Positions 1 through 64,000 of a DNA stretch of 64,000 nucleotides are shown here, piece after piece (positions within the stretch are counted from its first letter, which is position 1; the number at the start of each line of letters is the position of its first letter). Made by a program: the position numbers and the translations under genes. Source of the stretch: Candidatus Saccharimonadota bacterium (lineage in GTDB: Bacteria; Patescibacteriota; Saccharimonadia; Saccharimonadales; SZUA-47); assembly GCA_016700315.1 (NCBI GenBank), contig CP065013.1, positions 917,298 to 981,297 of the forward strand, written 5' to 3'. Below the pieces are notes generated by a model that was given only the letters and a program-made list of their open reading frames with translations, was not told where the DNA came from and searched no databases.

Positions 1-102
1 GATTGACCCCGCGCCAGGCGCTTCAGCCATATTGTTCAAGCTCTGTTCGACACCAGGATCATCGGTATCTTTAATAAGTTTCCCAAAATAATAAATACGC
101 AT
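1..102 (-). CDS. hypothetical protein, N-terminal fragment (gene runs off window start)
   Basis: Reverse-strand ATG at 100-102 with GGAG about 9 nt upstream. Reads MRIYYFGKLIKDTDDPGVEQ... and stays open to the window edge. No family recognised. Confidence 0.4.
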   Translation of the reverse strand, partial: MRIYYFGKLIKDTDDPGVEQSLNNMAEAPGAGSI

Positions 103-508
103 TTTTAAACTCCATTCAGATAATTTAGTAATTAGTCATAGGGAAGATTACAGAAATTCGACAGACATCTGTTTGCCTGCTCAATTTTTGCGTGGTTTAA
201 CGCTCATACCACCAACGGAGAGAGCTCTAAATCCTAAAAAGCTATAAAACCAGAAAACGTTCCTTTAGAATTTATGATTTAGATTTTACTACTTTCGGCT
301 TCAGCCGAGACGAGTAGGCGATTTTATTCGGCTACGATGCGTATTGATAGAGTTTGTTAGGAGGAATCTCGCCGAGAGCGGCCGCTGAAGCCCTAACACA
401 ACTTGCCCTAATTGTAGCACAAATGCCCAAAGCGCTATTGCTTTTTGGCGGGCAAAGAGTATATTCAAATTAGCACCAGATAAACGGTGTCTAAGGGAGG
501 AAACTATA

Positions 509-718
509 ATGGAAAACCTAAGCGCACACAAAGTAGCGATGGCCCTGATGGTGATCGGCGGACTCAACTGGCTGTTGGTTGGGCTTTCTGAAAAAGACCT
601 ACTAGTCGGTTACCTGAAACTAGACTTCGACCTTGCCAGGGTAGTCTACGTGCTTGTGGGCCTAGCAACACTCTACGTTCTTTGGGCTAAAATGGGCGGA
701 AAAAAGTCAGCTGAATAA
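509..718 (+). CDS. DUF378-family small membrane protein
   Basis: 69 aa with two hydrophobic helices. HKVAMALMVIGGLNWLLVG resembles the DUF378 signature. GGGAGG SD lies upstream of the ATG. Confidence 0.7.
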   Translation: MENLSAHKVAMALMVIGGLNWLLVGLSEKDLLVGYLKLDFDLARVVYVLVGLATLYVLWAKMGGKKSAE

Positions 719-752
719 GTTAGTATAGTAAATTCCACAACGTAGAAGGTAG

Positions 753-785
753 TGCCTCCGTTATTCGCGGAGGCATTTACATTTT
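753..785 (+). terminator. rho-independent terminator candidate after the DUF378 gene
   Basis: TGCCTCCG (753-760) pairs with CGGAGGCA (768-775) and is followed by a T-rich tract, TTTACATTTT. Confidence 0.55.
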
Positions 786-956
786 ATAGCACAACAATTT
801 TGACAAATTGAAGGCGCTTAAGCTACTCTACTAATTCGTCTCTTCAAAAATGAGGTGGAGAGCGAAAATCAGTTTATGCGAATGGGCGTTTAAAGGTGCG
901 CTTACAATGATCGCTTACTGGTTAAAATAGTAAATAAAGGTGGTGCAAAAACATAA

Positions 957-2486
<1,530 letters not shown>

Positions 2487-2612
2487 TTAGGTAAGTTTAG
2501 CACGATAACTAGACCACGCCCTCATGTGCAACTACAAAGAATTTCATTGATTTTACAGAATTGATTATGCTTAACTAGAAGCAAAAGGCAGAGTAGATTG
2601 GGTGAGTTTTAG

Positions 2613-3533
2613 ATGAAACAAATCAAGAGACATAAAAAACAGAAGATGTCGATATTTTTGGTATTTTTAGGCTTTTTAGGGCTAATACTACTGATGGCCT
2701 ACTTCCTGGCTGGTCAAGATGTGGCGCTATTACAGCCTAAAGGTTTTATATCCCACGAACAATTCAAATTGTCGATGACGGTCTTAGCAATTGTTTTAGC
2801 AATTGGGATTCCCTCTGTGGGATTGCTATATTTAATTGTCTGGCGATACCGTGATACCAACACCAAGGCCACTCGCGAAACAGAATCAGAACGCAGTGCG
2901 CTATTCCTGTTTGTGCTTTGGATGATACCAATTAGCGTCGGGGTACTTATTTCACTGATAGTTTGGGAGTCTACCCACCGCCTAGCACCACAAAAACCAA
3001 TTAGTGAGATCGAAAAACCTCTGGTGGTTAAGGTTGTTGCGATGCGTTGGAAATGGTTATTCCTTTACCCAGAGCAGCAAATCGCTTCGCTGAACTACGT
3101 TCAAATTCCCGAAAACACACCCGTTAGGTTTGAGGTAACGGCCGACGATGCGCCTATGACCTCTTTTTGGATACCGCATTTGAGCGGGCAAATATACTCA
3201 ATGACAGGACATGTTAATAGAATCAACGTAATGGGTACCGAAGTAGGTGACTATACTGGTAGCACCCCTGAGATTAATGGTGAAGGATTCGCTGGAATGA
3301 GATTTAAAACCCGTGTTAGCTCGGCGCAAGACTTTGAGGCATGGGTAATTAGTACAAAAGCTAATAACAACACCCTTTCTTTAAGTAAATATGATGAACT
3401 ACTACTGCCAACCGAAAAAACGGACAGTGTTTTTTACGCAAGCTATGATCAAAATCTCTATGATAAAATGCTTATGAAATACATGTCGATGCACGGCGAC
3501 GACAGCGAAACTAATCACGAAGGGCACCATTGA
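2613..3533 (+). CDS. cyoA: cytochrome o (bo3-type) quinol oxidase subunit II
   Basis: Two N-terminal TM helices plus a cupredoxin-fold periplasmic domain (VVAMRWKWLFLYPEQ..., VRFEVTADDAPMTSFWIPHLSGQIY). First gene of a four-gene oxidase operon. Its stop overlaps the next start. Confidence 0.85.
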   Translation: MKQIKRHKKQKMSIFLVFLGFLGLILLMAYFLAGQDVALLQPKGFISHEQFKLSMTVLAIVLAIGIPSVGLLYLIVWRYRDTNTKATRETESERSALFLFVLWMIPISVGVLISLIVWESTHRLAPQKPISEIEKPLVVKVVAMRWKWLFLYPEQQIASLNYVQIPENTPVRFEVTADDAPMTSFWIPHLSGQIYSMTGHVNRINVMGTEVGDYTGSTPEINGEGFAGMRFKTRVSSAQDFEAWVISTKANNNTLSLSKYDELLLPTEKTDSVFYASYDQNLYDKMLMKYMSMHGDDSETNHEGHH

Positions 3534-5617
3534 GAGAATTTTTAATCGGTAAGCTAGACGGCAATTCATTGCCTCACGAGTGGTTCACAATTGGTGGAAC
3601 GGCTGCCTTCGTTTTAATGATGCTATTGATTGCTGGCTATCTCACTTACAAAAAACGCTGGAAATGGCTATGGAAAGAATGGTTAACATCTGTTGATCCC
3701 AAAAAAATTGGCATAATGTATTTCATAGTCGGCGGATTTATGCTTTTGCGCGGAATCCTTGACGCACTAATGATTTGGCTGCAGCAATCTCTAGCAGCTG
3801 GTGCCTCTCATGGCTACCTATCTTCTGAACACTTTCAGGAAATATTTACGGCTCATGGCAATATCATGGTCTTTTTTGTGGCCATGGCTTTTATTTTTGG
3901 GCTGATAAACTACATAGTACCCCTCCAGATTGGCGCGCGAGATCTGGCTTCTCCATTCATGAATACATTAGGCTTTTGGCTGTTTGTCGGCGGCGTGGTG
4001 ATGGTGAATATGTTTTTCCTTTTTGGCGGACAATACGCTGCAACCGGCTGGCTGGCTGTAGCACCACTTTCCGGAAAGGAGTTTAGCCCTGGGGTCGGGG
4101 TCGATTATTGGATATGGAGTTTACAGATTTCAGGTATTGGTACGACTCTCGGCGCGATTAACTTCATAATGACAATATTAAAAATGCGTGTAAAAGGAAT
4201 GACGCTGTGGAAGATGCCGGCTTTCACCTGGGGATCTCTATGCAGCATGTTAATGGCAGCAACTATTTTTCCAATTCTTACCATGACGCTTTTTTTAGTC
4301 TTTTTTGATCGCTACTTAGGCACTCACTTTTTTACGACAACTGCCGGTGGTAACGCCATGCTATATTCAAACCTGATTTGGATGTGGGGACATCCGGAAG
4401 TCTATGTATTAATTTTGCCAGCATATGCTATTTTCTCTGAGATAGTTGCAGTATTTAGTCGCAAACCGGTGGCTAATTATAAATCAAACGTTTTTGGTCT
4501 TATTGGCGTCGCGTCGCTATCACTCGTAGTTTGGTTACATCACTTCTTCACTATGGGTTCGAGTGCCGATGTTAATGCCTTCTTCGGTATAATGACGGTT
4601 TTCGTCGCCATACCAACAACTGTTCTGGTTTTTAACTGGATAGCTACAATGTACAAGGGACGGATTAGGCTAGACACACCCATGCTCTGGTTTCTGGGTT
4701 TTGCCGGCGTCTTTGCTATCGGCGGCATAACTGGAGTCTTATTGGCTGTTCCTTCAATTGATTTCCAGCTACACAATAGCCTATTTTTGGTGGCTCATTT
4801 TCACTCGACGGTTATCGGCGGAGTAGTGTTCGGGGTATTCGCCGGTATATCATATTGGTTCCCAAAATTTACAGGATTCAGACTAAATGAGCGTTTAGGA
4901 AGATATGCCTTTTGGCTATGGATTGTTGGTTACTTTATGTCCTTTGTACCGATGTTTATTTTAGGTCTGATGGGCGCTTCAAGAAGATTAGACCATTATG
5001 ATGCTTCGACCGGCTGGCAACCATTTTTCATTGTTTCGTTGATCGGTGGCATAGTTATCACTGCTGGGGTTACCATGCAAGTAGTGCAAATTATAGCTAG
5101 TTTTATAGAGAAGAAGCGTTTGATGGATACTACAGGAGACCCTTGGGACGCCCGCACGCTAGAGTGGTCAGTAGCATCACCAGCTCCAGCCTACAACTTC
5201 GCCGCGCTTCCTGACGTAAGTGAACGCGACGGTTTCTGGGCAATGAAACAAACTGGGCTACAAAAGCCGACATACGAAGATATTCATATGCCCAAAAATA
5301 CCGCAAGCGGCATATACCTATCTATCTACGCATTCTTAACTGGTTTTGGTTTTGTGTGGGATATTAAGTGGCTGATTATCGTCGGTATTGTTGGAATGAT
5401 ATACACGTTTATCACTCGGACCTTTGATGAAGACTCGGAATACAAGATTGCAGCAAGCGATGTAGAAAAATCGGAGCAAGAACATTTTGTCAAGATGCAA
5501 GAAGTAGAGAAAAGCCGAGATCAGAGCAAGATCGGCCCTGAGTATGATATGGGCTTAAGTGACTTCATTAAGATCGTTTGGAAATGGTTGCTTGGCTTAG
5601 CGAGGCACAAAAAATGA
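3530..5617 (+). CDS. cyoB: cytochrome o quinol oxidase subunit I (heme-copper oxidase)
   Basis: 695 aa. Heme-copper oxidase motifs are present: WMWGHPEVYVLILPAYAIFSE, WLHHFFTMG, VAHFHSTVIGG. TTG start overlaps the cyoA stop. Confidence 0.95.
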   Translation: MREFLIGKLDGNSLPHEWFTIGGTAAFVLMMLLIAGYLTYKKRWKWLWKEWLTSVDPKKIGIMYFIVGGFMLLRGILDALMIWLQQSLAAGASHGYLSSEHFQEIFTAHGNIMVFFVAMAFIFGLINYIVPLQIGARDLASPFMNTLGFWLFVGGVVMVNMFFLFGGQYAATGWLAVAPLSGKEFSPGVGVDYWIWSLQISGIGTTLGAINFIMTILKMRVKGMTLWKMPAFTWGSLCSMLMAATIFPILTMTLFLVFFDRYLGTHFFTTTAGGNAMLYSNLIWMWGHPEVYVLILPAYAIFSEIVAVFSRKPVANYKSNVFGLIGVASLSLVVWLHHFFTMGSSADVNAFFGIMTVFVAIPTTVLVFNWIATMYKGRIRLDTPMLWFLGFAGVFAIGGITGVLLAVPSIDFQLHNSLFLVAHFHSTVIGGVVFGVFAGISYWFPKFTGFRLNERLGRYAFWLWIVGYFMSFVPMFILGLMGASRRLDHYDASTGWQPFFIVSLIGGIVITAGVTMQVVQIIASFIEKKRLMDTTGDPWDARTLEWSVASPAPAYNFAALPDVSERDGFWAMKQTGLQKPTYEDIHMPKNTASGIYLSIYAFLTGFGFVWDIKWLIIVGIVGMIYTFITRTFDEDSEYKIAASDVEKSEQEHFVKMQEVEKSRDQSKIGPEYDMGLSDFIKIVWKWLLGLARHKK

Positions 5618-6201
5618 ATCATGTAGAGTCGCACGAAGAAGCTTCAACCGACCGAGTGATGTTTGGCTTTTGGATCTATCTTATGACCGACCTCCTTATG
5701 TTCGCTGCGCTGTTTGCTGTTTTTGCTGTACTGCGTAACAATACGGCGGGCGAGCCCTCAGGGAAAGATATTTTTAGCCTACCGTTCGTTTTAATTGAGA
5801 CGTTGATACTTCTTACCAGCAGTTTTACCTGTGGCCTTGGCATGATTGCTGCACGAAACAAGGATAAAGCTAAAGTAATGCTTTGGTTCGGTGTAACCAT
5901 GCTACTTGGTTTAATATTCTTAACACTTGAAATTAAAGAATTTAGTACCATTCTTCACGAAGGGCATAGTTGGCGCGACAGTGCCTTTTTGTCTTCATTT
6001 TTTGTGCTTGTTGGCACTCATGGACTGCATATTACATCTGGCATACTGTGGTTGGCAGTTACTTTACGCTACATTGCACGCCAGGGCCTGAATCATCATA
6101 AGATTCGAAAGCTGGCACTCATTAGTTTATTTTGGCACTTTTTGGACATCGTTTGGATTTTTATCTTCACGGTAGTTTATTTAATGTCATTCATAAATTG
6201 A
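5614..6201 (+). CDS. cyoC: cytochrome o quinol oxidase subunit III
   Basis: COX3-like five-TM protein (FFVLVGTHGLHITSGILW, FWHFLDIVWIFIFTVVY). Start chosen at the ATG forming an ATGA overlap with the cyoB stop; the ORF-track start is 5578. Confidence 0.88.
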   Translation: MNHVESHEEASTDRVMFGFWIYLMTDLLMFAALFAVFAVLRNNTAGEPSGKDIFSLPFVLIETLILLTSSFTCGLGMIAARNKDKAKVMLWFGVTMLLGLIFLTLEIKEFSTILHEGHSWRDSAFLSSFFVLVGTHGLHITSGILWLAVTLRYIARQGLNHHKIRKLALISLFWHFLDIVWIFIFTVVYLMSFIN

Positions 6202-6210
6202 GGCTGAGGT

Positions 6211-6885
6211 ATGAGAAGTCACGAACACAAATCTTCGCACGGTAGCATAAAATCATATGTAGTTGGCTATCTTCTTTCGCTAGCATTTACATTGGTTCCT
6301 TACTATATGGTTAGGTCCGGCGGTATGACCGGCCAAAAATTATTGATTACTGTTTTGGCTTTTGCCTTCATACAAATGTTTATCCAGATATTTTTCTTTC
6401 TTCACCTTGGTCGCGGGCCAAAGCCTTTTTATAATGTTATATTTTTCACTGCTACATTCGGTATGATTTTGGTCGTGGTCTTTGGTTCGATATTCATCAT
6501 GGACAATCTTTATCGCAACATGAGTCCTGCTGAGGTGACCACAAAAATTGGCGAAAAAGAAGGTATCGCCGAAATTGCTGGCAAGAAAACAGGTGGATGC
6601 CAAGGTTTAGGCGTTAACCACAAAGCTGTAATAAAAGACGAGCTAGTCACTCCAGATCATATTCATGCGGTTTTATGCGACACGCTGACGATTACCAATC
6701 TTGACAGCATCAACCGCGAAATAACTTTCGGCGAGCACGAAAACCACGAAGCCTATGGTGGTGTATACGAGATATCACTAGCGGCTGGTAGGTCTAAAAC
6801 CATAACCCTCAACACTGCGGGGCAGTATAAGTTTCACGATCACGTAGACCCAACTGTTGGTGCGTTCTTTACTGTAGAGAAGTAA
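6211..6885 (+). CDS. cyoD: cytochrome o quinol oxidase subunit IV fused to a C-terminal soluble cupredoxin-like domain
   Basis: The N-terminal ~110 aa is a three-TM CyoD-like segment (HGSIKSYVVGYLLSLAFTLVPYY). The C-terminal ~105 aa is beta-rich with a cupredoxin-like pattern (LTITNLDSINREITFGEH...GQYKFHDHVDPTVGAFFTV). Confidence 0.75.
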   Translation: MRSHEHKSSHGSIKSYVVGYLLSLAFTLVPYYMVRSGGMTGQKLLITVLAFAFIQMFIQIFFFLHLGRGPKPFYNVIFFTATFGMILVVVFGSIFIMDNLYRNMSPAEVTTKIGEKEGIAEIAGKKTGGCQGLGVNHKAVIKDELVTPDHIHAVLCDTLTITNLDSINREITFGEHENHEAYGGVYEISLAAGRSKTITLNTAGQYKFHDHVDPTVGAFFTVEK

Positions 6886-6886
6886 C

Positions 6887-7633
6887 CTAGTCCGGCTTTC
6901 GCAGCCATTTTACCCTACTCAGAAATGGCTCAAACAAATCTTCTTCTAGCGGTATGGCGATATTTTTTAGTTCTTCGTCGGTCGGTTCTCGGTCAGCAAA
7001 CTCTACATTATCTAACTCCGAAATGACAGCTAGTGGTGTCGATTCGCTGCCTTCGCCCATCACAAACACGCCTATGCCGGCTAGCCCGCCAACAATGTCA
7101 GCCTGCGAGACCTTAAAATCACGCCCAAAAAGATCTGGTGTGCCAACATAGTTATGGAGTGGATTAAAGCCGCTAAAACCTAACGCTATACCGCTTACGC
7201 CTCGTCTCATAGTTCTACAAGTACTATCCGTAATAACAACCCCGCAGTATTTAATTCCAAAGCGATGTTTGATATAAGCTCTCACCTCTGCAGCCGTACG
7301 TTGCGAGTCTTTTGGCCAAAGTATGTAGAAACCACCAGCGTTAGACTCGTCTATACCGGCATTAGGTATTAAGGTGTTATTTTTAATTGTAAAGTTTATA
7401 CCATACTTACTATGGGCCTCTAGCTGAGTAAAATCGGCATGCTCGGCCACAAAGGCCTGTTTATCTACTATAGTATTTTTTGCCACCACCGACCCTTCAC
7501 AAATCGCAACTATTTTTGATGTAATAGCCAGCACATTACCCTCTTTAAACTCAGTCAAATATTTATCTAGGAGTTCGGTTAAAGAGATTGATCCAGTACT
7601 TACTCGCTCGGTTTTTATTGCTACCGCTTTCAT
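6887..7633 (-). CDS. CofE-like gamma-glutamyl ligase family protein (F420-0:gamma-glutamyl ligase fold)
   Basis: 248 aa. NAGIDESN motif plus VVITDS and GIALGFSG segments are typical of the CofE/FbiB N-terminal-domain family. Confidence 0.7.
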   Translation of the reverse strand: MKAVAIKTERVSTGSISLTELLDKYLTEFKEGNVLAITSKIVAICEGSVVAKNTIVDKQAFVAEHADFTQLEAHSKYGINFTIKNNTLIPNAGIDESNAGGFYILWPKDSQRTAAEVRAYIKHRFGIKYCGVVITDSTCRTMRRGVSGIALGFSGFNPLHNYVGTPDLFGRDFKVSQADIVGGLAGIGVFVMGEGSESTPLAVISELDNVEFADREPTDEELKNIAIPLEEDLFEPFLSRVKWLRKPD

Positions 7634-7701
7634 TGATTTAATTATACCTTGAATTTTAGATTTTTTAAGCGTAATCTACGCATATAAAGAGGGAGCAATA
7701 A

Positions 7702-8496
7702 GTGAAAAATGTCTTTAAACTCAGTTTCGCCAGTTTAGCTACGATTCTAATATCAAGTAGTGCTGTTTACGCTTCGGCATATCCGAAATTCGAAAACTAT
7801 ATTAATACGAGGCTGTCTTTTTGGCAAAAAATGTCCGAAATCCCAGAAGGCGACACTGCAAAATTTGATGATTTTTTGGGCAAAGATTACCCAGCTTTTT
7901 CAGGCACTATGGACGCTGCTATAGACGAACTTAGAGCTAGCTCGGTCATTTCAAACAAATTGATTGCTAACGCAATAGAAAAAGTTAAGATCAAGTTTAA
8001 TTCGTTTAAGCTCGCATACGAAACAGGTAATGTCCAGAGTCTTGGGGTGGCCTCAGATGAGCTACAAGCGGCAGTAGAGAATGAAGATAGAATCTTTGAG
8101 CAGGAATACAATAAGGCAAAATCGACTGATAGCAGGCTAATGTACATTTACGGTGGTTTAGCAGGATTTTTCTGTCTGCTTTCGGCTTACCTTTTCGCCT
8201 GGTCACGTAAACCAACACGCACAAGGACAGAAAATCCTATGCACCAAGACGCAGCTAACAAGCTGGCTCAGCAATCAAAAAATGAACTTTTTAAGTCGTC
8301 TCTGATTGCCTCCGGTGCAGCAGTCGTTACTTTAGTGTGGTACTTGAGCGTCAGAAACAATGGCGGTAGCTATATGATTTTCTGGGGACCAATGCTGTTT
8401 GGTGGCTTAGCTTTATTCTCAGGAATAATAAATTACAACAAATCTCGTCGTAATGGTACTTTAGAAAAAGCCGCTAGAAGTTCTATTCAAGGATAA
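7702..8496 (+). CDS. hypothetical secreted/membrane protein
   Basis: GTG start after GAGGGAG. Signal peptide (ATILISSSAVYASA) and three C-terminal TM segments. No family recognised. Confidence 0.55.
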   Translation: MKNVFKLSFASLATILISSSAVYASAYPKFENYINTRLSFWQKMSEIPEGDTAKFDDFLGKDYPAFSGTMDAAIDELRASSVISNKLIANAIEKVKIKFNSFKLAYETGNVQSLGVASDELQAAVENEDRIFEQEYNKAKSTDSRLMYIYGGLAGFFCLLSAYLFAWSRKPTRTRTENPMHQDAANKLAQQSKNELFKSSLIASGAAVVTLVWYLSVRNNGGSYMIFWGPMLFGGLALFSGIINYNKSRRNGTLEKAARSSIQG

Positions 8497-8497
8497 A

Positions 8498-8817
8498 TGG
8501 CAGGGGCAGTAGGAGTCGAACCCGAATAGTGCCAGTGGCACTATGAGTTCACGGGTAGATTGCTTATATGTTTAAAAGTCGTGTTTCGAATTGGTACATA
8601 CTTATCTGATTGTATGGCGCTATGGTTCGACTCTGTGATAAATCGTTCGATTGTTCGTGGCAGGGGCAGTAGGAGTCGAACCCGAATAGTGCCAGTGGCA
8701 CTATGAGTTCACGGGTAGATTGCTTATATGTTTAAAAGTCGTGTTTCGAATTGGTACATACTTATCTGATTGTATGGCGCTATGGTTCGACTCTGTGATA
8801 AATCGTTCGATTGTTCG
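8498..8817. repeat. two identical 160-bp tandem units, each starting (plus strand) with the 25-nt 3' end of tRNA-Trp
   Basis: Units 8498-8657 and 8658-8817 read identically. Each begins TGGCAGGGGCAGTAGGAGTCGAACC, the same 25 nt that begin the complement of the intact tRNA at 8818. Confidence 0.9.
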
Positions 8818-8892
8818 TGGCAGGGGCAGTAGGAGTCGAACCTACCTCTAAGGTTTTGGAGACCTTTATACTAGCCGATGTACTATGCCCCT
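8818..8892 (-). tRNA. trnW: tRNA-Trp (anticodon CCA), CCA-encoded
   Basis: The reverse complement folds as a cloverleaf. Acceptor AGGGGCA/TGCCCCT, D arm GTAC/GTAT, anticodon stem AAGGT/ACCTT with loop CTCCAAA, T arm GTAGG-TTCGACT-CCTAC, discriminator G, then CCA. Confidence 0.9.
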
Positions 8893-8966
8893 ATGGCAAT
8901 AGCAGTATTATAGATTATATCGGCTACTAGCGGAAGTCTAGTAAAATCTGTTACTATAGAAATCAA

Positions 8967-9620
8967 ATGCAGAAGTTAACGACCACCAAACCTCTGTTTA
9001 TCTTGCTTTATGGCTCGCCAGGATCCGGCAAGACAAATTTTGCACGTCAGTTATGTGAAGTTTTGCCTTGCGCACACCTACAGAGCGATCGGATTCGCGC
9101 TGAACTTTTTGAAAAGCCTAGCTTTAGTACTGATGAAAATGAGGTTGTAGATAATCTAAATGAATTCATGGCTGAGCAATTTTTACAGGCTGGCGTATCT
9201 GTAATCTTAGATGAAAATGCCGACAGAGCAGCAAAACGCATGTCGTTGCGAAACATGGCCAGAAGTAAAAAGGCTGAACCTGTACTGGTTTGGCTGCAGA
9301 CAGATTTTGAAAGTGCCTATGCTCGTTTGCAACGCCGAGATCGACGTAAAGCCGACGACAAATATGCAGCCGCCTATAGCACTGAAATGTTTAAACAAGC
9401 TATCAGCCGTATGCAAAATCCAAAAAACGAAGATTATGTAGTTATTTCTGGCAAACACACTTTTAATACTCAACGCAACACGATCGTCAGGCATTTGATT
9501 GAGAAGGGCTTGGTCGAACGGACTCAAGAGACCCCGATAACTAAGCCTGGACTAGTAAACCTAGTTCCTCAGTCTCAAGGCCGCGTTAACATGGCTCGTC
9601 GTAACGTATTAATCCGCTAA
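8967..9620 (+). CDS. P-loop kinase-like ATP-binding protein (AAA_33/zeta-toxin-like fold)
   Basis: Walker A motif LLYGSPGSGKTNFARQL near the N-terminus. 217 aa, cytoplasmic. Confidence 0.65.
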   Translation: MQKLTTTKPLFILLYGSPGSGKTNFARQLCEVLPCAHLQSDRIRAELFEKPSFSTDENEVVDNLNEFMAEQFLQAGVSVILDENADRAAKRMSLRNMARSKKAEPVLVWLQTDFESAYARLQRRDRRKADDKYAAAYSTEMFKQAISRMQNPKNEDYVVISGKHTFNTQRNTIVRHLIEKGLVERTQETPITKPGLVNLVPQSQGRVNMARRNVLIR

Positions 9621-9697
9621 TTTTCTAACCAGTAGCTTTTATTGGAAGCTATTTTGCAGAGGCGTCATAACGTAAATTAGTTGTTAAAATATAGAAA

Positions 9698-10417
9698 ATG
9701 CAGAAATTAATTGAGGTTGAGGGAATTGGCGAAGTAATACTAGCTAAGCGCAAGGGCACTAGAAATATTCGTATTAGTATCAGTGGCGACAAAGTCCGTC
9801 TTGGTATGCCTTTTGGCGTTAGCGAAGCAGCTGCGCTTCAGTTTTTAAATAGCCGCCGCCATTGGATTCTAAAACACAAAAAAGATGAGGCAAGGGTATT
9901 AAAAAGTGGCGACCAAATTGGCAAAAGCCACAAATTATTCTTTGAGCCATTTGAAGTTACCAAACCAACAGCAAGACTACACGGGCAAACTATAGTCGTA
10001 AAGTTCCCAAGAAACCTAAAATCTTATATGAATGAAGTCCAAGAAGCTGCCACCCGCGGATCAAAAAAAGCCTTACAAAAAGAAGCCGAAAAATACCTTC
10101 TACCACGACTAAAAGCATGGTCCGACAAAACCGAGCTAGACTACAAAATCGGCGATGTGAAATTCATGAAAAGTCGCTGGGGACACTGTAGTAACAGGGG
10201 AGAAATCACACTAAACTCATACCTAGTCCAATACGACTGGAAACTAATAGATTACGTGATTGTGCATGAACTAGCACACACCGCGCACCACGATCATTCT
10301 GATAAATTTTGGTCTCTTGTCGCCAAACACTGTCCACCACACAAAACTTTGCGAAAAGAACTAAAAAACAAACAAACTGCAGTCGTTGCAAATGCAACAG
10401 AAAGCCCTAAACTCTAA
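9698..10417 (+). CDS. YgjP-like (DUF45) M48-family zinc metallopeptidase
   Basis: WGHCSNRGEITLNSYLVQYDWKLIDYVIVHELAHTAHHDHSDKFW matches the YgjP/SprT-like HExxH signature. Confidence 0.85.
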   Translation: MQKLIEVEGIGEVILAKRKGTRNIRISISGDKVRLGMPFGVSEAAALQFLNSRRHWILKHKKDEARVLKSGDQIGKSHKLFFEPFEVTKPTARLHGQTIVVKFPRNLKSYMNEVQEAATRGSKKALQKEAEKYLLPRLKAWSDKTELDYKIGDVKFMKSRWGHCSNRGEITLNSYLVQYDWKLIDYVIVHELAHTAHHDHSDKFWSLVAKHCPPHKTLRKELKNKQTAVVANATESPKL

Positions 10418-10525
10418 AACATGAGCTCTAAAACTTTAAAATTTTTTAGCTTTCATTTTTAGTATTTCTTTGGACTTAGTTCTTAGAATTTAGAATTTTT
10501 TCCCGCTTGTGTTTAAATATATGTA

Positions 10526-11632
10526 ATGGCATTCACAACAAACACCGAAGACGCTACGCTAGACCAGCAGCGCCTAAAAAGCCTCGTCAACAGCATGGCA
10601 GATGGCGTTATTGCCACTGATCAAAAAGGCACTATCGTGCTCTATAACGGCGCGGCGATGAACATTCTTGATCGCAACACAGAGATCAAGGGCAGAAAAA
10701 TCGGAAACGTCATCAAAACCATCAACGGCAAACACGAAGAAGTAGATTTCCAAAAAATGGTACTGGGAACAGAAACTCAAACCGCCAGCCGTGACCTCCG
10801 AATTGTTTATGAAGATGAAAGCCAAGTAAACTTATACACCAGCATCGCACCGGTACACTTAGGCTATGGCCAGCAAGGGGATCGAGGTTTTGTAATTCTA
10901 CTCCGTGACATAACTCATGAGAAATCTCTTGAAGAAGAACGTAACGAGTTTATTAGCGTTGTTAGTCACGAGCTACGCACGCCTATCGCCGTAACAGAGG
11001 GTATGATTGGTAACGCCGAATTTTTACTCGATAAATCATCAGATATAAATCAAATTAAGTCGATGCTCAAAAGCGCCCATGAACAAGTTTTATTCTTGGC
11101 TCAGATGATTAATGACCTTTCGACTCTATCTCGCGCCGAACGAGGCAAACTTCAGGCCGATAGGGAAATAATAAACATTACAGATCTGTTAAAAGATCTT
11201 CAGAAAAACTACGAGCAAAGCGCATTTGCCAAGGGGTTAAAACTATTCACAGAAACAGCACCAGATTTAGAAGTTTTATACTCGAGTAAACTATACGTCC
11301 GCGAAGTACTACAAAACTTTATTACAAATGCCATTAAGTACACCGAGACGGGTCACGTCAGTGTTTCTGCCAGACCTTACCAAGACGGTGTAGAGTTCCG
11401 GGTAAGCGATAGTGGCATTGGCATTGGCAAAGCCGACCGCGAAAAAGTTTTTGAAAAGTTTTTTCGAGCCGACAATAGTAAAACCCGCGAACAAAGCGGC
11501 ACTGGGCTGGGACTCTACGTCACTATGAAGTTGGCTAAGATACTAGGAGCAGATATATCTTTGGAGAGCCAGCTAGGCGAGGGGAGTACGTTTACGATAC
11601 ACGTACCGAACTTGCCAGAAAGTGGCGAGTAG
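10526..11632 (+). CDS. cytoplasmic PAS-domain sensor histidine kinase (no adjacent response regulator)
   Basis: PAS-like N-terminus (MADGVIATDQKGTIVLYN), HisKA H-box VSHELRTPI, and HATPase_c N/G boxes (NAIKYT, DSGIGI, GTGLGL). Confidence 0.9.
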   Translation: MAFTTNTEDATLDQQRLKSLVNSMADGVIATDQKGTIVLYNGAAMNILDRNTEIKGRKIGNVIKTINGKHEEVDFQKMVLGTETQTASRDLRIVYEDESQVNLYTSIAPVHLGYGQQGDRGFVILLRDITHEKSLEEERNEFISVVSHELRTPIAVTEGMIGNAEFLLDKSSDINQIKSMLKSAHEQVLFLAQMINDLSTLSRAERGKLQADREIINITDLLKDLQKNYEQSAFAKGLKLFTETAPDLEVLYSSKLYVREVLQNFITNAIKYTETGHVSVSARPYQDGVEFRVSDSGIGIGKADREKVFEKFFRADNSKTREQSGTGLGLYVTMKLAKILGADISLESQLGEGSTFTIHVPNLPESGE

Positions 11633-11903
11633 TTAGTAGTTAGTAGTAAGCGTAAAATTCTAAATTCTAAGCACTAAATTCTAAAATAGACCCTAGACCC
11701 TGGGCCCTGGTCCCTAGTCGGTACGGGGGTAATACTTGCTAACTACTAACTACTAACTACCAGTCCCTAGACCCTGGACCCTGGTCCCTAGTCCCTAGTC
11801 GGTACGGGGTTAATACTTGCTAACTACTACCAACTACCAACTACTAACTACTAGCCCATAGCTCTAATCACTCTAACCTCTAACCTCTAACCTAATCAAA
11901 GCT
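11633..11903. repeat. mosaic heptamer-repeat intergenic element, copy A (forward orientation)
   Basis: Consecutive blocks of 7-bp tandem units (TTAGTAG, ATTCTAA, ACCCTAG, CTAACTA, CTCTAAC). Also the conserved core AAGCGTAAAATTCTAAATTCTAAGCACTAAATTCTAAAATAGACCC. An internal ~68-bp direct duplication is present. Confidence 0.85.
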
Positions 11904-11910
11904 TGCGGCA

Positions 11911-13404
11911 CTACTCAATCTCTGGCAATTTTGGCAGTACATGCATTATTGGCAAGCAAACGTTGCGACCCTTCCATTCGATTTGCCCAAATTCATATCG
12001 CCAGAGTGAAATCAGGCAGGTATATATGTCAACCAAAATTACCAGTGGAAAAATAACCGCCAACAAGGTTGCTACAGTTCGCCCAGTCACAACTGTGAAT
12101 AGTTTGTAAGAAATAATCGACCAGCATAATATAATGGTAATCGATAAAATTGCCCAAGACATAGGGATTGAAGAAATAAGTCCAGAGAGCAGTAGGGTAC
12201 TCGGTAAAAAGAACAGCCAGACCAAACTCATCAGATACAAAGCTACGTTCTCAGGCCTTTTTCGAAGCTGAGGATAGCGAAGACGTATACCCGTCTGATG
12301 TTGCTGCTTAGCAGTTTTATGGCTATGGGCTAGTTTTAGGTTGCGATTTGCCAAAAAATTATAAGAGTTTATAGCCGAGGCTTTACGAGCAAAAAACCGC
12401 TCAGGCATTACGCTATGAGATACGGCCTTAAAACCGCCCGCACCCAAAAAGCTTTTTTTCACCATCCAGCAAGATGAAAGTGCGGGTGGACGTTCTTTGT
12501 CCAAAAAACGGGGTAGCACAATTTCCCAGCCATAGCGAGCTGCCTGGAAGAACAGAGCTTGTTGAATGTGCCTCACTCTTCTTGGTAGCAAGCTGATCAT
12601 ATTTAACTTTTTTGAACACATGTAATTGATAAGGTCGGTTATTCCACCACTGTCAAACCTAATATCAACACCGCAAAAAAGTATATATTCACCCGTAGCT
12701 TCATCACTAAGCCGTTGATAAGCTGAATTTTTTGCCAACCAGCCATTCTCGGGTTCTTCTCCCTGAATAAAACGCACGCCTGCGTGGGCAAACTGCCTGA
12801 TTACTTCTGGGGTTTGATCGTGCGAGCAATCATCAAGCACCAAAACCTCAAGTTTAGGATAGTCGCTTTCCAGAATTGACTGGATACAGGCCGCCATGTC
12901 ATCAGTTTCGTTTCGGGCAGGTATGGCAACTGTCACTACGGGCACATCGTTGCCAGTTATGTCTACGTCTACAATCTTGGTTGGTCTAATATTATTCAAT
13001 AGGCTTTTTAGCATAAGGCATAGGCCTAGTAAACTGCTGCCTAACAGCAGCGGGACAAGAATGGTTGGCTGATTTACTACCAGATAAACAAGTAAAAACG
13101 AGATAATCTGTAGAATCGTTAGGCGCCAGCTGCTTCGACTGACTACTTTCTTTAGGTAGCCTTGGCCCATACGACCGTAACCAAAACGCATGATATTGAG
13201 CGCTCTAAAGAGGCTTACCGCAAATAGGATTGTGGTCGTCCAAGTTATATGATCAAAAAATATCCAAAAAGCACAGAACAATAAACAGAAGAGTAGGATT
13301 GAAGCCGACATTAGACGGTATATGGTTTTTTGATATTCAATTCTAGTCAGAATGAACTCCATTACAGCCTCGACGCCTAACAAAATATATACCGCTGCAA
13401 CCAT
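11911..13404 (-). CDS. polytopic membrane glycosyltransferase, family 2
   Basis: Central GT2 domain (VTVAIPARNETDDMAACIQSILESDYPKLEVLVLDDCSHDQT, ILFCGVD) flanked by multiple TM helices. 497 aa. Confidence 0.8.
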   Translation of the reverse strand: MVAAVYILLGVEAVMEFILTRIEYQKTIYRLMSASILLFCLLFCAFWIFFDHITWTTTILFAVSLFRALNIMRFGYGRMGQGYLKKVVSRSSWRLTILQIISFLLVYLVVNQPTILVPLLLGSSLLGLCLMLKSLLNNIRPTKIVDVDITGNDVPVVTVAIPARNETDDMAACIQSILESDYPKLEVLVLDDCSHDQTPEVIRQFAHAGVRFIQGEEPENGWLAKNSAYQRLSDEATGEYILFCGVDIRFDSGGITDLINYMCSKKLNMISLLPRRVRHIQQALFFQAARYGWEIVLPRFLDKERPPALSSCWMVKKSFLGAGGFKAVSHSVMPERFFARKASAINSYNFLANRNLKLAHSHKTAKQQHQTGIRLRYPQLRKRPENVALYLMSLVWLFFLPSTLLLSGLISSIPMSWAILSITIILCWSIISYKLFTVVTGRTVATLLAVIFPLVILVDIYTCLISLWRYEFGQIEWKGRNVCLPIMHVLPKLPEIE

Positions 13405-13576
13405 AAGCTCATTATAAGTGCCAGACTACTATTAAACAACGATCTTGGCAGACACTAACATCCCCTGCAACTGCTTGGGCATTTTATTCCTTGTCAGGTC
13501 AGAGCAGAATATGCTATATTGACAACTAGCAAGAAGACTATATTCAAATAGTCTTTTTTAATTCTAGGAGACATAA

Positions 13577-13981
13577 GTGGTAGAAAAGAAGAAAAAAGCT
13601 ATCAGAAAAACAGAGTCCATTCGAGAGCGCGCGGCAAAAAGTAGCCGACTGAGAGCTGGCCGAATCCGACGACTTAAGGGCGGTGCTGGACGGCTTAGGA
13701 TCCCTGTCAAACGTCTTTGGCAAGCCGGACACAAACCTTACCACGCTATTCCGCAAAAAGACAAAGGTTTTTGGGGTTTTATGACCAAAACTCGCCGTTT
13801 CACACCGATGTATCTCATCAACAGTTGGCGCGAGCTTAAACAGGTAACTTGGCCAGATCGTCGCACAACCTGGAAACTAGTACTGGCTGTATTTATCTTT
13901 GCTGTTTTCTTTGGGCTGGTCATTGCTTTAGTCGACTTTGGCCTTGATAAAATCTTTAAACAATTATTACTTCGTAAATAA
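13577..13981 (+). CDS. secE: preprotein translocase subunit SecE with basic N-terminal extension
   Basis: C-terminal SecE signature WRELKQVTWPDRRTTWKLVLAVFIFAVFFGLVIALVD. GTG start 6 nt after AGGAG. Lies directly upstream of nusG. Confidence 0.8.
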   Translation: MVEKKKKAIRKTESIRERAAKSSRLRAGRIRRLKGGAGRLRIPVKRLWQAGHKPYHAIPQKDKGFWGFMTKTRRFTPMYLINSWRELKQVTWPDRRTTWKLVLAVFIFAVFFGLVIALVDFGLDKIFKQLLLRK

Positions 13982-13994
13982 GAAAAGGTTATAT

Positions 13995-14537
13995 ATGACA
14001 AAACGATATGATACTAGCAAACAGTGGTACGCAATTCACACCTACAGCGGCTATGAAGAGAAAGTGGCTGAGTCAATACGCCAGCGCGCCGACTCACTAG
14101 ATATGAAAGATAAGATTTTTGCCGTTCTAGTGCCAAAAGAGAAGATGATCGAGATCAAGAACGGTAAGCGCAAAGTTGTCGAAAAGCGTATTTTCCAGGG
14201 CTATGTACTTGTTCAGATGAAAATGAGCGAAGATGCTTGGTATATTGTCAGAAACACACCAAGTGTTACCGGCTTTGTCGGCACAGGCACCGAGCCTAGC
14301 CCAGTAGAGCAAGATGAAATGGACAAAATTATGAAGCGCATGGGCAAAGAAGAGCCAAAACACAGGATGGATTATTCTGTTAGCGAAGTTGTAAGCATAA
14401 CTGATGGTCCATTCAAGGGCTTCGAAGGATCGATTGCCGAGGTTGACGAAGCTAAAGGCAAGCTTAAGGTACTGGTAAATATGTTTGGCCGCGAAACCCC
14501 AGTCGAGCTCGACGGCCTGCAAGTTAAGAAGGTCTAA
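13995..14537 (+). CDS. nusG: transcription termination/antitermination factor NusG
   Basis: WYAIHTYSGYEEKV (NGN domain) and a KOW motif (ITDGPFKGFEGSIAEVD). Start moved to the internal ATG at 13995 that follows the secE stop. Confidence 0.9.
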   Translation: MTKRYDTSKQWYAIHTYSGYEEKVAESIRQRADSLDMKDKIFAVLVPKEKMIEIKNGKRKVVEKRIFQGYVLVQMKMSEDAWYIVRNTPSVTGFVGTGTEPSPVEQDEMDKIMKRMGKEEPKHRMDYSVSEVVSITDGPFKGFEGSIAEVDEAKGKLKVLVNMFGRETPVELDGLQVKKV

Positions 14538-14576
14538 GATGTTTTCCGAAAAACATCTGAAAACATCATTGAAAGG

Positions 14577-14804
14577 ATGCCTTGGCAACTTGAAGAAGAT
14601 CTTGCAAGAGCTTTTTTTGCCAAAAATCCAGATAAAGTGGCGAGGATTGGACTTAGTGCAATTTCACTAGAATACACTACGAAACATGACGACAGAGCCG
14701 AAGAATACGCGGCAGTTTGGGATAGAGCTGCGGCAATGCTTAAAATGCGCGCCTTACAACCCGAACCTTTTCTTGACGACTACAGAATTCCACCACATCT
14801 ATAG
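14577..14804 (+). CDS. hypothetical 75-aa ORF between nusG and rplK (weak call)
   Basis: Open frame only. The SD-like GAAAGG abuts the ATG with poor spacing. No family recognised. Confidence 0.3.
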   Translation: MPWQLEEDLARAFFAKNPDKVARIGLSAISLEYTTKHDDRAEEYAAVWDRAAAMLKMRALQPEPFLDDYRIPPHL

Positions 14805-14899
14805 ACAACAGGGATAAAAAGTAGTAATATTATACGAAGTTACGCACATAAACTACTTGGGAGCTTCTAGCCCAAGAATCACGAAAGGTTATTAAGCTT

Positions 14900-14945
14900 A
14901 TCGTAATACCGAGAATCGGTAATCGATAATCAAAAATCGTAAATT
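14900..14945. repeat. period-7 array in the rplK 5' leader
   Basis: ATCGTAA TACCGAG AATCGGT AATCGAT AATCAAA AATCGTA AATT, ending immediately before the rplK ATG. Confidence 0.75.
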
Positions 14946-15374
14946 ATGGCAAAAGTAGTAAAAGCAAACCTCAAGATGAAACTAAAAGGCGGCCAGGCAT
15001 CGGCTGCGCCTCCAGTTGGTAGCACACTTGGTCAGTACGGCGTGAACATGATGGACTTTATCCAGCCTTTCAACGACCAAACCAAAGACATGATGGGTCA
15101 GGACGTAACAGTTCACATCCAGATTTTCGAAGACCGCACCATGGCTTGGCGCGTCGTCAGCACTCCAACTGATGTTCGTATCCTTAAAGAGCTTGGAGTT
15201 CAAAAAGGTTCGGGTGTACCCAACAAGGAAAAGGTTAGCAAGAAGCTCACTCAGGCGCAACTAACCAAAATTGCCGAAGAAAAAGCGATAGACATGAATA
15301 CCGACGACGTAGAGGCTGTCAAAAAAATGGTGGCTGGCACTGCCCGCAGCATGGGTGTAGAAGTCGAAAGCTAA
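14946..15374 (+). CDS. rplK: 50S ribosomal protein L11
   Basis: 142 aa. KLKGGQASAAPPVGSTLGQYGVNMMDF is the canonical L11 N-terminal motif. Confidence 0.95.
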   Translation: MAKVVKANLKMKLKGGQASAAPPVGSTLGQYGVNMMDFIQPFNDQTKDMMGQDVTVHIQIFEDRTMAWRVVSTPTDVRILKELGVQKGSGVPNKEKVSKKLTQAQLTKIAEEKAIDMNTDDVEAVKKMVAGTARSMGVEVES

Positions 15375-15376
15375 CC

Positions 15377-15661
15377 ATGTCTTCTAGAAGCTGGGGTCAA
15401 AGAGTTGAGCAGGGGCTTACACGCGCTAATGATTCCGAAAGAGATACTTTTATAAGAGTCTTCGGGCCACCGGATACCCGTATATCACTTCCTAGCGCTG
15501 CATTTTTTGGTAACTACCCCACAAGAGCGGACAATAGTAATCAAAATTCGCAATACACTCCCGAACAACTTAGTAGAGAGCTGAATATAGTTAACAGACT
15601 AAGACAAACGACTCCGCCAATTCTAGAACCCCCAGCTAAATCTGATTTTTCCAAAATCTAG
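15377..15661 (+). CDS. hypothetical 94-aa ORF inserted between rplK and rplA
   Basis: ATG 2 nt after the rplK stop with only a weak SD (GAAAG). No family recognised. Confidence 0.4.
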   Translation: MSSRSWGQRVEQGLTRANDSERDTFIRVFGPPDTRISLPSAAFFGNYPTRADNSNQNSQYTPEQLSRELNIVNRLRQTTPPILEPPAKSDFSKI

Positions 15662-15683
15662 TAGAGCCTTTTAGTGGAAATGA

Positions 15684-16013
15684 ATGCCCCACTGGCTTAC
15701 AATAAGCTTAATGAGTGTTGTCGAAAACTATAATGGCCAAGATGCTGGTGAGCCAGAAACTATACCAGGCATAGACGGCAAATATCTATTTACCGAGCAA
15801 CTCCGCACACTCGCTCATGCCGCAGTAGCGGCGTTCAATGAAGATAGACGAACAATGCCTAACAAATTTCTTGAATCAAACCTTCGTAGATTAGCAAATC
15901 AAACCCCTCCGAGCCATCAAGCACGATACTTTATGGATAAACTTGGACTTCCATATCTTATGGGTAAAGTCAGATACGATGACCACCACGCTAGCCGCAT
16001 GAATATCAGTTAG
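15684..16013 (+). CDS. hypothetical 109-aa ORF inserted between rplK and rplA
   Basis: Open frame with a weak SD. No family recognised. Confidence 0.4.
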   Translation: MPHWLTISLMSVVENYNGQDAGEPETIPGIDGKYLFTEQLRTLAHAAVAAFNEDRRTMPNKFLESNLRRLANQTPPSHQARYFMDKLGLPYLMGKVRYDDHHASRMNIS

Positions 16014-16034
16014 TTTGAGTTAGCGTGCGTAAAA

Positions 16035-16043
16035 TGATATAAT
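16035..16043 (+). promoter_or_regulatory. extended -10 promoter candidate (TGATATAAT) for rplA
   Basis: TG-N-TATAAT at 16035-16043, about 180 nt upstream of the rplA start. A structured leader follows it. Confidence 0.4.
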
Positions 16044-16223
16044 CTCATTATAAACAATTAATTTGTGGGAGTCTGAATCATAGTAAGGCGCCACTACCAC
16101 GAAAGGAGAGCTTCGCGGGCTCCGAAAAAGGGAAAAGAGCAGCCCGAGCAAAAAATCATATTTTTTGCTCGGCGCGTTGAGGAAAACCGATAGGTTGTCC
16201 TCAAAAGCGAAGCGAAAAAACTT

Positions 16224-17201
16224 ATGGCCGAAACAAAAGCCGATCTAATCAAACAAGCAAAAGCGCTTGGCATTGAACACGTCAACGCCAACAACACCAT
16301 GGCAGAGCTACGCGAAGAAATCGCCAAAGCAGCCCCCAAAAAACACGACAAAGAAGCATTGCCTGTGAGCGATCACAAGGCAGAGTTTGCCAAAGCTGGC
16401 AAAAGAAGCGCCAAGGCTGTAGCCGAAAAAGAAGAAGCTCTGTCAAAGACAAATGAAGATGAGTCAACCGTTTCGCCCTCTAAAACTACGATCAAACCTA
16501 CCCGCACGCGTCTAGAACGAGCTGGTAAGAAAATGAAAGAGGCTGCCAAACTTATCGACAGGTCTAAAGAATACACCCTCAAAGAAGCACTTGAACTCGC
16601 CACCAAAACTAGTACCACCAAATTCGACTCAACGCTCGAGCTGCATATACGCTTAAACGTCGACCCACGCCAAGCCGACCAGAACCTTCGAGACAATCTT
16701 ATGTTACCCGAAGGAACTGGCAAGACTGTAAGGGTGGCTGTGTTTGCCGAACCTGACGATGCCAAAGCCGCCAAAGAAGCCGGCGCCGACATTGCAGGCG
16801 ACGAGGAGCTACTGGCTCAGCTCGAAAAAGGCATAATTAACTTTGATATTTTAATCGCTACCCCTAAAGTCATGGCAAAACTTGGTAAATATGCCCGCGT
16901 TTTGGGGCCAAAAGGACTCATGCCAAACCCAAAGAGCGGCACGGTTACACCTACTCCCGCCAAAGCAGTCGCAGAGGCAAAGGCTGGTCGAGTAGAGTAC
17001 CGAGTCGACTCAACTGGCATTATCCATGTAGGAGCTGGAAAAATTAGTTTTGGGGCTGTCCGGCTCGAGAAAAACGCTGCCGCAATTTTAGCAAGCATCA
17101 AGTCTAACAAGCCATCAAGTATCAAAGGTATTTACGTTAAGAGCATATACCTGACAACCACCATGGGCCCAAGCATCAAGGTTCTAAACTCCGAGCTATA
17201 G
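16224..17201 (+). CDS. rplA: 50S ribosomal protein L1 with ~95-aa N-terminal extension
   Basis: The C-terminal ~230 aa is canonical L1 (LPEGTGKTVRVAVFA, VLGPKGLMPNPKSGTVT, GRVEYRVDSTGIIH). The N-terminus adds an HeH/Rho_N-like motif KADLIKQAKALGIEHVNANNTMAELREEI and a Lys/Glu-rich linker. Confidence 0.9.
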   Translation: MAETKADLIKQAKALGIEHVNANNTMAELREEIAKAAPKKHDKEALPVSDHKAEFAKAGKRSAKAVAEKEEALSKTNEDESTVSPSKTTIKPTRTRLERAGKKMKEAAKLIDRSKEYTLKEALELATKTSTTKFDSTLELHIRLNVDPRQADQNLRDNLMLPEGTGKTVRVAVFAEPDDAKAAKEAGADIAGDEELLAQLEKGIINFDILIATPKVMAKLGKYARVLGPKGLMPNPKSGTVTPTPAKAVAEAKAGRVEYRVDSTGIIHVGAGKISFGAVRLEKNAAAILASIKSNKPSSIKGIYVKSIYLTTTMGPSIKVLNSEL

Positions 17202-17202
17202 A

Positions 17203-17597
17203 AAAATACCGAACACTGAATACCGTATACATAGTACCTCGTACTCCGTACTGCGTACTGTTCAAATAGAGCCAAGAGCCATGATTAGGTTAGAGGTTAT
17301 AGGTTAGAGGTTAGAGTGATTAGAGCTATGGGCTAGTAGTAGTTAGTAGGTAGTAGTAGTTAGTAGGTTGTAGCTAGTAGCAAGTAGATATTACCCTACC
17401 GCGTACCCCGTACCGCGTACAGTTCAAGTAGAGCCAAGAACTAGGGTCTAGGGTCTAGGGTCTAGGGTCCAGGGTCTATTTTAGAATTTAGTGCTTAGGA
17501 TTTAGAATTTTACGCTTACTACCAACTACCAACTACTTACTACTACTCAAAGGTTCATACTTTATACATGATACTTAATACTTGATACTATCTAGTG
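17203..17597. repeat. mosaic heptamer-repeat intergenic element, copy B (reverse orientation)
   Basis: Reverse complement of the A/D module order: (AGGTTAG)n, AGTGATTAGAGCTATGGGCTAG, TAGTAGT blocks, GTACCGC blocks, CAAGAGC block, (CTAGGGT)n, then TATTTTAGAATTTAGTGCTTAGGATTTAGAATTTTACGCTT. An extra partial copy sits at the left end. Confidence 0.85.
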
Positions 17598-17600
17598 CTT

Positions 17601-17733
17601 AGACTTCAGGAATCACGCGTTTGCACCTTTTTGGCGAAAATCTCCGTTCCGCGCTCACTGTACGTTAAGTACGGCTCGGCTTTCGGTACTTGATTTTCAT
17701 CCGAAAATGCACTAAACGCGTAATTCCTGGAGT
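17601..17733. other. ~130-bp extended imperfect hairpin (ncRNA, bidirectional terminator or MITE-like element)
   Basis: CTTCAGGAATCACGCGTTTGCA pairs with TGCACTAAACGCGTAATTCCTGGAG, about 21 of 23 positions. Nested inner pairings are GGCGAAAATC/GATTTTCATCC and GTAC-GTTAA-GTAC. Confidence 0.5.
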
Positions 17734-17808
17734 TTAAGGTTTAAACGTTAACTATCTATAGATAATAAACTAACTAACGGTATCTCCTGAAATTAAGCTT
17801 ATTACCTT

Positions 17809-18080
17809 TTATCCGCCGACAATTGCACCCTCAGCAATGGTTAGGCTGGTAAGGTTCGGGTTACCATATATACTCCAAGTTTTTGCACCCTCAGCAATGG
17901 TTAGGTTGGTAAGGTTCGGGTTATCATATATACTCCAAGCTTTTGCACCCTCAGCAATGGTTAGGTTGGTAAGGTTCGGGTTATCATATATACTCCCAGC
18001 TTCTGCACCCTCAGCAATGGTTAGGTTGGTAAGGTTCGGGTTACCATATATACTCCAAGTTTTTGCACCCTCAGCAATGG
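17809..18080 (-). pseudogene. out-of-frame continuation of the LRR-repeat gene (4.5 further intact repeat units ending ...AEGAIVGG-stop)
   Basis: Translating the reverse strand in the shifted frame gives uninterrupted NPNLTNLTIAEGAKTWSIYG-type units down to the TAA at 17809-17811. The span 17809-19883 is 2075 nt, one nt short of a multiple of 3. Confidence 0.65.
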
Positions 18081-18470
18081 TTAGGTTGGTAAGGTTCGGG
18101 TTATCATATATGTCCCAGCTTCTGCACCCGCAGCAATGGTTAGGTTGGTAAGGTTCGGGTTATCATATATGTCCCCAGCTTCTGCACCCTCAGCAATGGT
18201 TAGGTTGGTAAGGTTCGGATTTTCACATATGCCCAGAGTTCTTGCACCCTCAGCAGTGGTTAGGCTGGTAAGGTTCGGGTTACCATATATACTCCAAGTT
18301 TTTGCACCCTCAGCAATGGTTAGGTTGGTAAGGTTCGGGTTATCATATATACTCCCAGCTTCTGCACCCTCAGCAATGGTTAGGCTGGTAAGGTTCGGGT
18401 TACCATATATACTCCAAGTTTTTGCACCCTCAGCAATGGTTAGGCTGGTAAGGTTCGGATATAGAAAAAT
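17815..18470. repeat. about 11 tandem 60-bp repeats encoding 20-aa LRR-like units
   Basis: The unit GCACCCTCAGCAATGGTTAGG(C/T)TGGTAAGGTTCGGGTTA(C/T)CATATATACTCC(A/C)AG(T/C)TT(T/C)T recurs with exact 60-nt phase, except for one 59-nt unit near 18112. Confidence 0.95.
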
Positions 18471-19883
18471 ATCATTTACCTCTGCTGCCGCTTCAACTGC
18501 TAGTTCTAGGTTTACGACAAAGCCTTTATCGTTATAGGTATAGTGGTAAGTATGGGTTGGACTACCTTTATCACCGTAAAGCACTAGCTCATGTCGGCCA
18601 TCAGCAAGGACTTTAATATTAGATCTGGTATCGTGATCAATCCCTGCTAGTTTACCCTGACCGTCTTTACTGACGTAGAGTGTTGGCGAGAGCATGTCGT
18701 AGTGACCTTTGTCTATTTTTGTTACTAGGCCGTTTTTGATGTGCTCATAATGACCTAGGTATACGTTGTCCTGTTCGTAGTAGTAATAGTGGATACCGCC
18801 GTCATTGTCTAATGTATAGTTGTCACCCAGTTTCGTATTTCCAAGCTTCATCAAATCATCACGCCCAACATGATGATAAAGTGCATGTCTTAGTCCGTGA
18901 GCAACAGCGTCAAGATCGTTGCTGTAAGTATTATCTGGGTTAGTGACTGTATGATTGTAGCGGTTTTTAATAGATACATGGTTGCCACTGCGGCTGATCT
19001 GTACCGACATACTGGATACTCCGTATGGGTCTTCACGGGTTGGTGCAAGCCTGATTAGATCATACCTATCAGTTTCAGGGTCGTACCTGTTTATGATACG
19101 AAGGTACTGCTTCCAGGCCTCGCTTAAGTTATCGGCAGTCAGCTCATTAGCCGGCAGAGTATCATCGGCATCGTTGTGACGCAGCCACATAATATGGTAC
19201 TGCTTTAGTCTCTCTGGTATTTCTTTAAAGGTGCAAAGCCTCTCGCCGCCTCTGTAATCACGCTCAAAGGCCGCTACTTCATCTACCAAGTTAAGCGGAC
19301 CATGAAGTTTGTAGCCTACCGACGCGGCTAGCTCGTATGGGTTCTTAGGCTCCGTCAGCCGAATCTCTCCCTGCTCATAGTAGTGTCTCTCTAAAATTGC
19401 GGCTATATAACTGTGGTTAGCTCGCAGTGTCTGTAGGGCCTGGTGGGGGTTGGGTATAATCTTCTTCAGCTGAAAAGCAAAGTCCAATTGTTCCATGTAG
19501 GGAGCTAATAACTCACGGGCACCGTTACCGGCATAGCTTCCGTCGCTATTAAGCTCGCCTTTAATAAACGAGTCGCCATACCAGTTATTTAGCCGGTTAG
19601 TGTTAGACCTTAATATCTTTTTTCTGGCTGCCTCTTCGGTGTCTAAAGTGACTGGTGTTTCTGTGTCTGATTGATGGCTTTCTGATCTGTCGGTTAGAGC
19701 AGTAGCGCCAAGCTCTCTAGAACTTAAGCACGGCGTACTCTCAGCTGTGCTTTCAAGATAAAACTGCGTACGTTTATCGCCAGCTGTACCTGGAACCATA
19801 ACGCCACTAATATCTCCAACACCTAACTCGGTTGTCGATAAGAACCCATAAATAGGTTGTTTAGTAAGTAAATCTCCGTGCAT
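18081..19883 (-). CDS. large cytoplasmic-type protein: unknown ~460-aa N-terminal domain plus C-terminal LRR-like 20-aa repeats (NPNLT(S/N)LTIAEGA...); frame ends prematurely inside the repeats
   Basis: 600-aa ORF. The repeats resemble BspA-type leucine-rich repeats. No signal peptide seen. The stop at 18081 follows a 1-nt deletion relative to neighbouring units. Confidence 0.75.
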   Translation of the reverse strand: MHGDLLTKQPIYGFLSTTELGVGDISGVMVPGTAGDKRTQFYLESTAESTPCLSSRELGATALTDRSESHQSDTETPVTLDTEEAARKKILRSNTNRLNNWYGDSFIKGELNSDGSYAGNGARELLAPYMEQLDFAFQLKKIIPNPHQALQTLRANHSYIAAILERHYYEQGEIRLTEPKNPYELAASVGYKLHGPLNLVDEVAAFERDYRGGERLCTFKEIPERLKQYHIMWLRHNDADDTLPANELTADNLSEAWKQYLRIINRYDPETDRYDLIRLAPTREDPYGVSSMSVQISRSGNHVSIKNRYNHTVTNPDNTYSNDLDAVAHGLRHALYHHVGRDDLMKLGNTKLGDNYTLDNDGGIHYYYYEQDNVYLGHYEHIKNGLVTKIDKGHYDMLSPTLYVSKDGQGKLAGIDHDTRSNIKVLADGRHELVLYGDKGSPTHTYHYTYNDKGFVVNLELAVEAAAEVNDIFLYPNLTSLTIAEGAKTWSIYGNPNLTSLTIAEGAEAGSIYDNPNLTNLTIAEGAKTWSIYGNPNLTSLTTAEGARTLGICENPNLTNLTIAEGAEAGDIYDNPNLTNLTIAAGAEAGTYMITRTLPT

Positions 19884-20182
19884 GTTGTTTTATTGTATCA
19901 TATTTTAACTATTATTCAATAGTCCGCGAGTGGCGGTCTGTGTTAGACAACTATCCTTTTCTTTTCTTAATGTCTTCCTAAATTAACATAATTTTTATAG
20001 TTTAACCCCAGCTCGACATTAGTCAGCCCAAGTAAATATTAATTTGTATCTGTAAATCTTATCGCTACGACGTATTTTACGTGTTAACCGCTACGTAAAA
20101 CACTCCGAAACTAAGTTTTTACTAGCTAAAATGTATATTTATAGGTGTTGTTATGTCGAGCTAGGGTCAGTATAGTGGAATT

Positions 20183-20671
20183 ATGGCACACATACACGAG
20201 TTAAAGGACTTCACTGTCAGCGCTTTTGTCTTGCACCCTGAAAAACCACAGTTTTTGCTACTACATCACAACAAAATTGGGAGGTGGCTACAGCCGGGCG
20301 GGCACATTGAGCTAAAAGAAAACCCTATCCAAGCTCTGAATCACGAATTATATGAAGAAACTGGCCTTAAGCCAGACCAGTGGGGTTTCGTCGGCCAACC
20401 AGACTACCCAAAAGTAGATCACGACTTAACTACCGAAGCGACCTTACCACTGCCTTTTTATCTGAGTGAACATAACTTTAGTCCTACCCACCAGCACATA
20501 GACCTAACGTACCTAGTCAAGGCAAAAACGGCTACTCTAACCAAAAATCCTGATGGTGCCAGCGCCATAGGCTGGTTCACACTCGAACAAGTAGCGGCAA
20601 AGTTAGACGATGGTAAATTGTTTAAGGCGACGTATCAAATTTGCGAGTGGATCGCCAAAAAATACTTTTAA
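20183..20671 (+). CDS. NUDIX hydrolase
   Basis: Nudix box GGHIELKENPIQALNHELYEETGL. 162 aa. Confidence 0.85.
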   Translation: MAHIHELKDFTVSAFVLHPEKPQFLLLHHNKIGRWLQPGGHIELKENPIQALNHELYEETGLKPDQWGFVGQPDYPKVDHDLTTEATLPLPFYLSEHNFSPTHQHIDLTYLVKAKTATLTKNPDGASAIGWFTLEQVAAKLDDGKLFKATYQICEWIAKKYF

Positions 20672-20754
20672 GCAATAGCGTAATAATAACAACTTTTACA
20701 AAAACACAACAAACCGCTATTCACACCAGCTCTCAATATAAGTAAACTATAGGT

Positions 20755-21528
20755 ATGTCGAGTGAGGGTAACAGTTCGTCTAGTAATGACAGCACGCAGT
20801 CTAATTTGCCACAGGCCGGTGTTTATAGCAATATTGACATCCGAAAGGCTATAGCTGATGGCCACATAATTTGCCAGCCCTATAACCCTAAACATGTAGC
20901 CCACGCAAGCCTCGACGTCACCTTAGGCTATTATTACTACCGAACCGGTCAAGAGAAGCGCGGCTTTGTCTATAATCCTTTTGACGAATCTGACGTACGC
21001 CGCTACTTCGGCGAACTACAACAAGCCGTTAGCCACCAAGATTGGTGCAACGCCAACGGCGTAAAGCCGTTAGCTAACATTCCGCTTGATCATCCCGTAA
21101 TACCACTTCGCCCTGGCGAGAGAATTCTGGCCCACACCCATGAATTTTTTGGCATCAAACCGCCTGGTGCTTACCAAGTAAAAGCTCGTTCAAGTTGGGG
21201 ACGTAACGGTGTTTCGGTTTGTTTTGATGCTGGCTGGGTCGACCCGGGTTACATCAATCGTCTTACTCTGGAGATTTATAACCTGAACGAACACGAAACT
21301 GTTCTACTACCAGTAGGTGAGAGAATAGCCCAGGCCGTTTTCTTGACAACCGGTGAAGTTGAAGGCAGTTATGGCGAAGGCCGCGACCAAGGATTCAGCG
21401 GCAAGTACCAGCAGGGAAGTGACCTCGAGGAGATCATTGCCAGCTGGACGCCAGAGCAAATGTTGCCTAGAGCCTACAAAGATCAAAGAACATTACCGGG
21501 AGTGATCGCCGGTTTAAAAGCACGATAG
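20755..21528 (+). CDS. dcd: dCTP deaminase / dUTPase-superfamily protein (Dcd-like, long form)
   Basis: IDIRKAIADGHIICQPYNPKHVAHASLDVTLG and a trimeric-dUTPase-fold C-terminus (GWVDPGYINRLTLEIYN, PVGERIAQAVF). Has a Ser-rich N-terminal tail. Confidence 0.75.
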   Translation: MSSEGNSSSSNDSTQSNLPQAGVYSNIDIRKAIADGHIICQPYNPKHVAHASLDVTLGYYYYRTGQEKRGFVYNPFDESDVRRYFGELQQAVSHQDWCNANGVKPLANIPLDHPVIPLRPGERILAHTHEFFGIKPPGAYQVKARSSWGRNGVSVCFDAGWVDPGYINRLTLEIYNLNEHETVLLPVGERIAQAVFLTTGEVEGSYGEGRDQGFSGKYQQGSDLEEIIASWTPEQMLPRAYKDQRTLPGVIAGLKAR

Positions 21529-21554
21529 TAAATGAAGAGAATGGAAGACGCAAA

Positions 21555-23918
21555 ATGAACATTAGCGAAAAAAACGGTCTGTTTTTTGTAATTGAGGGCA
21601 CCGACGGAACAGGTAAAGGAACTCAATTTGAGCTACTGACCAAACGCTTAGTTGAGGCTGGTCACAAAGTAGCAGTCTTCGATTTCCCTAGATACAGCGA
21701 GCCCAGCAGCTACTACGTCAGAGAGTATTTGAATGGCAACTATGGCACAAGCGAAGAAGTTGGGCCGTTCACAGCTTCGCTTTTTTATGCACTAGATCGT
21801 TTCGCCGCACGCGATCAGATCAAAGAAGCTCTAGCAGATGGTTATATAGTACTGTCAAATCGCTTTGTTGCCAGTAACATGGGCCATCAGGGAACTAAAT
21901 TTGACACCAGTGAAGAACGAAAAGGCTATTTTTTGTGGCTCGATAATCTGGAGTTTGGCATGCTCGGGATTCCTCGTCCTACAAAGAATTTTGTCCTGCG
22001 TGCTACGGCAGAAATTGCCCAGAAGCTTGTCGATCAAAAAGCTAAGCGAGACTACACCGACAAAAAACGCGATCTTCATGAAGCAGACTTAGAACACCTC
22101 AAAAAAGCAGTGATGGTTTATGATGAACTCTGCACTTTGATGCCGAAGGATTTCGCTCGAGTGGACTGCGTTAGAAGCGGCGAGATGATGAGTAAAGCGG
22201 CTATTCACGATATGCTGTGGAAACTGATTGAGCAGGACCTGCCTAAGGCCAAAAAGGGCCAAGGTAAGCTTATTAAGCACGAGAGTCCAAGGGGTGAAAC
22301 TTCGCCGCCGCCTCTTGATCTAACCAACGAACCACTCGTTCAGAAACAACCAAACGGGTCTTATGAGATAACGGAATCTGGCAAGCGCTTTTTGCAATCA
22401 GCCGTCACCAACGTCAGCGGTAATGTTTACGCATTTACAGATGAAATGAGCCCTATAACTATCGCTGCCGCCATGGCTAGGCTTAGCCGCCGCGGTGATG
22501 ATATGCGAGTAACACTACTTGATGAATTTGCCAGCAGCAAAGCCAACAAAGACGAGAAGCTACTGCAACGTGTGATCACGGCCTATGGCGATGATTCCGT
22601 CCAACAGTTAGTCGGCCAACACATTGTAGTCGAGAATGCTAGTAATTTGCTAACAAAGAAGCTCGAATGGGGAAGATTAGCAGCTTACTTGGAGCAATCA
22701 ACCCGCTACATTTATTACGATCAGAAGGATAGCCAGGGGAACTATAAATACTTTGTGCCAACTCACTTCAATGAAGCCGTCAAAACTCAGTATTGTAAAG
22801 TTATGGATGCTATCTTTGATGTCTACTCTAAGCTGGTGCATGATCTGACAACTTACGTCCGAAGTAATTCAAAAACTCCTCAGGATGAGCGAGACGTGGC
22901 CTGGCAGGGAGCAACTCGGGCTCAAGCTTGCGATGCTGCACGACACATGTTGCCAGTTGCCACCAAATCTACCGTCGGAATTTTTGCTAGCGGCCAGGCA
23001 CTCGAGAATATGATTATGAATCTTCTAGCCGATGAGCTGCCAGAAGCACGAGAAGTTGGACAGCAGATATTACAAGAATCACGAAAAGTAGTCAGTACTT
23101 TCTTAGAGAGAGCCGATAAGCCTGATCGTGGCGGCGCAACAATCGCCTACCGCAATATTACTAAAAAAGCGGTTGCCAATATAGCCAACCAGAATCTTCC
23201 ACAAAATCTTGCGCCTGCGGCTAAGAACCCAGTGGTCTTGACAGATGTATGGCCAAGAAACGAATTAGATTTGGTTGCTGAAATAGTCTACGAACACAGT
23301 AATTTACCGCTTCTGACCATCAGAAATGAGGTGACAAGCTGGCCCGTAGACAAAAAAATCGAAACTCTTAAAGCATACATCGGCGAACGACTAAATAGAC
23401 GACACAAGCCTGGGCGGGCATTCGAAAAAGCTCACTATAGCTGGGATCTGATCTGTGATTATGGGATTTTCCGCGACCTTCAGCGTCATCGAATGGTAGA
23501 CGATATGGAATGGCAGCAGCTGACGCCTCGCTACGGATACGAGATCCCTGAACTTGTCGAAGAAGCGGGCCTGACAGAATTATTTGAGCAAGCCTTCGCT
23601 TTAAGTTTGGCGCTGCACAGCTATCTTACAGAGAAGGGCTATAGTTTAGAATCACAATACGCCACTTTACTGGGCCACAAGATGCGCTGGAAGATGACTT
23701 ACAATGCACGCGAAGCCTACCACTTCAATGAACTTCGCACCAGCCCTCAAGGTCATCCTGGTTACCGAAAACTAGTGCTACAAATGCACGAAAAACTCTC
23801 CGAGGTACATCCAATCATTGCCGGGGGAATGAAGTTCGTCAATGTGGCAGAGGATCCCGAACTTACAAGACTCGCAGCGGAGCGAGCAACGCAATTTAAG
23901 CTAGATCAGTTAGTCTAG
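21555..23918 (+). CDS. tmk-thyX: fusion protein: thymidylate kinase (N-terminal ~215 aa) + long-form FAD-dependent thymidylate synthase ThyX (C-terminal ~530 aa)
   Basis: The N-terminus FFVIEGTDGTGKGTQFELL is the Tmk P-loop. The C-terminus carries a ThyX-type RHR motif (GIFRDLQRHRMVDDMEWQQL) and a Thy1-like upstream half (ITIAAAMARLSRRGDD). Confidence 0.75.
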   Translation: MNISEKNGLFFVIEGTDGTGKGTQFELLTKRLVEAGHKVAVFDFPRYSEPSSYYVREYLNGNYGTSEEVGPFTASLFYALDRFAARDQIKEALADGYIVLSNRFVASNMGHQGTKFDTSEERKGYFLWLDNLEFGMLGIPRPTKNFVLRATAEIAQKLVDQKAKRDYTDKKRDLHEADLEHLKKAVMVYDELCTLMPKDFARVDCVRSGEMMSKAAIHDMLWKLIEQDLPKAKKGQGKLIKHESPRGETSPPPLDLTNEPLVQKQPNGSYEITESGKRFLQSAVTNVSGNVYAFTDEMSPITIAAAMARLSRRGDDMRVTLLDEFASSKANKDEKLLQRVITAYGDDSVQQLVGQHIVVENASNLLTKKLEWGRLAAYLEQSTRYIYYDQKDSQGNYKYFVPTHFNEAVKTQYCKVMDAIFDVYSKLVHDLTTYVRSNSKTPQDERDVAWQGATRAQACDAARHMLPVATKSTVGIFASGQALENMIMNLLADELPEAREVGQQILQESRKVVSTFLERADKPDRGGATIAYRNITKKAVANIANQNLPQNLAPAAKNPVVLTDVWPRNELDLVAEIVYEHSNLPLLTIRNEVTSWPVDKKIETLKAYIGERLNRRHKPGRAFEKAHYSWDLICDYGIFRDLQRHRMVDDMEWQQLTPRYGYEIPELVEEAGLTELFEQAFALSLALHSYLTEKGYSLESQYATLLGHKMRWKMTYNAREAYHFNELRTSPQGHPGYRKLVLQMHEKLSEVHPIIAGGMKFVNVAEDPELTRLAAERATQFKLDQLV

Positions 23919-24315
23919 ATATCCTTAGAATCACAGGAGGATTCGGCACGGCCGACACTCGCGAAAGTAAGTCTTTTCTCTGTTGCTCACTCACTTGTTC
24001 GCAGTTTATAGACAGCGCAACGGCACCGAATGGTGGTTCCATGTCTGCTAATACACTGTTAAAATCTTCTATCGTAGTGACGCCGAAGACACCAAGAAAA
24101 CCTATGGTGAATAATGACGATTCATCGACTAAAAACCTCGCTCTCCTCTCCTTTTCGTCATAAGAACTAACGCCCGAAAAAAGAACATCTACAAAATCCT
24201 GTGTCAGTAAATGTTGTAAGGTAAACGAAGCTACGCGCTCACCTACAACAGCGCTATCCGTCACCTTTGACTCGCAATTTGGATCCGAGAACCTTTGTCT
24301 AGAAATATCCGACAT
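23896..24315 (-). CDS. hypothetical 139-aa protein
   Basis: ORF served by a near-consensus promoter (TTGACA-16 nt-TATAGT) ending 8 nt from its ATG. Its 3' end overlaps tmk-thyX convergently by 23 nt. No family recognised. Confidence 0.5.
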   Translation of the reverse strand: MSDISRQRFSDPNCESKVTDSAVVGERVASFTLQHLLTQDFVDVLFSGVSSYDEKERRARFLVDESSLFTIGFLGVFGVTTIEDFNSVLADMEPPFGAVALSINCEQVSEQQRKDLLSRVSAVPNPPVILRISRLTDLA

Positions 24316-24322
24316 CGACAGT

Positions 24323-24350
24323 ACTATACTCTAGTTTCTATTTTTGTCAA
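24323..24350 (-). promoter_or_regulatory. sigma70-type promoter for the 23896-24315 gene (possibly a leaderless mRNA)
   Basis: Reverse strand reads TTGACA (24345-24350), a 16-nt spacer, then TATAGT (24323-28). The -10 lies only 8 nt upstream of the ATG. Confidence 0.5.
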
Positions 24351-24352
24351 TA

Positions 24353-24381
24353 TTGACAGCCTTTGATGTCATGTTTATTCT
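24353..24381 (+). promoter_or_regulatory. sigma70-type promoter candidate driving a ~140-nt leader toward the 24638/24835 ORFs
   Basis: TTGACA (24353-58), a 17-nt spacer, then TATTCT (24376-81). The -35 is the other half of the palindrome TGTCAATATTGACA (24345-24358). Confidence 0.4.
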
Positions 24382-24503
24382 GGTTTGTATATGTTAAATA
24401 CAGCAGATTTCAGCAAGGTAAGTCTCGTGATTCTCGACGTGGCTTGTGTTGGAATTGGGTCGAAGCATAGATAAAACAACCTGCACAAGCCAAAAAACAG
24501 AAG

Positions 24504-24528
24504 CTTCGATCCAAAATCGAAGTTTTTT
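24504..24528 (+). terminator. intrinsic terminator/attenuator in the leader
   Basis: CTTCGAT (24504-10), loop CCAAA, ATCGAAG (24516-22), then TTTTTT (24523-28). Confidence 0.55.
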
Positions 24529-24637
24529 AATATTTAGGAGTTTTACAAAGTGGAATCAAAATACCCGTCACCAGCTCATTACGAACACAGAATACCGCTA
24601 AGCTACATCTTAGAGTTAGGCGCTAGCGCTACCGAAA

Positions 24638-24838
24638 ATGCGACTTATGTTTACTACGAGGATTACAGCGACTAGTATGGAATACGAAATATACGGCTTT
24701 AACCCAGAAAAAATGAGAAGACCGCAGTCCGCGCTAGAAGACGCCGAGTGGAGAATAAAAAATGGCGCAGTCGTACCAACACACTTAGTTGCTATGCTGC
24801 CAGATCTAAAATTAGTAAGAAACGAAACCGAAAAATGA
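24638..24838 (+). CDS. hypothetical small protein (66 aa; true start may be the internal ATG at 24677)
   Basis: Open frame. Its stop overlaps the next ATG as ATGA. No family recognised. Confidence 0.4.
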   Translation: MRLMFTTRITATSMEYEIYGFNPEKMRRPQSALEDAEWRIKNGAVVPTHLVAMLPDLKLVRNETEK

Positions 24839-25353
24839 AGACTAGGGGTCCAGCAATAGCGTGGGGAAGCACCCAAACTAATTATGAAATGTCCATTATA
24901 CCGTTAGCCGACAGATCTGTTAGGTTTATGTTTGTCCATTCTACAGGCTGGACTCACGCAGGGTTCACAGTTAATACTGACGTGTCGTCTAGCCCAGAGT
25001 GCGACGTACTGTCTATCCAGCTCGCTGTAGATACGAGCAAAAGAACACCATACGAAAGCGCGCAATCTATAGCGGAACAACTAAATGAAGTGAGGGCGTT
25101 GATGCTCATTGAAAAAATGCGGCATGCGCTATACGACTACCCAAACATACCCGAAAACATTCATATCCCTCTAATAGGTAATATGGGTAAGTTGGCCTTA
25201 GCCCATGCCTTAGATACTATCAACCTAACAAGCCCTCGTATTTTTGGTAAGTTTTACCCGGTCGCTACGTCGTATGCCACAAAAACAGTTCAAAGCCAAA
25301 AAGGCGCCGACGTCCATCGAAAAATCAGAGATTTATTGATGACTAGAGCATAG
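24835..25353 (+). CDS. hypothetical 172-aa protein
   Basis: Start chosen at the ATG forming an ATGA overlap with the upstream ORF; the ORF-track start is 24748. No family recognised. Confidence 0.5.
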   Translation: MKTRGPAIAWGSTQTNYEMSIIPLADRSVRFMFVHSTGWTHAGFTVNTDVSSSPECDVLSIQLAVDTSKRTPYESAQSIAEQLNEVRALMLIEKMRHALYDYPNIPENIHIPLIGNMGKLALAHALDTINLTSPRIFGKFYPVATSYATKTVQSQKGADVHRKIRDLLMTRA

Positions 25354-25588
25354 ATTTTTGTATTGTAGTTGTCGGTTAAATCTGCTATAATTCATCTGTT
25401 ACCGAAGACAGCGACGGAAGAAATTCTTGAAAAGGTCGCCGAGGCAATAAATCTTTATTGTTTTTGAGCATTAGATTGCGTCTTCGATTAAGAGGACGTT
25501 TTTTGATTCTCGGTAACAAAAGGCGAGCAACAATACAAAGGTCGAGCTGCTCAACAAAAAATAAACTAACTGAAAAGGAGAATTAGTT

Positions 25589-25665
25589 AGAGACAAGAGA
25601 TAAGAGACAAGAGATAAGAATACATTACTTCTCTTGCTCGTGACTCGCGACTCATAACTCTATTT
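25589..25665. repeat. period-7 arrays in the rplJ leader
   Basis: GAGACAA GAGATAA GAGACAA GAGATAA, followed by CTCTTGC TCGTGAC TCGCGAC TCATAAC TCTATTT. The two blocks are partly complementary. Confidence 0.75.
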
Positions 25666-25667
25666 TC

Positions 25668-26192
25668 ATGGCACTAACCAAAGTAAAAAAGAACGAAGTT
25701 GTGCAAGAAGTCTCAGACCTTCTGGCAACTTCAAAGATGACAGTGGTCAGCCAGTACCAAGGAGCCACTGTTAAATCACTACAGTCCCTCAGAAAGCATG
25801 CAAAGCAAGCTGGCACAACTGTAAAAGTTGTTAAAAACCGACTTGTAGTACAAGCCCTGAAGGCAAATGACGGCCTAAAGGACGTTTCGACAAGCGAGCT
25901 AAAAGGCATGCTGCTTTATGCCTTCAACCCGCAAGACGAAGTAGCTGCTGCTCAAGTTTTGGATAAATTTGCCAAAGACGAGCCAAGCCTCAAATTTGTC
26001 GGAGCAATTAGCGCAGACGGCAAGTTTTTGGACGCTAATGAGGTGACAACACTGGCTAAAATGCCTAGCAAAAATCAGCTTATCGCTGAAACAGTTGCTA
26101 TGCTACTAGCGCCAGTCAACGATGTTACCAACGCACTTTCTGGCAACTTGCACGGATTGCTCGACGCAGTAGCCGCCAAAGCATCGGCCTAA
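25668..26192 (+). CDS. rplJ: 50S ribosomal protein L10
   Basis: 174 aa. Typical L10 N-terminus (KKNEVVQEVSDLLATSKMTVVSQYQGATVKSLQSLRK). Lies directly upstream of rplL. Confidence 0.9.
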   Translation: MALTKVKKNEVVQEVSDLLATSKMTVVSQYQGATVKSLQSLRKHAKQAGTTVKVVKNRLVVQALKANDGLKDVSTSELKGMLLYAFNPQDEVAAAQVLDKFAKDEPSLKFVGAISADGKFLDANEVTTLAKMPSKNQLIAETVAMLLAPVNDVTNALSGNLHGLLDAVAAKASA

Positions 26193-26204
26193 AGGCCAAA
26201 AAGA

Positions 26205-26260
26205 ACGATTAACGATTAAGGATTTACTTCTTTAATCATTCATCACAAATCATTAATCGA
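26205..26260. repeat. period-7 array (CGATTAA / TCATTAA type) between rplJ and rplL
   Basis: ACGATTA ACGATTA AGGATTT ... TAATCAT TCATCAC AAATCAT TAATCG. The left and right halves are partly complementary. Confidence 0.7.
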
Positions 26261-26272
26261 AAGGGAATTCAA

Positions 26273-26653
26273 ATGTCAGATGTAAAGAAACTAGCAGAGG
26301 AACTAACCAAGCTTAGCGTTCTCGAAGTAAACGAACTAAAAAATATCCTAAAAGATGAGTACGGCATCGAGCCTGCAGCTGCTGCTGTTGCTGTTGCTGG
26401 CCCTGCCGCAGGCGGCGATGCTGCTCCAGCTGCCGAGGAAAAAGCAGAGTACGATGTAGTCCTTAAGGACGCAGGCGCACAGAAAGTTGCTGTTATCAAG
26501 GCCGTTAAAGACGTAACTGGTCTTGGTCTTGGTGAAGCCAAAGCAATTGTTGATGGCGCTCCAAAAACCGTCTTAGAAAAAGCTAAGAAAGAAGACGCTG
26601 AAGCTGCCAAGAAAGCCCTCGAAGAGGCAGGCGCTACAGTAGAGCTAGCTTAA
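26273..26653 (+). CDS. rplL: 50S ribosomal protein L7/L12
   Basis: 126 aa. An Ala-rich hinge and the C-terminal domain [40 protein letters not shown]. Confidence 0.95.
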
Positions 26654-26673
26654 TAAGTACTGTTAAAAAATTT

Positions 26674-26702
26674 AGCGGGGTAACACCCGCTTTATTTTTT
26701 TA
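26674..26702 (+). terminator. rho-independent terminator after rplL
   Basis: AGCGGG (26674-79), a 6-nt loop, CCCGCT (26686-91), then TTTATTTTTTTT. Confidence 0.8.
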
Positions 26703-26725
26703 CGAATTTGTTATAAATTAACTTT

Positions 26726-27346
26726 ATGAGTAGGTACGTTCCGCCCGATAGTTATACATATGACGGATGTGGCTTGATGTCTACATACGCCCAAAGCAGC
26801 TTGCATGCTGCATACCAGCAAGCCGAGTTGACGGTCTCAACATTGCGACTTATGCCAGCAGACGTCAGTAAATCCTGTATGTCAATTGTAGATTCTAGAC
26901 TGCCTTGTCAAAGCGAAGCGTTGCAAGCCGAATTTGACATGATTGTTGCTTACTCGGGCACTTTAGTAGTTGCTCAAATGCTACTTACTATAGGCGTAGA
27001 TGCAGAGTTCAAGAAGTCTGTGGCAAGAGATTTCATAAATGATAATCCTTACTCAGTTAAAGCAGACCCAGCTCAAAAAATCTCTACTATTTTTGATGTG
27101 ATGGCCTTGGGCATAAAAAGGCGTCCGGAAACCGTTCCGTTACTAGATTCTCTGGCAGCCAAACGTTTTCAGGAGTTCTACCCAGCCTTAACAATCAGCG
27201 ACGAACTCTGCACCCTAGCAATCAACACGGGTATTGGGGTCACCGCTTTTCGATTGACAGAGTCTTGGGAAAAAGAACGACTGTGGGCAATCTACGCCAA
27301 CGAACAAGCTATAGCTGAACAAAATTGGGAAGAACTTCTCAAGTAG
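26726..27346 (+). CDS. hypothetical 206-aa protein
   Basis: Open frame in the position where rpoB normally follows rplL. No family recognised. Confidence 0.5.
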   Translation: MSRYVPPDSYTYDGCGLMSTYAQSSLHAAYQQAELTVSTLRLMPADVSKSCMSIVDSRLPCQSEALQAEFDMIVAYSGTLVVAQMLLTIGVDAEFKKSVARDFINDNPYSVKADPAQKISTIFDVMALGIKRRPETVPLLDSLAAKRFQEFYPALTISDELCTLAINTGIGVTAFRLTESWEKERLWAIYANEQAIAEQNWEELLK

Positions 27347-27380
27347 TAGGCTTAATGTGGTAAAATGAATTTGCATAATA

Positions 27381-27475
27381 ATATCTAGAGTGCGGGAAGG
27401 GAACTGACCCTCTGATCCGCCGACAACCGAGACGATAAGTCAAACGGTGTCAAATTCAGCCGAAAGGAAAGATAT
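27381..27475 (+). promoter_or_regulatory. SAM-I (S-box) riboswitch aptamer upstream of metK
   Basis: P1 is ATATCT...AGATAT. Core reads AGAGTGCGGGAAGGGAACTGACCCTCTGATCCGCCGACAACC...ACGGTGTCAAATTCAGCC, matching the SAM-I consensus blocks AGAG-GG-GA-GGGA-CUG-CCC-UGA-CC-GCAACC...GGUGC-AA-UCC with a few substitutions. Confidence 0.75.
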
Positions 27476-27495
27476 GCATAAGATTATCGACAACT

Positions 27496-27533
27496 AAAGC
27501 TTGGCCTGTATAGCCGGGCTTTTTATATTTTTT
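27496..27533 (+). terminator. riboswitch expression-platform terminator
   Basis: AAAGCTTGGC (27496-505) pairs with GCCGGGCTTT (27513-22), including two G-U pairs. TTTTATATTTTTT follows. Confidence 0.6.
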
Positions 27534-27598
27534 GTGAAACTAGGCTTAATTTTCAATTATCAATTTACAATTTTTCAAAACAAGGAGAATAAAATTAC

Positions 27599-28570
27599 AT
27601 GTCAAACTTCAGAACAGCAGAAAGTGTTAGCCCTAAGCATCCAGATAAACTTTGTGATCAAATTAGCGATGCAGTATTGGACGCCTATCTTAGCGGAGAT
27701 CCTAATTCACGAGTAGCGATTGAAACTGTTGGAGGTCATGGCAAAGTGTTTGTTGTCGGCGAAGTCACTTCTAAAGTACACCCAGAAATAGAACCAATAG
27801 TTAAAAGAATAGCTGGCGAAGATGTCGAAGTAGAAGTTCGGCTAGTTAAGCAGAGTCCAGAAATTGCGGCAGGTGTTGACATCGGCGGAGCAGGAGATCA
27901 AGGTATTATGGTTGGCTATGCTTGCAATGAAACTCCTCAGCTTTTACCACTCGAGGTAGTTCTTTCGAGAAGTTTGAATCAATTTTTGTTTGATAAATGG
28001 CCCTACGACGGAAAAACACAAATTACACTCAAAAATAACATGATCACTAGCGTTGTTGCTAGTTTTCAAAACGCAAAAAAAACCGAGCTAGAAAACGCTG
28101 TCAAAGATTGGCTCTCGACGATAGACTCGCCTACCGAAAAGTCTGCAAATCTACACATAAACCCGGCTGGCGACTGGCACCAGGGAGGTTTTGACGCCGA
28201 TACGGGACTAACCGGGCGAAAACTAGTAGTTGACAACTACGGACCACGCATACCGATTGGCGGTGGTTGTTTTAGTGGTAAAGACCCAAGCAAAGTTGAT
28301 CGCTCTGCTGCATATATGGCACGACAAATAGCTATCGACTATCTGAAAAAAAGCGGCGCTCGTGAAGTATTTTGCCACTTAGCCTACGCGATTGGCTACG
28401 CCGAACCGCTAGAAGCCACAGTGACAATCGACGGCAAGCAAGAAGAAGTAAAAGGTTACAACCTGACACCGAAGGGTATTATTGATTACTTAGACTTAAA
28501 GCGTCCGCAGTACGAGCAAACAGCTCGTTACGGACACTTCGGTCACCCCGACTTCTCCTGGGAGTGTTAG
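27599..28570 (+). CDS. metK: S-adenosylmethionine synthetase, compact 323-aa form
   Basis: HPDKLCDQISDAVLDAYL, GAGDQGIMVGYA, DADTGLTGRKLVVDNYG and GGGCFSGKDPSKVDRSAAY are canonical MetK motifs. It is about 60-70 aa shorter than typical bacterial MetK. Confidence 0.9.
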   Translation: MSNFRTAESVSPKHPDKLCDQISDAVLDAYLSGDPNSRVAIETVGGHGKVFVVGEVTSKVHPEIEPIVKRIAGEDVEVEVRLVKQSPEIAAGVDIGGAGDQGIMVGYACNETPQLLPLEVVLSRSLNQFLFDKWPYDGKTQITLKNNMITSVVASFQNAKKTELENAVKDWLSTIDSPTEKSANLHINPAGDWHQGGFDADTGLTGRKLVVDNYGPRIPIGGGCFSGKDPSKVDRSAAYMARQIAIDYLKKSGAREVFCHLAYAIGYAEPLEATVTIDGKQEEVKGYNLTPKGIIDYLDLKRPQYEQTARYGHFGHPDFSWEC

Positions 28571-28571
28571 G

Positions 28572-29261
28572 CTACTGGCCGGCTTTACTAGTGTCGAAAT
28601 TAACACTTGGCACATAGACTTGCCAGTCGGCTAGCTGACTAGTCGACAAACTTTGAGCGTTTTTTACGGCAGTGGCTACATCATTTTTAGCAATATCTAC
28701 TTTTTGGCCGATCTCTAGCAGTTTATCGTGGCCGTTTTGGGTTAATGCTGTTTCGGCAGCGACAATCTGGGCTTCAGACAGGTTAACCTTTTCCGTCAGA
28801 CCGTAAGTTTGAATAGCCTTACGCGCAAGGACGGTGTAGGAATCGCCAGTTTGAGCCGTATAACTAAATACATCGCCGCTCGTAGTTACAGTGGCGCCGC
28901 CTACCATGCCGTTAGCTTCTTCTGCAACCTTTGTTGTAGACGGTGTACTATTACCAGCTGTCGCGGTTGTCGACGAAGAAGCGGCCGCATCGGCTGCTTG
29001 AGTAGTTGGCGCTTCGGCCGTCGGTGCAGCCTGTTGCACAGCCGAGGCATCAATACTACCCTCTGATGTAACAGTAAGACCGTCTCCCGAACCAGATTCT
29101 TTTTCTACTGTTTCAAGTTGGTTCTGGGCTGATTGATTTTTTGGCTCGGCTAACTCTTGTTTTGTTTTATGAAATACACTAGCAACAGCAATACCCAAAA
29201 GTATTGCTATTACGATACTTGTGCTACGGCGGAAATTAGAGCTTTTCATTTTACCCTCCAT
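28572..29261 (-). CDS. membrane-anchored protein with Ala/Thr/Ser-rich linker and C-terminal LysM-like domain
   Basis: N-terminal TM (IVIAILLGIAVASVF), a low-complexity linker, then YTAQTGDSYTVLARKA...IGQKVDI. Confidence 0.55.
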   Translation of the reverse strand: MEGKMKSSNFRRSTSIVIAILLGIAVASVFHKTKQELAEPKNQSAQNQLETVEKESGSGDGLTVTSEGSIDASAVQQAAPTAEAPTTQAADAAASSSTTATAGNSTPSTTKVAEEANGMVGGATVTTSGDVFSYTAQTGDSYTVLARKAIQTYGLTEKVNLSEAQIVAAETALTQNGHDKLLEIGQKVDIAKNDVATAVKNAQSLSTSQLADWQVYVPSVNFDTSKAGQ

Positions 29262-29502
29262 TTTTGTCCCACCATTTTTGATTTATAACTTTACTATAGC
29301 ATAAGCGTTAGAAAATGAAAATTTTAAGTAGCATTTAAGTTGACTTCAGGATAATTTCTAACAAGAAGACAGAGCAGGAGATACTTAATTTATCCACAGA
29401 TTCCCATGTTTTTCTTTGACTAAATTGTGGGTTCGTGCTACGTTTAGGTGGAATATTGCGAGTAAAACAAAAGGGGTTTCTAGGAAATAGGGGTAAACAA
29501 AA

Positions 29503-30012
29503 ATGGCAGATGTACCAGATAAACAGATTAAGAGGTTGAGAGCCTTAATCGGCGAAGCCGAAACAAACTTAGCGGCAGCCAAGGAATTGTTATCTTCACT
29601 TGTAGGAGATGATCCGGCAGCAACTCATGCAACAACCGAGGAAAACATCGGTAAAGTAATCGAAGGAGTTTTCGACGGGCAAAATATGGTGGGCGCAGAC
29701 GGCAAAACCTACCCAGTTCCAGCTAACTACGCCAGTAAATCAAAACTAGTTCAAGGCGACATCTTGAAGCTCACTATCGCTGATGACGGGGCCTTTATGT
29801 ACAAACAAATAGGCCCAATCCCACGTAAGCAAGTTGTAGGTGTATTAACCCAGGACCAAGGACACTATATCGTTACTGTCGGGGAAAGAGAGTTCCGAGT
29901 ACTACTAGCAAGCGTCACCTACTTCAAAGCCAAGCCTGGCGATCAGGTTAGTATTAATGTTCCCGAAGACGATAAAGACGCCGAGTGGGCAGCACTAGAA
30001 GCCGCACTCTAG
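29503..30012 (+). CDS. hypothetical 169-aa protein
   Basis: Open frame with an SD-like AGGGG upstream. N-terminal coiled-coil-like segment and a beta-rich C-terminus. No family recognised. Confidence 0.5.
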   Translation: MADVPDKQIKRLRALIGEAETNLAAAKELLSSLVGDDPAATHATTEENIGKVIEGVFDGQNMVGADGKTYPVPANYASKSKLVQGDILKLTIADDGAFMYKQIGPIPRKQVVGVLTQDQGHYIVTVGEREFRVLLASVTYFKAKPGDQVSINVPEDDKDAEWAALEAAL

Positions 30013-30024
30013 TAGAATTACTAG

Positions 30025-30909
30025 GTGACTGATATGAGTTGGCCAGTTTATCTTGTTTCTTATTACTTTTTTGCCGTAGGTCATTCAGTTTTTTCGCGTT
30101 GGTTCGCAGTTCGTACCAAGCTTTCAGCTAGGCTAGTTTCAGCAGTTTCTTATACTCTCGGAGTTCTACCTGTAGGATTGGTAATCGGGCTGTTAGCGGA
30201 CAAAAGAGTGTTTGTTTGGAATGTCGCAACTTTTTCGCTACTTTTTGTGATTGGCTTATTTATATCTGTTTTTGGTATCGCTGCCTATGATTCTAAGAAA
30301 CTGATTACTGTAACAAATTACCTAACACTGTCGCAACTTTATGTTTTGGTGGCTACGCTTCTTGGTTGGGCACTGCTAGGCGAGAAACTAACGCCCAAAC
30401 AAGTTATTGGAGGCATAATAATGCTAGTCGGTTGCTACTTAGCAATCCACTCTGCCAAGCGAAAAGCCGGCAAAGACAAGCATTCGCTACGTGGTTCAGT
30501 GCTGGCTGCAATTTCAGGTATTGCACTGGGCATTGTATTAGTGGCAGAGAAGGCGGCTTTGGGTAAGTTCAATGCGGCAGCCTACTTCATCGTCGGCTAT
30601 GGCGTTCAGGCTTTAGGCACGACAGTAGCGGCGTTACCAGAGTTTCGCCGTAAAACTGTTCATCAACTAAACCGCTTTGAGTTAACTGGTGCAGCTCTTA
30701 CTGGCTTTTTTGCTGCAATGGGCGGTTTTACTTACATCTCGGTTTTAAATAAGCTTAACAACATTGGTTTTGCTATTCTACTCACCACTTTTCAGATGCC
30801 ACTCAGTATAATTGTTAGCCACTTTTGGCTAAAAGAAAAAGATAACGGCTGGCTATTAGTTCTAGCCGCAACTCTGTCGTTTATCGGCTTACTGGTTGTT
30901 GCTTTGTAG
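30025..30909 (+). CDS. EamA/DMT-superfamily transporter
   Basis: 294 aa, about ten TM helices in two repeated halves. LLGWALLGEKLTPKQVIGGIIMLVGCYL is an EamA-type helix. Confidence 0.75.
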   Translation: MTDMSWPVYLVSYYFFAVGHSVFSRWFAVRTKLSARLVSAVSYTLGVLPVGLVIGLLADKRVFVWNVATFSLLFVIGLFISVFGIAAYDSKKLITVTNYLTLSQLYVLVATLLGWALLGEKLTPKQVIGGIIMLVGCYLAIHSAKRKAGKDKHSLRGSVLAAISGIALGIVLVAEKAALGKFNAAAYFIVGYGVQALGTTVAALPEFRRKTVHQLNRFELTGAALTGFFAAMGGFTYISVLNKLNNIGFAILLTTFQMPLSIIVSHFWLKEKDNGWLLVLAATLSFIGLLVVAL

Positions 30910-30979
30910 GCAAATGTAGCTAAAATTACGTAGCATTTATCTGTTAAAGCTGGCGACAATCAGTCATAATAAGTACTAA

Positions 30980-32521
30980 ATGAGGGATGCCTTGTACCGC
31001 CGCTGGCGGCCTAAAAAACTATCGGAAGTCGTAGGACAGGAGCATGTCGTAACGACTCTTACAAACGCACTCAAAAACGGCAATGTACGTCATGCCTACC
31101 TGTTTACTGGCCCTAGAGGTGTCGGCAAGACTACGGTGGCACGAATCCTAGCTCACGAGATAAATGAGCTTGAATACACAGATGAGTCAACGCACTTAGA
31201 TATCATAGAGATTGATGCCGCTAGTAATCGCCGTATTGATGAGATTCGAGACTTGCGCGACAAAGTTCACATTACACCAACTAGCGCAAAGTATAAAGTC
31301 TACATTATTGACGAAGTCCATATGTTGACAAGAGAGGCTTTTAACGCGCTTTTAAAAACGCTCGAAGAACCACCGGAGCACGCTATTTTTATCCTTGCCA
31401 CCACCGAGTTGCACAAAGTGCCGGCTACGATAATCAGCCGAACTCAGCGTTTTCCTTTTCGCCAAATTTCTAGCAATGACATGAAAGCTCACCTCAAAAA
31501 GATTGCAAATGCTGAAAAAATCGACATCGACGATGAAGCAATCGACAAAATTGTGACATACGGAGAAGGCAGCGCTCGTGACTCAATTAGCTTGCTAGAC
31601 CAAATCTCTTCAAGTAAGCGAAAAATCAATAAAGCCGAAGTTGAATCTAGCCTTGGGCTGCCCGCAGACGAGCAAATTAAACTAATCATCGATCACCTGC
31701 AGGCCAAAGATATTTCTGGTATAATTGCGACCATCAATCAGCTGACAATTGAGGGCGTTTCCGCCAATCAAGCAGCAACCAGCTTAGCAAAACACTTGCG
31801 AGCTATGCTTTTAGATAGTACGAATCTAAATAAACGCGCAATACTCAACTTGCTGCGCGAGCTTCTTAGCCTAAATGAGTTCGCCGATCCAATGGCTGCA
31901 CTCGAAATAGCTCTGATTGAGGCTGCCAGTCCGCCTGATAGCTCCGCACCTAACGACTATGTGCCGCCTAATCATGAAACTAGTGTAGAGCAGGATAGTT
32001 CTAAAGAAAACCAAGCTCTGACTTCAGGCAAGGACGAAGCACAGCCCGAAACCGAGACAAAACCTCAAACAGAATCTCCAAATGAAAGCAAAGCTTCTAA
32101 AGATTCTATACGAAAAGAAAAGGTTCCGCCTGAACTTCCTAGGCTTACTAACTCTGCGAAGATTGACTTTGACTGGCTAGCGGTACTGAACAGCGCAAAA
32201 ACAACCCATGGTTCGCTGTATGGTATGCTGCGCATGGCAAGCGCTCGGTTAGAAGGGGACAACCTCTATTTGAGCTTTGCGTTCCCGTTTCATGCTAAGC
32301 AAGCTGGTAATTCCAAGAACAACGCCAAACTGCTGTCGATTATCAACGACCTAGGCTACCCTGTCAGCAAAATAGAAATTGAGCCTTGTCAGCCCGAGTC
32401 CATTGATCAAAATAATTTTGAGTTAGCTGAGCCAATAAAAAATGAGGAGAGCGAAATCCAAAAAAACGACGAGATAGAAACCATAAGCAATATTTTTGGC
32501 GGAGCGGAGTTGTTAGACTAA
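30980..32521 (+). CDS. dnaX: DNA polymerase III subunit gamma/tau
   Basis: YRRWRPKKLSEVVGQEHV, GPRGVGKTT, IIDEVHMLT and SRTQRF are clamp-loader AAA+ motifs. Confidence 0.9.
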   Translation: MRDALYRRWRPKKLSEVVGQEHVVTTLTNALKNGNVRHAYLFTGPRGVGKTTVARILAHEINELEYTDESTHLDIIEIDAASNRRIDEIRDLRDKVHITPTSAKYKVYIIDEVHMLTREAFNALLKTLEEPPEHAIFILATTELHKVPATIISRTQRFPFRQISSNDMKAHLKKIANAEKIDIDDEAIDKIVTYGEGSARDSISLLDQISSSKRKINKAEVESSLGLPADEQIKLIIDHLQAKDISGIIATINQLTIEGVSANQAATSLAKHLRAMLLDSTNLNKRAILNLLRELLSLNEFADPMAALEIALIEAASPPDSSAPNDYVPPNHETSVEQDSSKENQALTSGKDEAQPETETKPQTESPNESKASKDSIRKEKVPPELPRLTNSAKIDFDWLAVLNSAKTTHGSLYGMLRMASARLEGDNLYLSFAFPFHAKQAGNSKNNAKLLSIINDLGYPVSKIEIEPCQPESIDQNNFELAEPIKNEESEIQKNDEIETISNIFGGAELLD

Positions 32522-32525
32522 GATC

Positions 32526-33887
32526 ATGGAACCAAGTTCTGCTAAAATTCCACCCCAAAGTTTAGACGCTGAAAGTTCACTTCTAGGCGCACTGATGCTC
32601 GATGCCGAAGCGATCGTTAAGATCGCTGACATTGTTAGCGCCGACGATTTTTATGAGCAACGTCACCGCTATATTTATGAAGCTGCTAAATCCCTCTACG
32701 ACAATCACCGACCGATTGATGTTCTGACACTAACTGACCAGCTGAAGGGAGCGGATATACTCGATGAGGTTGGTGGGGCTAGCTACATCACTGAATTAAC
32801 AAACTTTGTACCGACTGCGGCCCACGTCGAAGAATATGCCAACATAGTTGCCACCAAAGCCATGCGCCGCCGTTTAATCCGCGCCTCGCAAGACATTGCC
32901 GAGCTAGGCTTTAACGAACAAAAATCTTTGCAAGAATTAATCGAAACAGCAGAGCAACGACTCTTTGAAGTTAGCCAGGCCGGAACTGGTCAGGACCTAG
33001 TCAGTATTGAGGACGTTCTAGGCGATAGTTTTGAGCGACTTGACGAGCTCCACAAGGACAAGGGCAAGATTCGCGGCGTATCTACTGGCTATAGAGACCT
33101 AGACAACAAGCTCGCTGGCTTCCAAAAAAGTGACCTCATAGTTTTGGCTGCGAGACCAAGCATGGGTAAAACGGCGCTAGCTCTAAACTTTGCGCAGAAT
33201 GTGGCAATTAAGGCCAAATCAAGCGTGCTGTTTTTCTCGCTCGAAATGAGTAAAGAACAGTTGGTCGATCGTATGCTAGCCAGTGAAGCAGGAGTAGACT
33301 CGTGGAACTTGCGCACAGGCAACCTGACCGACCAAGATTTTGAGAAGATCAGCCACGCTATGGGCACCCTTGGTGAGGCGCCGATTTATATCGACGACAC
33401 ACCTGGGCTAACAGTCAGTGATTTGCGCACCAAGGCCCGTCGAGAAGCCCACAAGAGAGATGTCGGCTTAGTAATTGTCGACTACTTACAGCTGATGAGT
33501 GGCGGCTCTCGTTTTGGCGGCGACTCGAACCGCGTTCAGGAAATTTCTGAGATTTCTCGTGGCCTCAAAGGCATAGCCAGAGAGCTAAATGTGCCCGTTA
33601 TTGCACTAAGCCAATTAAGCCGCTCCGTTGAGAGCCGTCACCCACAGATACCGCAACTGGCCGACCTTCGTGAGTCGGGTTCGATTGAGCAGGATGCCGA
33701 CCTTGTAATGTTCATTTATCGTGAAGATTACTATAATCCTGATACCGAGCGAAAAGGAATTGTTGATCTATTAATTAAGAAGCATCGTAACGGTCCTGTT
33801 GGACAGATAGAACTATTCTTTGATAACGAAAAGCAGCGATTCAGAAGCCTCGATACAAGGCGCAGCGAGCCGACTTTTGATAGCTAG
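32526..33887 (+). CDS. dnaB: replicative DNA helicase DnaB
   Basis: PPQSLDAESSLLGALMLD N-terminus, Walker A ARPSMGKTALAL, and VIVDYLQLM, ALSQLSR, IKKHRNGPVG. Confidence 0.95.
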   Translation: MEPSSAKIPPQSLDAESSLLGALMLDAEAIVKIADIVSADDFYEQRHRYIYEAAKSLYDNHRPIDVLTLTDQLKGADILDEVGGASYITELTNFVPTAAHVEEYANIVATKAMRRRLIRASQDIAELGFNEQKSLQELIETAEQRLFEVSQAGTGQDLVSIEDVLGDSFERLDELHKDKGKIRGVSTGYRDLDNKLAGFQKSDLIVLAARPSMGKTALALNFAQNVAIKAKSSVLFFSLEMSKEQLVDRMLASEAGVDSWNLRTGNLTDQDFEKISHAMGTLGEAPIYIDDTPGLTVSDLRTKARREAHKRDVGLVIVDYLQLMSGGSRFGGDSNRVQEISEISRGLKGIARELNVPVIALSQLSRSVESRHPQIPQLADLRESGSIEQDADLVMFIYREDYYNPDTERKGIVDLLIKKHRNGPVGQIELFFDNEKQRFRSLDTRRSEPTFDS

Positions 33888-33888
33888 G

Positions 33889-34345
33889 GGTTAGGGCGAG
33901 TTGATAGTTTATGGTTGATGGTTTATAGAAGAGCCAGGGTTAGGTTAGAGGTTAGAGTGATTAGGGCTACGGACTAGTAGCAAGTAGCTAGCAGTTAGTA
34001 GTTAGTAAAAATTACTCCGTACCGCGTACCGTTCAAGTAGAGTCAAGAGTCAAGAGTCATGAGCCAAGAACTAGGGACTAGGGACTGGTAGTTAGTAGTT
34101 AGTAGTTAGTAGTTAGTAGTTAGTAGTTAGTAAAAATTACTCCGTACCGCGTACCACAGGGGGGCGGGGGGGGGGGAGACTGTACTGCGTACCTGTCGTC
34201 CAAATAGAGCCAAGAGTCAATAGTCACGAGCCAAGAACTAGGGTCTAGGGTCCAGGGTCTATTTTAGAATTTAGGGCTTTAGAATTTAGAATTTTACGCT
34301 TGCTACTTACTACTAACTACTAGCTACTTGCTACTAGCCCCTCAA
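33889..34345. repeat. mosaic heptamer-repeat intergenic element, copy C (reverse orientation, internally duplicated, contains a G6CG11 tract)
   Basis: Same module set as copy B. The block GTTAGTAGTTAGTAAAAATTACTCCGTACCGCGTACC occurs twice. G6-C-G11 lies at 34159-34176. It ends with the conserved TATTTTAGAATTTAG...GAATTTTACGCTTGC core. Confidence 0.85.
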
Positions 34346-34403
34346 CGCTACAAGCTAATCGCTAGCCCACCTCGCTGCTCATTCGTCATTCTGACGAATT
34401 GGG

Positions 34404-35600
34404 GTGTATACTAAAATTATGAAGGTGGATGTCGCCGATTTTGCCAAAAGGTTTGCAACCAGAAGTACCATACTGGGAATGATTGGCTTATTAGCAGTAT
34501 TCTTTCTTTATACCTATAATCTTGATGGTGTTCAGCCAAATATGTCCAGCCGTGAAGTTACGAGTATTGGTCGTTCGGTTACGAGAGAAGACATTCAGGC
34601 TAATCCTCTATACCTACCACATAGAGCAGGGTCGTATGTGTTAAATCGTTTAGGTATTCAAAAAGTCGAAGCCTACCGTGCAATTTCCGCATTTTTTGTA
34701 GTCGCAGTTATATTCCTGTTCTACCGGTTGATGCGCAAATGGCACTCTCCAAAAATTGCAGCTGTCAGCACGGCACTGCTAGCTAGTTCTAGCTGGCTAT
34801 TAGCAGTTGGACGAAACGCGACACCTACTTCGTTATTTTTGATATGGTTTGTACTGATTGAGGGTTTATTCTGGATAAGACATAGTTCTCGTCGTCGTTT
34901 GGCTATTTACCTAGCTACTCTAGTAACTTTAGTCGCGCTCTACGTCCCAGGAACCATATATTTGTTGATAATCTTCGCCATTTTATATGGAAAAAGGGCG
35001 TCAACTTTATTTAGAAAACTAGCACTAAAGCACCAACTGATCTTGATAACATTTACGGCAATCTTTGTTGGTCTGCTATCCTACGCGCTGTTTAAGAACC
35101 ATCTGATTAAGGAATGGCTGTTAATACCAGACCCGCTGACACCAAAAATCTTCATGCAAAACTTAATCGCATTACCAAGAGCGTTATTCTATGCTGCGCC
35201 GTACCGACCTGAGTTTTGGATTGCCGGCTTGCCACTACTTGATTTATTCAGTGGAACAATGCTGCTTCTAGGACTTTACGCTTACCGCTATTACCTGCGT
35301 ATGAAACGCACTCCTTTAGTCTGGATATGTCTGCTTACAATCACCTCGATAGTTGGATTCGCCGGTCTAGAGGTAGCCATAATGCTGGTTCCGTTTTTGT
35401 ACATAGTTATCGCCAATGGCATGACATTTATGCTCGGTACTTGGTTTGAAACTTTCCCGAAAAATCCAATTGCAAAGAATCTTGGTGTAGTGATTATGGC
35501 GATAGCTATTGGCTTTAGTATGTTTTACCACTTTGAACGATACTTTGTGGCTTGGCCAAAATCTCCCGCCACTAAAGAGCTTTACTCGATCAAACAATAG
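34404..35600 (+). CDS. polytopic membrane protein, possibly GT-C-type (ArnT/PMT-like) glycosyltransferase
   Basis: 398 aa with about 10 TM helices and no soluble domain. The family call rests only on general architecture. Confidence 0.45.
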   Translation: MYTKIMKVDVADFAKRFATRSTILGMIGLLAVFFLYTYNLDGVQPNMSSREVTSIGRSVTREDIQANPLYLPHRAGSYVLNRLGIQKVEAYRAISAFFVVAVIFLFYRLMRKWHSPKIAAVSTALLASSSWLLAVGRNATPTSLFLIWFVLIEGLFWIRHSSRRRLAIYLATLVTLVALYVPGTIYLLIIFAILYGKRASTLFRKLALKHQLILITFTAIFVGLLSYALFKNHLIKEWLLIPDPLTPKIFMQNLIALPRALFYAAPYRPEFWIAGLPLLDLFSGTMLLLGLYAYRYYLRMKRTPLVWICLLTITSIVGFAGLEVAIMLVPFLYIVIANGMTFMLGTWFETFPKNPIAKNLGVVIMAIAIGFSMFYHFERYFVAWPKSPATKELYSIKQ

Positions 35601-35654
35601 AGCTACAACGATCTGGGTCTATCTGTTAAAATATAAGCAAAGTAAGGAGATGAT

Positions 35655-35948
35655 ATGTCAAAATTTGATCAGGCTAAAATGTTAATGCAAGTGAAAAAAG
35701 TTCAAAAAGAATTGCAGAACGCAGTTATTCGAGTAACCGCCGGTGAGGGAGCAGTAACCGTAGAAATGACTGGCGAGATGAAGCTAAAAAAAGTCAAAAT
35801 CGATCCAGATTATGTCGACCTTGAGGACATCGGCCAGTTGGAGCGCTGGGTTGAAGAAGGCGTCAAGGAAGCAATTGCAGCCAGTCAAAAACATGCTCAA
35901 GAGAAGATGGCGCCGTTTATGGGCATGCTCGGCAATATGGGAATGTAG
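35655..35948 (+). CDS. ybaB: YbaB/EbfC-family nucleoid-associated protein
   Basis: 97 aa. MLMQVKKVQKELQNAVIRVTAGEGAVTVEMTGEMKLKKVKIDP is the typical YbaB pattern. Lies upstream of recR. Confidence 0.85.
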   Translation: MSKFDQAKMLMQVKKVQKELQNAVIRVTAGEGAVTVEMTGEMKLKKVKIDPDYVDLEDIGQLERWVEEGVKEAIAASQKHAQEKMAPFMGMLGNMGM

Positions 35949-35980
35949 AGTGGACCAGTTTTCAATTTTCAAAGAATCTT

Positions 35981-36010
35981 CTTCGTTCATCGTTCATCGT
36001 TTATCGTTAC
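35981..36010. repeat. period-7 array (CGTTCAT) between ybaB and recR
   Basis: CTTCGTTCAT CGTTCAT CGTTTAT CGTTAC. Confidence 0.8.
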
Positions 36011-36032
36011 TTACCTCTGACGGAGTCCAAAG

Positions 36033-36638
36033 TTGAGTGTTTTACCCAAGTCATTACAGGATTTGATCGAAGCTTTGGGTGCTTTGCCCGGAGTCGGCAT
36101 TCGCAGTGCGGAGCGCTACGCCTACTTTTTATTGAAGCGCGAGCCCGCAACCTCCCAGAAACTGGCTGATGCTCTCCGCACGTTACACGAAGGCATTAAG
36201 ACATGTCCTATAACCTACATGTGGATCGATAGTTCTAAAAATGTAAGCGAGCTATACGACGACAATAACCGTGACAAAACGGTTGTTGCAGTTGTGGCTG
36301 ATGCATTTGACGTGATCGCCTTAGAACGAACCGGTCTGTACCGCGGAACTTACCATGTTCTGGGAGGGCTAATATCGCCGATAGACGGCGTCGGGCCAAA
36401 TGAACTTCACATTCCCGAGCTAATTAAGCGTATCGATAAAGACAATGTGGCTGAAGTCATTTTAGCGACTAATGCTGGCGTCGAAGGTCAAACAACCGCA
36501 TTATATATTCAGCAACAGTTAAGTGACACAAAAGTAAAAATAACGCGTCTTGCACAAGGCCTGAGCGTAGGAGTCGACTTAGAATACGCCGATCAACTCT
36601 CGCTCGGCCGCGCCTTAGAAGGCCGCACCATTTTATAA
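36033..36638 (+). CDS. recR: recombination protein RecR
   Basis: LIEALGALPGVGIRSAERYAYFLL (HhH), then Toprim (VVAVVADAFDVIALERTGLYRGTYHVLGG, EVILATNAGVEGQTTALY). Confidence 0.9.
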   Translation: MSVLPKSLQDLIEALGALPGVGIRSAERYAYFLLKREPATSQKLADALRTLHEGIKTCPITYMWIDSSKNVSELYDDNNRDKTVVAVVADAFDVIALERTGLYRGTYHVLGGLISPIDGVGPNELHIPELIKRIDKDNVAEVILATNAGVEGQTTALYIQQQLSDTKVKITRLAQGLSVGVDLEYADQLSLGRALEGRTIL

Positions 36639-36667
36639 CTGTTTACTGTTTACTGTTTACTGTTTAG
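36638..36667. repeat. period-7 array (CTGTTTA x4) between recR and the DHH gene
   Basis: ACTGTTTACTGTTTACTGTTTACTGTTTAG immediately after the recR stop. Confidence 0.9.
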
Positions 36668-36675
36668 AATTAGAG

Positions 36676-37665
36676 ATGATGAATAATTACAAAAAAATTA
36701 TTAGCCTAGTCGTCAGTGCAAAAAACATCTGTATTATTCAGGCTGATAACCCCGACGGCGACAGTCTGGCTTCTAGCTTGGCTTTAGAAGCGATTTTCAG
36801 CGATCTTGGCAAGCGAGTGTCGATGGTCTGCGGTATCGACATGCCAGCCCATTTAAAATACCTAAGCGGTTGGGACAGAGTAGCAAAAGATGCTCCAAGA
36901 GAGACAGATTTGGTTGTGATCGTCGATGCCAATACCGAAACTATGTTTGAATCGCTCGACAAAAACGGCCAGATGGCCTGGCTAAAAACCAAACCAACTA
37001 TAGTTATCGACCACCATACTGAAGCGGGCGGTATAAGCTGGGCCAGCGAGACTCTTAGCGAAGAAACGGTGGCTACGGGTGCAATTATTTACCGTATTGC
37101 CAAAGAGGCCGGGTGGCCACTGCCTGTAGACGCCTGTGAGATGCTCACTGTTTCTATTCTGAGTGATTCGCTGGGGTTTACCAGTGAGGCAACTTCTGCT
37201 GATGATTTAAGGATAGTAGCTGATTTAGTCGACCGCGGAGTCGACCTAGCTAAGCTAGATACAGCTCGCCGCGAACTAAACAAACGAGAGCCTGAATTAC
37301 TGAATTATAAAGGTGAGCTGCTGCAGCGAGTCGAGTTGCACGGCGGCGGCCAGATCGCTACTATTACTATCCCTTGGCCAGAGATCGAAAAGTATAGCAG
37401 TATATATAATCCAACTATGCTGGCGATCGATGACATGCGTATGACGGTTGGTGTAAGAGTCTGCATAGGCTTCAAAACCTATCCCGACGGACGAATAACC
37501 GCCAAAATCCGATCAAACCCAGGTGGACACATTGCCGACAAACTAGCTGCCCATTTTGGAGGTGGAGGTCACCCATATGCAGCCGGTTTCAAGGTCACCG
37601 ATGGCCGTAAATTTGAAGAAATTAAGCAAGAGACAATCAGAAAGGCAGAGGAGCTACTATCATGA
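36676..37665 (+). CDS. DHH-family phosphoesterase (NrnA-like oligoribonuclease/pAp phosphatase)
   Basis: DNPDGDSLASSLAL, VIVDAN, VIDHH and the DHHA1 motif GGGGHPYAAGF. Confidence 0.85.
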   Translation: MMNNYKKIISLVVSAKNICIIQADNPDGDSLASSLALEAIFSDLGKRVSMVCGIDMPAHLKYLSGWDRVAKDAPRETDLVVIVDANTETMFESLDKNGQMAWLKTKPTIVIDHHTEAGGISWASETLSEETVATGAIIYRIAKEAGWPLPVDACEMLTVSILSDSLGFTSEATSADDLRIVADLVDRGVDLAKLDTARRELNKREPELLNYKGELLQRVELHGGGQIATITIPWPEIEKYSSIYNPTMLAIDDMRMTVGVRVCIGFKTYPDGRITAKIRSNPGGHIADKLAAHFGGGGHPYAAGFKVTDGRKFEEIKQETIRKAEELLS

Positions 37666-38282
37666 GCTTTGTAGATCTATCTGTTAAGCTTGACGAGTTT
37701 ACGCCAGTTTATCCCGGGGATCCAGAAACGTCTATTAAACCTGCCGGTGTACTTTCTAGAGACGGTTTTTGTGATCACCTAATTTCTGTTGGCACACATG
37801 TCGGGACACACATAGATGCTCCTATGCATATGTTGCAAAACGCTAAATCTATAGATTCATTTTCGCTAGACAAACTCATCGGAAAGGGTCAGGTAATTAA
37901 CATTTCAAGCTCTGACTACAGTGAGGTTTTAGCTTCAGATCTAGAGCAGGGTGGAATATTATTACTACATTCCGGCCGAATAAAAGACTACCATGATGCG
38001 ACGTACTTTACGGATTACCCGGTTATGAGTGAGCAGGTTATAGAATATATCATCAGCAAAAAACCAATGATGGTCGGCATCGATGCCTGTTCTTTCGACA
38101 AAGACGACAATTTTCCAGTTCACAAGAAACTACTTTCTAGTGAGATCCTTTTAATCGAAAACTTAGCCAACTTGGACAAACTTTTTCAAAAAGAATTTCG
38201 AGTTTATGCCATACCATTAAAGTTGACTGTAGATGCTTCGCCAGCTAGAGTTTTTGCAGAGGTTCATGATGAAGCTGTATAA
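37662..38282 (+). CDS. cyclase-family protein (kynurenine formamidase-like)
   Basis: YPGDP and the VGTHVGTHIDAPMH metal-binding motif. 206 aa. Confidence 0.8.
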   Translation: MSFVDLSVKLDEFTPVYPGDPETSIKPAGVLSRDGFCDHLISVGTHVGTHIDAPMHMLQNAKSIDSFSLDKLIGKGQVINISSSDYSEVLASDLEQGGILLLHSGRIKDYHDATYFTDYPVMSEQVIEYIISKKPMMVGIDACSFDKDDNFPVHKKLLSSEILLIENLANLDKLFQKEFRVYAIPLKLTVDASPARVFAEVHDEAV

Positions 38283-39633
38283 CACACTCACAAGAACCAT
38301 CGAAGTACTAAACCCGCTCAATAGCAATGAAGTCACAGTGTATACCTGTGGGCCTACCGTATACGGCCAACCCCACATTGGCAATTGGGTTGGTTATATC
38401 TACTGGGACGTACTACAGCGCACACTGCAAGCTGAAGGCTTAACTGTTAAGAGAGTGCAAAACTACACCGATGTTGGACACCTTGTTAGTGATGATGACA
38501 GCGGTGAAGACAAGATGGAAAAAGGTGCTCGAGCCGAAGGTATTACGGCATGGCAAGTAGCAGAGAAGTATATCGACATCGTAGAACACGAGGGCTATGA
38601 GCAACTCGAACTGATAAGACCAACTCTCATCCGTGCAACCTCGTGCATAGACGAGCAGATAGATTTCGTCAAAGAACTTGAAGCAAAAGAGTTTACTTAT
38701 ACCATAGAGAGTGAAGGAGTCTACTTTGACTCCTCCAAGCTTAAAGACTATGGTAAGCTTGCGCGGCTCGATATCAAAGGGCTCAAGCAAGGCGCCAGAG
38801 TAGAGGTAGCCGGCAAGCGTAATCCAACAGACTTTGCGTTATGGAAATTTAGCCCAAAAGATGCCAAGCGTGACATGGAGTGGGACAGCCCATGGGGCAA
38901 AGGATTCCCAGGATGGCATCTTGAATGTTCTGTAATCGCTAGAGAGAACCTGGGTGACCAGATCGATATCCACTGTGGCGGGGTTGACCACATAGCCGTG
39001 CATCATACCAACGAAATCGCTCAGACAGAAAGCGTCACAGGCAAACAATTTGCGCAGATATGGGTACACAACAACCATCTCAAAGTAGATGGCGGCAAGA
39101 TGTCCAAATCTCTTGGAAATATTTATACACTTCAAGACATTCTAGACAAAGGGTATAGTCTAGATGCTTTCAAACTCATGATTCTAGGAAAGCATTACCG
39201 AACAGAAGGCAATTTTACTTGGGAGATTCTAGAGGCCGCGCAGAACCGCCTAAATAACTGGCGGGCTATGGCTGATCGGATCTGGCAATTACCGCCTCAA
39301 AACGACGACGACAGCAACGCCGCTATTATTGAGTCACTGCAAAATGATCTAAACAGTCCTGAAGCTTTATCATTAATCGAACAAGCTTTTGATCTGTGCG
39401 AGAAAGAATCACGCGCTCCTAGTCGAGAACTAATTGAGTTGATCACAAACACACTAGGCATCAAACTACTTGGCGACGACATCAGCCCCGATCAAAAAGC
39501 CCTCATGGGGGAAAGGCAAAAAGCCCGCACATCTAGCGACTGGAGTAAGTCTGACAAAATAAGAGATAGTCTAAAAGAGCAGGGGGTTGAGCTAAATGAC
39601 ACCAAGGAAGGAACGCTGTGGTTTCGAGTATAG
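38266..39633 (+). CDS. cysS: cysteine--tRNA ligase
   Basis: MKLYNTLTR, class-I HIGH variant PHIGNWVGY, the WHLEC zinc site and KMSKS (KMSKSLGN). Start moved to the internal ATG-ATG at 38266 that overlaps the upstream gene end. Confidence 0.9.
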   Translation: MMKLYNTLTRTIEVLNPLNSNEVTVYTCGPTVYGQPHIGNWVGYIYWDVLQRTLQAEGLTVKRVQNYTDVGHLVSDDDSGEDKMEKGARAEGITAWQVAEKYIDIVEHEGYEQLELIRPTLIRATSCIDEQIDFVKELEAKEFTYTIESEGVYFDSSKLKDYGKLARLDIKGLKQGARVEVAGKRNPTDFALWKFSPKDAKRDMEWDSPWGKGFPGWHLECSVIARENLGDQIDIHCGGVDHIAVHHTNEIAQTESVTGKQFAQIWVHNNHLKVDGGKMSKSLGNIYTLQDILDKGYSLDAFKLMILGKHYRTEGNFTWEILEAAQNRLNNWRAMADRIWQLPPQNDDDSNAAIIESLQNDLNSPEALSLIEQAFDLCEKESRAPSRELIELITNTLGIKLLGDDISPDQKALMGERQKARTSSDWSKSDKIRDSLKEQGVELNDTKEGTLWFRV

Positions 39634-40589
39634 AAGAACCCCGTCAAATTAAGACAGACGAGCACACAATAAAGTCGGGCTGGTTAGAAGTCGGTCATGG
39701 CCATAAAGTGTGGTATGAGCAGTGGGGCAACAAAGATGCAAGCGTTCCAGTTCTCTATTTTCACGGAGGTCCCGGCGGCGGTTATAAGCCATCTCACAAA
39801 TACAATCTAGACCCAAAGAAACACCAGGCTATCATCTTCGACCAACGAGGTTGTGGCAATTCGCTACCTTACGGCCGCACTGATCATAATCGTACCGAAG
39901 ATCTAATTAATGATGCGCTTATGATACTCGACGAGTTGGGAGTAAAAAAAGTTCACATTCAAGGTGGCTCATGGGGTTCAACGCTAGCACTTCTTTTTGC
40001 CATAAAGCACCCAGAAAAGTGCCAGGACTTAGTTATCCGTGGAGTTTTTACGGGTACCCAATCCGAAATTAACTGGATAGATAAAGGCTTATTCATCAAC
40101 CATTATCCAGAAGTCTGGGAGCGCTTTTTGGGAACCGTACCTGCTGAAAACCGAAGCAAGCCGGCGGAATATCATTATGAGATTTTAAATGGCAGCGACC
40201 CCGAAAACTTTCAGACTTCTGCAAAAGCTTTGTCTGAGCTTGAAGGTCCGCTACTAGCCTTCGATTGGCCGGGTTTCAATGACATACAGCTAGACAATAA
40301 ACCAAATGATATGCCCGAAGAATTTGACTTTGTGCCTTACAAAATATTTGCCTGGTACCTAAGCCACTCATGTTTTTTGAGTGAGAGCTACATCTTAAAA
40401 AACGCCAGCAAAATAAACTGCCCGCTCTTCATAATACAAGGAAGATACGACATGTGCTGCCCGCCAATAACGGCATATAAGATTCACAAACTAGTAAAAA
40501 ATAGTAAGCTGTTCATGACGCTTGCTTCTCATAGTAACGACCCCGAAACTAGGTCTGTAAACCAGGCACTAATTCAAACAATCTATTGA
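39618..40589 (+). CDS. pip: prolyl aminopeptidase (proline iminopeptidase), alpha/beta hydrolase
   Basis: FHGGPGGG, FDQRGCGNS and the nucleophile elbow GGSWGSTLA. GTG start after AAGGAAGG. Confidence 0.85.
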   Translation: MVSSIEEPRQIKTDEHTIKSGWLEVGHGHKVWYEQWGNKDASVPVLYFHGGPGGGYKPSHKYNLDPKKHQAIIFDQRGCGNSLPYGRTDHNRTEDLINDALMILDELGVKKVHIQGGSWGSTLALLFAIKHPEKCQDLVIRGVFTGTQSEINWIDKGLFINHYPEVWERFLGTVPAENRSKPAEYHYEILNGSDPENFQTSAKALSELEGPLLAFDWPGFNDIQLDNKPNDMPEEFDFVPYKIFAWYLSHSCFLSESYILKNASKINCPLFIIQGRYDMCCPPITAYKIHKLVKNSKLFMTLASHSNDPETRSVNQALIQTIY

Positions 40590-41686
40590 TCTTTTTTTTC
40601 GACTATCGATGAAGCGTTATACTCGCCGTCATCTAGCCAATCTTCTAATAGAATTTTGCCACAACCAGCAAGCGGTATTGCGACCAAACCGCCCAAGATG
40701 CCGCCAAAACCAAGACCTAAAAGCGCAGCAATAAAAATAGTCAGGGGTGTTAGCTCGTTCGTTTTAGACTGTACATAAGGCTGAATCGTGGCGTTTTCAA
40801 TCTGCTGGTAGACTACATAGTAAATTAGCATAATTATGGCCAACGTCGGCGAGCTAAACAGCGAAACTAGTGTGATTACTAGGGCGTTGATGTAACTGCC
40901 AATCGTAGGGATTAATCCAAAAACAAATACAAGCGCCGCCAAAGCCAGAGCATTAACATCAGCCTTTATGACTGTGCTGGCGATCGTCAGCATAATAAAC
41001 GAGAAGAAAGCACCAAGTAGCGCGACAATAACCTGGCCGGTGACATATCCCCGAACAACGTTATACATCCGTAAAATGAGCTTTGCTAAGCGCTCACCAC
41101 GCTGTTTCGGGAACTGCGCGATAAACCATTTGAATACAGAAGGTCCTTCAACTAACATCATAAATGTTAAAATCAACACTGTAATTATGGATATAACATT
41201 ACCTAAAACCCGATTAGCGAAACTAATAGCAGTAGTACCAACGTTGGTAAAGTTGAAATTGTTTGCGAAATCTTTGGCGTAATTGTTTAGCTGATCGCCA
41301 AGATGATAGCGCCTGACCAGGTCACCAGCCCAGCCGCTTTGATCTTCTAGCCCACGGATGTGGCCTGGTACGTTTCGTAAGAATTCGACCGTCTGCGAAA
41401 TAAATGGCGGCAACACTAGTGCAAAGAAAGCCCCGAGAACTAGTAACACAATCAAGTAGGCGAGGGCGGTCGCAGCTCCACGTTTCTTAATTTTTAGGCG
41501 CTTTTTCACTAGGTTAACAAAAGGATTCAAGGCCATGGCCAAAAAAGCCGAAACAAAGATCATCGTCAGCGGATGAACTACTTGACTAATAAACTTGAAT
41601 ATAAAGAATGTGCCGATTATGAACAGCACAATCCGTACCAGTGTTTTGTTCGAGATAGTTACATGTGTCTCTTGGTAGTGCTTCAT
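40583..41686 (-). CDS. AI-2E family transporter (PerM/YdiK-like)
   Basis: 367 aa with eight TM helices. VPGHIRG and IPTIGSYI motifs, and C-terminal GGILGGLVAIPLAG, are typical of the family. Confidence 0.8.
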   Translation of the reverse strand: MKHYQETHVTISNKTLVRIVLFIIGTFFIFKFISQVVHPLTMIFVSAFLAMALNPFVNLVKKRLKIKKRGAATALAYLIVLLVLGAFFALVLPPFISQTVEFLRNVPGHIRGLEDQSGWAGDLVRRYHLGDQLNNYAKDFANNFNFTNVGTTAISFANRVLGNVISIITVLILTFMMLVEGPSVFKWFIAQFPKQRGERLAKLILRMYNVVRGYVTGQVIVALLGAFFSFIMLTIASTVIKADVNALALAALVFVFGLIPTIGSYINALVITLVSLFSSPTLAIIMLIYYVVYQQIENATIQPYVQSKTNELTPLTIFIAALLGLGFGGILGGLVAIPLAGCGKILLEDWLDDGEYNASSIVEKKDQ

Positions 41687-42849
41687 CTAGCTTTATTATG
41701 CCTTAATGATCTTTTTTGCACAAGCTGAGAATACTGTTCTATTAGCTCTTTGCCGATCACGCTCACATCGTACTGAAGAACATCTTTTTGCTGTTTATTG
41801 TGCAGTTTTTTTAATAGCTCGTGATCGCTAAGTAGGGTTTTAAGGCACTCGGCAAACTGCGTAGTATCCTTAGGATTAAAAACAACTGGTAGCTCATCAC
41901 CTAAAACAGTTTTGTAGCCGTCATTATTGCCGCCAATTACCACACTAGCGCCAGCAGCCATCGCTTCTACGAGCACAATGCCGAAGCTTTCACCTCCAGT
42001 AGAAGGGAAGGCGGCTATTTTGGCCGTAGCGAGAAAACTAGGTTTTTCGGCGTCAGATACAAACCCAAGAAATTGGATTTTGACGTCTTTGTGGATTTTG
42101 GCAATTGAGTCGGCTTGTTTTTTTAATTTTTGAAGATCAGGGCCCTTGCCGCCAATTATTAACTCTGTCTTCTTGGCCATACTTCGGTCATTATCCAAAA
42201 TCTTGGCGTAAGCTGCTATGAGATACGCCGGACCTTTGCGCTCGACTAATCTGCCTAAATAGACGATTCTAGCACGCTCCTCTTGAACTGGTTTTGGGGT
42301 TTTGTAATTTGTTAGATTTACAGCATTCGGGATGACAATTGACTTAATGCCAAAGTGCGAGCGGGCAAAAGTTTGCGCTGCACTGCTGACGCTAAAAACG
42401 CGGTCGAAACGCTTTTTTGTAGAGCCAACCAAACGGCTCAGAGCCCTGGTACCAAGTTTTTCTTTTAGCGAATACGGCAAAATATGGAACGTACCAACTA
42501 ACACCGTTTTTTGCTTCATGCTCTTTATGACCCTACCAGCCAAATATGGGCTGTAAGGCATCTGCACATGCAGAACGTCAAAATCTATTTGGCCTAGAAG
42601 CTGCTTGATGGCTTTTTTATTGGCGGGCAAGGGGATGCTCATGCGGTTTTTATTGAATCGTACACTTTTGGTTTTACTTAGGTGGTGCACCCGGGTATCA
42701 CCGCTATAGCCAGGACTGTTGCCGACTAAATAATGAACCTCGTGTCCTTGCTTGCTCATCCAACCGCCAACAGTCGTGACATAGGCCTGGACACCATCTG
42801 GCTTGTCAAGCCTATCGTCTAGCACAAAACCAATTTTCAGTTTTTTCAT
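41683..42849 (-). CDS. glycosyltransferase family 4 (GT-B, Glycos_transf_1)
   Basis: GGVQAY N-terminal motif and the C-terminal E-x7-E region FPSTGGESFGIVLVEAMAAG. Confidence 0.85.
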   Translation of the reverse strand: MKKLKIGFVLDDRLDKPDGVQAYVTTVGGWMSKQGHEVHYLVGNSPGYSGDTRVHHLSKTKSVRFNKNRMSIPLPANKKAIKQLLGQIDFDVLHVQMPYSPYLAGRVIKSMKQKTVLVGTFHILPYSLKEKLGTRALSRLVGSTKKRFDRVFSVSSAAQTFARSHFGIKSIVIPNAVNLTNYKTPKPVQEERARIVYLGRLVERKGPAYLIAAYAKILDNDRSMAKKTELIIGGKGPDLQKLKKQADSIAKIHKDVKIQFLGFVSDAEKPSFLATAKIAAFPSTGGESFGIVLVEAMAAGASVVIGGNNDGYKTVLGDELPVVFNPKDTTQFAECLKTLLSDHELLKKLHNKQQKDVLQYDVSVIGKELIEQYSQLVQKRSLRHNKAR

Positions 42850-43952
42850 CTAACCAAAGAATTAAACAGCGCTTCATATTTGTCGACGACTCGCGGCCAA
42901 TCGTACTGCTTGACTGATTGTCTAGCCCACTGCCGCCACAAATTAGCAAGGGACTTATCCTGCATTAGTAGATTGAGTCGATTGGCAACCTCAACACTGT
43001 CATACGGATCCACCAGTGACAATTGTCCTCTGCCTGACAGAACCGAAGCATAACCCTCATTGTTACCAGCGACAGTTGGCGCTCCCATTGCCATAGCCTC
43101 AACTAGAACTATGCCGAAGCTCTCACCATATAACGCTAACGACACAAATACACCGCACTTCGACATTAGCCGTCGCTTTTCGGCCGCACTCACAAAGCCA
43201 TGAAAGGTCACAGCTCCACTTAGGCCTAATTCGATAACTCTGGCCTGAAGTTTTTTCCACAAGGGACCGCCGCCAACGATATCTAGGTTAGCCTTTGGAT
43301 TAATCTGCCGTAGTACATAAAAAGCGTCTAATAACTGATAAACACCTTTACGTTTTTCTAGCCGCCCGACATATAAAACATTATTTTCGTCGCGAGCCAC
43401 TTTGAGGGGCTTATAGGTTTTTAGATCGACACCATTAGGTATAATCTGCGGACTATTCATACTGTCTTGGAGTAGCATCATGGCTGCTCTGGACACAATC
43501 GTAATCGCCGTCAACTGCTTAGTTATTGTTCTGGTATACGGCATTGCCGATGTGATCAGCGAGCGACCCATAGCGTTCTCTGGTCGCGCAGCGTGGTATG
43601 TCCCAACGACGGGGCAGGTGGCTTCGGCGATAACTTGGCGCGCCATAAAAGGCACAACCGGTTCATGTACGTGAACTAAATCAGGCTGGAAAGTCTCATA
43701 GAATTCGTCTATTGAACTGTTGTCGATTGCGGCCGAAACATCGGAGCTAGTCGAGCCGGGTGTAGGTATGCGCGCAGACTGACCAATGTAGTATATGCCT
43801 TTGTCGGCTGGGGTTTTTCGTCTTCTCGGCTTAGGTGTAACAACCACTACCTTGTGGCCCCGCTTGCGCAATTCTATAGCTTCCGCCATGACATGTTCCT
43901 GCACCCCACCGTGAATCTCTAGGTTATAAGGACAAACTATTGCTATCTTCAT
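42846..43952 (-). CDS. glycosyltransferase family 4 (GT-B, Glycos_transf_1)
   Basis: HGGVQEHV N-terminal motif and YGESFGIVLVEAMAMGAP. It is a paralogue of the downstream gene, and the two overlap by 4 nt. Confidence 0.85.
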   Translation of the reverse strand: MKIAIVCPYNLEIHGGVQEHVMAEAIELRKRGHKVVVVTPKPRRRKTPADKGIYYIGQSARIPTPGSTSSDVSAAIDNSSIDEFYETFQPDLVHVHEPVVPFMARQVIAEATCPVVGTYHAARPENAMGRSLITSAMPYTRTITKQLTAITIVSRAAMMLLQDSMNSPQIIPNGVDLKTYKPLKVARDENNVLYVGRLEKRKGVYQLLDAFYVLRQINPKANLDIVGGGPLWKKLQARVIELGLSGAVTFHGFVSAAEKRRLMSKCGVFVSLALYGESFGIVLVEAMAMGAPTVAGNNEGYASVLSGRGQLSLVDPYDSVEVANRLNLLMQDKSLANLWRQWARQSVKQYDWPRVVDKYEALFNSLVR

Positions 43953-44881
43953 TTTGGAGTCTTATTGATTTCTCTTTGAAGTATAGCAGGAATAAATTTC
44001 ATAGCCTCATCTTTAGTGGCTAGGATTGTTGGGGCATGATTGTCAGCTTCGGCGTAAGCGACCTTTACATCATCATAAATAATTTTTAGATGTTGCTCCA
44101 CCACCTTATTATCAAAATATCTATCGCCGTCGATTGCAATATGCCACACCTTTGCGCGAACTGGAGGAGCAAGCTGGTCTAAATTTAGAAACTCGCGAGC
44201 CGTGTTTAAATAAGTCCTGGCTTCATTATTACGCCAAAGCTCTACCTCTAGTTCGAGATACCTTTTCTTCTCCAACTCACTTATTCCGCTAAACTTCTGT
44301 CTGGCATTGGGAGCTTTACTGTATGCTGCTCGGATTAATGATGGATGAAGTACTACATTCTTATAGAACTTTGCTGGGTATTTCCGACCCAATAGACTGG
44401 ACATTGTTCTGTAGAAAACCATGTTTCGCTTCGACAAAATAAAATCATCTTTGTGAGAAAATCCTGCGAAACTAACTAGCATATTCACTCGATCTACTAA
44501 CTCCGGATAGCGCTGGAGCATTCTTGTAACTACCACAAAGCCGAGGGACATTCCAAGAATGGTCACTTTCTTGCGACTATATTTGAGTTTAACGAAAGCC
44601 GCCAAATAGTCGGCAAAGTTATCAATTGTCGGCTCCATGCCAATCTTATAAAACGAATCCATCCCGCCGAAACCCGGCAAATCTGGTACGGTTACTCTCC
44701 CGTATTGGTTTAGTGCCTCTGCCACGCCATACCACCGCTCGATTGACGAATGATGACCGTAAATGAACATTATTTCTCGTTTTTTATTCTTTGGAGCAGG
44801 GATCTGTAACACTCTGCCTGTTAGGCCATTGATTTCAAGGGGTTGTATGAACGGATTTTTGTTGATTATTCTTTTTGCCAT
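43949..44881 (-). CDS. alpha/beta-fold hydrolase
   Basis: HG-type oxyanion region IYGHHSS, nucleophile elbow GMSLG, and a C-terminal His (DNHAP). First gene of the four-gene reverse-strand operon. Confidence 0.65.
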   Translation of the reverse strand: MAKRIINKNPFIQPLEINGLTGRVLQIPAPKNKKREIMFIYGHHSSIERWYGVAEALNQYGRVTVPDLPGFGGMDSFYKIGMEPTIDNFADYLAAFVKLKYSRKKVTILGMSLGFVVVTRMLQRYPELVDRVNMLVSFAGFSHKDDFILSKRNMVFYRTMSSLLGRKYPAKFYKNVVLHPSLIRAAYSKAPNARQKFSGISELEKKRYLELEVELWRNNEARTYLNTAREFLNLDQLAPPVRAKVWHIAIDGDRYFDNKVVEQHLKIIYDDVKVAYAEADNHAPTILATKDEAMKFIPAILQREINKTPK

Positions 44882-45010
44882 ATAGATATAAGCTAACAGA
44901 TATAGCGCTCAGCCGCAACCAACTTAACAGAAATAGCTTGGACCCACTGTCTAGACAGTAGTTTGGATAGGCAAAATTTTAGTCTTGTTTGATGTTTATC
45001 AAAGCTACCT

Positions 45011-45826
45011 TTAGTGTCGTTGGAACCAGCCACGTTTTCGTAAGGGCTGGGTCGCCCCTTGCGCATCCATTAGTTCTGGTATTTTAGCTGCAATTTCAGG
45101 CACTAGGTTAGGCAATACTGTAGCAAGACTAACTTCACAAGCTTTTTTGAAGTCAACTCCTGCTGCTTCGGTTTTAGCTTTAGCTTCCTTAAATCTTGCT
45201 AATACATCCGGTAAGTCCACCTCTGCTCGATACCGCCAAGGAAGATTACGCTTTTTATAATTATCTAAATCTACGACTACAGATTTAACCCTTCTAGTAC
45301 GATTATAGCCGTCATCCGCAGAAATTGTAGTGAGCAGTAGTTTTGAGTTTCCTAAGCTAAAATACACAGTTGGACTACGATAGTAATGTAGTCGCAAACT
45401 ATCATTGTCGATTCGAGGATTAATCATAGCTGATTCGGTGTAGTTGCCTATACTTTCCTCATTTCTAGTCCCAAAAATTACACAGTTATGTGTACCATCA
45501 ACTGAATTACAATTAATCAATACTTTGTTTATGATTTCATTGTCTTGGCCGGAAATCCCACCAAGTGGTTTGAGCCTCCTCCCATAGTATGCCTTTAATT
45601 CGCTATCGTCAGCCATCAGCAATACATCATTGCCTAACACGACATCTTCGGCGCTTATTCGATTTCTTAGTACAGTCATTAATCTTGCATATTCAGAGTG
45701 ATTGAAATATCTGCTATGGTCGTTGGGCAATAGGACTTTATCTACCGCAAGATTATTGCCGGGATTAATGAAGGGATACTTCCTTCTTAATTCTTCATCG
45801 GCTGAATCTAGCTCTGTGATGGGCAA
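45011..45826 (-). CDS. hypothetical 271-aa protein
   Basis: Open frame starting 1 nt after the stop of the upstream ORF. No TM, signal or family motif recognised. Confidence 0.5.
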   Translation of the reverse strand: MPITELDSADEELRRKYPFINPGNNLAVDKVLLPNDHSRYFNHSEYARLMTVLRNRISAEDVVLGNDVLLMADDSELKAYYGRRLKPLGGISGQDNEIINKVLINCNSVDGTHNCVIFGTRNEESIGNYTESAMINPRIDNDSLRLHYYRSPTVYFSLGNSKLLLTTISADDGYNRTRRVKSVVVDLDNYKKRNLPWRYRAEVDLPDVLARFKEAKAKTEAAGVDFKKACEVSLATVLPNLVPEIAAKIPELMDAQGATQPLRKRGWFQRH

Positions 45827-45827
45827 A

Positions 45828-46928
45828 TTATGTCTGTCTGTCTGTCTGAAATGTATCAGTTCCTATCTGAGCCCGCGCTGCGTCGTTAAGTATATCGACA
45901 AAAGCTCTGTAGTCTTCTATCAGACCCGGTATTACCGCATCCCGCTCTGGGTGCAGGAAGTATCTTAGCCCTAGTAACCCTGCGATTCTGTGCAGGTTTT
46001 TTCGAACATTCTCGGCGTCCGGCGAACCAATAAGACCGTGATGTTCGCCTACTAAGTAGTTGATCCTAGTACTATCGTTAGGATCACCGACTATGCGAGA
46101 TAGCTCTAATGTGTCTTGGTTATCGCCTAACGCCCCGACTTGCGCGGTGCTAATAATCGCTTTTCTGGCTGGGTCAACGGTAATTTTGGTGATAATAACG
46201 TTTCCTCTTATGTCTATATGTTCTTCTTTTTCTATGCCACTTGTATTAAGTGCTAGTTTGGCTAAAACTTCTTCTACATCAGGGAACCTTGATTTATCTT
46301 TAATGTCTAAGCTTAGAGATGGATATACATCTGGTATTTCTAACACTTCGGAAAGTCTATCGGCTATCTCTTTTGACTGTCGACTGCCAGGCCCACTAAG
46401 CTGTTCTACCAACTCGCAAACTTCGCCGGTCAGAGTCAGCACCTCTTCTTGGGTCTCAGCGTCGACCCTCATAACTAGCGGCTTCTCAGTGTCAGCATCC
46501 GTGCACACCATAGTACCCACTACATCAGCGTTTAGGTAGCTACTGTCAAATAGCGCGTAGCTACAACTAGTTCCTTTTTTGTTTCTGTCGACAAAAGTAC
46601 ATATTTTTGTAGCAGCCAAACCGCTACCGTAACCAAAAACAATTCGATCTTGCTGGTCATCTAAGTTACTTTTCTCCTCCCAGAAGTAATAATCTACCCC
46701 ACGGCTATCTTTAGCAACCCACGCAACTTTTGTCATTTGAAGGTCAGGACTTGGATTATCCTGATCATAGAACCTCATAATTCTCAAGTTTTCAATATTA
46801 CTGATCAGGCCATTAGCATTATAAATTGTATTCTTTACGGGGATATTACACTGCTGTGCGGCAAAATCAATGTACATCTGTACTGCATGTGGGTCAAACT
46901 CAAAACTCATAAGTGGTAATTGTATCAA
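45828..46928 (-). CDS. hypothetical 366-aa acidic protein
   Basis: Open frame paired with 45011-45826. No family recognised. Confidence 0.5.
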   Translation of the reverse strand: MIQLPLMSFEFDPHAVQMYIDFAAQQCNIPVKNTIYNANGLISNIENLRIMRFYDQDNPSPDLQMTKVAWVAKDSRGVDYYFWEEKSNLDDQQDRIVFGYGSGLAATKICTFVDRNKKGTSCSYALFDSSYLNADVVGTMVCTDADTEKPLVMRVDAETQEEVLTLTGEVCELVEQLSGPGSRQSKEIADRLSEVLEIPDVYPSLSLDIKDKSRFPDVEEVLAKLALNTSGIEKEEHIDIRGNVIITKITVDPARKAIISTAQVGALGDNQDTLELSRIVGDPNDSTRINYLVGEHHGLIGSPDAENVRKNLHRIAGLLGLRYFLHPERDAVIPGLIEDYRAFVDILNDAARAQIGTDTFQTDRQT

Positions 46929-46970
46929 AACTATTGTATAAACTCAATAGTTGATTGGTGCTAATAGGCC

Positions 46971-47828
46971 CTACTCATAAAGTGAATCGGGGCCGACCCA
47001 AACGTATTCCCAAGGCTCAGGGTTCGGACCTTGTGCGGGTGCCCCTTCCGGGTAGCTAGGCAACCAGCCAGCTAGCTTGGCGTTGACGTAATTATCTTTC
47101 GAGAGCCATGCAAAGCAGGGAGTTCGTTCAAAAACGTCTCCAGAGTCTCCGCAGGCAATATCGACCGTGAAGCCAGTATGATGTTTGGAATAACCAGGTA
47201 TCGCGGTAACCTCCAAGAGTTTGTCGACAAGTGCATCCTGATTGCCAGCGGCAACGCTACTGGCAGTACCGCCTGCTGCCGAAAATCGCGCCATAAAAAG
47301 CTGCCTTTGATCGTCAATTGATCTAAAACCCTCGTTTAACTGCAGACTTATGCTGTCCCGGGCCGCAGCAGCTTTGAGTGCTTGCCAAGAAGTTATAGCC
47401 TTTTGCTGCAAACTGTAATTATCTACTTTGACTAAAGAAGTGTTTGGTATGGCGCGTTGCCTATAACCGCGAGCTTCAGCTAGCTGCCTAATTTTTTTGT
47501 CAGCTTCAATATTGCCAGTGATTAACGGCAGATCTTGAATCTCACTAACATTCGGGTAAGAAAAGCTGTCCAGAAAAGTTTTGATTTCTGCACCGGTGAG
47601 CTTACGCAGCTGCTTTGGTTTAGCCTGCTCTGGTTCAGCAGATGCTGCCTGTGAGCTTGCGGCTGTTGGTTGAGAGTATGTTTTCGAAGAGGTTGGTGCT
47701 TGTTTTTTGGCAAATATTAGCCACAAACTAACCAAGATCGCCATCACTCCAACCACAAAAATTATTATCTTACGCAAATTACGTTTTGGTTTACCGTCAA
47801 TTGTCTTTATTGGTTCAATAATCCGCAT
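46971..47828 (-). CDS. membrane-anchored D-alanyl-D-alanine carboxypeptidase (VanY / peptidase M15B-like)
   Basis: N-terminal TM, then LNEGFRSIDDQRQLF, PGYSKHHTGFTVDI and EPWEY. These give the H-x6-D and final His/Glu zinc-site pattern of VanY. Confidence 0.8.
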   Translation of the reverse strand: MRIIEPIKTIDGKPKRNLRKIIIFVVGVMAILVSLWLIFAKKQAPTSSKTYSQPTAASSQAASAEPEQAKPKQLRKLTGAEIKTFLDSFSYPNVSEIQDLPLITGNIEADKKIRQLAEARGYRQRAIPNTSLVKVDNYSLQQKAITSWQALKAAAARDSISLQLNEGFRSIDDQRQLFMARFSAAGGTASSVAAGNQDALVDKLLEVTAIPGYSKHHTGFTVDIACGDSGDVFERTPCFAWLSKDNYVNAKLAGWLPSYPEGAPAQGPNPEPWEYVWVGPDSLYE

Positions 47829-47964
47829 ATGCTAACCATTATAGAGACTTTTGCCAGCAAATACAGTATAATAACAGAGCAAATTTATAAATCTACAAAT
47901 TTATTCAAAAATGCTCGCAAGCAATCTAGAATTTAGCATTTGAGATTTAGAATTTAAAAAGTCA

Positions 47965-48039
47965 TGGGGCGTCGCCAAGTGGTAAGGCACCAGGTTTTGG
48001 TCCTGGCATTCAGGAGTTCGAATCTCTTCGCCCCAGCCA
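47965..48039 (+). tRNA. trnQ: tRNA-Gln (anticodon TTG), CCA-encoded
   Basis: Acceptor TGGGGCG/CGCCCCA, anticodon stem CCAGG/CCTGG with loop TTTTGGT, T arm AGGAG-TTCGAAT-CTCTT, discriminator G, then CCA. Confidence 0.9.
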
Positions 48040-48077
48040 AAAATTGATATATTAATCTAGCTAAGAGGAGAAACACA

Positions 48078-48395
48078 ATGGAAAATCGCTTATCATCTGA
48101 AAAAGTTGTCGTCTCAGCGCCAATGTCTTTTCATGGCTCGGCTGCTAGAATATGGAAAATCACAGATACAGATAATACAGTGAAAAGGTGGTTGGTATTC
48201 GTCCCGGTAGCTCTTTTGCTGATTTCTTTTGCATGGATCGTTGTTGCATCTTGGTATCTTTTTTTCGGAATCTGGCTTGTTCCCTACAGGTTGATCCGCA
48301 GAGGTGACAGAAAAAATAAAAGAGATAAACTAAGGCATCGAGAACTACTCGCGGCAATTGAGAAAAGTGGGGCGGATAAAACCTTAGGGCTCTAA
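48078..48395 (+). CDS. hypothetical small membrane protein
   Basis: 105 aa. AGAGGAG SD. Two TM helices followed by a basic tail (RRGDRKNKRDKLRHR). Confidence 0.5.
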   Translation: MENRLSSEKVVVSAPMSFHGSAARIWKITDTDNTVKRWLVFVPVALLLISFAWIVVASWYLFFGIWLVPYRLIRRGDRKNKRDKLRHRELLAAIEKSGADKTLGL

Positions 48396-48416
48396 GAAGA
48401 GGGCCCTAAGGTTTTT
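48378..48416. terminator. bidirectional intrinsic terminator between convergent genes
   Basis: AAAACCTTAGGGC (48378-90) pairs perfectly with GCCCTAAGGTTTT (48403-15), so A/T runs sit on both sides. Confidence 0.65.
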
Positions 48417-48462
48417 CGTAGAACTACCCAAAAATTCGGATAATAATTACTTATTGCTTATC

Positions 48463-48966
48463 TTATTTGTAGTAACTGCGCACTTGATAAAGAAGATAAA
48501 ATCCGATAGCTGCCCCCAATAAGGTGCCGATTATCCCCGCACCGTAACGGTAATCGCTAAAAGCGCCTAGGATTCCTGCTCCCAAGCTAACTAATTGTGA
48601 TAGAAACAATAAATTCCAACCCTTTTTCTTGCTTCTTGCTTTCAAACCAGAGAAGGCTACTACACCCAAAAGTCCAGTGACTAAAGCGACAGCCAATGTA
48701 AGATAGAAAAATAACCCTAGATTATTTGATACTGTACCCGTACCGTAAGCCCTACTAAAAGCATTACTGTAATCAATTAACCTATCTACGGCATGCGCAG
48801 TCCGCCAGAAAGACAACACAGCTAGCAAGCTCAGCACACCAAAAACAAGTGAAATCCAAGGAAACCACTCTACCAGCGTTTTTTTACCGTTTTCTGGCAT
48901 CGCCGGCAGCTTACTAAATAGTCCAGCAAGTCCGTCCTCTGCTTTTTTTAGTTGATTGTTTTCCAT
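48463..48966 (-). CDS. hypothetical membrane protein (four TM helices)
   Basis: 167 aa. GGAGG SD upstream. No family recognised. Confidence 0.55.
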   Translation of the reverse strand: MENNQLKKAEDGLAGLFSKLPAMPENGKKTLVEWFPWISLVFGVLSLLAVLSFWRTAHAVDRLIDYSNAFSRAYGTGTVSNNLGLFFYLTLAVALVTGLLGVVAFSGLKARSKKKGWNLLFLSQLVSLGAGILGAFSDYRYGAGIIGTLLGAAIGFYLLYQVRSYYK

Positions 48967-49040
48967 AATGCAATAACCTCCCTCATTTATAGCTCAAATA
49001 TAGTCTTAGTTAATGATAAATACAAGCATTTTATATCAAT

Positions 49041-49631
49041 TTATGCGGCATTAAGATGTATTAATGCAGTTCTAAGTATTGGCATTGCAATTTGTGGGTG
49101 AATAATTTCTATTGGAGTCCGGGTAATACCTCTTATGACTTCCAGATGATGCGCACGGTTATCAAGAGAGTGATTAAGCCTACGCACTTTACTCTGTTCT
49201 AGCGCATTATTGATACCCTCAACAGCCCTAATGGATACCCCCAAAGTACGAAGTAAATCTGCTTCCTTTAAAAATTCTGCCATGGTTTGAGCGTCAGGAA
49301 TCCGCGTTCCGATATACTCTTTGTGAATTAACCCATGCTGGCAATCTAGCATCCAAACTCTGTTAAAAGGGTGCTCTCTAAATTCATGGCTTAGTTCGTC
49401 TTTTTCATACAGGGTTCGTGGCCAATACAAGTGGTGTCTTGAAACGAAACAGCGCCGGTGATTCGGCGCTGTTCCTTGCATTATTAGCTCTTCGCATGAT
49501 TCTACTGGAGATGGCGGCATCACTAATCCTTTAAAATTCCTTGGATAATGGCCTCTTTTCATACATCGATCCTTTTTATTTCGATTTTTGAACCTCAACA
49601 TAAATATAGCTTTAGTTCTTAATAAGCACAA
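49041..49631 (-). CDS. hypothetical protein with HNH-nuclease-like motif (start uncertain)
   Basis: CFVSRHHLYWPR...FNRVWMLDCQHGLIH fits an HH...N...C-H-x2-IH pattern reminiscent of HNH/His-Me fingers. Motif-level evidence only. Confidence 0.45.
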   Translation of the reverse strand: MCLLRTKAIFMLRFKNRNKKDRCMKRGHYPRNFKGLVMPPSPVESCEELIMQGTAPNHRRCFVSRHHLYWPRTLYEKDELSHEFREHPFNRVWMLDCQHGLIHKEYIGTRIPDAQTMAEFLKEADLLRTLGVSIRAVEGINNALEQSKVRRLNHSLDNRAHHLEVIRGITRTPIEIIHPQIAMPILRTALIHLNAA

Positions 49632-49639
49632 GTACTTTT

Positions 49640-50650
49640 TTATACGATCAGCATAGCGTCGCCGAATGAGTAAAATCGGTATTTTTTGGCAATAGCGTGA
49701 GCATATATTCGCATTAGCTCTGCGGCAGCCTGTTTTTCGGATAAGCCTTTTTTGTCAGCTATAAACGCCGCCACCAACATGAGCAGGGAAGTTGAAGGTA
49801 AGTGAAAATTTGTAATCATTGCATCAACTCTTCTGAAATCATAACCAGCTCTTATCAAAATGTCGGTGTATCCGTAGGTTTTTTGACCGCTACGGCCAAA
49901 AATTGTTTCGAGTGTTCTCACCGTTGTGGTGCCTACAGCTGTTATGTGTTTAGCGGCGTTTATAGCTACAAGGCTACGATCACTTATTTCAAAGTACTCT
50001 TGGTGTAGCTTGCCTGTGCTAAGCTGCTTCTCTGTCAACGGCGCAAAAGTACCCAGACCAACGTGAAGTGTAATCTCCTCAATAGGGAAACTTTTGGACA
50101 GTTCGGTAAGTAACTCTTCGGTGAAGTGAAGCCCGGCAGTTGGCGCAGCTTTGCTACCGAGGGGCTTAGCGTAAACTGTCTGATATTCATCTGCTAATTT
50201 ATCATTTTGCTCAATGTATGGAGGCATCGGGACATGCTCATACTTTTGCAAGCGTCTATCATCGTGTGGGACGCTTAATCTCAAAGTTCTTAGCCCGTTT
50301 TCATCTATGGCCACAGTCGAGACAGTAAGCCAATCGGTAAGTTGTACATCTTTACCGGGTTGAAATTTTTTACCTTTTCGAACCATTGCTGTAATCGTGT
50401 TTGTGTCTAGCTTCTGCAAAACAAAAATTTCTATTCCCCCATCGAAAAGCCACCGGCAATGCTCAACTTTAGAATTATTTAGTGCAATTGTGGTTGAGGT
50501 TTTGAGATGTTTCCCAAGTACCCTAAATACCGAGTCCACGATTTTACCGGTGCTACACTCATATACTAACAGCCTAGCGGAGTCCCTGGGGCTGGCTGGT
50601 TCTTGAGCAATTAGCTCTTTGGGCAATATAAAATTGTACAGATCGTTCAC
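49640..50650 (-). CDS. queA: S-adenosylmethionine:tRNA ribosyltransferase-isomerase
   Basis: FILPKELIAQEPASPRDSARLLV, VPMPPYI, GSKAAPTAGLHFT, TLHVGLGTF, VGTTTVRTLE and ITNFHLP. Confidence 0.9.
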   Translation of the reverse strand: MNDLYNFILPKELIAQEPASPRDSARLLVYECSTGKIVDSVFRVLGKHLKTSTTIALNNSKVEHCRWLFDGGIEIFVLQKLDTNTITAMVRKGKKFQPGKDVQLTDWLTVSTVAIDENGLRTLRLSVPHDDRRLQKYEHVPMPPYIEQNDKLADEYQTVYAKPLGSKAAPTAGLHFTEELLTELSKSFPIEEITLHVGLGTFAPLTEKQLSTGKLHQEYFEISDRSLVAINAAKHITAVGTTTVRTLETIFGRSGQKTYGYTDILIRAGYDFRRVDAMITNFHLPSTSLLMLVAAFIADKKGLSEKQAAAELMRIYAHAIAKKYRFYSFGDAMLIV

Positions 50651-50682
50651 TTATACTAATTATAACTTTAAATCTTATAAAT

Positions 50683-52152
50683 ATGGTAGTTTTTGCAACT
50701 ACCTTTTGTTATAATTCGCAAATGCCAGGCGAGAATTATGAAAGTGAATGGGGACGTGTTAATTACGGCGATTGGGGCCAAGAGGCCGATGTTAGTCAGA
50801 TAGATCATCTATGTAACCTATCGGCCGAAACTCTAGACTTACACGGGCTAAAATACACCGAAACTATTGCCAAAGTCGACCTTGATGATTGTTTTGCAGT
50901 ATTTACTAGTACTGTTGGAAGTGACGGATTTTTAGAATCTATGGAGTTCACTATTCATGATGGTGAAGATACCAGCGACTATGATCCTCTGAATAACGAG
51001 GAGGCGGTAGTAATCAGAGTTATTTTTGACGGGACAGGAAAGCTGGCAAGCTTCAACCTTTTTGGTGATGAACTAGACAGTGATTCTCTCTCTTATGACA
51101 ATGCTGCTTTTGTTAAAGTGGCATTGGATAAGCTAAAGAACAGAGGAGTAGCATTAGGTTTTGTTAGTTCAGTCGAAGATATACTCAACAAATATATAGA
51201 TTTTAGACGTAACGGCTTAGCTGAAGATCAGCAAGCAAATCTGAGCCTATCAAGTATTAATGGATACTTAGATTTCACGCGGACAAATCAAGATATAGTA
51301 TTCGAGCGCCAACTATACCAACACTTACTGAAGGATGGCAGATTCCTAACCGTGCTTGGGTCTAAAAGACAGAAATATAGTGACAAGTACCAAGATTACT
51401 GTTCTTTAGCTATCTCACTCAAAGACAGTCGAAATGGTATTACGACGCACTTTAATAGAGCAGCGCTAAGCCTTGCTGCAGTCACAGAAACTATCGAAGA
51501 CACAGAGGACAGGTTCGTTGATGCGATTAGCCCGACACAAGATTACGCCGATGCCGATAGTGTCGCTAGCGTTTTGAGCTCATTGTACGATTCTAATGTT
51601 GAGGAGTATGCGTCAAACATGGAGTTAGAACTTTACCGAAACTCCGAGCTTTCTCTCGAGCAAAGTTATCAAGACTCAATCGAACTTCTCAAACAATATT
51701 TCGATGAGGGTAACCACGAAGCCCAAGCTAAAGCCCTGACTGACTTACTTAGCCTATCGATAAATACTTTCAAAGAAAAATTTGAGAAATGCTACGGCCT
51801 TATACCCAATATAGCCGACAAAATTGAAGACAATAACTTGCTCAATCTGATGTTAGACGAAGGCACAAACAGAATTTATGTAAGAACACCTCGATTTTGG
51901 ACATTGGTAAACTCAGAATTGATAGAGGCGACTCAGCACAATAAATCATCGTTATTCCCATTTGCATATCTTGGTGCCATTCCTAGATCTTTAGACGGAG
52001 ATAGTCCAATAACCGATATCTTCATTTTTGGCATTATTGCGGGGCAAGTTACAGAGCTTAACGAGGACGGACACTTAATCTCGGAAAAAAGACGTGAATT
52101 TATCTATATGCCATATAGTTTGATAAAGGATAATTTAATTCCACCAAGTTAG
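50683..52152 (+). CDS. hypothetical 489-aa acidic protein
   Basis: Long open frame directly upstream of the helicase-nuclease gene. No family recognised. Confidence 0.5.
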   Translation: MVVFATTFCYNSQMPGENYESEWGRVNYGDWGQEADVSQIDHLCNLSAETLDLHGLKYTETIAKVDLDDCFAVFTSTVGSDGFLESMEFTIHDGEDTSDYDPLNNEEAVVIRVIFDGTGKLASFNLFGDELDSDSLSYDNAAFVKVALDKLKNRGVALGFVSSVEDILNKYIDFRRNGLAEDQQANLSLSSINGYLDFTRTNQDIVFERQLYQHLLKDGRFLTVLGSKRQKYSDKYQDYCSLAISLKDSRNGITTHFNRAALSLAAVTETIEDTEDRFVDAISPTQDYADADSVASVLSSLYDSNVEEYASNMELELYRNSELSLEQSYQDSIELLKQYFDEGNHEAQAKALTDLLSLSINTFKEKFEKCYGLIPNIADKIEDNNLLNLMLDEGTNRIYVRTPRFWTLVNSELIEATQHNKSSLFPFAYLGAIPRSLDGDSPITDIFIFGIIAGQVTELNEDGHLISEKRREFIYMPYSLIKDNLIPPS

Positions 52153-52184
52153 CTATGAGTGTCGAACTTCGGTAGAATATAACC

Positions 52185-55004
52185 ATGGCTACCGAGTTAA
52201 ACAATAAGCAGAAAGAAGTGTTGGAGCACGACAAAGGCCCGATGCTTATTGTAGCAGGAGCTGGTACCGGTAAAACCACCACTGTAATAGAGAAGGTCAA
52301 ACAGCTGCTGGGATCTGGTATAAAATCAGAGTCAATACTGGCGCTTACTTTCACCGAAAAAGCAGCTCGCGAGATGCTAGACCGGCTTCTAGAAGAAACT
52401 GACAAGCTAAACCTTGAAATCCCGATGATGACGTTTAACGCTTTTGGCGAGTCGATATTGCGTGAATTCGCTAACCATATTGGTCTCGGGCGATCTTTCC
52501 GTGTTTTAGGCGAGCAAGCACAGATAGTTTTTGTCCGCGAGCGGATAGACGAATTTGGACTAGACTATTTTCTGCCGCTCGCCAACTTGCCAGATTCCGT
52601 CATCAGCGATCTGCTTGATCTGTTTAGTAGAGCCAAACAAAGCCTGGTAACACCAGAGCAGTACAAGGCTTTTGCGGATAAGATGCCGACAACCAGCGAA
52701 GCCGAACAGCTGGAAAGAAAACAACACATTGAGCTAGCGAGTGCCTACAACTCCTACGTCAGACTCTGCGCAGCCGAGAACCTGATCGACTATGATGATC
52801 AAATCTTCCTCTTAGTTCAACTGCTTCATAAACGACCCAACATCCGCCAGGTCCTCCAGAAACGATACGCCTACATCTTTGTAGACGAGTTTCAGGATAC
52901 TAACTTCATGCAGTCGTCACTAATCGACCTACTAGTTTCGGCAGAGCAAAACCTAATAGTAGTCGGTGATGATGATCAAAGTATCTACGGTTTTCGCGGT
53001 GCAGATTTAAGCAATATTTTGAGCTTCAAAGAGCGATTCAAAACTGCAAAAGAAGTCGCTCTAACAAAGAACTACCGCAGTAGTCAGCCGATACTAGATG
53101 CTGCTTACAAACTAATTCAAAACAACAACCCTCATCGGCTCGAAACAACGCTCAAGATCAACAAAAAGCTAGTCAGTGATGTAATTGGTGAAGAGCCGCA
53201 GCTTCGGCATTTCGAGCACATAGACTTTGAGATTGAGTGGTTAGCAGAAGATATCGCCAAGCGCATAAACAGCGGCCAGAAACCTGGCTCAATTGCAGTT
53301 CTTGCAAGACGGCGACAAACAGCCAAGCTTGTAGCTAGCGCCCTAACAAGGCACCAAGTTAGCCATAAGCTGGTAGGTTTTCGTGAAGATATGTATGCCC
53401 AACCAGCAGTGCGCATGCTAACTGAGCTAGCACGCACCATTGCCGAACCAAGCAACAATAATTCACTACACCACACCCTCACCAGTGCACTTTTTAGTAT
53501 TCCAAACGCCGATCTAGCCAACGAAGCCGTCAACGCACGCTATAACCACGAGCCGCTCGAAGACATTCTGCTTTCAAGCGGTAAGAAGCATGTGATCGAG
53601 CCGATTTTATTGATTCAAAAATGGCGAGAATCTGCTGCGACCAAAAGCGTCGGACAACTATTATTCCAAGCAATTGAGCAAACAGGCTTTAAAGCAGAGC
53701 TATTTAAAGCTGCCGAGCACGACGAAAATTCCGCCGATACCGTTCTGGCTCTTGGGCAGTACTTCGGCTCTCTTAAGAGCTTTGAGGCCATCGCCTCGCA
53801 ACCAACGGTCTATGAATATATGTTAAGCTTGCCAGCCTTAAAGTCTGCTGGAGACAGACTTGACGACACGCTAGATATTTCTGAAGACCAAGTAAACGTC
53901 CTAACAGTCCATAAAGCCAAAGGTCTAGAATGGGAGACGGTGTATATACCCCAATTAGTGGAAGGCAGCTTTCCGCTCAAGAAAATGGCCGAAGGTTTGC
54001 AGCTACCCGATGGGCTTTTCATGAGTCCGTACGACGAGGCCAAAGATCACTACCACGAAGAAAGACGACTCATGTATGTCGCAATGACTAGAGCCAAACA
54101 AAATCTCATCTTTAGTTATTCAGATTTTCAGGGAAGTAGTAGCAGCAAGCGTACAGCTTCACGCTTTTTGGGTGAAATATTTGAGCTTTTGCCAGAAACT
54201 ACTCCTTCGCACAACAATTCTAACGATATTGAAAATCCTGAACAACACCTATCCACAGCACTAGAAATACCGACCGAGATTTACGATGGCAAATACGTTT
54301 ACTTAAGTGTTAGTCAGGCAGCTAGCTTACTGAACTGCCCATTAGATTTTTACTACAAATTTATTCTACGAGCTCCAGAAAAACCCGAACCTCAGACCAG
54401 CTATGGTACAGCACTTCACGCTCTTATAGAGCACATGAACCGCTCGCTGATGCCGGGTGGTGAAGCCGTAAGTTTAGAATCTCTAGAACAAGAGCTGTCA
54501 CTTAACTGGGTAAAATCAGGCTACGCCAGTAAGGCACAGGAGAGACGCGCTTACAAAACGGCAAAAGCCACCCTTACGAGGCTATTCAACGCATTAGCCG
54601 AAAGGCGCACACCGACATATATCGAGGAGCCTTTTACCGTCCTACTCGAAGACGAAGGCGTAGTCTTGCGCGGACGATACGACGTTGCTTATGATGACGA
54701 AGCAGGTGTTGAGATTAGAGACTACAAATCTGGTATAGGCGTTAATAGTGAAGAAAAAGCCAAAAAGCGAGCTCAAGGCAGTGTCCAGCTTAGTATGTAT
54801 GCGCTAGCTTGGTTTGTCCAAAAAGGCCAACTGCCCGACAAGCTCAGTCTCGAGTTCATCGACACTGGGATTGAGGCGTCGGTACGCAAAACCGATAAGG
54901 GAATTGAAAGTTTGAGAAAACGCCTTGCTGACTCCGCAGAAATGGTTAAGTCCAAGCATTTTCCACTCGGCTCAAGTCGCCATGAACATTGCATACACCC
55001 GTAA
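52185..55004 (+). CDS. UvrD/PcrA-type SF1 helicase fused to a C-terminal PD-(D/E)XK (RecB-like) nuclease domain
   Basis: Walker A AGAGTGKTT, FVDEFQDTN, VGDDDQSIYGFRGA, TKNYRS, VHKAKGLEW and YVAMTRAK. The C-terminus has GRYDVAY...EIRDYKSG...QLSMYA. Confidence 0.85.
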   Translation: MATELNNKQKEVLEHDKGPMLIVAGAGTGKTTTVIEKVKQLLGSGIKSESILALTFTEKAAREMLDRLLEETDKLNLEIPMMTFNAFGESILREFANHIGLGRSFRVLGEQAQIVFVRERIDEFGLDYFLPLANLPDSVISDLLDLFSRAKQSLVTPEQYKAFADKMPTTSEAEQLERKQHIELASAYNSYVRLCAAENLIDYDDQIFLLVQLLHKRPNIRQVLQKRYAYIFVDEFQDTNFMQSSLIDLLVSAEQNLIVVGDDDQSIYGFRGADLSNILSFKERFKTAKEVALTKNYRSSQPILDAAYKLIQNNNPHRLETTLKINKKLVSDVIGEEPQLRHFEHIDFEIEWLAEDIAKRINSGQKPGSIAVLARRRQTAKLVASALTRHQVSHKLVGFREDMYAQPAVRMLTELARTIAEPSNNNSLHHTLTSALFSIPNADLANEAVNARYNHEPLEDILLSSGKKHVIEPILLIQKWRESAATKSVGQLLFQAIEQTGFKAELFKAAEHDENSADTVLALGQYFGSLKSFEAIASQPTVYEYMLSLPALKSAGDRLDDTLDISEDQVNVLTVHKAKGLEWETVYIPQLVEGSFPLKKMAEGLQLPDGLFMSPYDEAKDHYHEERRLMYVAMTRAKQNLIFSYSDFQGSSSSKRTASRFLGEIFELLPETTPSHNNSNDIENPEQHLSTALEIPTEIYDGKYVYLSVSQAASLLNCPLDFYYKFILRAPEKPEPQTSYGTALHALIEHMNRSLMPGGEAVSLESLEQELSLNWVKSGYASKAQERRAYKTAKATLTRLFNALAERRTPTYIEEPFTVLLEDEGVVLRGRYDVAYDDEAGVEIRDYKSGIGVNSEEKAKKRAQGSVQLSMYALAWFVQKGQLPDKLSLEFIDTGIEASVRKTDKGIESLRKRLADSAEMVKSKHFPLGSSRHEHCIHP

Positions 55005-55005
55005 G

Positions 55006-55310
55006 GAGATAGGGGAATAGTAGTAAGTAGTTGGTAGTTGGTAGTAAGCGTAAAATTCTAAATCCTAAGCACTAAATTCTAAATAGACCCTGGACCCAGG
55101 ACCCTAGACCCTAGACCCTAGACCCTAGCTCTTGGCTCATGACTCTTGACTCTTGGCTCTATTTGAACAGTACGCAGTACAGGGTACGCGGTACGGAGTA
55201 ATATCTACTAGCTACCAACTACTAACTACCAACAACTAGTCCGTAGTCCTAATCACTCTAACCTCTAACCTCTAACCTCTAACCTCTAACCTCTAACCTC
55301 TAACCTAATT
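55006..55310. repeat. mosaic heptamer-repeat intergenic element, copy D (forward orientation)
   Basis: Module order: TAGTAAG/TGGTAGT block, AAGCGTAAAATTCTAAATCCTAAGCACTAAATTCTAAATAG, (ACCCTAG)n, CTCTTGG/CTCTTGA block, GTACGCA/GTACGCG block, CTAACTA block, TAATCACT, then (CTCTAAC)x7. Confidence 0.9.
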
Positions 55311-55313
55311 GTC

Positions 55314-55907
55314 TTACAAGAACGCATATAGAAAAATCAGCAGCAATGAAGTTGCCAGGAGTGCCCAGCCAAAGATGTCATTGTTTTGTTCGATAGATTT
55401 TTTGAGATTGCTAGCCGCTTTTCTGCTTAGAGGCAAGTCATCGACATTTAGCCTAAGCCACGAATAATTGACAGCGATAACCCCGATATAGCAAAAAATG
55501 CAGAATACACACAGCGCACCAATCGAAAGCGCACTTTGGCTTAAGTACCAATAGCCAAATAGCAAGAAAAACACCGATAAAAACTGCATAACCAATCTAA
55601 AGTTTTTGTTAAGCTTGCCATCCGAAAACCACATGGTGAGTCCCACTCCTAACATCACACCAAAAAAGAGCAGGCACATAATCGTGTTAGAGAAACCAAA
55701 AACGGAGGATTGCCATGCATCAAAAACACTGCTGCAAGAAAAAACGCTATTGATGTTACATCGCAGTATTTGGTCTGGTTTATCTGCCCAAGAAATCCTC
55801 TCAATCAACTGTATAAATGAGGCCAGGGCGCCCAACCCAGCTCCAGCAGTTAGTATTTTCCAATATTTTTTATCTGTTCTTTTAAACAAGTCTTTAATCG
55901 ATTTCAT
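55314..55907 (-). CDS. vitamin K epoxide reductase (VKOR)-family membrane protein
   Basis: Loop cysteine pair CNINSVFSC and a CxxC in a TM helix (LCVFCIFC). About five TM helices. Confidence 0.7.
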   Translation of the reverse strand: MKSIKDLFKRTDKKYWKILTAGAGLGALASFIQLIERISWADKPDQILRCNINSVFSCSSVFDAWQSSVFGFSNTIMCLLFFGVMLGVGLTMWFSDGKLNKNFRLVMQFLSVFFLLFGYWYLSQSALSIGALCVFCIFCYIGVIAVNYSWLRLNVDDLPLSRKAASNLKKSIEQNNDIFGWALLATSLLLIFLYAFL

Positions 55908-55947
55908 ACTTCAATTATATACCTTTTGCCAATCTCCGAAAAAAAAT

Positions 55948-56289
55948 CTAGTTGCCGGATGGCATTCTACTTGAGCTAACCTGAAAGCCGACAATATCTC
56001 CGGGCGGTACACGCCTCTGCTTAAAAAATCTTTCTGCCGTATCCCCCCGGGGGAGAATTACAACAAATGTCGGGCAAGACAATACGTCTTCACTATGTCT
56101 TCCATCAACCACACCATCAAACGAAACTGGGCACTGTTCCAAATAAACATTATTGCCTAGCACAAGTCTGACCAACGCACCTCGTGAGCTATCAAACACC
56201 TCAAGACTAGAAGGGGGTTTCTCAGCACATGAGGTACTGCCCAGTAAACTTGCTGCTACTATGGCCCCGAATCTTTTATTCATAAACAT
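55948..56289 (-). CDS. hypothetical secreted protein / possible lipoprotein
   Basis: Signal peptide MNKRFGAIVAASLLGSTSC. The lipobox is non-canonical. No family recognised. Confidence 0.45.
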   Translation of the reverse strand: MFMNKRFGAIVAASLLGSTSCAEKPPSSLEVFDSSRGALVRLVLGNNVYLEQCPVSFDGVVDGRHSEDVLSCPTFVVILPRGDTAERFFKQRRVPPGDIVGFQVSSSRMPSGN

Positions 56290-56328
56290 ACTTATACTCT
56301 TAATTGTAGAGAATGCAAGAAAAACTAT

Positions 56329-57558
56329 TTATCTTTGGCCTAATTGTGCCCTCGTATCCGTCCAATCTAACCTTTGCTCAACTGCCTTTTGCAGCTCATC
56401 ATCACCGCGTTCAGTTATTTTTCGTAGGCCAGTTTTGCTTGCTATAACTTCATATCTGTATTCGGGGAAAAACTTTTTTAATTGTCGCAAGCGAGCTTGC
56501 TCTAAACAATTATCACGTAGCTTCATGGGGTTACATGTTCTAGCAAGCTCGAGCCACTTCCCAACATTTTCGTCGTATTTTATTTGCATACTCACATCGA
56601 TCGACACGCCACGATTAGTCTCAGGATCTAGCTGATCAAAAATGAAGTTGCCGGTAGAATAAAAAATTGGCTTGCCTTTGTAGACCTCGCTCTGCTGCAC
56701 CCAATGAGGCGAATTTTCGATGGCAAAATCTGCCCCGTAATCGATCAATTTATGACCAATATCTATCTGCCTTTCGTCTGCACTAGATTGGTATTCCACG
56801 CCTACTTGAGAAAAGCCCCAGACAGGCATTATTTCTGCGTATTGCTTCATGATTTCCATCTCGCCCGGGGCAGGGGCCCGCTCAAAATAATGCCAGGCAC
56901 AAAAAGCGATTGGTAGCGAAGCCACATCAGCTTTGCCGTCGGGGTAGATTAGATGAGTCTTAACCGCCAGGATGCTGCACGCATCTTCGACTACGGAAGG
57001 GTCGTAATTCCCATAAGATTGTACTCCGCCATCCTCTAGATGTTTTTGCGTCTCAGCCATACTGGTCGGCCCTAAGTCAGCAGTATGATTATTAGACAGG
57101 GCATAAATTGAAAAATACTTACTCATAGCGGTCAGGAATTCTGGGTGACAATTAAAGACTATGTTAGCAACCTCATACTGAAAGCTTTGCCGCTTGGTAG
57201 TCATCGGACATTCCAAATCAACCGCCCATTCATCATATTTTTCTGGGCTAAAGCTAGCTAGTTTTGAGAATGGCTGGTTAAAATCGCCATTGGCGTAATA
57301 AGCTGTCGCTCTAGCAATAACAACCGTACCACTGAATAAGTAACGGCCACTAATTTTGGTCGGCGTTTTCGCTGAAAAGGCATTATTGTTTAGTGACTGA
57401 TTCGGTGAAGAGGTTTTCGGTTTTGCTTTATTTTGTGAACTTAATAACAACCATGCTAGAGAAGCAACAGTAACTATCAACAGCACAATAGCCAAAGCCA
57501 AAATAATTCTTGAACTTCTGCGTCGATTGTATTTATCCAAATGCCTTTCGACTCTCAC
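56329..57558 (-). CDS. CapA-family (PGA_cap metallophosphatase-like) membrane-anchored protein
   Basis: N-terminal TM, then LSNNHTADLG, and later the ENSPHWVQ and STGNFIFDQ motifs typical of CapA. Confidence 0.75.
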   Translation of the reverse strand: MRVERHLDKYNRRRSSRIILALAIVLLIVTVASLAWLLLSSQNKAKPKTSSPNQSLNNNAFSAKTPTKISGRYLFSGTVVIARATAYYANGDFNQPFSKLASFSPEKYDEWAVDLECPMTTKRQSFQYEVANIVFNCHPEFLTAMSKYFSIYALSNNHTADLGPTSMAETQKHLEDGGVQSYGNYDPSVVEDACSILAVKTHLIYPDGKADVASLPIAFCAWHYFERAPAPGEMEIMKQYAEIMPVWGFSQVGVEYQSSADERQIDIGHKLIDYGADFAIENSPHWVQQSEVYKGKPIFYSTGNFIFDQLDPETNRGVSIDVSMQIKYDENVGKWLELARTCNPMKLRDNCLEQARLRQLKKFFPEYRYEVIASKTGLRKITERGDDELQKAVEQRLDWTDTRAQLGQR

Positions 57559-57606
57559 AAATCTGATTATTACACAGTAATCACGTTAATAAAAACAACT
57601 AATACA

Positions 57607-57631
57607 TAGGGCTAGATAGACTCTAGCCCTA
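57607..57631 (-). terminator. hairpin downstream of the aquaporin gene (terminator candidate)
   Basis: Perfect 10-bp inverted repeat TAGGGCTAGA / TCTAGCCCTA with a 5-nt loop. On the reverse strand it is followed by a partially T-rich tract. Confidence 0.45.
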
Positions 57632-57634
57632 CTC

Positions 57635-57695
57635 CTAACTACTAACTACCATCTACCATCTACCATCTACCAACTACCAACTACCAACTACCAAC
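57635..57695. repeat. period-7 array: CTAACTA x2, CTACCAT x3, CTACCAA x4
   Basis: Read directly at 57635-57695, immediately downstream of the aquaporin stop. Confidence 0.9.
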
Positions 57696-57700
57696 GCTTA

Positions 57701-58444
57701 TTATCGGCGTTTTTTGGTCTTAGCTTTTTTGGTTGTTACCTTTTTAGTTGTAACAGTGACTTTTGGAGCGTCGCCGCTAACTACACTGGCTACTTTTCGG
57801 CTTTCAGCAAGCTTCATTTCTTCCATTGGGGCAAAGAATAGCGCATACACGTTAAAACCTAGAAGACTACCAACTACAGGGGCCAAAGCGTACGTCCAAC
57901 TCCATGAATTTAGCCCAAGTGCTACAGCTGGGTTTAGTATACCACTACTGGCTGTTGAAGCCACAATTGCACCCAGCATTAACGAAGTACCGATCAAAAA
58001 TGCTTGCTTATAGCCACTTAGCTTTTGCATAACGGCCGCCGCAATTCCATGCGTAAACACGAAAGCTCCGCCCATTTCAGCAAAGAAGACGCGGCTATCA
58101 AAACCACCGCCAACATTTGCAACTGTTGAGTTACTGAAGTACTGGAACAAGACCAACGCCAACAAACCGCCAAACATTTGCGCAGCAATGTAGACCAACG
58201 CTGTGGTTGTTTCTACTTTTCTGACGGACCAAGCACCCAGCGTAACCGCCGGGTTGAAGTGGCCACCAGAAACTCTACCTAACGCCAGCACCAAAACCGC
58301 CAGTGTTAGCCCAGCCGTTGCAGCTACAAACCAAGTTGATGTTAATATTGCGCCCACCGCATTTGCCTGTGCCAGCACAAGACTAGCTAGCATTAGCGTG
58401 CCGACAAACTCGGCCATCACCATGCCTATTTTATTTCTTTGCAT
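57701..58444 (-). CDS. MIP-family channel (aquaporin/glycerol facilitator)
   Basis: Two NPA boxes (GGHFNPAVTLG and GILNPAVALG) and six TM helices. Lys-rich C-terminal tail. Confidence 0.9.
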   Translation of the reverse strand: MQRNKIGMVMAEFVGTLMLASLVLAQANAVGAILTSTWFVAATAGLTLAVLVLALGRVSGGHFNPAVTLGAWSVRKVETTTALVYIAAQMFGGLLALVLFQYFSNSTVANVGGGFDSRVFFAEMGGAFVFTHGIAAAVMQKLSGYKQAFLIGTSLMLGAIVASTASSGILNPAVALGLNSWSWTYALAPVVGSLLGFNVYALFFAPMEEMKLAESRKVASVVSGDAPKVTVTTKKVTTKKAKTKKRR

Positions 58445-58492
58445 ATCCTATAACCCTCCTAGTTATACCTTAATCGTACATTATTTGTATTA

Positions 58493-59755
58493 TTAATCAA
58501 TAGCGTTATATGAGGCATACTTTTTTAATGCCTTCGACTGGATCCCTATGCCCAAAAATAACTTAGCGATATTTTTCATGCTATTTATGTCATCAAATAG
58601 TATGGCTGCGTTCATACGACATATTCCATCATTAACAGTAAGGGCTAAAATGTGAAGAAATTCTTCACCCATCGTTTCTTTTAACATCATTAGTTTTTGT
58701 GTTAATTTTTCTGATCCTTCAGCAAAAAGCCCGTTAAACGTAGCAACATTTTTGGCGATAATACCGTTAGCTTTTAGCATCAAATATGCAGTCATTCCTG
58801 TCATCCTAAAGTTGCAGTCGATTATATATGATCTGCCTGATCTATCCACCAAAACATCGAAACATCCTACTCCATACCAACCCAACTTTGCTACCCCAGG
58901 TAAAATGATATCTTTAATACATTGTATTACCCCATCTAGATCCGATGAATCTTCATTATTGAGAATTAGCCCCCCTATAAACTCCCCTTTAGTTGTAGTT
59001 ACTTGATTACTTATTCCGATTATTTCGATTTTGCTGCTATTGTTGTAATCGATAGCGAATTGAATTCCGTAGTTTCTTACAGCATCAACATATTCCTCAA
59101 TTAGTATATTTGACGTTGAGTTTGACAATTCATTGGCTACATCTGCTAATCTTGATTTACTCTTACACAGATACACCCCGTCCCCAGCACTAGAAGAAGA
59201 CACCTTTACGACGCATGCATCAATATCATTCGGTATATTTCTTAAAAAATCTCTACCGTTTTTGTACATTGCCAATCTTTTAGTATGATACTCGCTAGGA
59301 ATAAATTCAGGAATATTTCTTTTATCATTCAGCCAATTTGTCAAAGATGGGTCTATCAAAAATAACCCTTTCATTTCGTCGTTAGTAAAGGGCTGAGCCA
59401 TCAGCAATTCTTTATTTTGTAAATTTGTTTTTAGGAATTCTTTGACCGCAGCATTCCTTTTATCCCCGAAAAGACCGACATCAATTTGAGATGGGAATAA
59501 TACTACATTTTCTGAATAAATATTTTTAGTACCAAAGATATTGTAAATTTCACTCTGACAAGCCTCATAAGCTTGTTTAAAACATAAAACTTTAACATCT
59601 TCACCCGCACAAACAAGTGCCCTTGCTGCAACTAATTCTTCTACCTCTGGAGGTACAAGATTTAAAAAATCGTCATTTTGACCACTTGGATAACCATAAT
59701 AATAATATGAATTTTTAGGTAGATATCTTGAAAGACTGATTTTCGAAGAGTTCAT
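58493..59755 (-). CDS. ATP-grasp-fold enzyme (carboxylate-amine ligase-like), in an AT-rich segment
   Basis: VVKVSSSSAGDGVYLC (P-loop-like strand), LIEEYV hinge, and GVGCFDVLVDRSGRSYIIDCNFRMTG (Mg/ATP-binding E/N loop region). Composition is visibly more AT-rich than the flanking genes. Confidence 0.65.
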   Translation of the reverse strand: MNSSKISLSRYLPKNSYYYYGYPSGQNDDFLNLVPPEVEELVAARALVCAGEDVKVLCFKQAYEACQSEIYNIFGTKNIYSENVVLFPSQIDVGLFGDKRNAAVKEFLKTNLQNKELLMAQPFTNDEMKGLFLIDPSLTNWLNDKRNIPEFIPSEYHTKRLAMYKNGRDFLRNIPNDIDACVVKVSSSSAGDGVYLCKSKSRLADVANELSNSTSNILIEEYVDAVRNYGIQFAIDYNNSSKIEIIGISNQVTTTKGEFIGGLILNNEDSSDLDGVIQCIKDIILPGVAKLGWYGVGCFDVLVDRSGRSYIIDCNFRMTGMTAYLMLKANGIIAKNVATFNGLFAEGSEKLTQKLMMLKETMGEEFLHILALTVNDGICRMNAAILFDDINSMKNIAKLFLGIGIQSKALKKYASYNAID

Positions 59756-59801
59756 TGTAATTATTCTCGATACACTAATTTAATGTGGTTATAGCATTCT
59801 G

Positions 59802-60224
59802 CTAGCGTTTGCGGCGTTTTAGGCCGGCTACTTGCAATCGGACAGCGGTGCGATCCAGCAACGCTTGTGCGTGCTCTAGGCTTAACTGATCTTTGGCGTC
59901 AGCTTTAAGTTTTAGGGCTCTGTCGTGTGCCGCTTTGGCTTCTTCTTCATTGATCTCTTCGCTATTGTCAGCTTCGTCTACTAAGACCCTTAGAGTGTTA
60001 CCGCTAACTTCCACTGCGCCACCACTAATCGCAAACTGCTCACGCATGTCGTCGCGCTCTCCAGCTGTGCGGCGCACCGAAACAATGCCGGTTTTTGCCA
60101 CACTGATAAGTGGCATGTGACCTGGCAGCACACCGATATAGCCAGCCATAGTCGGGATAGTTACTTCGTAAACATCCTCGTCAAACTGCAGGCCATCGAG
60201 TGACACTAGCTGAAACCTGATCAT
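59802..60224 (-). CDS. atpC: F-type ATP synthase subunit epsilon
   Basis: 140 aa. LVSLDGLQFDEDVYEVTIPTMAGYIGVLPGHMPLIS and a C-terminal helical hairpin. Confidence 0.9.
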   Translation of the reverse strand: MIRFQLVSLDGLQFDEDVYEVTIPTMAGYIGVLPGHMPLISVAKTGIVSVRRTAGERDDMREQFAISGGAVEVSGNTLRVLVDEADNSEEINEEEAKAAHDRALKLKADAKDQLSLEHAQALLDRTAVRLQVAGLKRRKR

Positions 60225-60439
60225 CTTTTTATCAACTCCTTAGCTTTGGCAGAAGCTCTAGCAAAAAACCCTGCGGCGCTGTCGGCGCCGATTTTTACCA
60301 GCATACCAGCCGTGGCTACTGCACCAACAGCCATCACTAAAGCGATTTTACTAACGTCAACTTCGGGTGTCTCTGGTCGCAAAACTGAGGAGTTGTCAGC
60401 TCCCATGTCAAAATCACGGATTGGTCTCGGTGCACTCAT
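60221..60439 (-). CDS. hypothetical 72-aa protein with one hydrophobic helix, inserted between atpD and atpC
   Basis: AAGGAG SD 7 nt upstream. ATGA overlaps at both ends. Hydrophobic segment IALVMAVGAVATAGMLV. Confidence 0.55.
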   Translation of the reverse strand: MSAPRPIRDFDMGADNSSVLRPETPEVDVSKIALVMAVGAVATAGMLVKIGADSAAGFFARASAKAKELIKR

Positions 60440-60708
60440 GCTTCCTCTCCTTCTGGCCGACCTGTTAGGTGGGCCGGCATATTTTGATCCAGAAAGCGTA
60501 TTTCTACTCCATCATCATCCACTTCAGCCAACGCTCCATCGCCTAGTTGCATGTAGGTCCTAAAAAGCCGCATTTGCTCTGGCGACATCTGATCATTGAG
60601 GTTTGGTTGCGGAGCATAGCCCTCGCGCATTTGGGCGATAGTGTCTGCTCCCTCGTTCGCAAACAGAAACCGGTGCGGCAAACTAAATCCTTCTAGTGAA
60701 TCGCCCAT
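60436..60708 (-). CDS. hypothetical 90-aa acidic protein inserted between atpD and atpC
   Basis: ATG 1 nt after the atpD stop, with an AAGG SD inside the atpD 3' end. Its stop overlaps the next ATG. Confidence 0.55.
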   Translation of the reverse strand: MGDSLEGFSLPHRFLFANEGADTIAQMREGYAPQPNLNDQMSPEQMRLFRTYMQLGDGALAEVDDDGVEIRFLDQNMPAHLTGRPEGEEA

Positions 60709-60709
60709 A

Positions 60710-62122
<1,413 letters not shown>

Positions 62123-62160
62123 TTATCGACTTTATGAATTACTGCTTATACAATTACTTT

Positions 62161-62412
62161 TCATACCGAATCTCTGTGACCTCTTTCTACATCTGTTAAG
62201 CCATGAATATAGCCAAGTACATAGTGAGTTAGGGGGGGCTGAATATTGCCGCGTAGCCCTTCGGCAACTGTTAATCCTTCGTGGGCGGCATCTACCACTG
62301 CTTCTACGATATATGCCAACACACCATCGGGCAGGTCAAGGTATTTAAACCTCTCAGCAATAGGTTTAGCGAGCTCTCTAGCGGTAGCCTCTCCGGGCAT
62401 CAATTCAGCCAT
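62161..62412 (-). CDS. hypothetical ~83-aa protein inserted between atpG and atpD
   Basis: ATG at 62410-62412 with a GAAGG SD 5 nt upstream; the ORF track starts at TTG 62424. No family recognised. Confidence 0.5.
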   Translation of the reverse strand: MAELMPGEATARELAKPIAERFKYLDLPDGVLAYIVEAVVDAAHEGLTVAEGLRGNIQPPLTHYVLGYIHGLTDVERGHRDSV

Positions 62413-62463
62413 TCTAACCTTCAAGCCCTTCCTTGTTTATTCCTCGCCGCTGACTCTCAGACA

Positions 62464-62727
62464 TTATTTCATAACCTCCGGTTTTGGCTTTGCGAAAGAC
62501 AACATTGCTGTGCTGGACAAAACGCTGGCTACCCTGTTCGCTGTCGGGTCATCTATTCCAGCTAGCACAGCTAGTCTGGTGGCAAACTCCTCAAGCGTTA
62601 ATAGAGTACTGCCCCGATAAATGTCGGCATTTGGCCCCCAAGCCTCCTTTTGAATAGCCCCAGTATTCTCAACACCACTGATAAAGCTATCAACCTCTTC
62701 TCGTGTTCCTAAAGGAATGCCACTCAT
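62464..62727 (-). CDS. hypothetical 87-aa protein inserted between atpG and atpD
   Basis: Strong SD AAAGGAGG 7 nt upstream of the ATG. No family recognised. Confidence 0.55.
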   Translation of the reverse strand: MSGIPLGTREEVDSFISGVENTGAIQKEAWGPNADIYRGSTLLTLEEFATRLAVLAGIDDPTANRVASVLSSTAMLSFAKPKPEVMK

Positions 62728-62739
62728 TTAAAGGCCTCC

Positions 62740-62781
62740 TTTAATCATTAATCGTTCATCATTAATCATCATCATTTCATC
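62740..62781. repeat. period-7 array (ATTAATC/GTTCATC type) in the leader of the 62464-62727 ORF
   Basis: TTTAATC ATTAATC GTTCATC ATTAATC ATCATCA TTTCATC. Confidence 0.8.
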
Positions 62782-62866
62782 GCCTCCGCGCCTCGTCCAA
62801 GCAAGCTACCAGCTTCCGACAACAAAATTAAATTTTGTGTCTGCAGCTTACCGCTGCTTCTCCTCT

Positions 62867-62894
62867 CAAAATCGCAATTCCTCTTGCGATTTTG
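62867..62894 (-). promoter_or_regulatory. perfect 11-bp-stem hairpin ~40 nt downstream of atpG (intra-operon attenuator/processing or stabiliser candidate)
   Basis: CAAAATCGCAA (62867-77), loop TTCCTC, TTGCGATTTTG (62884-94). Confidence 0.45.
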
Positions 62895-62931
62895 TTTAAC
62901 CAGTGTGGATAAAATATTGCTAATCATAGAC

Positions 62932-63804
62932 CTATGCCGCAATCGCTTCGGCGCCTCCTGTTATTTCGGCGAGTTCCTGAGTAATAGCAGACTGGCGAGC
63001 GGTGTTAAACTCTAGTGTCAGGTCGTCAATAATCTCTGTCGCGTTATCGGTAGCGTTTTTCATGCTAAGCATACGCATCGACTGTTCACTTGCAATCGAC
63101 TCTAGCAGCGCTTGCCAGATTTCCACCTCTAAAAGACGCTCCGTCACGTTGTCGAGCACCTCTTGTACGCTCGGCTCGAACGTCACATTGCTCAAACCTT
63201 GCTCGTCAGTGGCTTCTTCACGGAACTCAGCTGGCAGGATAACAGATTGTTCGGCTATCTGTGAGATATTGCTCTTGTGTTCGGTAAATAACACCACCAC
63301 TTGATCTACTTTAGCCCGCGAATACTCTTCGACAACGGTGTTAAGAATTGGACGTATGTCATTGGCGCTTGGCCGATCGCCGAATTCAGAATAAGCGGCC
63401 GTTATTTCGACGCCCTCGACGCGCCTGAGGAACTGTGCCCCCCGTTTACCTATGATAATAATCTGGCTCTTGATCGACTTCTCACGATCCGCTTTAACGT
63501 TTTTAGCTAGCAGTTTAATAATATTCGAGTTGTACGCACCGGCTAGACCGCGATCACTAGTAATAACTACATATAGCCGTGTTCGTACACTGCGCTTAGT
63601 GTAAAGTGGGTGATCAGCAATTTCTACAACGCTTGCAAGTCGCGCCAGCATAGAGTGAGCTGCCTCACGGTAGGCACGGCCCGAATGTGCGGCTTCCGTA
63701 GCCTTGCGCATCTTACTGGCAGCCACTAGCTCCATAGCTTTAGTAATCTGCTTAGTGTTTTTGACACTCGCGATACGTCTCTTAAGCTGCTGCGTACTAG
63801 CCAC
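62932..63804 (-). CDS. atpG: F-type ATP synthase subunit gamma
   Basis: 290 aa. KRRIASVKNTKQITKAMELVAASKMRKA N-terminus and C-terminal NTARQSAITQELAEITGGAEA. GTG start with a GGAG SD. Confidence 0.9.
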   Translation of the reverse strand: MASTQQLKRRIASVKNTKQITKAMELVAASKMRKATEAAHSGRAYREAAHSMLARLASVVEIADHPLYTKRSVRTRLYVVITSDRGLAGAYNSNIIKLLAKNVKADREKSIKSQIIIIGKRGAQFLRRVEGVEITAAYSEFGDRPSANDIRPILNTVVEEYSRAKVDQVVVLFTEHKSNISQIAEQSVILPAEFREEATDEQGLSNVTFEPSVQEVLDNVTERLLEVEIWQALLESIASEQSMRMLSMKNATDNATEIIDDLTLEFNTARQSAITQELAEITGGAEAIAA

Positions 63805-63820
63805 AATGAACTCCGTTCAT

Positions 63821-63850
63821 AGTAGTAAGTAGTAAGTAGTAAGTAGTAAG
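63821..63850. repeat. period-7 array (GTAGTAA x4) immediately upstream of atpG
   Basis: AGTAGTAAGTAGTAAGTAGTAAGTAGTAAG, read directly. Confidence 0.9.
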
Positions 63851-63855
63851 CATTT

Positions 63856-64000
63856 TTACTTAACCACCTTCAACGATTTAATTAGCCCGTTTAGTACCTT
63901 GCTAACTTCTACGCTGAGATCAGCAAGCTGTTTAAATAAAGCTTTGTCTACAAATTTTAGGTCACGCGCAATTAATAGTTGGTTTTGAACTTCAGTAGTC
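63856..64000 (-). CDS. four-helix-bundle protein (23S rRNA intervening-sequence-protein family), C-terminal fragment; gene runs off window end
   Basis: The reverse frame reads ...QLLIARDLKFVDKALFKQLADLSVEVSKVLNGLIKSLKVVK-stop. This matches the characteristic C-terminus of that family (IARDLGY...EEL...KMLNGLIKSL). Confidence 0.55.
   Translation of the reverse strand, partial: TTEVQNQLLIARDLKFVDKALFKQLADLSVEVSKVLNGLIKSLKVVK

Follow-up and report, generated by a model that had tools for sequence, protein, structure and literature searches.

In a Candidatus Saccharibacteria genome, the tRNA-Trp gene is followed by two identical 160-nt units, and each unit is, with a probability of about 0.65, a gene-less relic bounded by attachment-site repeats at a tRNA-Trp integration hotspot. 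The feature is of a known kind, a textbook-type integration scar, and here it is unusually well documented. The window, that is, the whole 64-kb stretch of DNA that was analysed, contains the array and its flanking genes, and related strains show the same site in other states. This natural variation shows directly the gain and loss of elements, the expansion and contraction of repeats and the recombination with foreign DNA. The array can thus be used as a marker of a tRNA-Trp hotspot in Saccharibacteria, which are candidate-phyla-radiation bacteria with few described mobile elements.

Structure of the tRNA-Trp repeat array

On the minus strand, the tRNA-Trp gene (8892-8818) is followed by a 135-nt spacer and a 25-nt fragment (GGTTCGACTCCTACTGCCCCTGCCA), and both are then repeated in the same order (Table 1). 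Tandem Repeats Finder reported a period of 160 nt at 8498-8842, with 2.2 copies, 100% matches and a score of 690. The repeat search gave 160-nt copies at 8498-8657 and 8658-8817 that were 100% identical, and exact copies of the 25-mer (n = 3) starting at 8498, 8658 and 8818, with the plus-strand sequence TGGCAGGGGCAGTAGGAGTCGAACC. A perfect tandem repeat of 345 nt is well above chance expectation.

In the tRNA, the 25-mer begins with the final two T-stem bases on the 5′ side and continues through the T-loop and the remainder of the gene to CCA. The repeat therefore starts 2 nt before the T-loop, a canonical sublocation of crossover (as are the anticodon loop and the 3′ acceptor end), and ends at CCA. 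In addition, the repeats lie downstream of the intact tRNA-Trp and in the same orientation as the gene, as in an attachment-site (att) scar. Furthermore, F1 and the spacer at 8523-8657 together are an exact duplicate of the attB region described below, from -25 to +135.

A preliminary description of this DNA had reported two perfect 160-bp units with the 25-nt tRNA-Trp 3′ end, a last fragment lying 1 nt away from the stop of the convergent gene at 7702-8496, and a hairpin and a TTCGA-containing piece within the spacer. All of these were recovered, and the TTCGA-containing piece proved to be an exact 10-nt inverted copy of the T-loop region. Its statement that integrase and cargo are absent also holds: there is no ORF in the 135-nt spacer, no integrase or cargo lies between the repeats, and the 64-kb window contains none of the genes of the 8.2-kb element that sister strains carry, integrase included.

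Table 1. Features of the tRNA-Trp locus (positions within the window)
Feature	Position	Strand	Basis or remark
Hypothetical protein, 264 aa, convergent, QQS64864.1 (IPO96_04870)	7702-8496	+	distal flank of array
F2, distal 25-nt copy of tRNA 3′ end, 1 nt from stop codon of ORF 7702-8496	8498-8522	-	
135-nt spacer, distal copy, unit 1	8523-8657	-	repeat search
Perfect 7-bp hairpin TAGTGCC-AGT-GGCACTA	8527-8543; second copy 8687-8703	.	
Exact 10-nt inverted T-loop copy GGTTCGACTC	8624-8633; second copy 8784-8793	+	fold, local alignment
F1, 25-nt copy of tRNA-Trp 3′ end, T-loop to CCA	8658-8682	-	repeat search
135-nt spacer, tRNA-proximal copy, unit 2	8683-8817	-	100% identical to 8523-8657
CTGCCA (plus strand TGGCAG), 6-nt core, attB crossover region of LSR element	8818-8823	-	L001, L042 versus empty L005, L045
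F0, repeat copy formed by final 25 nt of tRNA-Trp	8818-8842	-	sequence reading
Intact tRNA-Trp, anticodon CCA, CCA end encoded	8818-8892	-	ARAGORN; Rfam tRNA model, 59.9 bits
P-loop kinase, 217 aa, AAA_33/KTI12-like, QQS64865.1	8967-9620	+	5′ side of tRNA

Both flanking proteins are named 'Candidatus Saccharibacteria bacterium' in their records, and the relatives of the kinase in a species-representative genome collection (53-69% identity) were all from Candidatus Saccharibacteria MAGs. The source contig has 988,272 nt, which suggests a closed, long-read genome. Metagenomes in which the species is present include sets from activated sludge and wastewater.

Copy number and age of the array in related strains

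The 217-aa kinase was the anchor for fetching related loci (L-numbers). In contigs encoding exactly the same kinase or the same 264-aa protein, the site was found in three states. Two units were present in L002/L041 (with an N-gap in the second unit), L004 and L009, and one unit in L005, L007, L008 and L045. In the third state the site carried an 8.2-kb element, with both ends visible in L001 and L042 and the tRNA-side end in L003, L006 and L010. The preliminary description had considered that related strains might carry zero, one or more units or a full element at this tRNA. The full element exists, as a serine-integrase element between identical flanks, and one and two units were seen; a zero-unit allele, with the tRNA directly on the flank of the 264-aa gene (tRNA 3′ end + TTTATCCTTGAATAG), was never seen among these loci.

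The 1.6-kb flanks on either side were 100% identical to the window in L001, L002 and L005, as were the left flanks of L042 and L043 and all of the sequence present in L045. Flank identity was 96-98% in L004, L007, L008 and L009. Near-identical flanks thus go together with differing occupancy and copy number, which means that both evolve faster than point mutations.

When all units were aligned, the variants were alpha (the window type), beta (two substitutions), gamma (in L009), delta (in L063) and 'GA' (in L067). The arrangements, distal + proximal, were alpha + alpha in the window, alpha + beta in L004, alpha + gamma in L009 and delta + beta in L063, and the two units of an array differed at 2, 5 and 6 positions in L004, L009 and L063, respectively. 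The single units were alpha in L005, L045, L001 and L042 and beta in L007, L008 and L066. Related unit variants therefore occupy different array positions in different lineages. In addition, L063 carries at its tRNA a variant of the serine-recombinase (LSR) element with methyltransferase/helicase cargo, and its distal flank is wholly different.

These data bear on whether the second unit is an artefact of assembly or polishing and the true genome has only one. The units of the window are 100% identical, an identity that may partly reflect polishing; short-read contigs of the same lineage have one unit (L005, L045), and the second unit of L002 contains the N-gap. However, a loop-walking assembler cannot create the unit-specific substitutions of L004, L009 and L063, and thus the two-unit array is real and older than the lineage split. 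Logan contigs are assembled with k = 31. In some of them (L044, L047-L049, L068 and L069) the sequence stops exactly 31 nt inside the first unit, and others start at 'GTTCG' + fragment + 'T' (L055-L058 and L062). Such breaks imply two or more units, because the branch point needs a spacer end before both the tRNA and another spacer, and this signature occurred in about 11 independent samples. Furthermore, the single 988-kb contig implies long reads spanning 320 nt, so a miscount of the 320-nt repeat is unlikely. An artefact is thus very improbable as an explanation of the second unit.

The assembly collapse or expansion that the preliminary description had allowed for is therefore excluded for the array by the unit-specific substitutions and the contig breaks. 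Its proposal of a very recent tandem duplication applies at most to the identical pair of this genome; the array itself is old and is present in three other lineages. The identical pair is best explained by recent homogenisation or re-duplication and not by the first duplication; gene conversion might have been the route, for example, or the array might have shrunk to a single alpha unit that was then duplicated anew. Meanwhile, where contigs of the window's lineage have a single unit, short-read assembly could have collapsed two identical units into one. The single beta unit of lineage B is harder to read in this way, because the distal unit of its two-unit relative is alpha.

The serine-recombinase element at the tRNA

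Compared with L005 and L045, L001 and L042 have an insertion of 8,199 nt that lies precisely at the boundary between CCA and the spacer, and the duplication at its ends is limited to TGGCAG. The L001 element encodes a 501-aa LSR with Resolvase, Recombinase and Zn_ribbon_recom domains (Pfam; PHROG 'integrase', E = 2e-53), a Phage_CRI-type rolling-circle Rep, and cargo (NUDIX, YCII, RidA-like, His_Phos and DUF4238). It also encodes a 62-aa HTH_17 protein, which matches excisionase families and could be a directionality factor. In tRNA sense, the tRNA-side junction reads '...CTACTGCCC CTGCCA / tatagaac...' and the far-end junction '...cctttagggg CTGCCA / cgaacaatcg...'.

A metagenome scan with the recombinase found relatives that were 75-97% identical. 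In eight loci these adjoin tRNA-Trp, with eight different tRNA sequences and unrelated downstream flanks, always at ...CCCCTGCCA. Since the integrases sit at eight different tRNA-Trp sequences, a broad target range of the element family is suggested. The family measures 5-9 kb, its core of identity is 6-9 nt, and the crossover falls within CTGCCA. As the element is small, self-replicating and site-specific, it is a possible starting point for genetic tools in these hard-to-manipulate bacteria.

In L031 we found a perfect head-to-tail repeat of the element with a period of 5,208 nt (100% identical over 7,920 nt), which gives attP, and L033 has the same head-to-tail attP junction. According to both junctions, the conserved motif AAGGACGCAWTRTGTAACCC is the true far end of the LSR element. 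This motif directly adjoins the spacer in L001, L042 and L063 and an ordinary terminator in other species; thus, the spacer is chromosomal and lies outside the LSR element. From the anatomy of the junctions, the attB of the LSR element consists of the tRNA end and the start of the spacer. Judged from these sequences, the element is a precise attP x attB integrator with a short crossover core.

Because the element duplicates only 6 nt (TGGCAG) and abuts the spacer, neither the 25-nt repeats nor the spacer stem from it. The place of the unit directly beside this sister-strain element in L001, L042 and L063 could suggest that the unit is one end of the element or was derived from it by deletion. 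This idea is refuted by the attP junctions of L031 and L033, which join the integrase 3′ end straight to the far-end motif with no spacer, and we give it practically no weight. Furthermore, the attP arm encodes a conserved tail of the integrase, which limits any likeness to the tRNA to 9 nt; integrated copies in other species abut ordinary terminators; and the spacer and the element have no sequence similarity.

The 135-nt spacer

No Rfam family matched the spacer; the tRNA alone was matched in the region, and the remaining matches had E > 1. When both units were compared with phage and plasmid collections by BLASTN, only the 25-nt tRNA part matched, to other tRNA genes. Exact-pattern scans of IMG/VR with two spacer segments, the attP junction and the high-GC junction described below gave zero matches. 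In addition, sensitive blastn and nhmmer searches of the spacer against 70 fetched loci found the same locus only, within one species. Relatives of the 135 bp elsewhere, which the preliminary description had envisaged, were thus found neither in the phage, plasmid and viral (IMG/VR) collections nor in related loci, and the same searches found no cognate element for the 25-nt repeats.

Local alignment detected a 19-nt stretch of the spacer that is 79% identical to the tRNA 3′ end (p ~0.09) and overlaps the hairpin on the tRNA strand; against shuffles, the 10-nt inverted T-loop copy had p ~0.12. Both are suggestive of older, decayed att pieces, but neither is significant alone. Two other origins were rejected. 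As a decayed 5′ half of tRNA-Trp (a degenerate tandem tRNA), the spacer aligned no better than shuffles (p = 0.87 and 0.45), and a coding-region remnant is ruled out by the lack of any open frame. A piece of the LSR element is likewise ruled out by the attP junctions.

The spacer and fragment might instead have been kept because they are useful, either as a structured 3′ trailer or a terminator of the tRNA-Trp transcript or as a selected landing pad or decoy with several attB sites for incoming elements. On the tRNA strand the unit folds with -33.1 kcal/mol (z = -2.55 versus shuffles), and the excess comes mainly from the 7-bp hairpin and from the pairing of GAGTCGAACC with the T-loop part of the neighbouring fragment; the inverted 10-nt copy is able to pair with either adjacent 25-nt fragment. 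The window tRNA also has no intrinsic terminator of the kind that follows tRNA-Trp in other species, and the internal junction duplicates attB exactly. However, the spacer has no Rfam match, and a scan found no promoter-like or terminator-like site in it. The hairpin and the inverted T-loop copy are unchanged in all unit variants, but only ~10 variable sites exist, so the invariance of such short motifs is uninformative. The spacer is 96-98.5% identical between lineages and the flanking genes are 96-98% identical; because the two divergences are alike, there is no sign of special constraint on the spacer. Furthermore, the LSR-element insertions with a visible tRNA-side junction are all at the true tRNA (L001, L003, L006, L010 and the L063 variant) and none is at the internal copy. 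A useful spacer is therefore unlikely.

Equally doubtful is an active, non-autonomous miniature integrative element made up of an attP-like core and the 135 nt, whose excised minicircle would be re-integrated in trans by an integrase encoded elsewhere, so that tandem copies would arise through re-integration and not through unequal crossing-over. Perfect direct repeats do bound each unit, the copy number varies, and the inverted 10-nt T-loop copy could be a recombinase-binding site. A parallel comes from other Saccharibacteria: L014 and L020, which are two other species with differing flanks, have in common a spacer of ~150 nt that is unlike that of the window and ends in a tRNA-Trp fragment. 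In the window's case, by contrast, the spacer is confined to one locus in one species among the fetched loci, its variants follow lineages as for vertical inheritance, and no cognate integrase lies within the window. In addition, a 160-bp circle is sterically unfavourable.

L014, L020 and L013 carry non-homologous short scars after tRNA-Trp, with fragments of 16, 18 and ~10 nt, respectively. These are analogous to the array; short tRNA-Trp scars are thus recurrent in the phylum. In the nearest sister, L051 (85% kinase identity), the T-arm of tRNA-Trp is of the common type, CGTGG/CCACG, and the DNA beyond CCA, of which just 11 nt are available, differs from that of the window. The window tRNA differs from that of L051 at 8 of 32 positions in the 3′ part and at 2 of 43 in the 5′ part.

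The distal fragment and high-GC DNA

The distal fragment F2 is polymorphic in other strains: it can be a hybrid, foreign-type fragment (F*), it can have CCA changed to CTA, or it can be joined to high-GC DNA. In L066 and L067, the fragment beside the 264-aa gene reads GGTTCGACTCCGGCCACCCCTGCCA. This sequence comes from a foreign tRNA-Trp-type core, because its acceptor strand CACCCCT cannot pair with the resident AGGGGCA. L065, from sample 3300045332, has the same flank and the same 17 nt, followed by DNA of 58-70% GC. This DNA matches, at 82-84% identity and with conserved synteny, the central part of a 44-kb, 64% GC, mobile-element-like contig with genes for ERF, DUF932, SNF2 and a giant methyltransferase-helicase. 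The shared 17 nt are too short to have led an assembler to a chimeric join. Furthermore, two Logan contigs break directly after TGGCAGGGG, where both alleles diverge.

Thus, the distal fragment is a recombination site too, and it has recombined with at least one other, unrelated element. The L065 join may be a regular integration or an aberrant event; there is no integrase nearby, and the high-GC element is interrupted within the 5′ end of one of its small ORFs. Pfam gave only HTH_8 for the high-GC element, and an attempted taxonomic placement gave no nucleotide matches. Phages and plasmids of actinobacteria as well as of proteobacteria contain DUF932 relatives (25-32% identity), which are therefore not decisive for the placement.

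One may speculate further that the array is maintained as a landing pad with several sites, by which unrelated mobile elements gain access to the chromosome of this ultra-small, epibiotic bacterium, with F* and the L065 junction as footprints of cross-phylum integration. The elements would then be small serine-integrase/rolling-circle replicons and a 64% GC element, probably from a high-GC organism and possibly from the host bacterium. We consider this broad proposal improbable.

Origin of the array and comparison with known systems

We prefer the reading of each unit as a relic bounded by attachment-site repeats. First, a site-specific integrative element, since lost or deleted, would have recombined with the tRNA gene through an attP core equal to the last 25 nt of tRNA-Trp, in the classical tRNA-restoring geometry that displaces a copy of the 3′ end. 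Second, the 135-nt non-coding remnant, with its further pieces resembling the tRNA 3′ end, would be all that is left of this element. It is the geometry that points to this descent, as no full-length progenitor and no other copy of the spacer were found. Third, unequal recombination or replication slippage, at the 25-nt direct repeats and later at the 160-nt units, would account for the variation between one and two units that we see among strains, and for the shuffling and homogenisation of units. Finally, the DNA that we take to be the relic today supplies the attB for the 5-9-kb LSR/HTH/rolling-circle-Rep elements. Against the relic model stands the observation that just one element was seen to enter and leave the tRNA-proximal site, and that it makes a duplication of 6-9 nt and not of 25. 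The attL/attR-type scar of the preliminary description thus stands in so far as the repeats behave as attachment-site relics at a hotspot, and fails if the resident LSR element is taken as their source.

The closest parallel for the repeat is the geometry of integrases whose crossover in the T-loop restores the tRNA gene, such as that of mycobacteriophage Ms6, which uses a 26-nt T-loop core in tRNA-Ala (PMC1762012). As in Ms6, the repeat is the exact tRNA 3′ end from the T-loop to the gene end (25 versus 26 nt), and because of this extent the tRNA remains intact. However, unlike attL and attR of the Ms6 type, the repeats here enclose 135 non-coding nt without integrase or cargo, and the unit occurs twice in tandem.

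Tandem arrays of att-bounded DNA have also been described. In Dehalococcoides, ssrA islands with a serine recombinase have made tandem 20-bp repeats of the ssrA 3′ end, and gene-poor ssrA units have been discussed as possible cis-mobilizable elements (PMC3146451). In streptococci, ICE/CIME arrays grow by tandem accretion at one att site (reviewed in PMC5704250 and PMC6323972). The present locus resembles both in that gene-poor, att-bounded DNA lies beside a small-RNA gene in tandem with a complete recombinase-bearing element and in that occupancy varies by strain; as in Dehalococcoides, the recombinase belongs to the large serine family. Like a CIME, the units are flanked by att-type repeats and have no recombination or transfer genes. 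As in tandem duplication, they lie head to tail with a short direct repeat able to seed the event, and their copy number varies in close relatives, although the lineage-A single-unit contigs may be assembly collapses. Unlike the CIME and ssrA arrays, the relic has 135 nt and zero genes, and its parent element was not found; no derivation of the spacer from a known ICE or IME was found either. Furthermore, CIMEs share att sites with their partners, whereas the LSR junctions share only CTGCCA with the array, and the attR of the LSR element is its own far end. Since the LSR element uses an identity of 6-9 nt and does not share the 25-nt repeat, co-excision of the units with it (cis-mobilisation) is not expected. 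Thus, because the LSR element ignores the 25-nt repeats and a parent element is lacking, we class the units as an att-bounded relic and do not regard them as a proven CIME.

The neighbouring recombinase itself resembles the large serine integrases (phiC31, A118, SPbeta SprA and CcrB/DsiB) in its Resolvase, Recombinase and zinc-ribbon domains, and its element shares with theirs a short crossover core and a small HTH protein. Unlike in these integrases, attP lies inside the 3′ end of the integrase ORF, a difference that concerns the context and not the repeats. The far end of the element encodes the conserved C-terminal tail of the integrase, and the integrated copy therefore loses this tail of ~32 aa, so that the integrase has a 533-aa and a 501-aa form. 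In our literature search, we found no description of an attP inside the 3′ end of an integrase ORF. This ORF spanning attP and the high-GC junction are more unusual than the repeats themselves.

Integrase Reading Frame and attP

When the head-to-tail and integrated forms of the large-serine-recombinase (LSR) element at tRNA-Trp were compared, we found that the attP crossover falls within the serine-integrase ORF, at its 3′ end. The ORF encodes 533 aa in the head-to-tail form (circular or tandem), and the product has the conserved tail WQ[GP]LKDA[IL]CNPELPFE.... In integrated copies, the ORF enters the tRNA and stops after 3-33 tRNA-derived codons, and the tail-coding piece stays behind at the element's far end. 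For instance, the integrase of the integrated copy in the sister strain (L001) ends WQGQ*. Substitutions in the tail favoured third codon positions (17 vs 9 and 7). In addition, the full-length integrases in the protein database (533-535 aa) are found on contigs of 4-6.5 kb, whereas the truncated ones (500-525 aa) are found on contigs of up to 245 kb. On this evidence, integration may switch or disable the integrase. We found no description of such an arrangement.

Coordinates of the features described in this section
Feature	Position
Serine-integrase ORF, head-to-tail forms	L031:1629-3230; L033:1944-3545
Serine-integrase ORF, integrated forms	L001:8361-9866; also L029, L030, L035
Hybrid distal tRNA fragment	L066:1620-1645; L067:2698-2723
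High-GC junction region	L065:3796-6795; related region L070:9500-12000
tRNA-Trp compared in the T-arm	window 8818-8892; L051:10-84
Scars after tRNA-Trp, with 3′-end copies of 16, 18 and ~10 nt	L014:1033-1200; L020:1289-1460; L013:~900-1200
Heptamer repeat clusters	window 11617-11913, 17234-17548, 33940-34365, 55015-55310, 63819-63851
60-nt tandem repeat	window 17704-18578
ORFs overlapped by the 60-nt repeat	window 17837-18151 (+), 18081-19883 (minus)
Haem-copper oxidase operon and UbiA-family gene	window 1620-6885

Probable Spread and Cargo of the Element

Integrases 93-97 % identical occupy six tRNA-Trp genes that differ in sequence and have unrelated DNA downstream (L001, L028, L029, L035, L038, and L039). 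This implies that the LSR element spread recently between Saccharibacteria species, and that its target is set mostly by ...CCCCTGCCA. The cargo varies among the copies: metabolic genes in the sister strain, a methyltransferase and a ResIII/SNF2 helicase in the lineage with a variant element (L063), and a minimal form of 5.2 kb in L031.

Possible Foreign Sequence at tRNA-Trp

In some strains, the distal tRNA fragment is hybrid, and its 3′ end is of a foreign tRNA-Trp type (TGGCAGGGGTGGCCGGAGTCGAACC). One contig (L065) has the same 17 nt as the link between the Saccharibacteria flank and DNA of 58-70 % GC. That DNA is related to a mobile-element-like contig of 44 kb and 64 % GC carrying ERF, DUF932, SNF2, and a giant methyltransferase-helicase. 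The join may be aberrant, or an element from a high-GC organism may have integrated into the epibiont genome, which has 43 % GC; a second junction of the high-GC DNA was not found.

Furthermore, the T-arm of the tRNA-Trp in the window is GTAGG TTCGACT CCTAC, and that of the nearest sister species (L051) and many other Saccharibacteria is CGTGG TTCGATT CCACG. The two genes differ at 8 positions in the 3′ 32 nt and at 2 in the 5′ 43 nt. These differences could stem from compensatory evolution, or foreign DNA could have replaced the 3′ part of the tRNA.

Short, non-homologous scars were also seen 3′ of tRNA-Trp in other Saccharibacteria. The spacers of two of them (L014 and L020) are homologous to each other and contain a long hairpin, and their flanks differ.

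Other Repeats and Genes in the Window

Several intergenic regions contain clusters of 7-nt tandem repeats (TTAGTAG, CTAACCT, GACCCTA/GGGTCTA, and relatives), which pair between loci as long imperfect inverted repeats that are 79-99 % complementary and reach 112 nt. The clusters are reminiscent of the short tandemly repeated heptamers found in filamentous cyanobacteria, and their presence in Saccharibacteria is unexpected. In addition, a 60-nt unit occurs in about 14 tandem copies (66-94 % identity among the reported 276-nt register windows). It overlaps ORFs of both strands, and the region probably encodes a repeat-containing protein.

Finally, this genome, which is only about 1 Mb in size, has a haem-copper oxidase operon (COX2, COX1, COX3, and COX4_pro, Pfam labels taken from syntenic loci) with a UbiA-family gene beside the hotspot.

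Follow-up and report, generated by a model that had tools for sequence, protein, structure and literature searches.

Ordered mosaics of tandem heptamers at gene 3' ends in a Candidatus Saccharibacteria genome

Heptamer repeats and other dispersed repeats of bacteria

Repeats of seven nucleotides in tandem are a bacterial class familiar since 1990, and their cause and function are unsettled. The cyanobacterial STRR1–3 have the consensus heptamers CCCCAGT, TTGGTCA and CAACAGT. Repeats of another build, the BIMEs, are ordered mosaics of short motifs in variable number, which lie after stops or between convergent genes in either orientation. According to the accounts of Mrazek 2007 given in two later papers, heptamers are the most over-represented long simple repeats, and polymerase slippage was proposed for them (PMC4679880, PMC4692102). 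Heptamers that form G-quadruplexes (G4) were described by Rehm et al. 2015, namely, GGGAATC in Xanthomonas and GGGGA(C/T)T in Nostoc (PMC4692102). TAACTGA repeats characterize marine Beggiatoaceae (MacGregor 2015, PMC4679880), start-codon-proximal TTTTGAA repeats are found in Nostoc PCC 7120 (bioRxiv 10.1101/2022.06.06.494920), and Geobacter metallireducens has 49 copies of a multicopy element with four tandem heptanucleotides, GGACCGG x4 (PMC2700814). REP units, by comparison, are 20–40-bp palindromes with a stem of 5–13 bp, a loop of 2–20 and a GTAG/CGTC tag, and are linked to RAYTs (PMC3733652).

We analysed a 64-kb stretch of DNA (hereafter, the window) from a Candidatus Saccharibacteria (TM7) bacterium, together with fragments of other genomes. 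An earlier note on this DNA had assigned four of its intergenic tracts, A–D, to no described repeat class. This holds for REP/BIME, CRISPR and Rfam families, but the bacterial heptanucleotide repeats had been overlooked: the window contains head-to-tail 7-nt units, an excess of period 7, intergenic placement and unit-number polymorphism. Like the STRR and the heptamer LSSRs of Mrazek, the repeats are over-represented, include several heptamers per genome, are intergenic and sporadically distributed, differ in length between close relatives and have no assigned function. Unlike in STRR, about eight heptamer blocks are arranged in fixed order round a shared core and dispersed as a unit in both orientations, and the host is a member of Patescibacteria/CPR with a tiny genome, a group for which we found no report of heptamer repeats in the literature. 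The host is not cyanobacterial, and the window has no tandem dimer of the above STRR1–3 consensus units, whichever rotation or strand is considered; the published units TAACTGA, GGGAATC and GGGGAYT are absent from it as well. The (CTAGGGT)n block displays the same G3-loop4 pattern as the G4 heptamers of Xanthomonas and Nostoc, here usually with at least four units, and those repeats too are intergenic, close to ORF ends, variable at conserved sites and without a function found. However, the unit sequence is different, the block is one of eight, and one ortholog has fewer than four G-runs and no G4 motif.

Small arrays in the window share their placement upstream of start codons with the Beggiatoaceae TAACTGA and Nostoc TTTTGAA repeats. 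Those genomes use essentially one heptamer, whereas 21 different ones are used in the window, and the large mosaics are located at gene 3' ends rather than 5' ends. The Geobacter element is likewise dispersed, multicopy, based on tandem heptamers and without assigned function, but it is a single block of four units, also found inside genes, with no ordered multi-block mosaic. BIME/REP elements resemble the mosaics in their ordered motifs, variable number, 3'-end location, clustering and tandem reiteration; the building blocks here, however, are 7-nt direct tandem repeats and not a short palindromic unit, the sole palindromic feature being a long-range inverted repeat of 23–37 nt, and no RAYT gene is present in the 64-kb window. 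A CRISPR array was ruled out, the units being 7 nt long and contiguous, with no spacers, and a search of Rfam, both at its gathering threshold and at E<=1, gave no match within the tracts or close to them. By analogy only, the hierarchy of unit, block, super-unit and element recalls eukaryotic higher-order satellites and minisatellites, which also change through slippage, unequal exchange and gene conversion but differ in scale, host domain and role in the genome. The best reading of the element is thus one of the STRR/heptamer-SSR kind, but organised as an ordered, dispersed mosaic.

Architecture of the four copies

A–D are copies of one non-coding element, in which some eight blocks of differing 7-nt tandem units flank a conserved core that is itself a degenerate (AAATTCT)n heptamer array. 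The four tracts noted earlier are all present (A redrawn as 11626–11903), and the single ordered set of modules that they were said to share was recovered with both MAFFT and nhmmer: with copy D as query, the E-values were 9e-50 for B, 6e-36 for C and 5e-17 for A. The polarity ascribed to the element is equally clear. An exact 23-nt core, AAGCGTAAAATTCTAAATYCTAA, occurs four times in the window (0.01 expected by chance), on the plus strand in A and D and on the minus strand in B and C, block order is fixed, and the non-repeat segments of the paralogs are ~85–95% alike. The orientation of the element is independent of the flanking genes; three copies (A, B and D) lie between convergent genes, as previously noted, and C lies between co-directional ones.

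Copy D (55006–55310, plus orientation) is the simplest and most complete. It is located between a UvrD/PD-(D/E)XK helicase-nuclease gene (52185–55004, +) and a VKOR gene (55314–55907, −), both stops facing it, and has orthologs at sister-strain loci L086, L089 and L092. Its blocks are TAGTAGT/TTGGTAG (55018–55045), the core (55046–55086), ACCCTRG (55087–55128), CTCTTGG/CTCATGA (55129–55169), GTACGCN (55170–55204), CTACCAA/CTAACTA (55205–55237), CTAGTCCGTAGTCCTAATCACT (55236–55257) and (CTCTAAC)x7 (55256–55306). Copy A (11626–11903), in the same plus orientation, adjoins a PAS/histidine-kinase gene (10526–11632, +), whose stop codon, TAG, falls within the first array, and a GT2 glycosyltransferase gene (11911–13404, −), whose stop faces the copy; its orthologs are L082 and L113. 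It comprises TAGTTAG (11626–11647), the core (11648–11689), ACCCTRG (11687–11717), CTAACTA (11738–11762), a second ACCCTRG (11762–11800), CTACCAA/CTAACTA (11819–11851), CTAGCCCATAGCTCTAATCACT (11851–11872) and CTCTAAC (11871–11897). The CTCTTGG block is missing, and ACCCTRG, GTACG and CTAACTA are duplicated as a single 81-nt unit. The internal duplications claimed for A and C are thus borne out, that in A having a period of 81 nt.

Copy B (17203–17597, reverse orientation; ortholog L093) lies between rplA (16224–17201, +), the stop of which precedes it, and a convergent ORF (18081–19883, −). Read on the plus strand, it contains extra GTACNNC and AGAGCCA blocks (17240–17283), GGTTAGA (17287–17316), a TAGTAG-type block (17334–17387), TACCGCG (17397–17420), CTAGGGT (17441–17478), the core (17475–17517), ACTACCA (17518–17547) and ATACTTG (17557–17589). 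Copy C (33889–34345), also reversed, separates the stop of dnaB (32526–33887, +) from the start of a gene for a 398-aa protein of unknown function (34404–35600, +), and has orthologs L103, L105–L107 and L081. Besides duplicated modules, it includes (TAGTTAG)x6 (34088–34132), the core (34258–34301) and a CTACTNA block (34299–34338); a poly-G run at 34160–34180 is probably an assembly or sequencing artefact. The tracts themselves are no such artefact, since independent assemblies (NCBI, JGI, ENA, Logan) display them at the same sites. Short-read contigs usually end 30–60 bp inside an element.

Each block of A–D is an array of 2–7 heptamer units, and period 7 is specific. In a scan of lags, 12 strict arrays were found at lag 7 and 0–1 at every other lag from 3 to 12; all 12 lie in the non-coding 13% of the window. 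TRF reported 47 period-7 rows in the 64 kb, compared with 29 in 643 kb of the closest species (~16-fold more per kb), where no preference for period 7 was seen. The exact 7-bp phase claimed for the modules is real inside each block but not across the element. Register is lost between blocks and decays by lag 42–49, and a 7-nt lattice or helical phasing spanning the whole element was rejected, distant TAG pairs being in phase at about the chance rate (8–35% versus 14%). TAG is enriched 3–4-fold and CTAG 4-fold in the tracts, and the longest stop-free run in any of the six frames is 26–47 codons, equal or close to the lowest value among 300 shuffled sequences. The proposed stop barrier is therefore sound as a description and trivial as a hypothesis: stop codons fall in all frames because TAG-bearing units repeat at period 7.

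The four tracts are the largest products of a habit that extends throughout the genome, and many small heptamer arrays are found in other spacers, some of them a few nucleotides upstream of the start codons of atpG, DHH, recR, rplJ, rplL and metK. A (CTGTTTA)x4 array fills the recR-to-DHH spacer (36638–36666, +), where the 86% relative has one single CTGTTTA. The (TTACTAC)x4 array directly upstream of the atpG ribosome-binding site (63819–63854, −) was considered as a fifth mosaic copy at the window edge and rejected, being merely a four-unit array. A stand-alone (ACTACCA/TCTACCA)x8–9 array (57635–57697, +), whose unit family is common with the CTACCAA block, lies between PGA_cap (56329–57558) and MIP (57701–58444), both on the minus strand; it has ACGCTTA flanks, is preceded by a small hairpin and had no nhmmer match as a copy of the family.

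Opposite-sense blocks had been suggested to pair into long hairpins. Predicted stems do exist, but whole elements fold with no notable stability (z = −1.3 to −1.6). The true inverted repeat lies inside the element, where a TAGTAG-type block pairs with a CTACTA-type block over 23–37 nt (84–96%), with 86–296 nt between the arms and further modules outside them. Copy-specific co-variation of the arms, which by eye matched TTAG with CTAA in A and TTGG with CCAA in D, was dropped; an all-against-all arm matrix of 13 copies displayed no diagonal dominance except for copy C.

Variation among strains and absence from relatives

The sites occupied in the window are also occupied in sister strains, where the element varies in unit counts, has duplicated modules and contains modules exchanged from site to site; every sister strain that reaches a site has a copy there. 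Among indels between orthologs, 68 of 125 (54%) are multiples of 7, against 14% expected. Copy D of the window and L086 differ by indels of 7, 7, 7 and 21, and L105 and L107 by 7, 7 and 14. GGTTAGA is present in three, four or seven units and ACTACCA in two, three or four, depending on the strain, and counts differ even between strains with identical flanking proteins. Larger changes are seen as well: modules are duplicated in L089, site C holds 1.5 elements in L103 and L081, copy-B-type sequence included, L093 has a copy-C-type module at site B, and L104 contains inside the element an inversion-type junction, either a real inversion or a chimeric assembly. Modules thus move between paralogous sites, which, with the inversion-type junction of that one strain, upholds the earlier suggestion of a recombinogenic element. 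Two further candidates were rejected: a deletion beside an (AACTACC)n array in L084 is a scaffold gap of Ns, and a pair of repeats in L053 proved to be no mosaic but a simpler hairpin element that includes a single short heptamer array.

Empty sites, which the earlier note had proposed to look for, are found in related species. Site C is short and empty in relatives at 92%, 86% and ~73% DnaB identity: the spacer downstream of dnaB is 516–758 bp in the present species, 107 bp in the 92% relative and 37 bp in the 86% relative, gene order being conserved, and mostly ~85–150 bp in 64–74% relatives with a detectable downstream gene. The spacers of the empty-site relatives are too diverged to define insertion boundaries. 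No period-7 arrays occur in 13 kb of syntenic DNA of the 92% and 86% relatives. The exact core has no match in 185,579 species-representative genomes and none in viral contigs, and in JGI metagenomes it is present in just two contigs, both from the same species. Similarly, nhmmer matches of D and B against the window and ~130 loci are confined to the four sites and their same-species orthologs. The nearest relatives sampled have neither the element nor the small arrays, and the entire phenomenon is therefore of recent origin in this lineage.

Competing explanations and significance

The location of the copies is what would be expected if they were selected bidirectional insulators or terminators of transcription lacking the classical hairpin-plus-U-tract, although this explanation is unlikely. 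Its working parts would be the TAGTAG/CTACTA stem, the G4-prone (CTAGGGT)n strand and the C-rich, G-poor (CTCTAAC)n and (CTAACTA)n blocks, putatively Rho-loading-like. Copies A, B and D fill convergent spacers, whereas the other convergent junctions of the window overlap or span at most 67 bp. No canonical intrinsic terminator (GC-rich hairpin plus U-tract) was found in the four tracts or at any of the six genes flanking the elements, though the organism has clear ones elsewhere in the window (after rplL, in a riboswitch and in a leader). Moreover, C exceeds G on the A/D-sense strand (77:41, 81:51, 130:74), every G4 motif of the window lies inside the elements, always on the same strand, and stems of 19–25 bp are predicted. 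By contrast, the element has no fixed orientation with respect to the genes around it (two plus, two minus), so that the same gene class meets either strand, the corresponding site of close relatives has a spacer of just 37–107 bp, the length of the blocks varies freely, the G4 motif is missing from one ortholog, and folding energy is no better than that of shuffled sequence. It is also improbable that the element is a promoter cassette, in which the core would act as a working sigma-70 promoter with a transcript running through the ACTACCA block. The core does look like a sigma-70-type promoter (−35/−10, 16–18-nt spacer), judging by its letters: TTTAGA-N17(18)-TAGAAT is the sole promoter-like site in each element, and neither hexamer varies in any of the 14 paralogous and orthologous cores, all seven variable positions falling outside them. 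In C the site (34263–34292, +, N18) points toward the downstream gene, and in B (17480–17508, +, N17) rightward, toward a 140-nt hairpin (17598–17740) that a small RNA might contain. Very similar sequence is also placed where a promoter would be expected: a solo core-like TCTAGAATTTAGCATTTGAGATTTAGAAT (47923–47956, +) lies directly upstream of tRNA-Gln (47965–48039), its TAGAAT ending 11 nt before the mature tRNA 5' end, and (TTAGAAT)x2 followed by TTTTTTCCCGCTT (10483–10498, +) lies 28 nt upstream of the histidine-kinase start codon. The core is conserved far better than the rest of the element, a hint that a promoter or a binding site is under selection. However, the site matches the sigma-70 consensus at just 9 of 12 positions, any (TTTAGAA)n array yields the same geometry for free, and with only seven variable sites, the hexamers would be spared by chance at a probability of ~0.1, which is not significant. 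The sites in A (11657–11685, −, N17) and D (55055–55083, −, N17) would fire leftward and antisense into the 3' ends of the kinase and helicase genes, the gene downstream of C retains its own promoter-like site to the right of the element (34383–34412, TCGTCA-N18-TATACT), and the putative small RNA of B has no terminator.

The dispersal of the copies in both orientations, their intergenic location at sites empty in related species and the likeness of their non-repeat segments would suit a non-autonomous, MITE-like element mobilised in trans by a transposase encoded elsewhere, a possibility to which we attach very little weight. The proposed degenerate terminal inverted repeats are not convincing, the ends sharing just a TTAG..G pattern at ~5 of 7 positions per unit and the inverted repeat being internal, and a classical mobile element is not supported: inspection of the A and D boundaries disclosed no target-site duplication, the ends are ragged, with B and C extending past the A/D 'ends' with extra modules, no transposase or recombinase gene is found in the 64 kb, no presence/absence polymorphism is seen among the strains, and viral contigs do not match the core. 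Possible precedents for the reading of heptads are the omega repressor of plasmid pSM19035, which recognises 7-bp units in DNA, and HutP, which recognises UAG triplets at 7-nt spacing in RNA. The elements could be imagined as binding arrays for such a protein or for an RNA-binding ring, serving nucleoid organisation or regulation of the flanking genes; heptamer-binding factors have been speculated on for Nostoc (bioRxiv 10.1101/2022.06.06.494920) and Beggiatoa (PMC4679880). We regard this as hardly credible, even though the local period is strictly 7 and, in four of the eight block types, YTAG recurs on one strand at 7-nt intervals. The register is lost from block to block, the presence of at least eight unrelated heptads would demand several readers, unit numbers vary freely between strains, and the window encodes no candidate heptad-binding protein; the 21-bp helical-phase array suggested earlier is therefore not supported.

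We favour, with moderate confidence, a different reading, namely, that A–D are paralogous copies of a species-specific, non-coding dispersed repeat, a lineage-specific and recombining 'higher-order heptamer microsatellite'. What is observed is an element of roughly 150–300 nt at several intergenic sites, the arrays of which gain and lose whole 7-nt units, the multi-block super-units of which (~80–150 nt) duplicate, and the copies of which exchange modules. The driver would be a lineage-specific mutational regime favouring 7-nt slippage on any short repeat-prone sequence, presumably the bias that also gave rise to cyanobacterial STRR and to heptamer SSRs elsewhere among bacteria. Between sites, the mosaic would have spread and been homogenised by ectopic recombination or template switching between similar arrays rather than by a transposase. 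In a compact genome, copies would persist where they do least harm, just past stop codons and mostly in convergent gaps. No selected function would be required, but by-products could have been co-opted: the near-consensus sigma-70 geometry inherent in (TTTAGAA)n of at least four units, the G4-prone (CTAGGGT)n, the internal inverted repeat, stops in six frames and substrates for rearrangement. The element is, then, probably junk tolerated at the 3' ends of genes, possibly with side-effects as promoter or insulator. Against this stand the better conservation of the core and the confinement of G4 motifs to the elements, both noted above, the presence of a copy in every non-trivial convergent spacer of the window, where the element could do the job of a terminator for the flanking genes, and the expectation that a streamlined genome of ~1 Mb would purge junk of 300–750 bp.

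The present case adds to what is known of heptamer repeats. Heptamer arrays are found in an ultra-small CPR/Patescibacteria genome, where strong deletion pressure on non-coding DNA is expected, and about eight heptamer blocks in fixed order are dispersed as one unit, like a miniature higher-order satellite, for which we found no prior description in the literature. The tracts also break short-read assemblies of this organism, which matters for binning and closing Saccharibacteria genomes, and at least one artefact or rearrangement in the present data probably originated from them. The sharp on/off contrast between every strain of the species and its 92% and 86% relatives, which have the same gene order, opens the cause to comparative genomics. 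It is possible, though doubtful, that this species recently switched on genome-wide amplification in 7-nt steps, of which there is no sign in the relative that shares its gene order and has 92% DnaB identity. If so, the two would form a natural contrast of ~1 Mb for finding the cause of the decades-old puzzle of 'why heptamers?', candidates being a difference in replicase, primase or repair, or a heptad-reading factor. The mosaics would then be hot spots of this process and of the de novo birth of regulatory DNA by slippage, in which (TTTAGAA)n makes a TTTAGA-N17-TAGAAT promoter and (CTAGGGT)n makes a G-quadruplex.

Architecture and genomic placement of the mosaic element

The four tracts A (11626-11903, +), B (17203-17597, −), C (33889-34345, −) and D (55006-55310, +), named in an earlier note, are present as described there and form one dispersed family: profile searches with D or B as the query recover the other copies with E = 1e-17 to 1e-50. 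The core 23-mer AAGCGTAAAATTCTAAATYCTAA has exactly four exact occurrences in the window, where 0.01 are expected by chance, two of them on the + strand (A, 11648; D, 55046) and two on the − strand (B, 17495-17517; C, 34279-34301), in agreement with the two orientations proposed for the element. Alignment of the tracts in a single orientation likewise bears out one common module order. In the A/D orientation, block 1 (TAGTAGT/TTAGTAG/TTGGTAG) is followed by the core, itself a degenerate (AAATTCT)n array (block 2), (ACCCTRG)n (block 3), (CTCTTGG/CTCATGA)n and then CTCTATTTGAAC (block 4), (GTACGCN)n and then GTAATA (block 5), (CTAACTA/CTACCAA)n (block 6), CTAGYCCRTAGYYCTAATCACT (block 7) and (CTCTAAC)n (block 8). 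The internal duplications reported for A and C are also found: A, which lacks block 4, has blocks 3, 5 and 6 doubled as a single 81-nt unit, and several blocks are duplicated in C. B and C carry extra modules beyond block 8, and B has an (ATACTTG)n block beyond block 1. Elsewhere, within 57559-57700, (ACTACCA/TCTACCA)x8-9 and ACGCTTA come directly after a small perfect hairpin, TAGGGCTAGAtagaCTCTAGCCCTA; they have the unit family and junction motif of the mosaic first block and core in a different arrangement.

Copy A is bounded by the stops of a PAS-histidine kinase gene, which contributes its TAG stop to the first array, and a GT2 glycosyltransferase gene; B follows rplA, with a convergent 600-aa ORF opposite; C separates dnaB from a co-directional uncharacterised gene; and D is flanked by the genes for a UvrD/PD-(D/E)XK helicase-nuclease and VKOR. 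The remaining convergent junctions of the window overlap or measure at most 67 bp, and thus the mosaics fill every sizeable convergent spacer. Six small heptamer arrays, whose units are unrelated to one another and which are identical in sister strains and missing from the relatives at 92% and 86% DnaB identity, are found a few nucleotides upstream of the start or ribosome-binding site of rplJ (25589-25619), rplL (26204-26258), metK (27548-27574), recR (35959-36008), a DHH-family gene (36638-36666) and atpG (63819-63854).

The window has a G+C content of 44% and a normal housekeeping gene set, including secE-nusG-rplKA, rplJL with its L10 leader, a SAM riboswitch ahead of metK, dnaX-dnaB, ybaB-recR, ATP synthase and a quinol oxidase operon. 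The closest DnaB proteins among 185,579 species-representative genomes come from Candidatus Saccharibacteria/Saccharimonadales MAGs (~73% identity). Several neighbouring loci have features of their own. L1 (16224-17201) is 325 aa long, with an N-terminal extension of ~125 aa ahead of the L1 domain (residues 127-316); rplK and rplA are separated by two small ORFs of 94 and 109 aa (region 14946-16013), and rplJL lies ~8 kb away behind its own L10 leader. A 787-aa ORF (21555-23918) combines thymidylate kinase and ThyX (Thy1) domains, as found by Pfam on the identical gene of another assembly (L123), and a complete haem-copper quinol/cytochrome oxidase operon (COX2, COX1, COX3, COX4_pro; 2613-6885) adjoins a UbiA prenyltransferase gene. 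A perfect 160-bp x2.2 tandem duplication (8498-8842) includes the 3' part of tRNA-Trp (8818-8892, −); beside this tRNA, the sister strains L113 and L114 (1-1307) encode a 501-aa large serine recombinase with no matching sequence in the window, and the site resembles a hot spot of integration in which att-like remnants persist.

Periodicity, folding and the promoter-like core

A strict self-match scan of the window yields 12 arrays at lag 7, all within its non-coding 13%, and at most one at each other lag from 3 to 12; TRF reports 47 period-7 rows in the 64 kb. Lag-7 identity is ~0.6 and reaches the background level by lag 42-49, and 8-35% of TAG pairs drawn from different blocks are in the same register, around the chance level of 1/7. 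The exact 7-bp phase claimed earlier therefore holds inside each block and is lost between blocks, so that the blocks are independent local expansions rather than a single heptad lattice across the element. On both strands TAG is enriched 3-4 fold and CTAG 4 fold in the tracts, none of the six frames stays open for longer than 26-47 codons, a length at or close to the shuffle minimum, and the A/D-sense strand has more C than G. Opposite-sense blocks had been suggested to pair and, indeed, every copy has a 23-37-nt inverted repeat (84-96%) between blocks 1 and 6, predicted to fold into a 19-25-bp stem. Whole-element folding energies are ordinary (z = -1.3 and -1.6), and an all-against-all arm matrix revealed copy-specific arm compensation in C only.

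All 12 canonical G-quadruplex (G4) motif starts of the window fall inside tracts A-D, on the B/C-sense strand and within (CTAGGGT)n; the sole motif of copy C is a suspect poly-G run, and the ortholog of B in L093, a locus from another assembly, has none. No canonical intrinsic terminator was found in any of the four tracts, and clear ones occur elsewhere in the window, after rplL and within the L10 leader and the riboswitch. The tracts gave no hit in an Rfam search, proposed earlier for the core, even with the cut-off relaxed to E<=1.

On the B/C-sense strand, the core contains TTTAGA-N17-TAGAAT (N18 in window copy C), the sole promoter-like site of each tract. Neither hexamer varies among the 14 cores compared, paralogs and orthologs together, and all seven variable positions lie outside the two; since such sparing has a probability of ~0.1 by chance, it is suggestive only. 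Immediately ahead of tRNA-Gln there is a closely similar string, whose TAGAAT ends 11 nt short of the mature 5' end, and a second core-like string precedes the kinase gene. Any pure (TTTAGAA)n array with n of at least 4 has this geometry automatically. The putative promoter would be antisense in A and D, reading into the upstream gene, and would face, in C, a gene whose own promoter-like site is still present and, in B, a 140-nt near-perfect hairpin. This hairpin (17598-17740) adjoins B, has RNA folding z-scores of -7.6 (+) and -5.6 (−), is single-copy among all loci examined, is conserved in L093 and matches no Rfam family; from its position past the promoter-like core of B, it may be either a small RNA or a long terminator. 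The 600-aa ORF opposite B (18081-19883, −) has no Pfam domain, and its 3' end overlaps a 60-bp x10.6 tandem repeat (17823-18458; 91% matches) that extends ~260 bp past the stop and within which an NCBI MAG contig ends; it may encode a variable repeat protein or be a frameshifted gene.

Variation between strains and restriction to one lineage

Proteins identical to the flanking VKOR, L1, DnaB and kinase occur on many NCBI, JGI, ENA and Logan contigs, most short-read examples of which end 30-60 bp inside the element, the behaviour that a dispersed repeat should show. Contigs that read through hold the element at the same sites with differing structure, so the tracts are not mere assembly artefacts. 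Unit counts differ among strains (GGTTAGA x3/x4/x7; ACTACCA x2/x3/x4; TAGTTAG x5, x6 or x7), one strain (L089) has an additional set of modules, and the dnaB spacer measures 516 bp in the window versus 554, 582, 590 and 758 bp in strains with identical DnaB. Among ortholog alignment gaps, 68 of 125 (54%) are multiples of 7 versus 14% expected, and in clean comparisons almost purely so (7, 7, 7, 21; 7, 7; 7, 7, 14). The recombinogenic character suggested in the earlier note is borne out by modules of B and C swapped between sites: site C of L103 (NCBI GCA_029781765.1) and L081 carries copy-B-type ACTCAAAGGTTCATACTTTATACATGATAC... sequence and then a second core, and site B of L093 carries a (GTTTATG/GTTGATG) module that belongs to copy C in the window. 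Change in the family is shown to take three forms: gain or loss of whole units, duplication of super-units and exchange between sites. In a JGI contig (L104, 4600-7292), the element past dnaB switches midway to the module order of the reverse complement, and beyond it come genes for holin_4_2, HSDR_N_2 and exonuclease VII, which the window lacks; the contig is either chimeric or records an inversion between copies of opposite orientation. The break corresponds to window position 34161 and coincides with the poly-G run of copy C, GGGGGGCGGGGGGGGGGGAG (34160-34180), which is probably a sequencing or assembly artefact, with ordinary heptamer modules in its place in all four other site-spanning strains. 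Apart from this patch, the feature is real and reproducible, neither chance nor a low-complexity artefact. Gene content varies as well: relative to window ~29262-29502, L125 (4023-6744) has a 178-aa ORF, ApbE and a ferric reductase-like gene as three additional genes between two that adjoin each other in the window.

The gene order dnaX-dnaB-unknown-ybaB-recR is conserved among relatives. The spacer downstream of dnaB is mostly ~85-150 bp in species at 64-74% DnaB identity with a detectable downstream gene, 107 bp in the 92% lineage (P0005; L115-L118) and 37 bp in the 86% lineage (P0006; L121, L122). Empty sites, which the earlier note had proposed to seek, are thus found downstream of dnaB in both lineages: the mosaic is absent from their 13 kb of syntenic DNA, as are the small arrays before metK, recR and the DHH gene, and TRF detects a single period-7 row, weak and of 2.4 units, in the 92% relative, with nothing in the 86% one. 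The recR-DHH spacer has (CTGTTTA)x4 in the window versus a single CTGTTTA inside a small hairpin in the 86% relative, which is what in-situ amplification predicts, albeit in a single example. The 40 closest species representatives have 29 period-7 rows in 643 kb, ~16-fold fewer per kb than the window, with no preference for period 7. The exact core has no match in species-representative genomes or viral contigs and two in JGI metagenomes, orthologs of A and C. Among everything examined, the family and the general excess of small heptamer arrays are confined to one species-level lineage. Across the phylogeny, heptamer arrays have a patchy distribution: the 40 Saccharibacteria loci nearest to the window are essentially without them, and sporadic intergenic period-7 arrays of unrelated units occur in more distant Patescibacteria and in WOR-1 loci (L046, L047, L055, L057, L060). 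A distant Saccharibacteria-labelled MAG (L053) has inverted 80-nt hairpin-bearing copies (7415-7494 and 14535-14613; 95% identical, 7 kb apart), each ending with a short (AAAAACT)n array, and a (GTTCCCC)n array near one of them.

Origin and relation to known heptamer repeats

Polymerase slippage was proposed for heptamer repeats generally by Mrazek and colleagues, according to PMC4679880 and PMC4692102. For the mosaic element, we consider it fairly probable that a lineage-specific slippage bias for 7-nt units would generate the arrays, that recombination or template switching between similar arrays would spread and homogenise the mosaics, and that copies would persist just past stop codons, where they would do little harm. 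What this model leaves most uncertain is a possible co-option of the element. The invariance of the promoter-like core, the six flanking genes without ordinary terminators and the restriction of G4 motifs to the tracts point towards co-option and keep two such roles alive: one as insulator or terminator, which seems unlikely, and one as a promoter or small RNA source, which seems less likely still. The ends had been read as degenerate terminal inverted repeats; neither a terminal inverted repeat nor a target duplication was found at them, nor a transposase or recombinase gene within the 64-kb window, and a MITE fits poorly and is improbable. A heptad-binding array, also a poor fit, is the least credible reading, with very little chance of being correct.

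The element is built on the principle of the cyanobacterial short tandemly repeated repetitive sequences (STRR) and heptamer long SSRs. The units of the named STRR families (STRR1-3), TAACTGA and GGGAATC are absent from the window, which places the element outside these families. The earlier view that it belongs to no described class stands for the named STRR families, REP and Rfam, and fails for the heptamer-repeat class, all four hallmarks of which are present: the units are 7-nt tandem repeats, period 7 is over-represented, the arrays are intergenic and unit numbers are polymorphic. The enterobacterial BIME/REP cluster comes closest to the element in its placement and its mosaic logic. A REP, however, is a short palindrome that carries a GTAG or CGTC tag and is associated with RAYT transposases (PMC3733652), a definition that does not cover the mosaic element. 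The (CTAGGGT)n block resembles the G4-forming heptamers of Xanthomonas and Nostoc (PMC4692102), and the small 5'-proximal arrays resemble the TAACTGA repeats of Beggiatoa (PMC4679880) and the start-codon-proximal heptamers of Nostoc (bioRxiv 10.1101/2022.06.06.494920); Geobacter metallireducens has 49 dispersed elements of four tandem heptamers (PMC2700814). Our literature search found no report connecting Saccharibacteria with heptamer repeats and no description of an ordered multi-block mosaic dispersed as a unit. The element is a known kind of bacterial repeat with an apparently new hierarchical organisation, not a categorically new system. Its value lies in this unusual organisation, in its CPR host and, above all, in the sharp presence/absence contrast with close relatives, which makes the question of why bacteria amplify heptamers directly approachable.

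Follow-up and report, generated by a model that had tools for sequence, protein, structure and literature searches.

Inherited gene order and predicted local control regions of the divided secE-nusG-rplKAJL cluster in Saccharibacteria

The window, a stretch of 64,000 nucleotides from a Candidatus Saccharimonadota genome, departs from the secE-nusG-rplKAJL-rpoBC arrangement of E. coli and B. subtilis. An earlier note on this DNA attributed the departure to three insertions peculiar to one genome, regarded the separation of rplK from rplA as rare and expected rpoB after rplL. The locus raises the question whether the cluster was recently broken up or was inherited in its divided form, and how genes so divided could be controlled.

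Layout of the cluster and its conservation

The secE gene (13577-13981, plus strand; Pfam SecE, E=2.7e-15) is followed by nusG, the ORF of which is open from 13938 on the same strand, has a probable ATG at 13995 and ends at 14537 (Pfam NusG, E=1.5e-29); this order is kept in about 70 related loci. After a gap of 408 nt comes rplK, encoding L11 (14946-15374, plus; Pfam Ribosomal_L11_N and Ribosomal_L11), and after another 849 nt rplA (16224-17201, plus). Its 325-residue product, L1, matches Pfam Ribosomal_L1 at residues 127-316 and carries an N-terminal extension of about 100 residues that is alignable in most relatives. The interval between rplA and rplJ, 8466 nt long, contains a plus-strand block of dNTP-metabolism genes (20183-23918) recognized by Pfam: Nudix (20183-20671), dcd (20755-21528) and a tmk~thyX fusion (21555-23918). 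The genes rplJ (25668-26192) and rplL (26273-26653), both on the plus strand and identified by Pfam, are followed by a strong terminator, a plus-strand hairpin and T-run found by terminator scan at 26674-26691, and by a hypothetical gene (26726-27346). All of these genes and gaps, as well as the ORFs at 14577-14804, 15377-15661 and 15684-16013, were found where the earlier note had placed them. Neither rpoB nor rpoC is in the window, because no ORF in the list for the whole window exceeds 939 amino acids.

The gene order of 80 other species or loci was read by tblastn with the window's proteins. These relatives are Saccharibacteria MAGs found with L1 and 54-75% identical in it; since every one of them shares at least 54% L1 identity, the term 'ancestral' covers only this sampled clade. 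The order in essentially all 80 loci is GT2 (minus strand), secE-nusG, rplK, rplA, dcd-tmk~thyX with or without a preceding Nudix gene and, further on, rplJ-rplL. The tmk~thyX fusion is downstream of rplA in 55 of the 56 related species having enough sequence, and dcd and tmk~thyX lie within the rplA-rplJ interval in 55/56 species, joined by Nudix in a subset. The distance from rplA to rplJ is at most 9-10 kb in 44 of 50 relatives and ranges from 2991 to 8717 nt across all 49 measured. Separation of rplK from rplA is not rare: the spacer between rplK and the L1 site described below is at least 178 nt long in 62 of 78 species and 2-42 nt in the other 16. In none of the relatives does rpoB directly follow rplL; a gene of about 170 amino acids stands there instead, often succeeded by ORFs of about 500 and 455 amino acids, which were matched to dnaX and dnaB by size, the Pfam identification being confined to the window's copies. 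As the relatives show the same breaks, these are not genome-specific insertions, and, as far as comparison of sequences reaches, the split cluster is the normal, inherited gene order of Saccharibacteria.

Candidate control regions of rplK, rplA and rplJ-rplL

A promoter scan finds the promoter-like site TAGACA-17/18 nt-TAATAT/AATATT (14802-14831, plus) upstream of rplK. At this position a -35/-10-like pair occurs in 46 of 75 species and the box GACAACAGRGG in 40 of 75. The rplK leader (14839-14945, plus) begins with GTTACGCAC (14839-14847), continues into a hairpin with the stem 14856-61/14871-76 and the loop AGCTTCTAG (14862-14870), and contains an SD-like GAAAGG (14883-14888), beyond which 57 additional nt precede the ATG. 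An exact copy of GTTACGCAC is found in 62 of 70 species, and the sequence is specific to rplK leaders (62 of its 76 occurrences). The loop GCTTC[AT] is present in 58 of 70 species, and the stems vary between species and are complementary by eye (uncounted); RNAalifold predicted no base pairs for the leader and an Rfam search of it gave no match. Over 141 nt there are no substitutions relative to strains in which rplK itself has diverged at 19 sites, most of them synonymous. The rplK gene has a conserved leader and a conserved, presumably active promoter of its own. Both conserved pieces of the leader, GTTACGCAC and the hairpin loop, are reverse complements of the H44 and H43 loops of 23S rRNA; the leader is antisense to L11's own binding site on 23S rRNA.

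The suggestion that rplA has a promoter of its own holds at the level of sequence. The scan finds TTGAGT-17-TGATATAAT (TATAAT with a TG extension; 16015-16043, plus), matching 10 of 12 positions plus the TG, and at least 15 further species, each with a gap of at least 288 nt, have an extended -10 equally far from the L1 site; the promoter is probably active. Downstream of it lies a predicted L1-binding mimic of rRNA with an SD-like sequence (16065-16108, plus). The mimic is composed of GUGG (16065-68), the bulge GA, a hairpin, G plus 5 nt, and ACCAC (16096-16100), and is abutted by the SD-like GAAAGGAG (16101-16108, plus). It has the same sense as the L1 stalk of 23S rRNA, GGUGGGAGAC...GUCG...ACCACC in the related contigs L107 and L151. 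The motif is present in all 81 leaders inspected; in 72 aligned leaders the GUGG/CCAC helix never varies and covariation is seen in the inner hairpin, with 89 compensatory cells and a score reached by none of 500 shuffles. L1 probably binds this motif. L1 sites preceding rplA have been published for Actinobacteria, Cyanobacteria, Chloroflexi and Methanococcus vannielii (Fu et al. 2013, PMC3616713), in which the L1-interacting RNA directly precedes the gene. The predicted site shares with them its position, a short stem with a GA-containing bulge, the likeness to the 23S L1 stalk and the abutment to the ribosome-binding site, and differs by a 123-nt structured insert before the start codon. No earlier report of an L1 site before rplA in Saccharibacteria was found in the literature searched.

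The E. coli L11 operon agrees with the window in its genes, in their relative order and in a separate, L10-controlled rplJL leader, and in both L1 would recognize an mRNA imitation of its site on 23S rRNA. In the window, however, the predicted operator directly precedes rplA and not rplK, the two genes are neither adjacent nor coupled in translation, rplA and rplJ are 8.5 kb apart with dcd and tmk~thyX among the intervening genes, and rpoBC is unlinked. The dependence of L1 autoregulation on a bicistronic rplKA mRNA, from which the earlier note argued, is a property of E. coli. Separation of rplK from rplA would cost nothing, because the L1-stalk mimic sits directly 5' of rplA.

The L1 motif ends 11-17 nt from the ATG in 76 of the 78 species measured and 123 nt from it in the window, so that L1 may not act here by simply covering the ribosome-binding site. 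Wedged between the L1 site with its SD and the rplA ATG is a two-hairpin RNA element of 75 nt, model R1 (16129-16203, plus; CM score 87.8 bits, fold z = -4.2), of which 66 further copies were found in 80 metagenome loci. In an alignment that had been fitted to the model, 96% of the cells are paired and 233 are compensatory, and none of 500 shuffles reached the observed score. R1 has no Rfam match at E up to 10. The segments GCUUCGC (16110-16116) and GCGAAGC (16207-16213) are able to pair around the element. This closing helix is not family-wide (mean z = -0.39), yet a sister strain carries a different, again complementary pair at these positions. Split ribosome-binding sites closed by a hairpin are known, for example, from phage T4 gene 38. 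Similarly, the helix 16110-16/16207-13 can loop out R1 and place GGAG about 11 nt from the AUG; in contrast to such sites, what is looped out is a conserved module of 75 nt, found before tRNAs and rRNAs as well. Copies elsewhere precede tRNA genes (by 4-18 nt), rRNA genes and ribosomal-protein genes (14-40 nt before the start codon); one is inside a 23S gene (L107) and others are just 5' of 23S and 5S genes. In the latter respect R1 resembles the RNase III-cut intervening sequences of 23S rRNA, from which it differs in preceding tRNA and ribosomal-protein genes as well and in having a P1 of only about 11-15 bp. Short intron-less insertions in Saccharibacteria rRNA genes have been described (PMC11270868). 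R1 and the rplK leader look new; they were singled out as lineage-specific or uncharacterised.

The rplJ control region (25383-25667, plus) begins with an extended -10, TGCTATAAT (25383-25391), recognized by reading the sequence. It overlaps an L10 leader (25384-25514; Rfam RF00557, 53.6 bits, the gathering score being 44) that includes a terminator-like hairpin (25478-25499, terminator scan). Further on in the region is an SD-like AAGGAG near 25576-25581, followed by about 80 extra nt before the ATG. An SD is 6-17 nt from the rplJ start in 39 of 49 relatives; in the window's lineage an SD beside the start codon is absent for rplK, rplA and rplJ. Compared with RF00557, the window has about 150 nt of further leader, including the roughly 80 nt from the ancestral SD position to the ATG. 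The L10 leader is likely to act as an attenuator, and the rplJ promoter is likely to be active.

Contents of the spacers

The 75-residue cassette ORF o75 (14577-14804, plus) fills the spacer between nusG and the rplK promoter, and ends in a TAG stop that doubles as the opening 3 nt of the rplK -35 box. Searches of Pfam, PHROGs and NCBIfam gave no match to it. In the near-identical strain L085 an unrelated 91-residue ORF occupies its place between identical flanks. The species-level orphan o94 (15377-15661, plus) begins 2 nt past the rplK stop and forms a single 97%-identical cluster among 5.8 billion. All close strains keep its frame open, the changes in it being 4 synonymous and 4 non-synonymous, and an unrelated ORF of 61-68 residues is found at its site in L001 and L002; its coding status is uncertain. 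The third ORF, o109 (15684-16013, plus), belongs to a small conserved protein family with 55 representative clusters among 1.84 billion proteins and is found at the same site, between rplK and rplA, in 13 of 78 species; members merely 24-26% identical (P0003, P0005) occupy the same position. It differs from its L085 counterpart by 16 synonymous and 14 non-synonymous substitutions, without indels. In the AlphaFold prediction the core (residues 30-90, pLDDT 81-94) consists of a beta-hairpin and three helices, and a fold search against the PDB gave no match. Coding potential as judged by conservation is thus borne out for o109, a real gene, and not for o75 and o94, which have no homologues beyond the species save a weak o75 match in L002.

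In the relatives, a plus-strand ORF typically covers about 90% of the shorter spacers between rplK and the L1 site and less of the longest. The spacer from nusG to the promoter is compact in 12 of 68; the median ORF cover is 72% on the plus strand against 34% on the minus strand. Of 104 spacer ORFs, 73 are singletons with no detectable homologues, and the probable coding status of most of them rests mainly on the strand bias and the filling of the spacer. Both spacers, to judge from these comparisons, are either compact or hold same-strand small ORFs of fast turnover, which are presumably expressed.

Next to rplA lies repeat block B (17234-17590), built of 7-nt tandem units and an inverted copy of block A (11620-11900); the inverted repeat I2 has arms of 97 nt that are 89% complementary. 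A repeat-protein gene follows (17809-19883, minus; open part 18081-19883), with about twelve 20-residue repeats (NPNLTxLTIAEGAxxxSIYx). One of its 60-nt units has 59 nt (GGGG to GGG near 18113), and beyond the resulting -1 frameshift the repeats run on in a different frame until they meet a stop at 17809-17811. In close strains the gene is called at 482-560 residues. Of its former description as a frameshifted LRR gene, the frameshift stands, as a 1-nt deletion in the window sequence, and the LRR label is unsupported (no Pfam LRR match). Upstream of rplJ are two lineage-specific ORFs, o139 (23896-24315, minus) and o201 (24748-25353, plus; called as 53 and 172 residues in close strains), with no family matches and no tblastn match in the 80 species; their region is reproduced in independent assemblies.

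Origin of the divided arrangement

Recent breakage of the cluster in one genome, by three mobile or repeat-associated insertions, would explain why nothing corresponding to the repeat-protein gene, o139, o201, o206 or o94 is found in the 80 species, why the gap between rplA and dcd (3553 nt) exceeds that of all 68 relatives (maximum 2782 nt), why blocks A and B flank GT2-secE-nusG-rplK-rplA, and why o75 is exchanged between near-identical strains and L099 is rearranged at block B. However, the nusG/rplK, rplK/rplA and rplA/rplJ breaks and the dcd-tmk~thyX block are common to nearly all species, and every module has its own conserved control region, so that what is recent is limited to the contents of the gaps; such breakage is improbable. 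Still less credible is an assembly artefact at block B or the 60-nt array joining rplA to Nudix, with the frameshift as a sequencing error. The 104-kb contig L099 does join murX-tsaD to about 17607 instead of rplA, exactly at the end of block B, L081 (GCA_029781765.1) ends within the tandem array, the scaffold L100 contains Ns at that place, and a single base of a G-run among near-identical 60-nt units accounts for the frameshift. Yet L081 and L100 both run from rplA across block B into the array, and rplA followed by Nudix or dcd is the clade-wide order; L099 alone differs. Several public assemblies, 97-100% identical, reproduce the region, 21.7-32.3 kb of it at 99.3-100% identity in eight contigs (JGI, ENA, Logan). 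Misassembly, which would have undone the layout, is unlikely because these assemblies are independent.

That o75, o94 and o109 are non-coding spacer open by chance is unlikely, if less so than the two foregoing possibilities. The confinement of o75 and o94 to the species, the few changes in o94, the lack of family or fold matches for all three and a 1-nt indel in o75 in the Logan contig L089 agree with it. It is refuted for o109, whose family occupies this locus in distant species too and whose fold is predicted with confidence. For the spacers in general, it is opposed by their being absent or ORF-filled, with much shorter ORFs on the minus strand, and by frames that stay open without indels at 7-10% DNA divergence.

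We consider it highly probable that the order is inherited in the clade, with four local expression modules in place of one or two long operons and with the spacers as hot spots. The first module would be secE-nusG, often with a trailing small ORF, and the second rplK with its sigma-70-type promoter and conserved leader. The third would be rplA behind the L1-stalk mimic abutting the ribosome-binding site, by which free L1 could repress translation of its own mRNA independently of rplK; in species with a large upstream gap, rplA would in addition have an extended -10 promoter of its own. The fourth would be rplJ-rplL, behind the L10 leader with its attenuator hairpin and closed by the terminator. 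The Nudix, dcd and tmk~thyX block would have stood between rplA and rplJ since before the species diverged. In the spacers between modules small same-strand ORFs may arise, diverge and be swapped, those of the window holding o75, o94, o109, repeat block B, the repeat-protein gene with its frameshift and the ORFs upstream of rplJ; the spacers would tolerate new DNA because control is local to each module.

Gene order around the split ribosomal protein genes

The split of the secE-nusG-rplK-rplA-rplJ-rplL cluster is real but ordinary for Saccharibacteria. Every gene named in the earlier note was confirmed by Pfam, and the gaps measure 408 nt between nusG and rplK, 849 nt between rplK and rplA and 8466 nt between rplA and rplJ, the last two in place of the contiguity or short spacers of the canonical cluster. 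A search with the L1 protein, restricted to one genome per species, returned 80 loci, all of them from Saccharibacteria MAGs and 54-75% identical. When the proteins of the window were compared with these loci by tblastn, essentially all showed the same order: GT2 on the minus strand, secE, nusG, rplK, rplA, (Nudix), dcd, tmk~thyX and, further on, rplJ and rplL. The tmk~thyX gene follows rplA in 55 of the 56 loci with enough sequence, and rplJ is found downstream of rplA within 9-10 kb in 44 of 50, the distance between the two being 2991-8717 nt in all 49 loci measured. The tmk~thyX gene (21555-23918, 787 aa), which joins a thymidylate kinase to a long ThyX that has two Thy1 stretches, adjoins dcd, and the fusion is clade-wide.

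The absence of rpoB after rplL was borne out as well. A terminator-like hairpin (26674-26691), recovered by a scan, is followed by unknown ORFs, metK, a 169-aa gene, EamA, dnaX and dnaB, and no ORF longer than 939 aa exists within the window. In the relatives, rplL is followed by a gene of about 170 aa and often by ORFs of about 500 and 455 aa, which match 29503-30012, dnaX and dnaB of the window in size and order; none of the relatives examined has rpoB at this place. Because the order is the same in relatives and rpoB never follows rplL, the breaks are clade-wide and old, not special to this genome, and the filling alone varies by species. The layout is explained by modular leaders, the clearest of which is the predicted L1 operator before rplA. 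Another is the L10 leader upstream of rplJ (25384-25514), which matches Rfam RF00557 with 53.6 bits at a gathering threshold of 44.

The stretch 26726-29261, containing ORF o206, metK with a SAM riboswitch (27378-27478, passing the Rfam gathering score) and a minus-strand ORF, lies between rplL and the 169-aa, dnaX and dnaB genes, which in relatives come directly after rplL. The repeat-protein gene on the minus strand is indeed frameshifted: one 60-nt unit carries a 1-nt deletion, and the repeats go on in another frame to 17809. Its designation as an LRR gene was not upheld, as 18081-19883 matches no Pfam LRR profile (E up to 0.01) and its 20-aa repeat, NPNLTxLTIAEGA, is LRR-like by eye only. 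L1 itself has an N-terminal extension of about 100 aa (16224-16600), rich in Lys, Ala and Glu, which aligns in most of the 80 species and has no match in Pfam, PHROGs or NCBIfam. Searches of these three collections with the extension, the repeat protein, o206, the spacer ORFs o75, o94 and o109, and o139 and o201 before rplJ gave two sub-threshold matches only, and an exact-protein look-up of the Nudix protein gave none.

Repeat block B (17234-17590) and its inverted copy, block A (11620-11900), flank the segment from GT2 to rplA. Four independent assemblies (L081, which is GCA_029781765.1, L082, L083 and L100) agree with the window from secE to rplA and on through block B into the first part of the repeat array, which argues against the misassembly at block B that the earlier note considered, and 21.7-32.3 kb is reproduced in eight contigs at 99.3-100% identity. 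One junction differs: the 104-kb contig L099, which is 97.7% identical, has murX-tsaD connected to window position ~17607, where block B ends, as the result of either a rearrangement in the strain or a chimeric contig. Both blocks belong to a set of intergenic blocks of about 300 nt (also at 33940-34365 and 55015-55290) made of runs of different 7-nt units (AGGTTAG, TAGTAGT, GTACCGC, CTAGGGT and others). A perfect 160-nt tandem duplication (8498-8892) adjoins the minus-strand tRNA-Trp gene, 4.7 kb from secE. The equivalent position in strain L081 is occupied by genes for a phage-like replication protein and a serine recombinase, which points to an integration site.

The L1 site and the leader of rplA

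The 40-55 nt 5' of rplA follow one pattern in all related loci inspected, UUGUGGGA-hairpin-G-N5-ACCAC-GAAAGGA(G)-N-AUG. In the window, the predicted L1 site is located at 16065-16100. Its outer helix, GUGG/CCAC, is invariant among 72 aligned leaders. In the inner hairpin, both partners of each of the five pairs vary, with 89 compensatory cells and a score reached by 0 of 500 shuffles; in slid controls the paired fraction falls to 32-57%. The 23S L1 stalk in two related metagenome contigs of inferred taxonomy (L107 and L151) reads GGUGGGAGAC..GUCG..AUACCACC, and the leader reads GUGGGAG(G/U)C..GCCG..ACCAC, a resemblance that makes the leader a same-sense mimic. Fu et al. (2013, PMC3616713) described L1-binding RNAs directly 5' of rplA or rplK, with a stem, a bulge that has a potential G-A pair and an unpaired A, and a supported helix; the leader, which is directly 5' of rplA, shows these features in its invariant GUGG-GA...ACCAC and its inner hairpin.

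In the same study, the L1-interacting RNA was reported 5' of rplA for Actinobacteria, Cyanobacteria and Chloroflexi and 5' of rplK for Proteobacteria. With the site before rplA, Saccharibacteria are like the former group, and the argument that L1 needs a bicistronic rplKA mRNA, on which the separation of the two genes had seemed rare, therefore does not apply. A promoter of its own for rplA is likewise supported: the promoter-like site at 16015-16043 was recovered by a scan, and at least 15 species with a large gap between rplK and rplA have an extended -10 at 20-30 nt 5' of the L1 site.

Between the end of the L1 site and the rplA ATG there are 11-17 nt in 76 of 78 species, compared with 123 nt in the window. 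Extra RNA of 57-123 nt separates the ancestral Shine-Dalgarno (SD) position from the ATG in three genes of this lineage, rplK (+57 nt, 14889-14945), rplA (16109-16223) and rplJ (about +80 nt, 25582-25667), all of them without an SD adjoining the start. Relatives mostly keep an SD near the start, which for rplJ is at 6-17 nt in 39 of 49. SD use in the window is low (13 of 58 ORFs), and a -10-like hexamer is present 5-10 nt before the start codon in 13 of the 58, which suggests leaderless mRNAs.

The extra RNA before rplA contains a 75-nt element of two hairpins (16129-16203). When 12 copies were used to build a covariance model, it matched 22 times among the species loci and 66 times among 80 metagenome loci; in the alignment fitted to the model, paired cells make up 96%, and there are 233 compensatory ones. 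A sister strain has a copy at the same place, diverged in sequence and preserved in structure. Many copies are situated 14-40 nt before ORF starts whose N-termini are, by eye, S17-, L23-, S18-, S3-, L18-, L10-, S14-, SecY-, NusG-, SSB- or RNase III-like, and a tRNA gene is found just 3' of about 19 of 65 metagenome copies, mostly 4-18 nt away. Single copies occur 6 nt before 23S (L179, 1338-1409), 14 nt before 5S (L151, 1232-1307, minus strand) and inside 23S (L107, 2519-2591, minus strand); others are at 1445-1520 and 12772-12845 in locus L022 and at 2748-2821 (minus strand) in L039. By its location inside or flanking rRNA in L107, L179 and L151, the element might be an RNase III-processed intervening sequence, which would be excised from the transcript. 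The role of the element may be in processing, in 5'-end definition or structural.

In the window, 16110-16116 can pair with 16207-16213 in a helix around the element, which would place GGAG (16105-16108) about 11 nt from the AUG; in the sister strain these positions read CAGUA/UACUG. A closing helix as a general feature was not supported (mean z = -0.39) and is seen in a subgroup alone. A covariance-model match before rplJ (25596-25654, E = 0.73) was weak and judged not credible. A cmscan of 14500-16300 against Rfam 15 (E up to 10), covering the element and the rplK leader, returned nothing relevant, with two chance lncRNA matches, and gathering-level Rfam scans of 17 loci with the element returned rRNA and tRNA alone.

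The rplK leader and its match to 23S rRNA

The rplK gene forms its own unit with a conserved TAGACAACAGGGG..TATAAT box. Its leader, which in the window occupies 14839-14945, starts with GTTACGCAC followed by a hairpin with the loop (A)GCTTC(A/T)A; both pieces, the loop as GCTTCTA, fall within 14839-14876 of the window. The 141-nt spacer with this leader has no substitutions relative to strains whose rplK differs at 19 sites. In the leader, GTTACGCAC and GCTTCTAA are each the exact reverse complement of a motif in the L11-binding centre of related 23S genes, GTGCGTAAC in H44 and TTAGAAGC in the H43 loop, respectively. The two rRNA motifs each occur once in related 23S, 25 nt apart and colinear in antisense with the leader. 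Of the 76 occurrences of the 9-mer GTTACGCAC in 1.25 Mb, 62 fall in rplK leaders, for which it is specific, and the remainder are at chance level. We found no literature on this match.

The most interesting reading is that the rplK leader may pair with L11-free rRNA. A duplex-energy ranking of 23S windows against the leader was uninformative, the GAC window being top in 7 of 70 and GC-rich windows dominating, so that the antisense claim rests on the exact-motif matches. RNAalifold predicted no pairs for 34 rplK leaders because the alignment is gappy, and the hairpin was read by eye only. A second L1 site before rplK, proposed from GGGAG and CACGAAAGG shared with the rplA leader, was discarded, as GGGAG belongs, in the family alignment, to a stem of varying sequence that encloses the conserved GCTTC loop. 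It is conceivable, though we lean against it, that at least one of the two RNA devices represents a new regulatory class: the rplK leader would gauge L11-free rRNA by direct mRNA-rRNA pairing, not by protein binding to a mimic, or the 75-nt element would be a module of general use that processes highly expressed Saccharibacteria RNAs or defines their 5' ends.

Small ORFs in the spacers

The spacers on either side of rplK are hot spots for cassette-like small ORFs. In 16 of 78 species the L1 site follows the rplK stop after 2-42 nt, and in all others after at least 178 nt; in the shorter of these larger spacers a plus-strand ORF fills about 90%, minus-strand ORFs being much shorter. From the nusG stop to the rplK promoter there are at most 60 nt in 12 of 68 species and more than 150 nt in 54, and in the latter ORFs cover 72% of the plus strand versus 34% of the minus strand. 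The spacer ORFs are mostly singletons (73 of 104 by phmmer). In strain L085, an unrelated 91-aa ORF takes the place of o75 (14577-14804) between identical flanks, the nusG stop on one side and the rplK -35 box on the other.

Measured by conservation, the ORFs that the earlier note listed in these spacers fared differently. o109 (15684-16013) is a conserved family with 13 members at the rplK-rplA site among 78 species and 55 representative clusters in 1.84 billion proteins, and members only 24-26% identical occupy the same slot; compared with a 10%-diverged strain, it has 16 synonymous and 14 non-synonymous changes and no indels. Its predicted structure has a confident core, and Foldseek found no PDB match to the model with E below 0.8. 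The other two are without wider homologues, o94 (15377-15661) being a single 97% cluster and o75 being present in this species alone, with a weak homologue in locus L002. Compared with 14946-17201, strains L085 and L086 are mosaic, with rplK identical, o94 different at one site and a divergence of about 8-10% over o109-rplA, a pattern that implies breakpoints of recombination within the cluster.

The ordinary status of the split in the clade removes a false alarm. The cluster also illustrates how a bacterium that is reduced and depends on a host may control its ribosomal proteins by wholly modular means: L1 would regulate itself alone, and L11 would be uncoupled. The two RNA elements provide testable hypotheses on how ribosomal components are expressed and balanced in SD-poor organisms. 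The spacers are two positions in a highly transcribed essential cluster with a recurrent turnover of small proteins, by gain, loss and exchange, among Saccharibacteria, and are a useful place to seek fast-evolving factors of the episymbiotic lifestyle.
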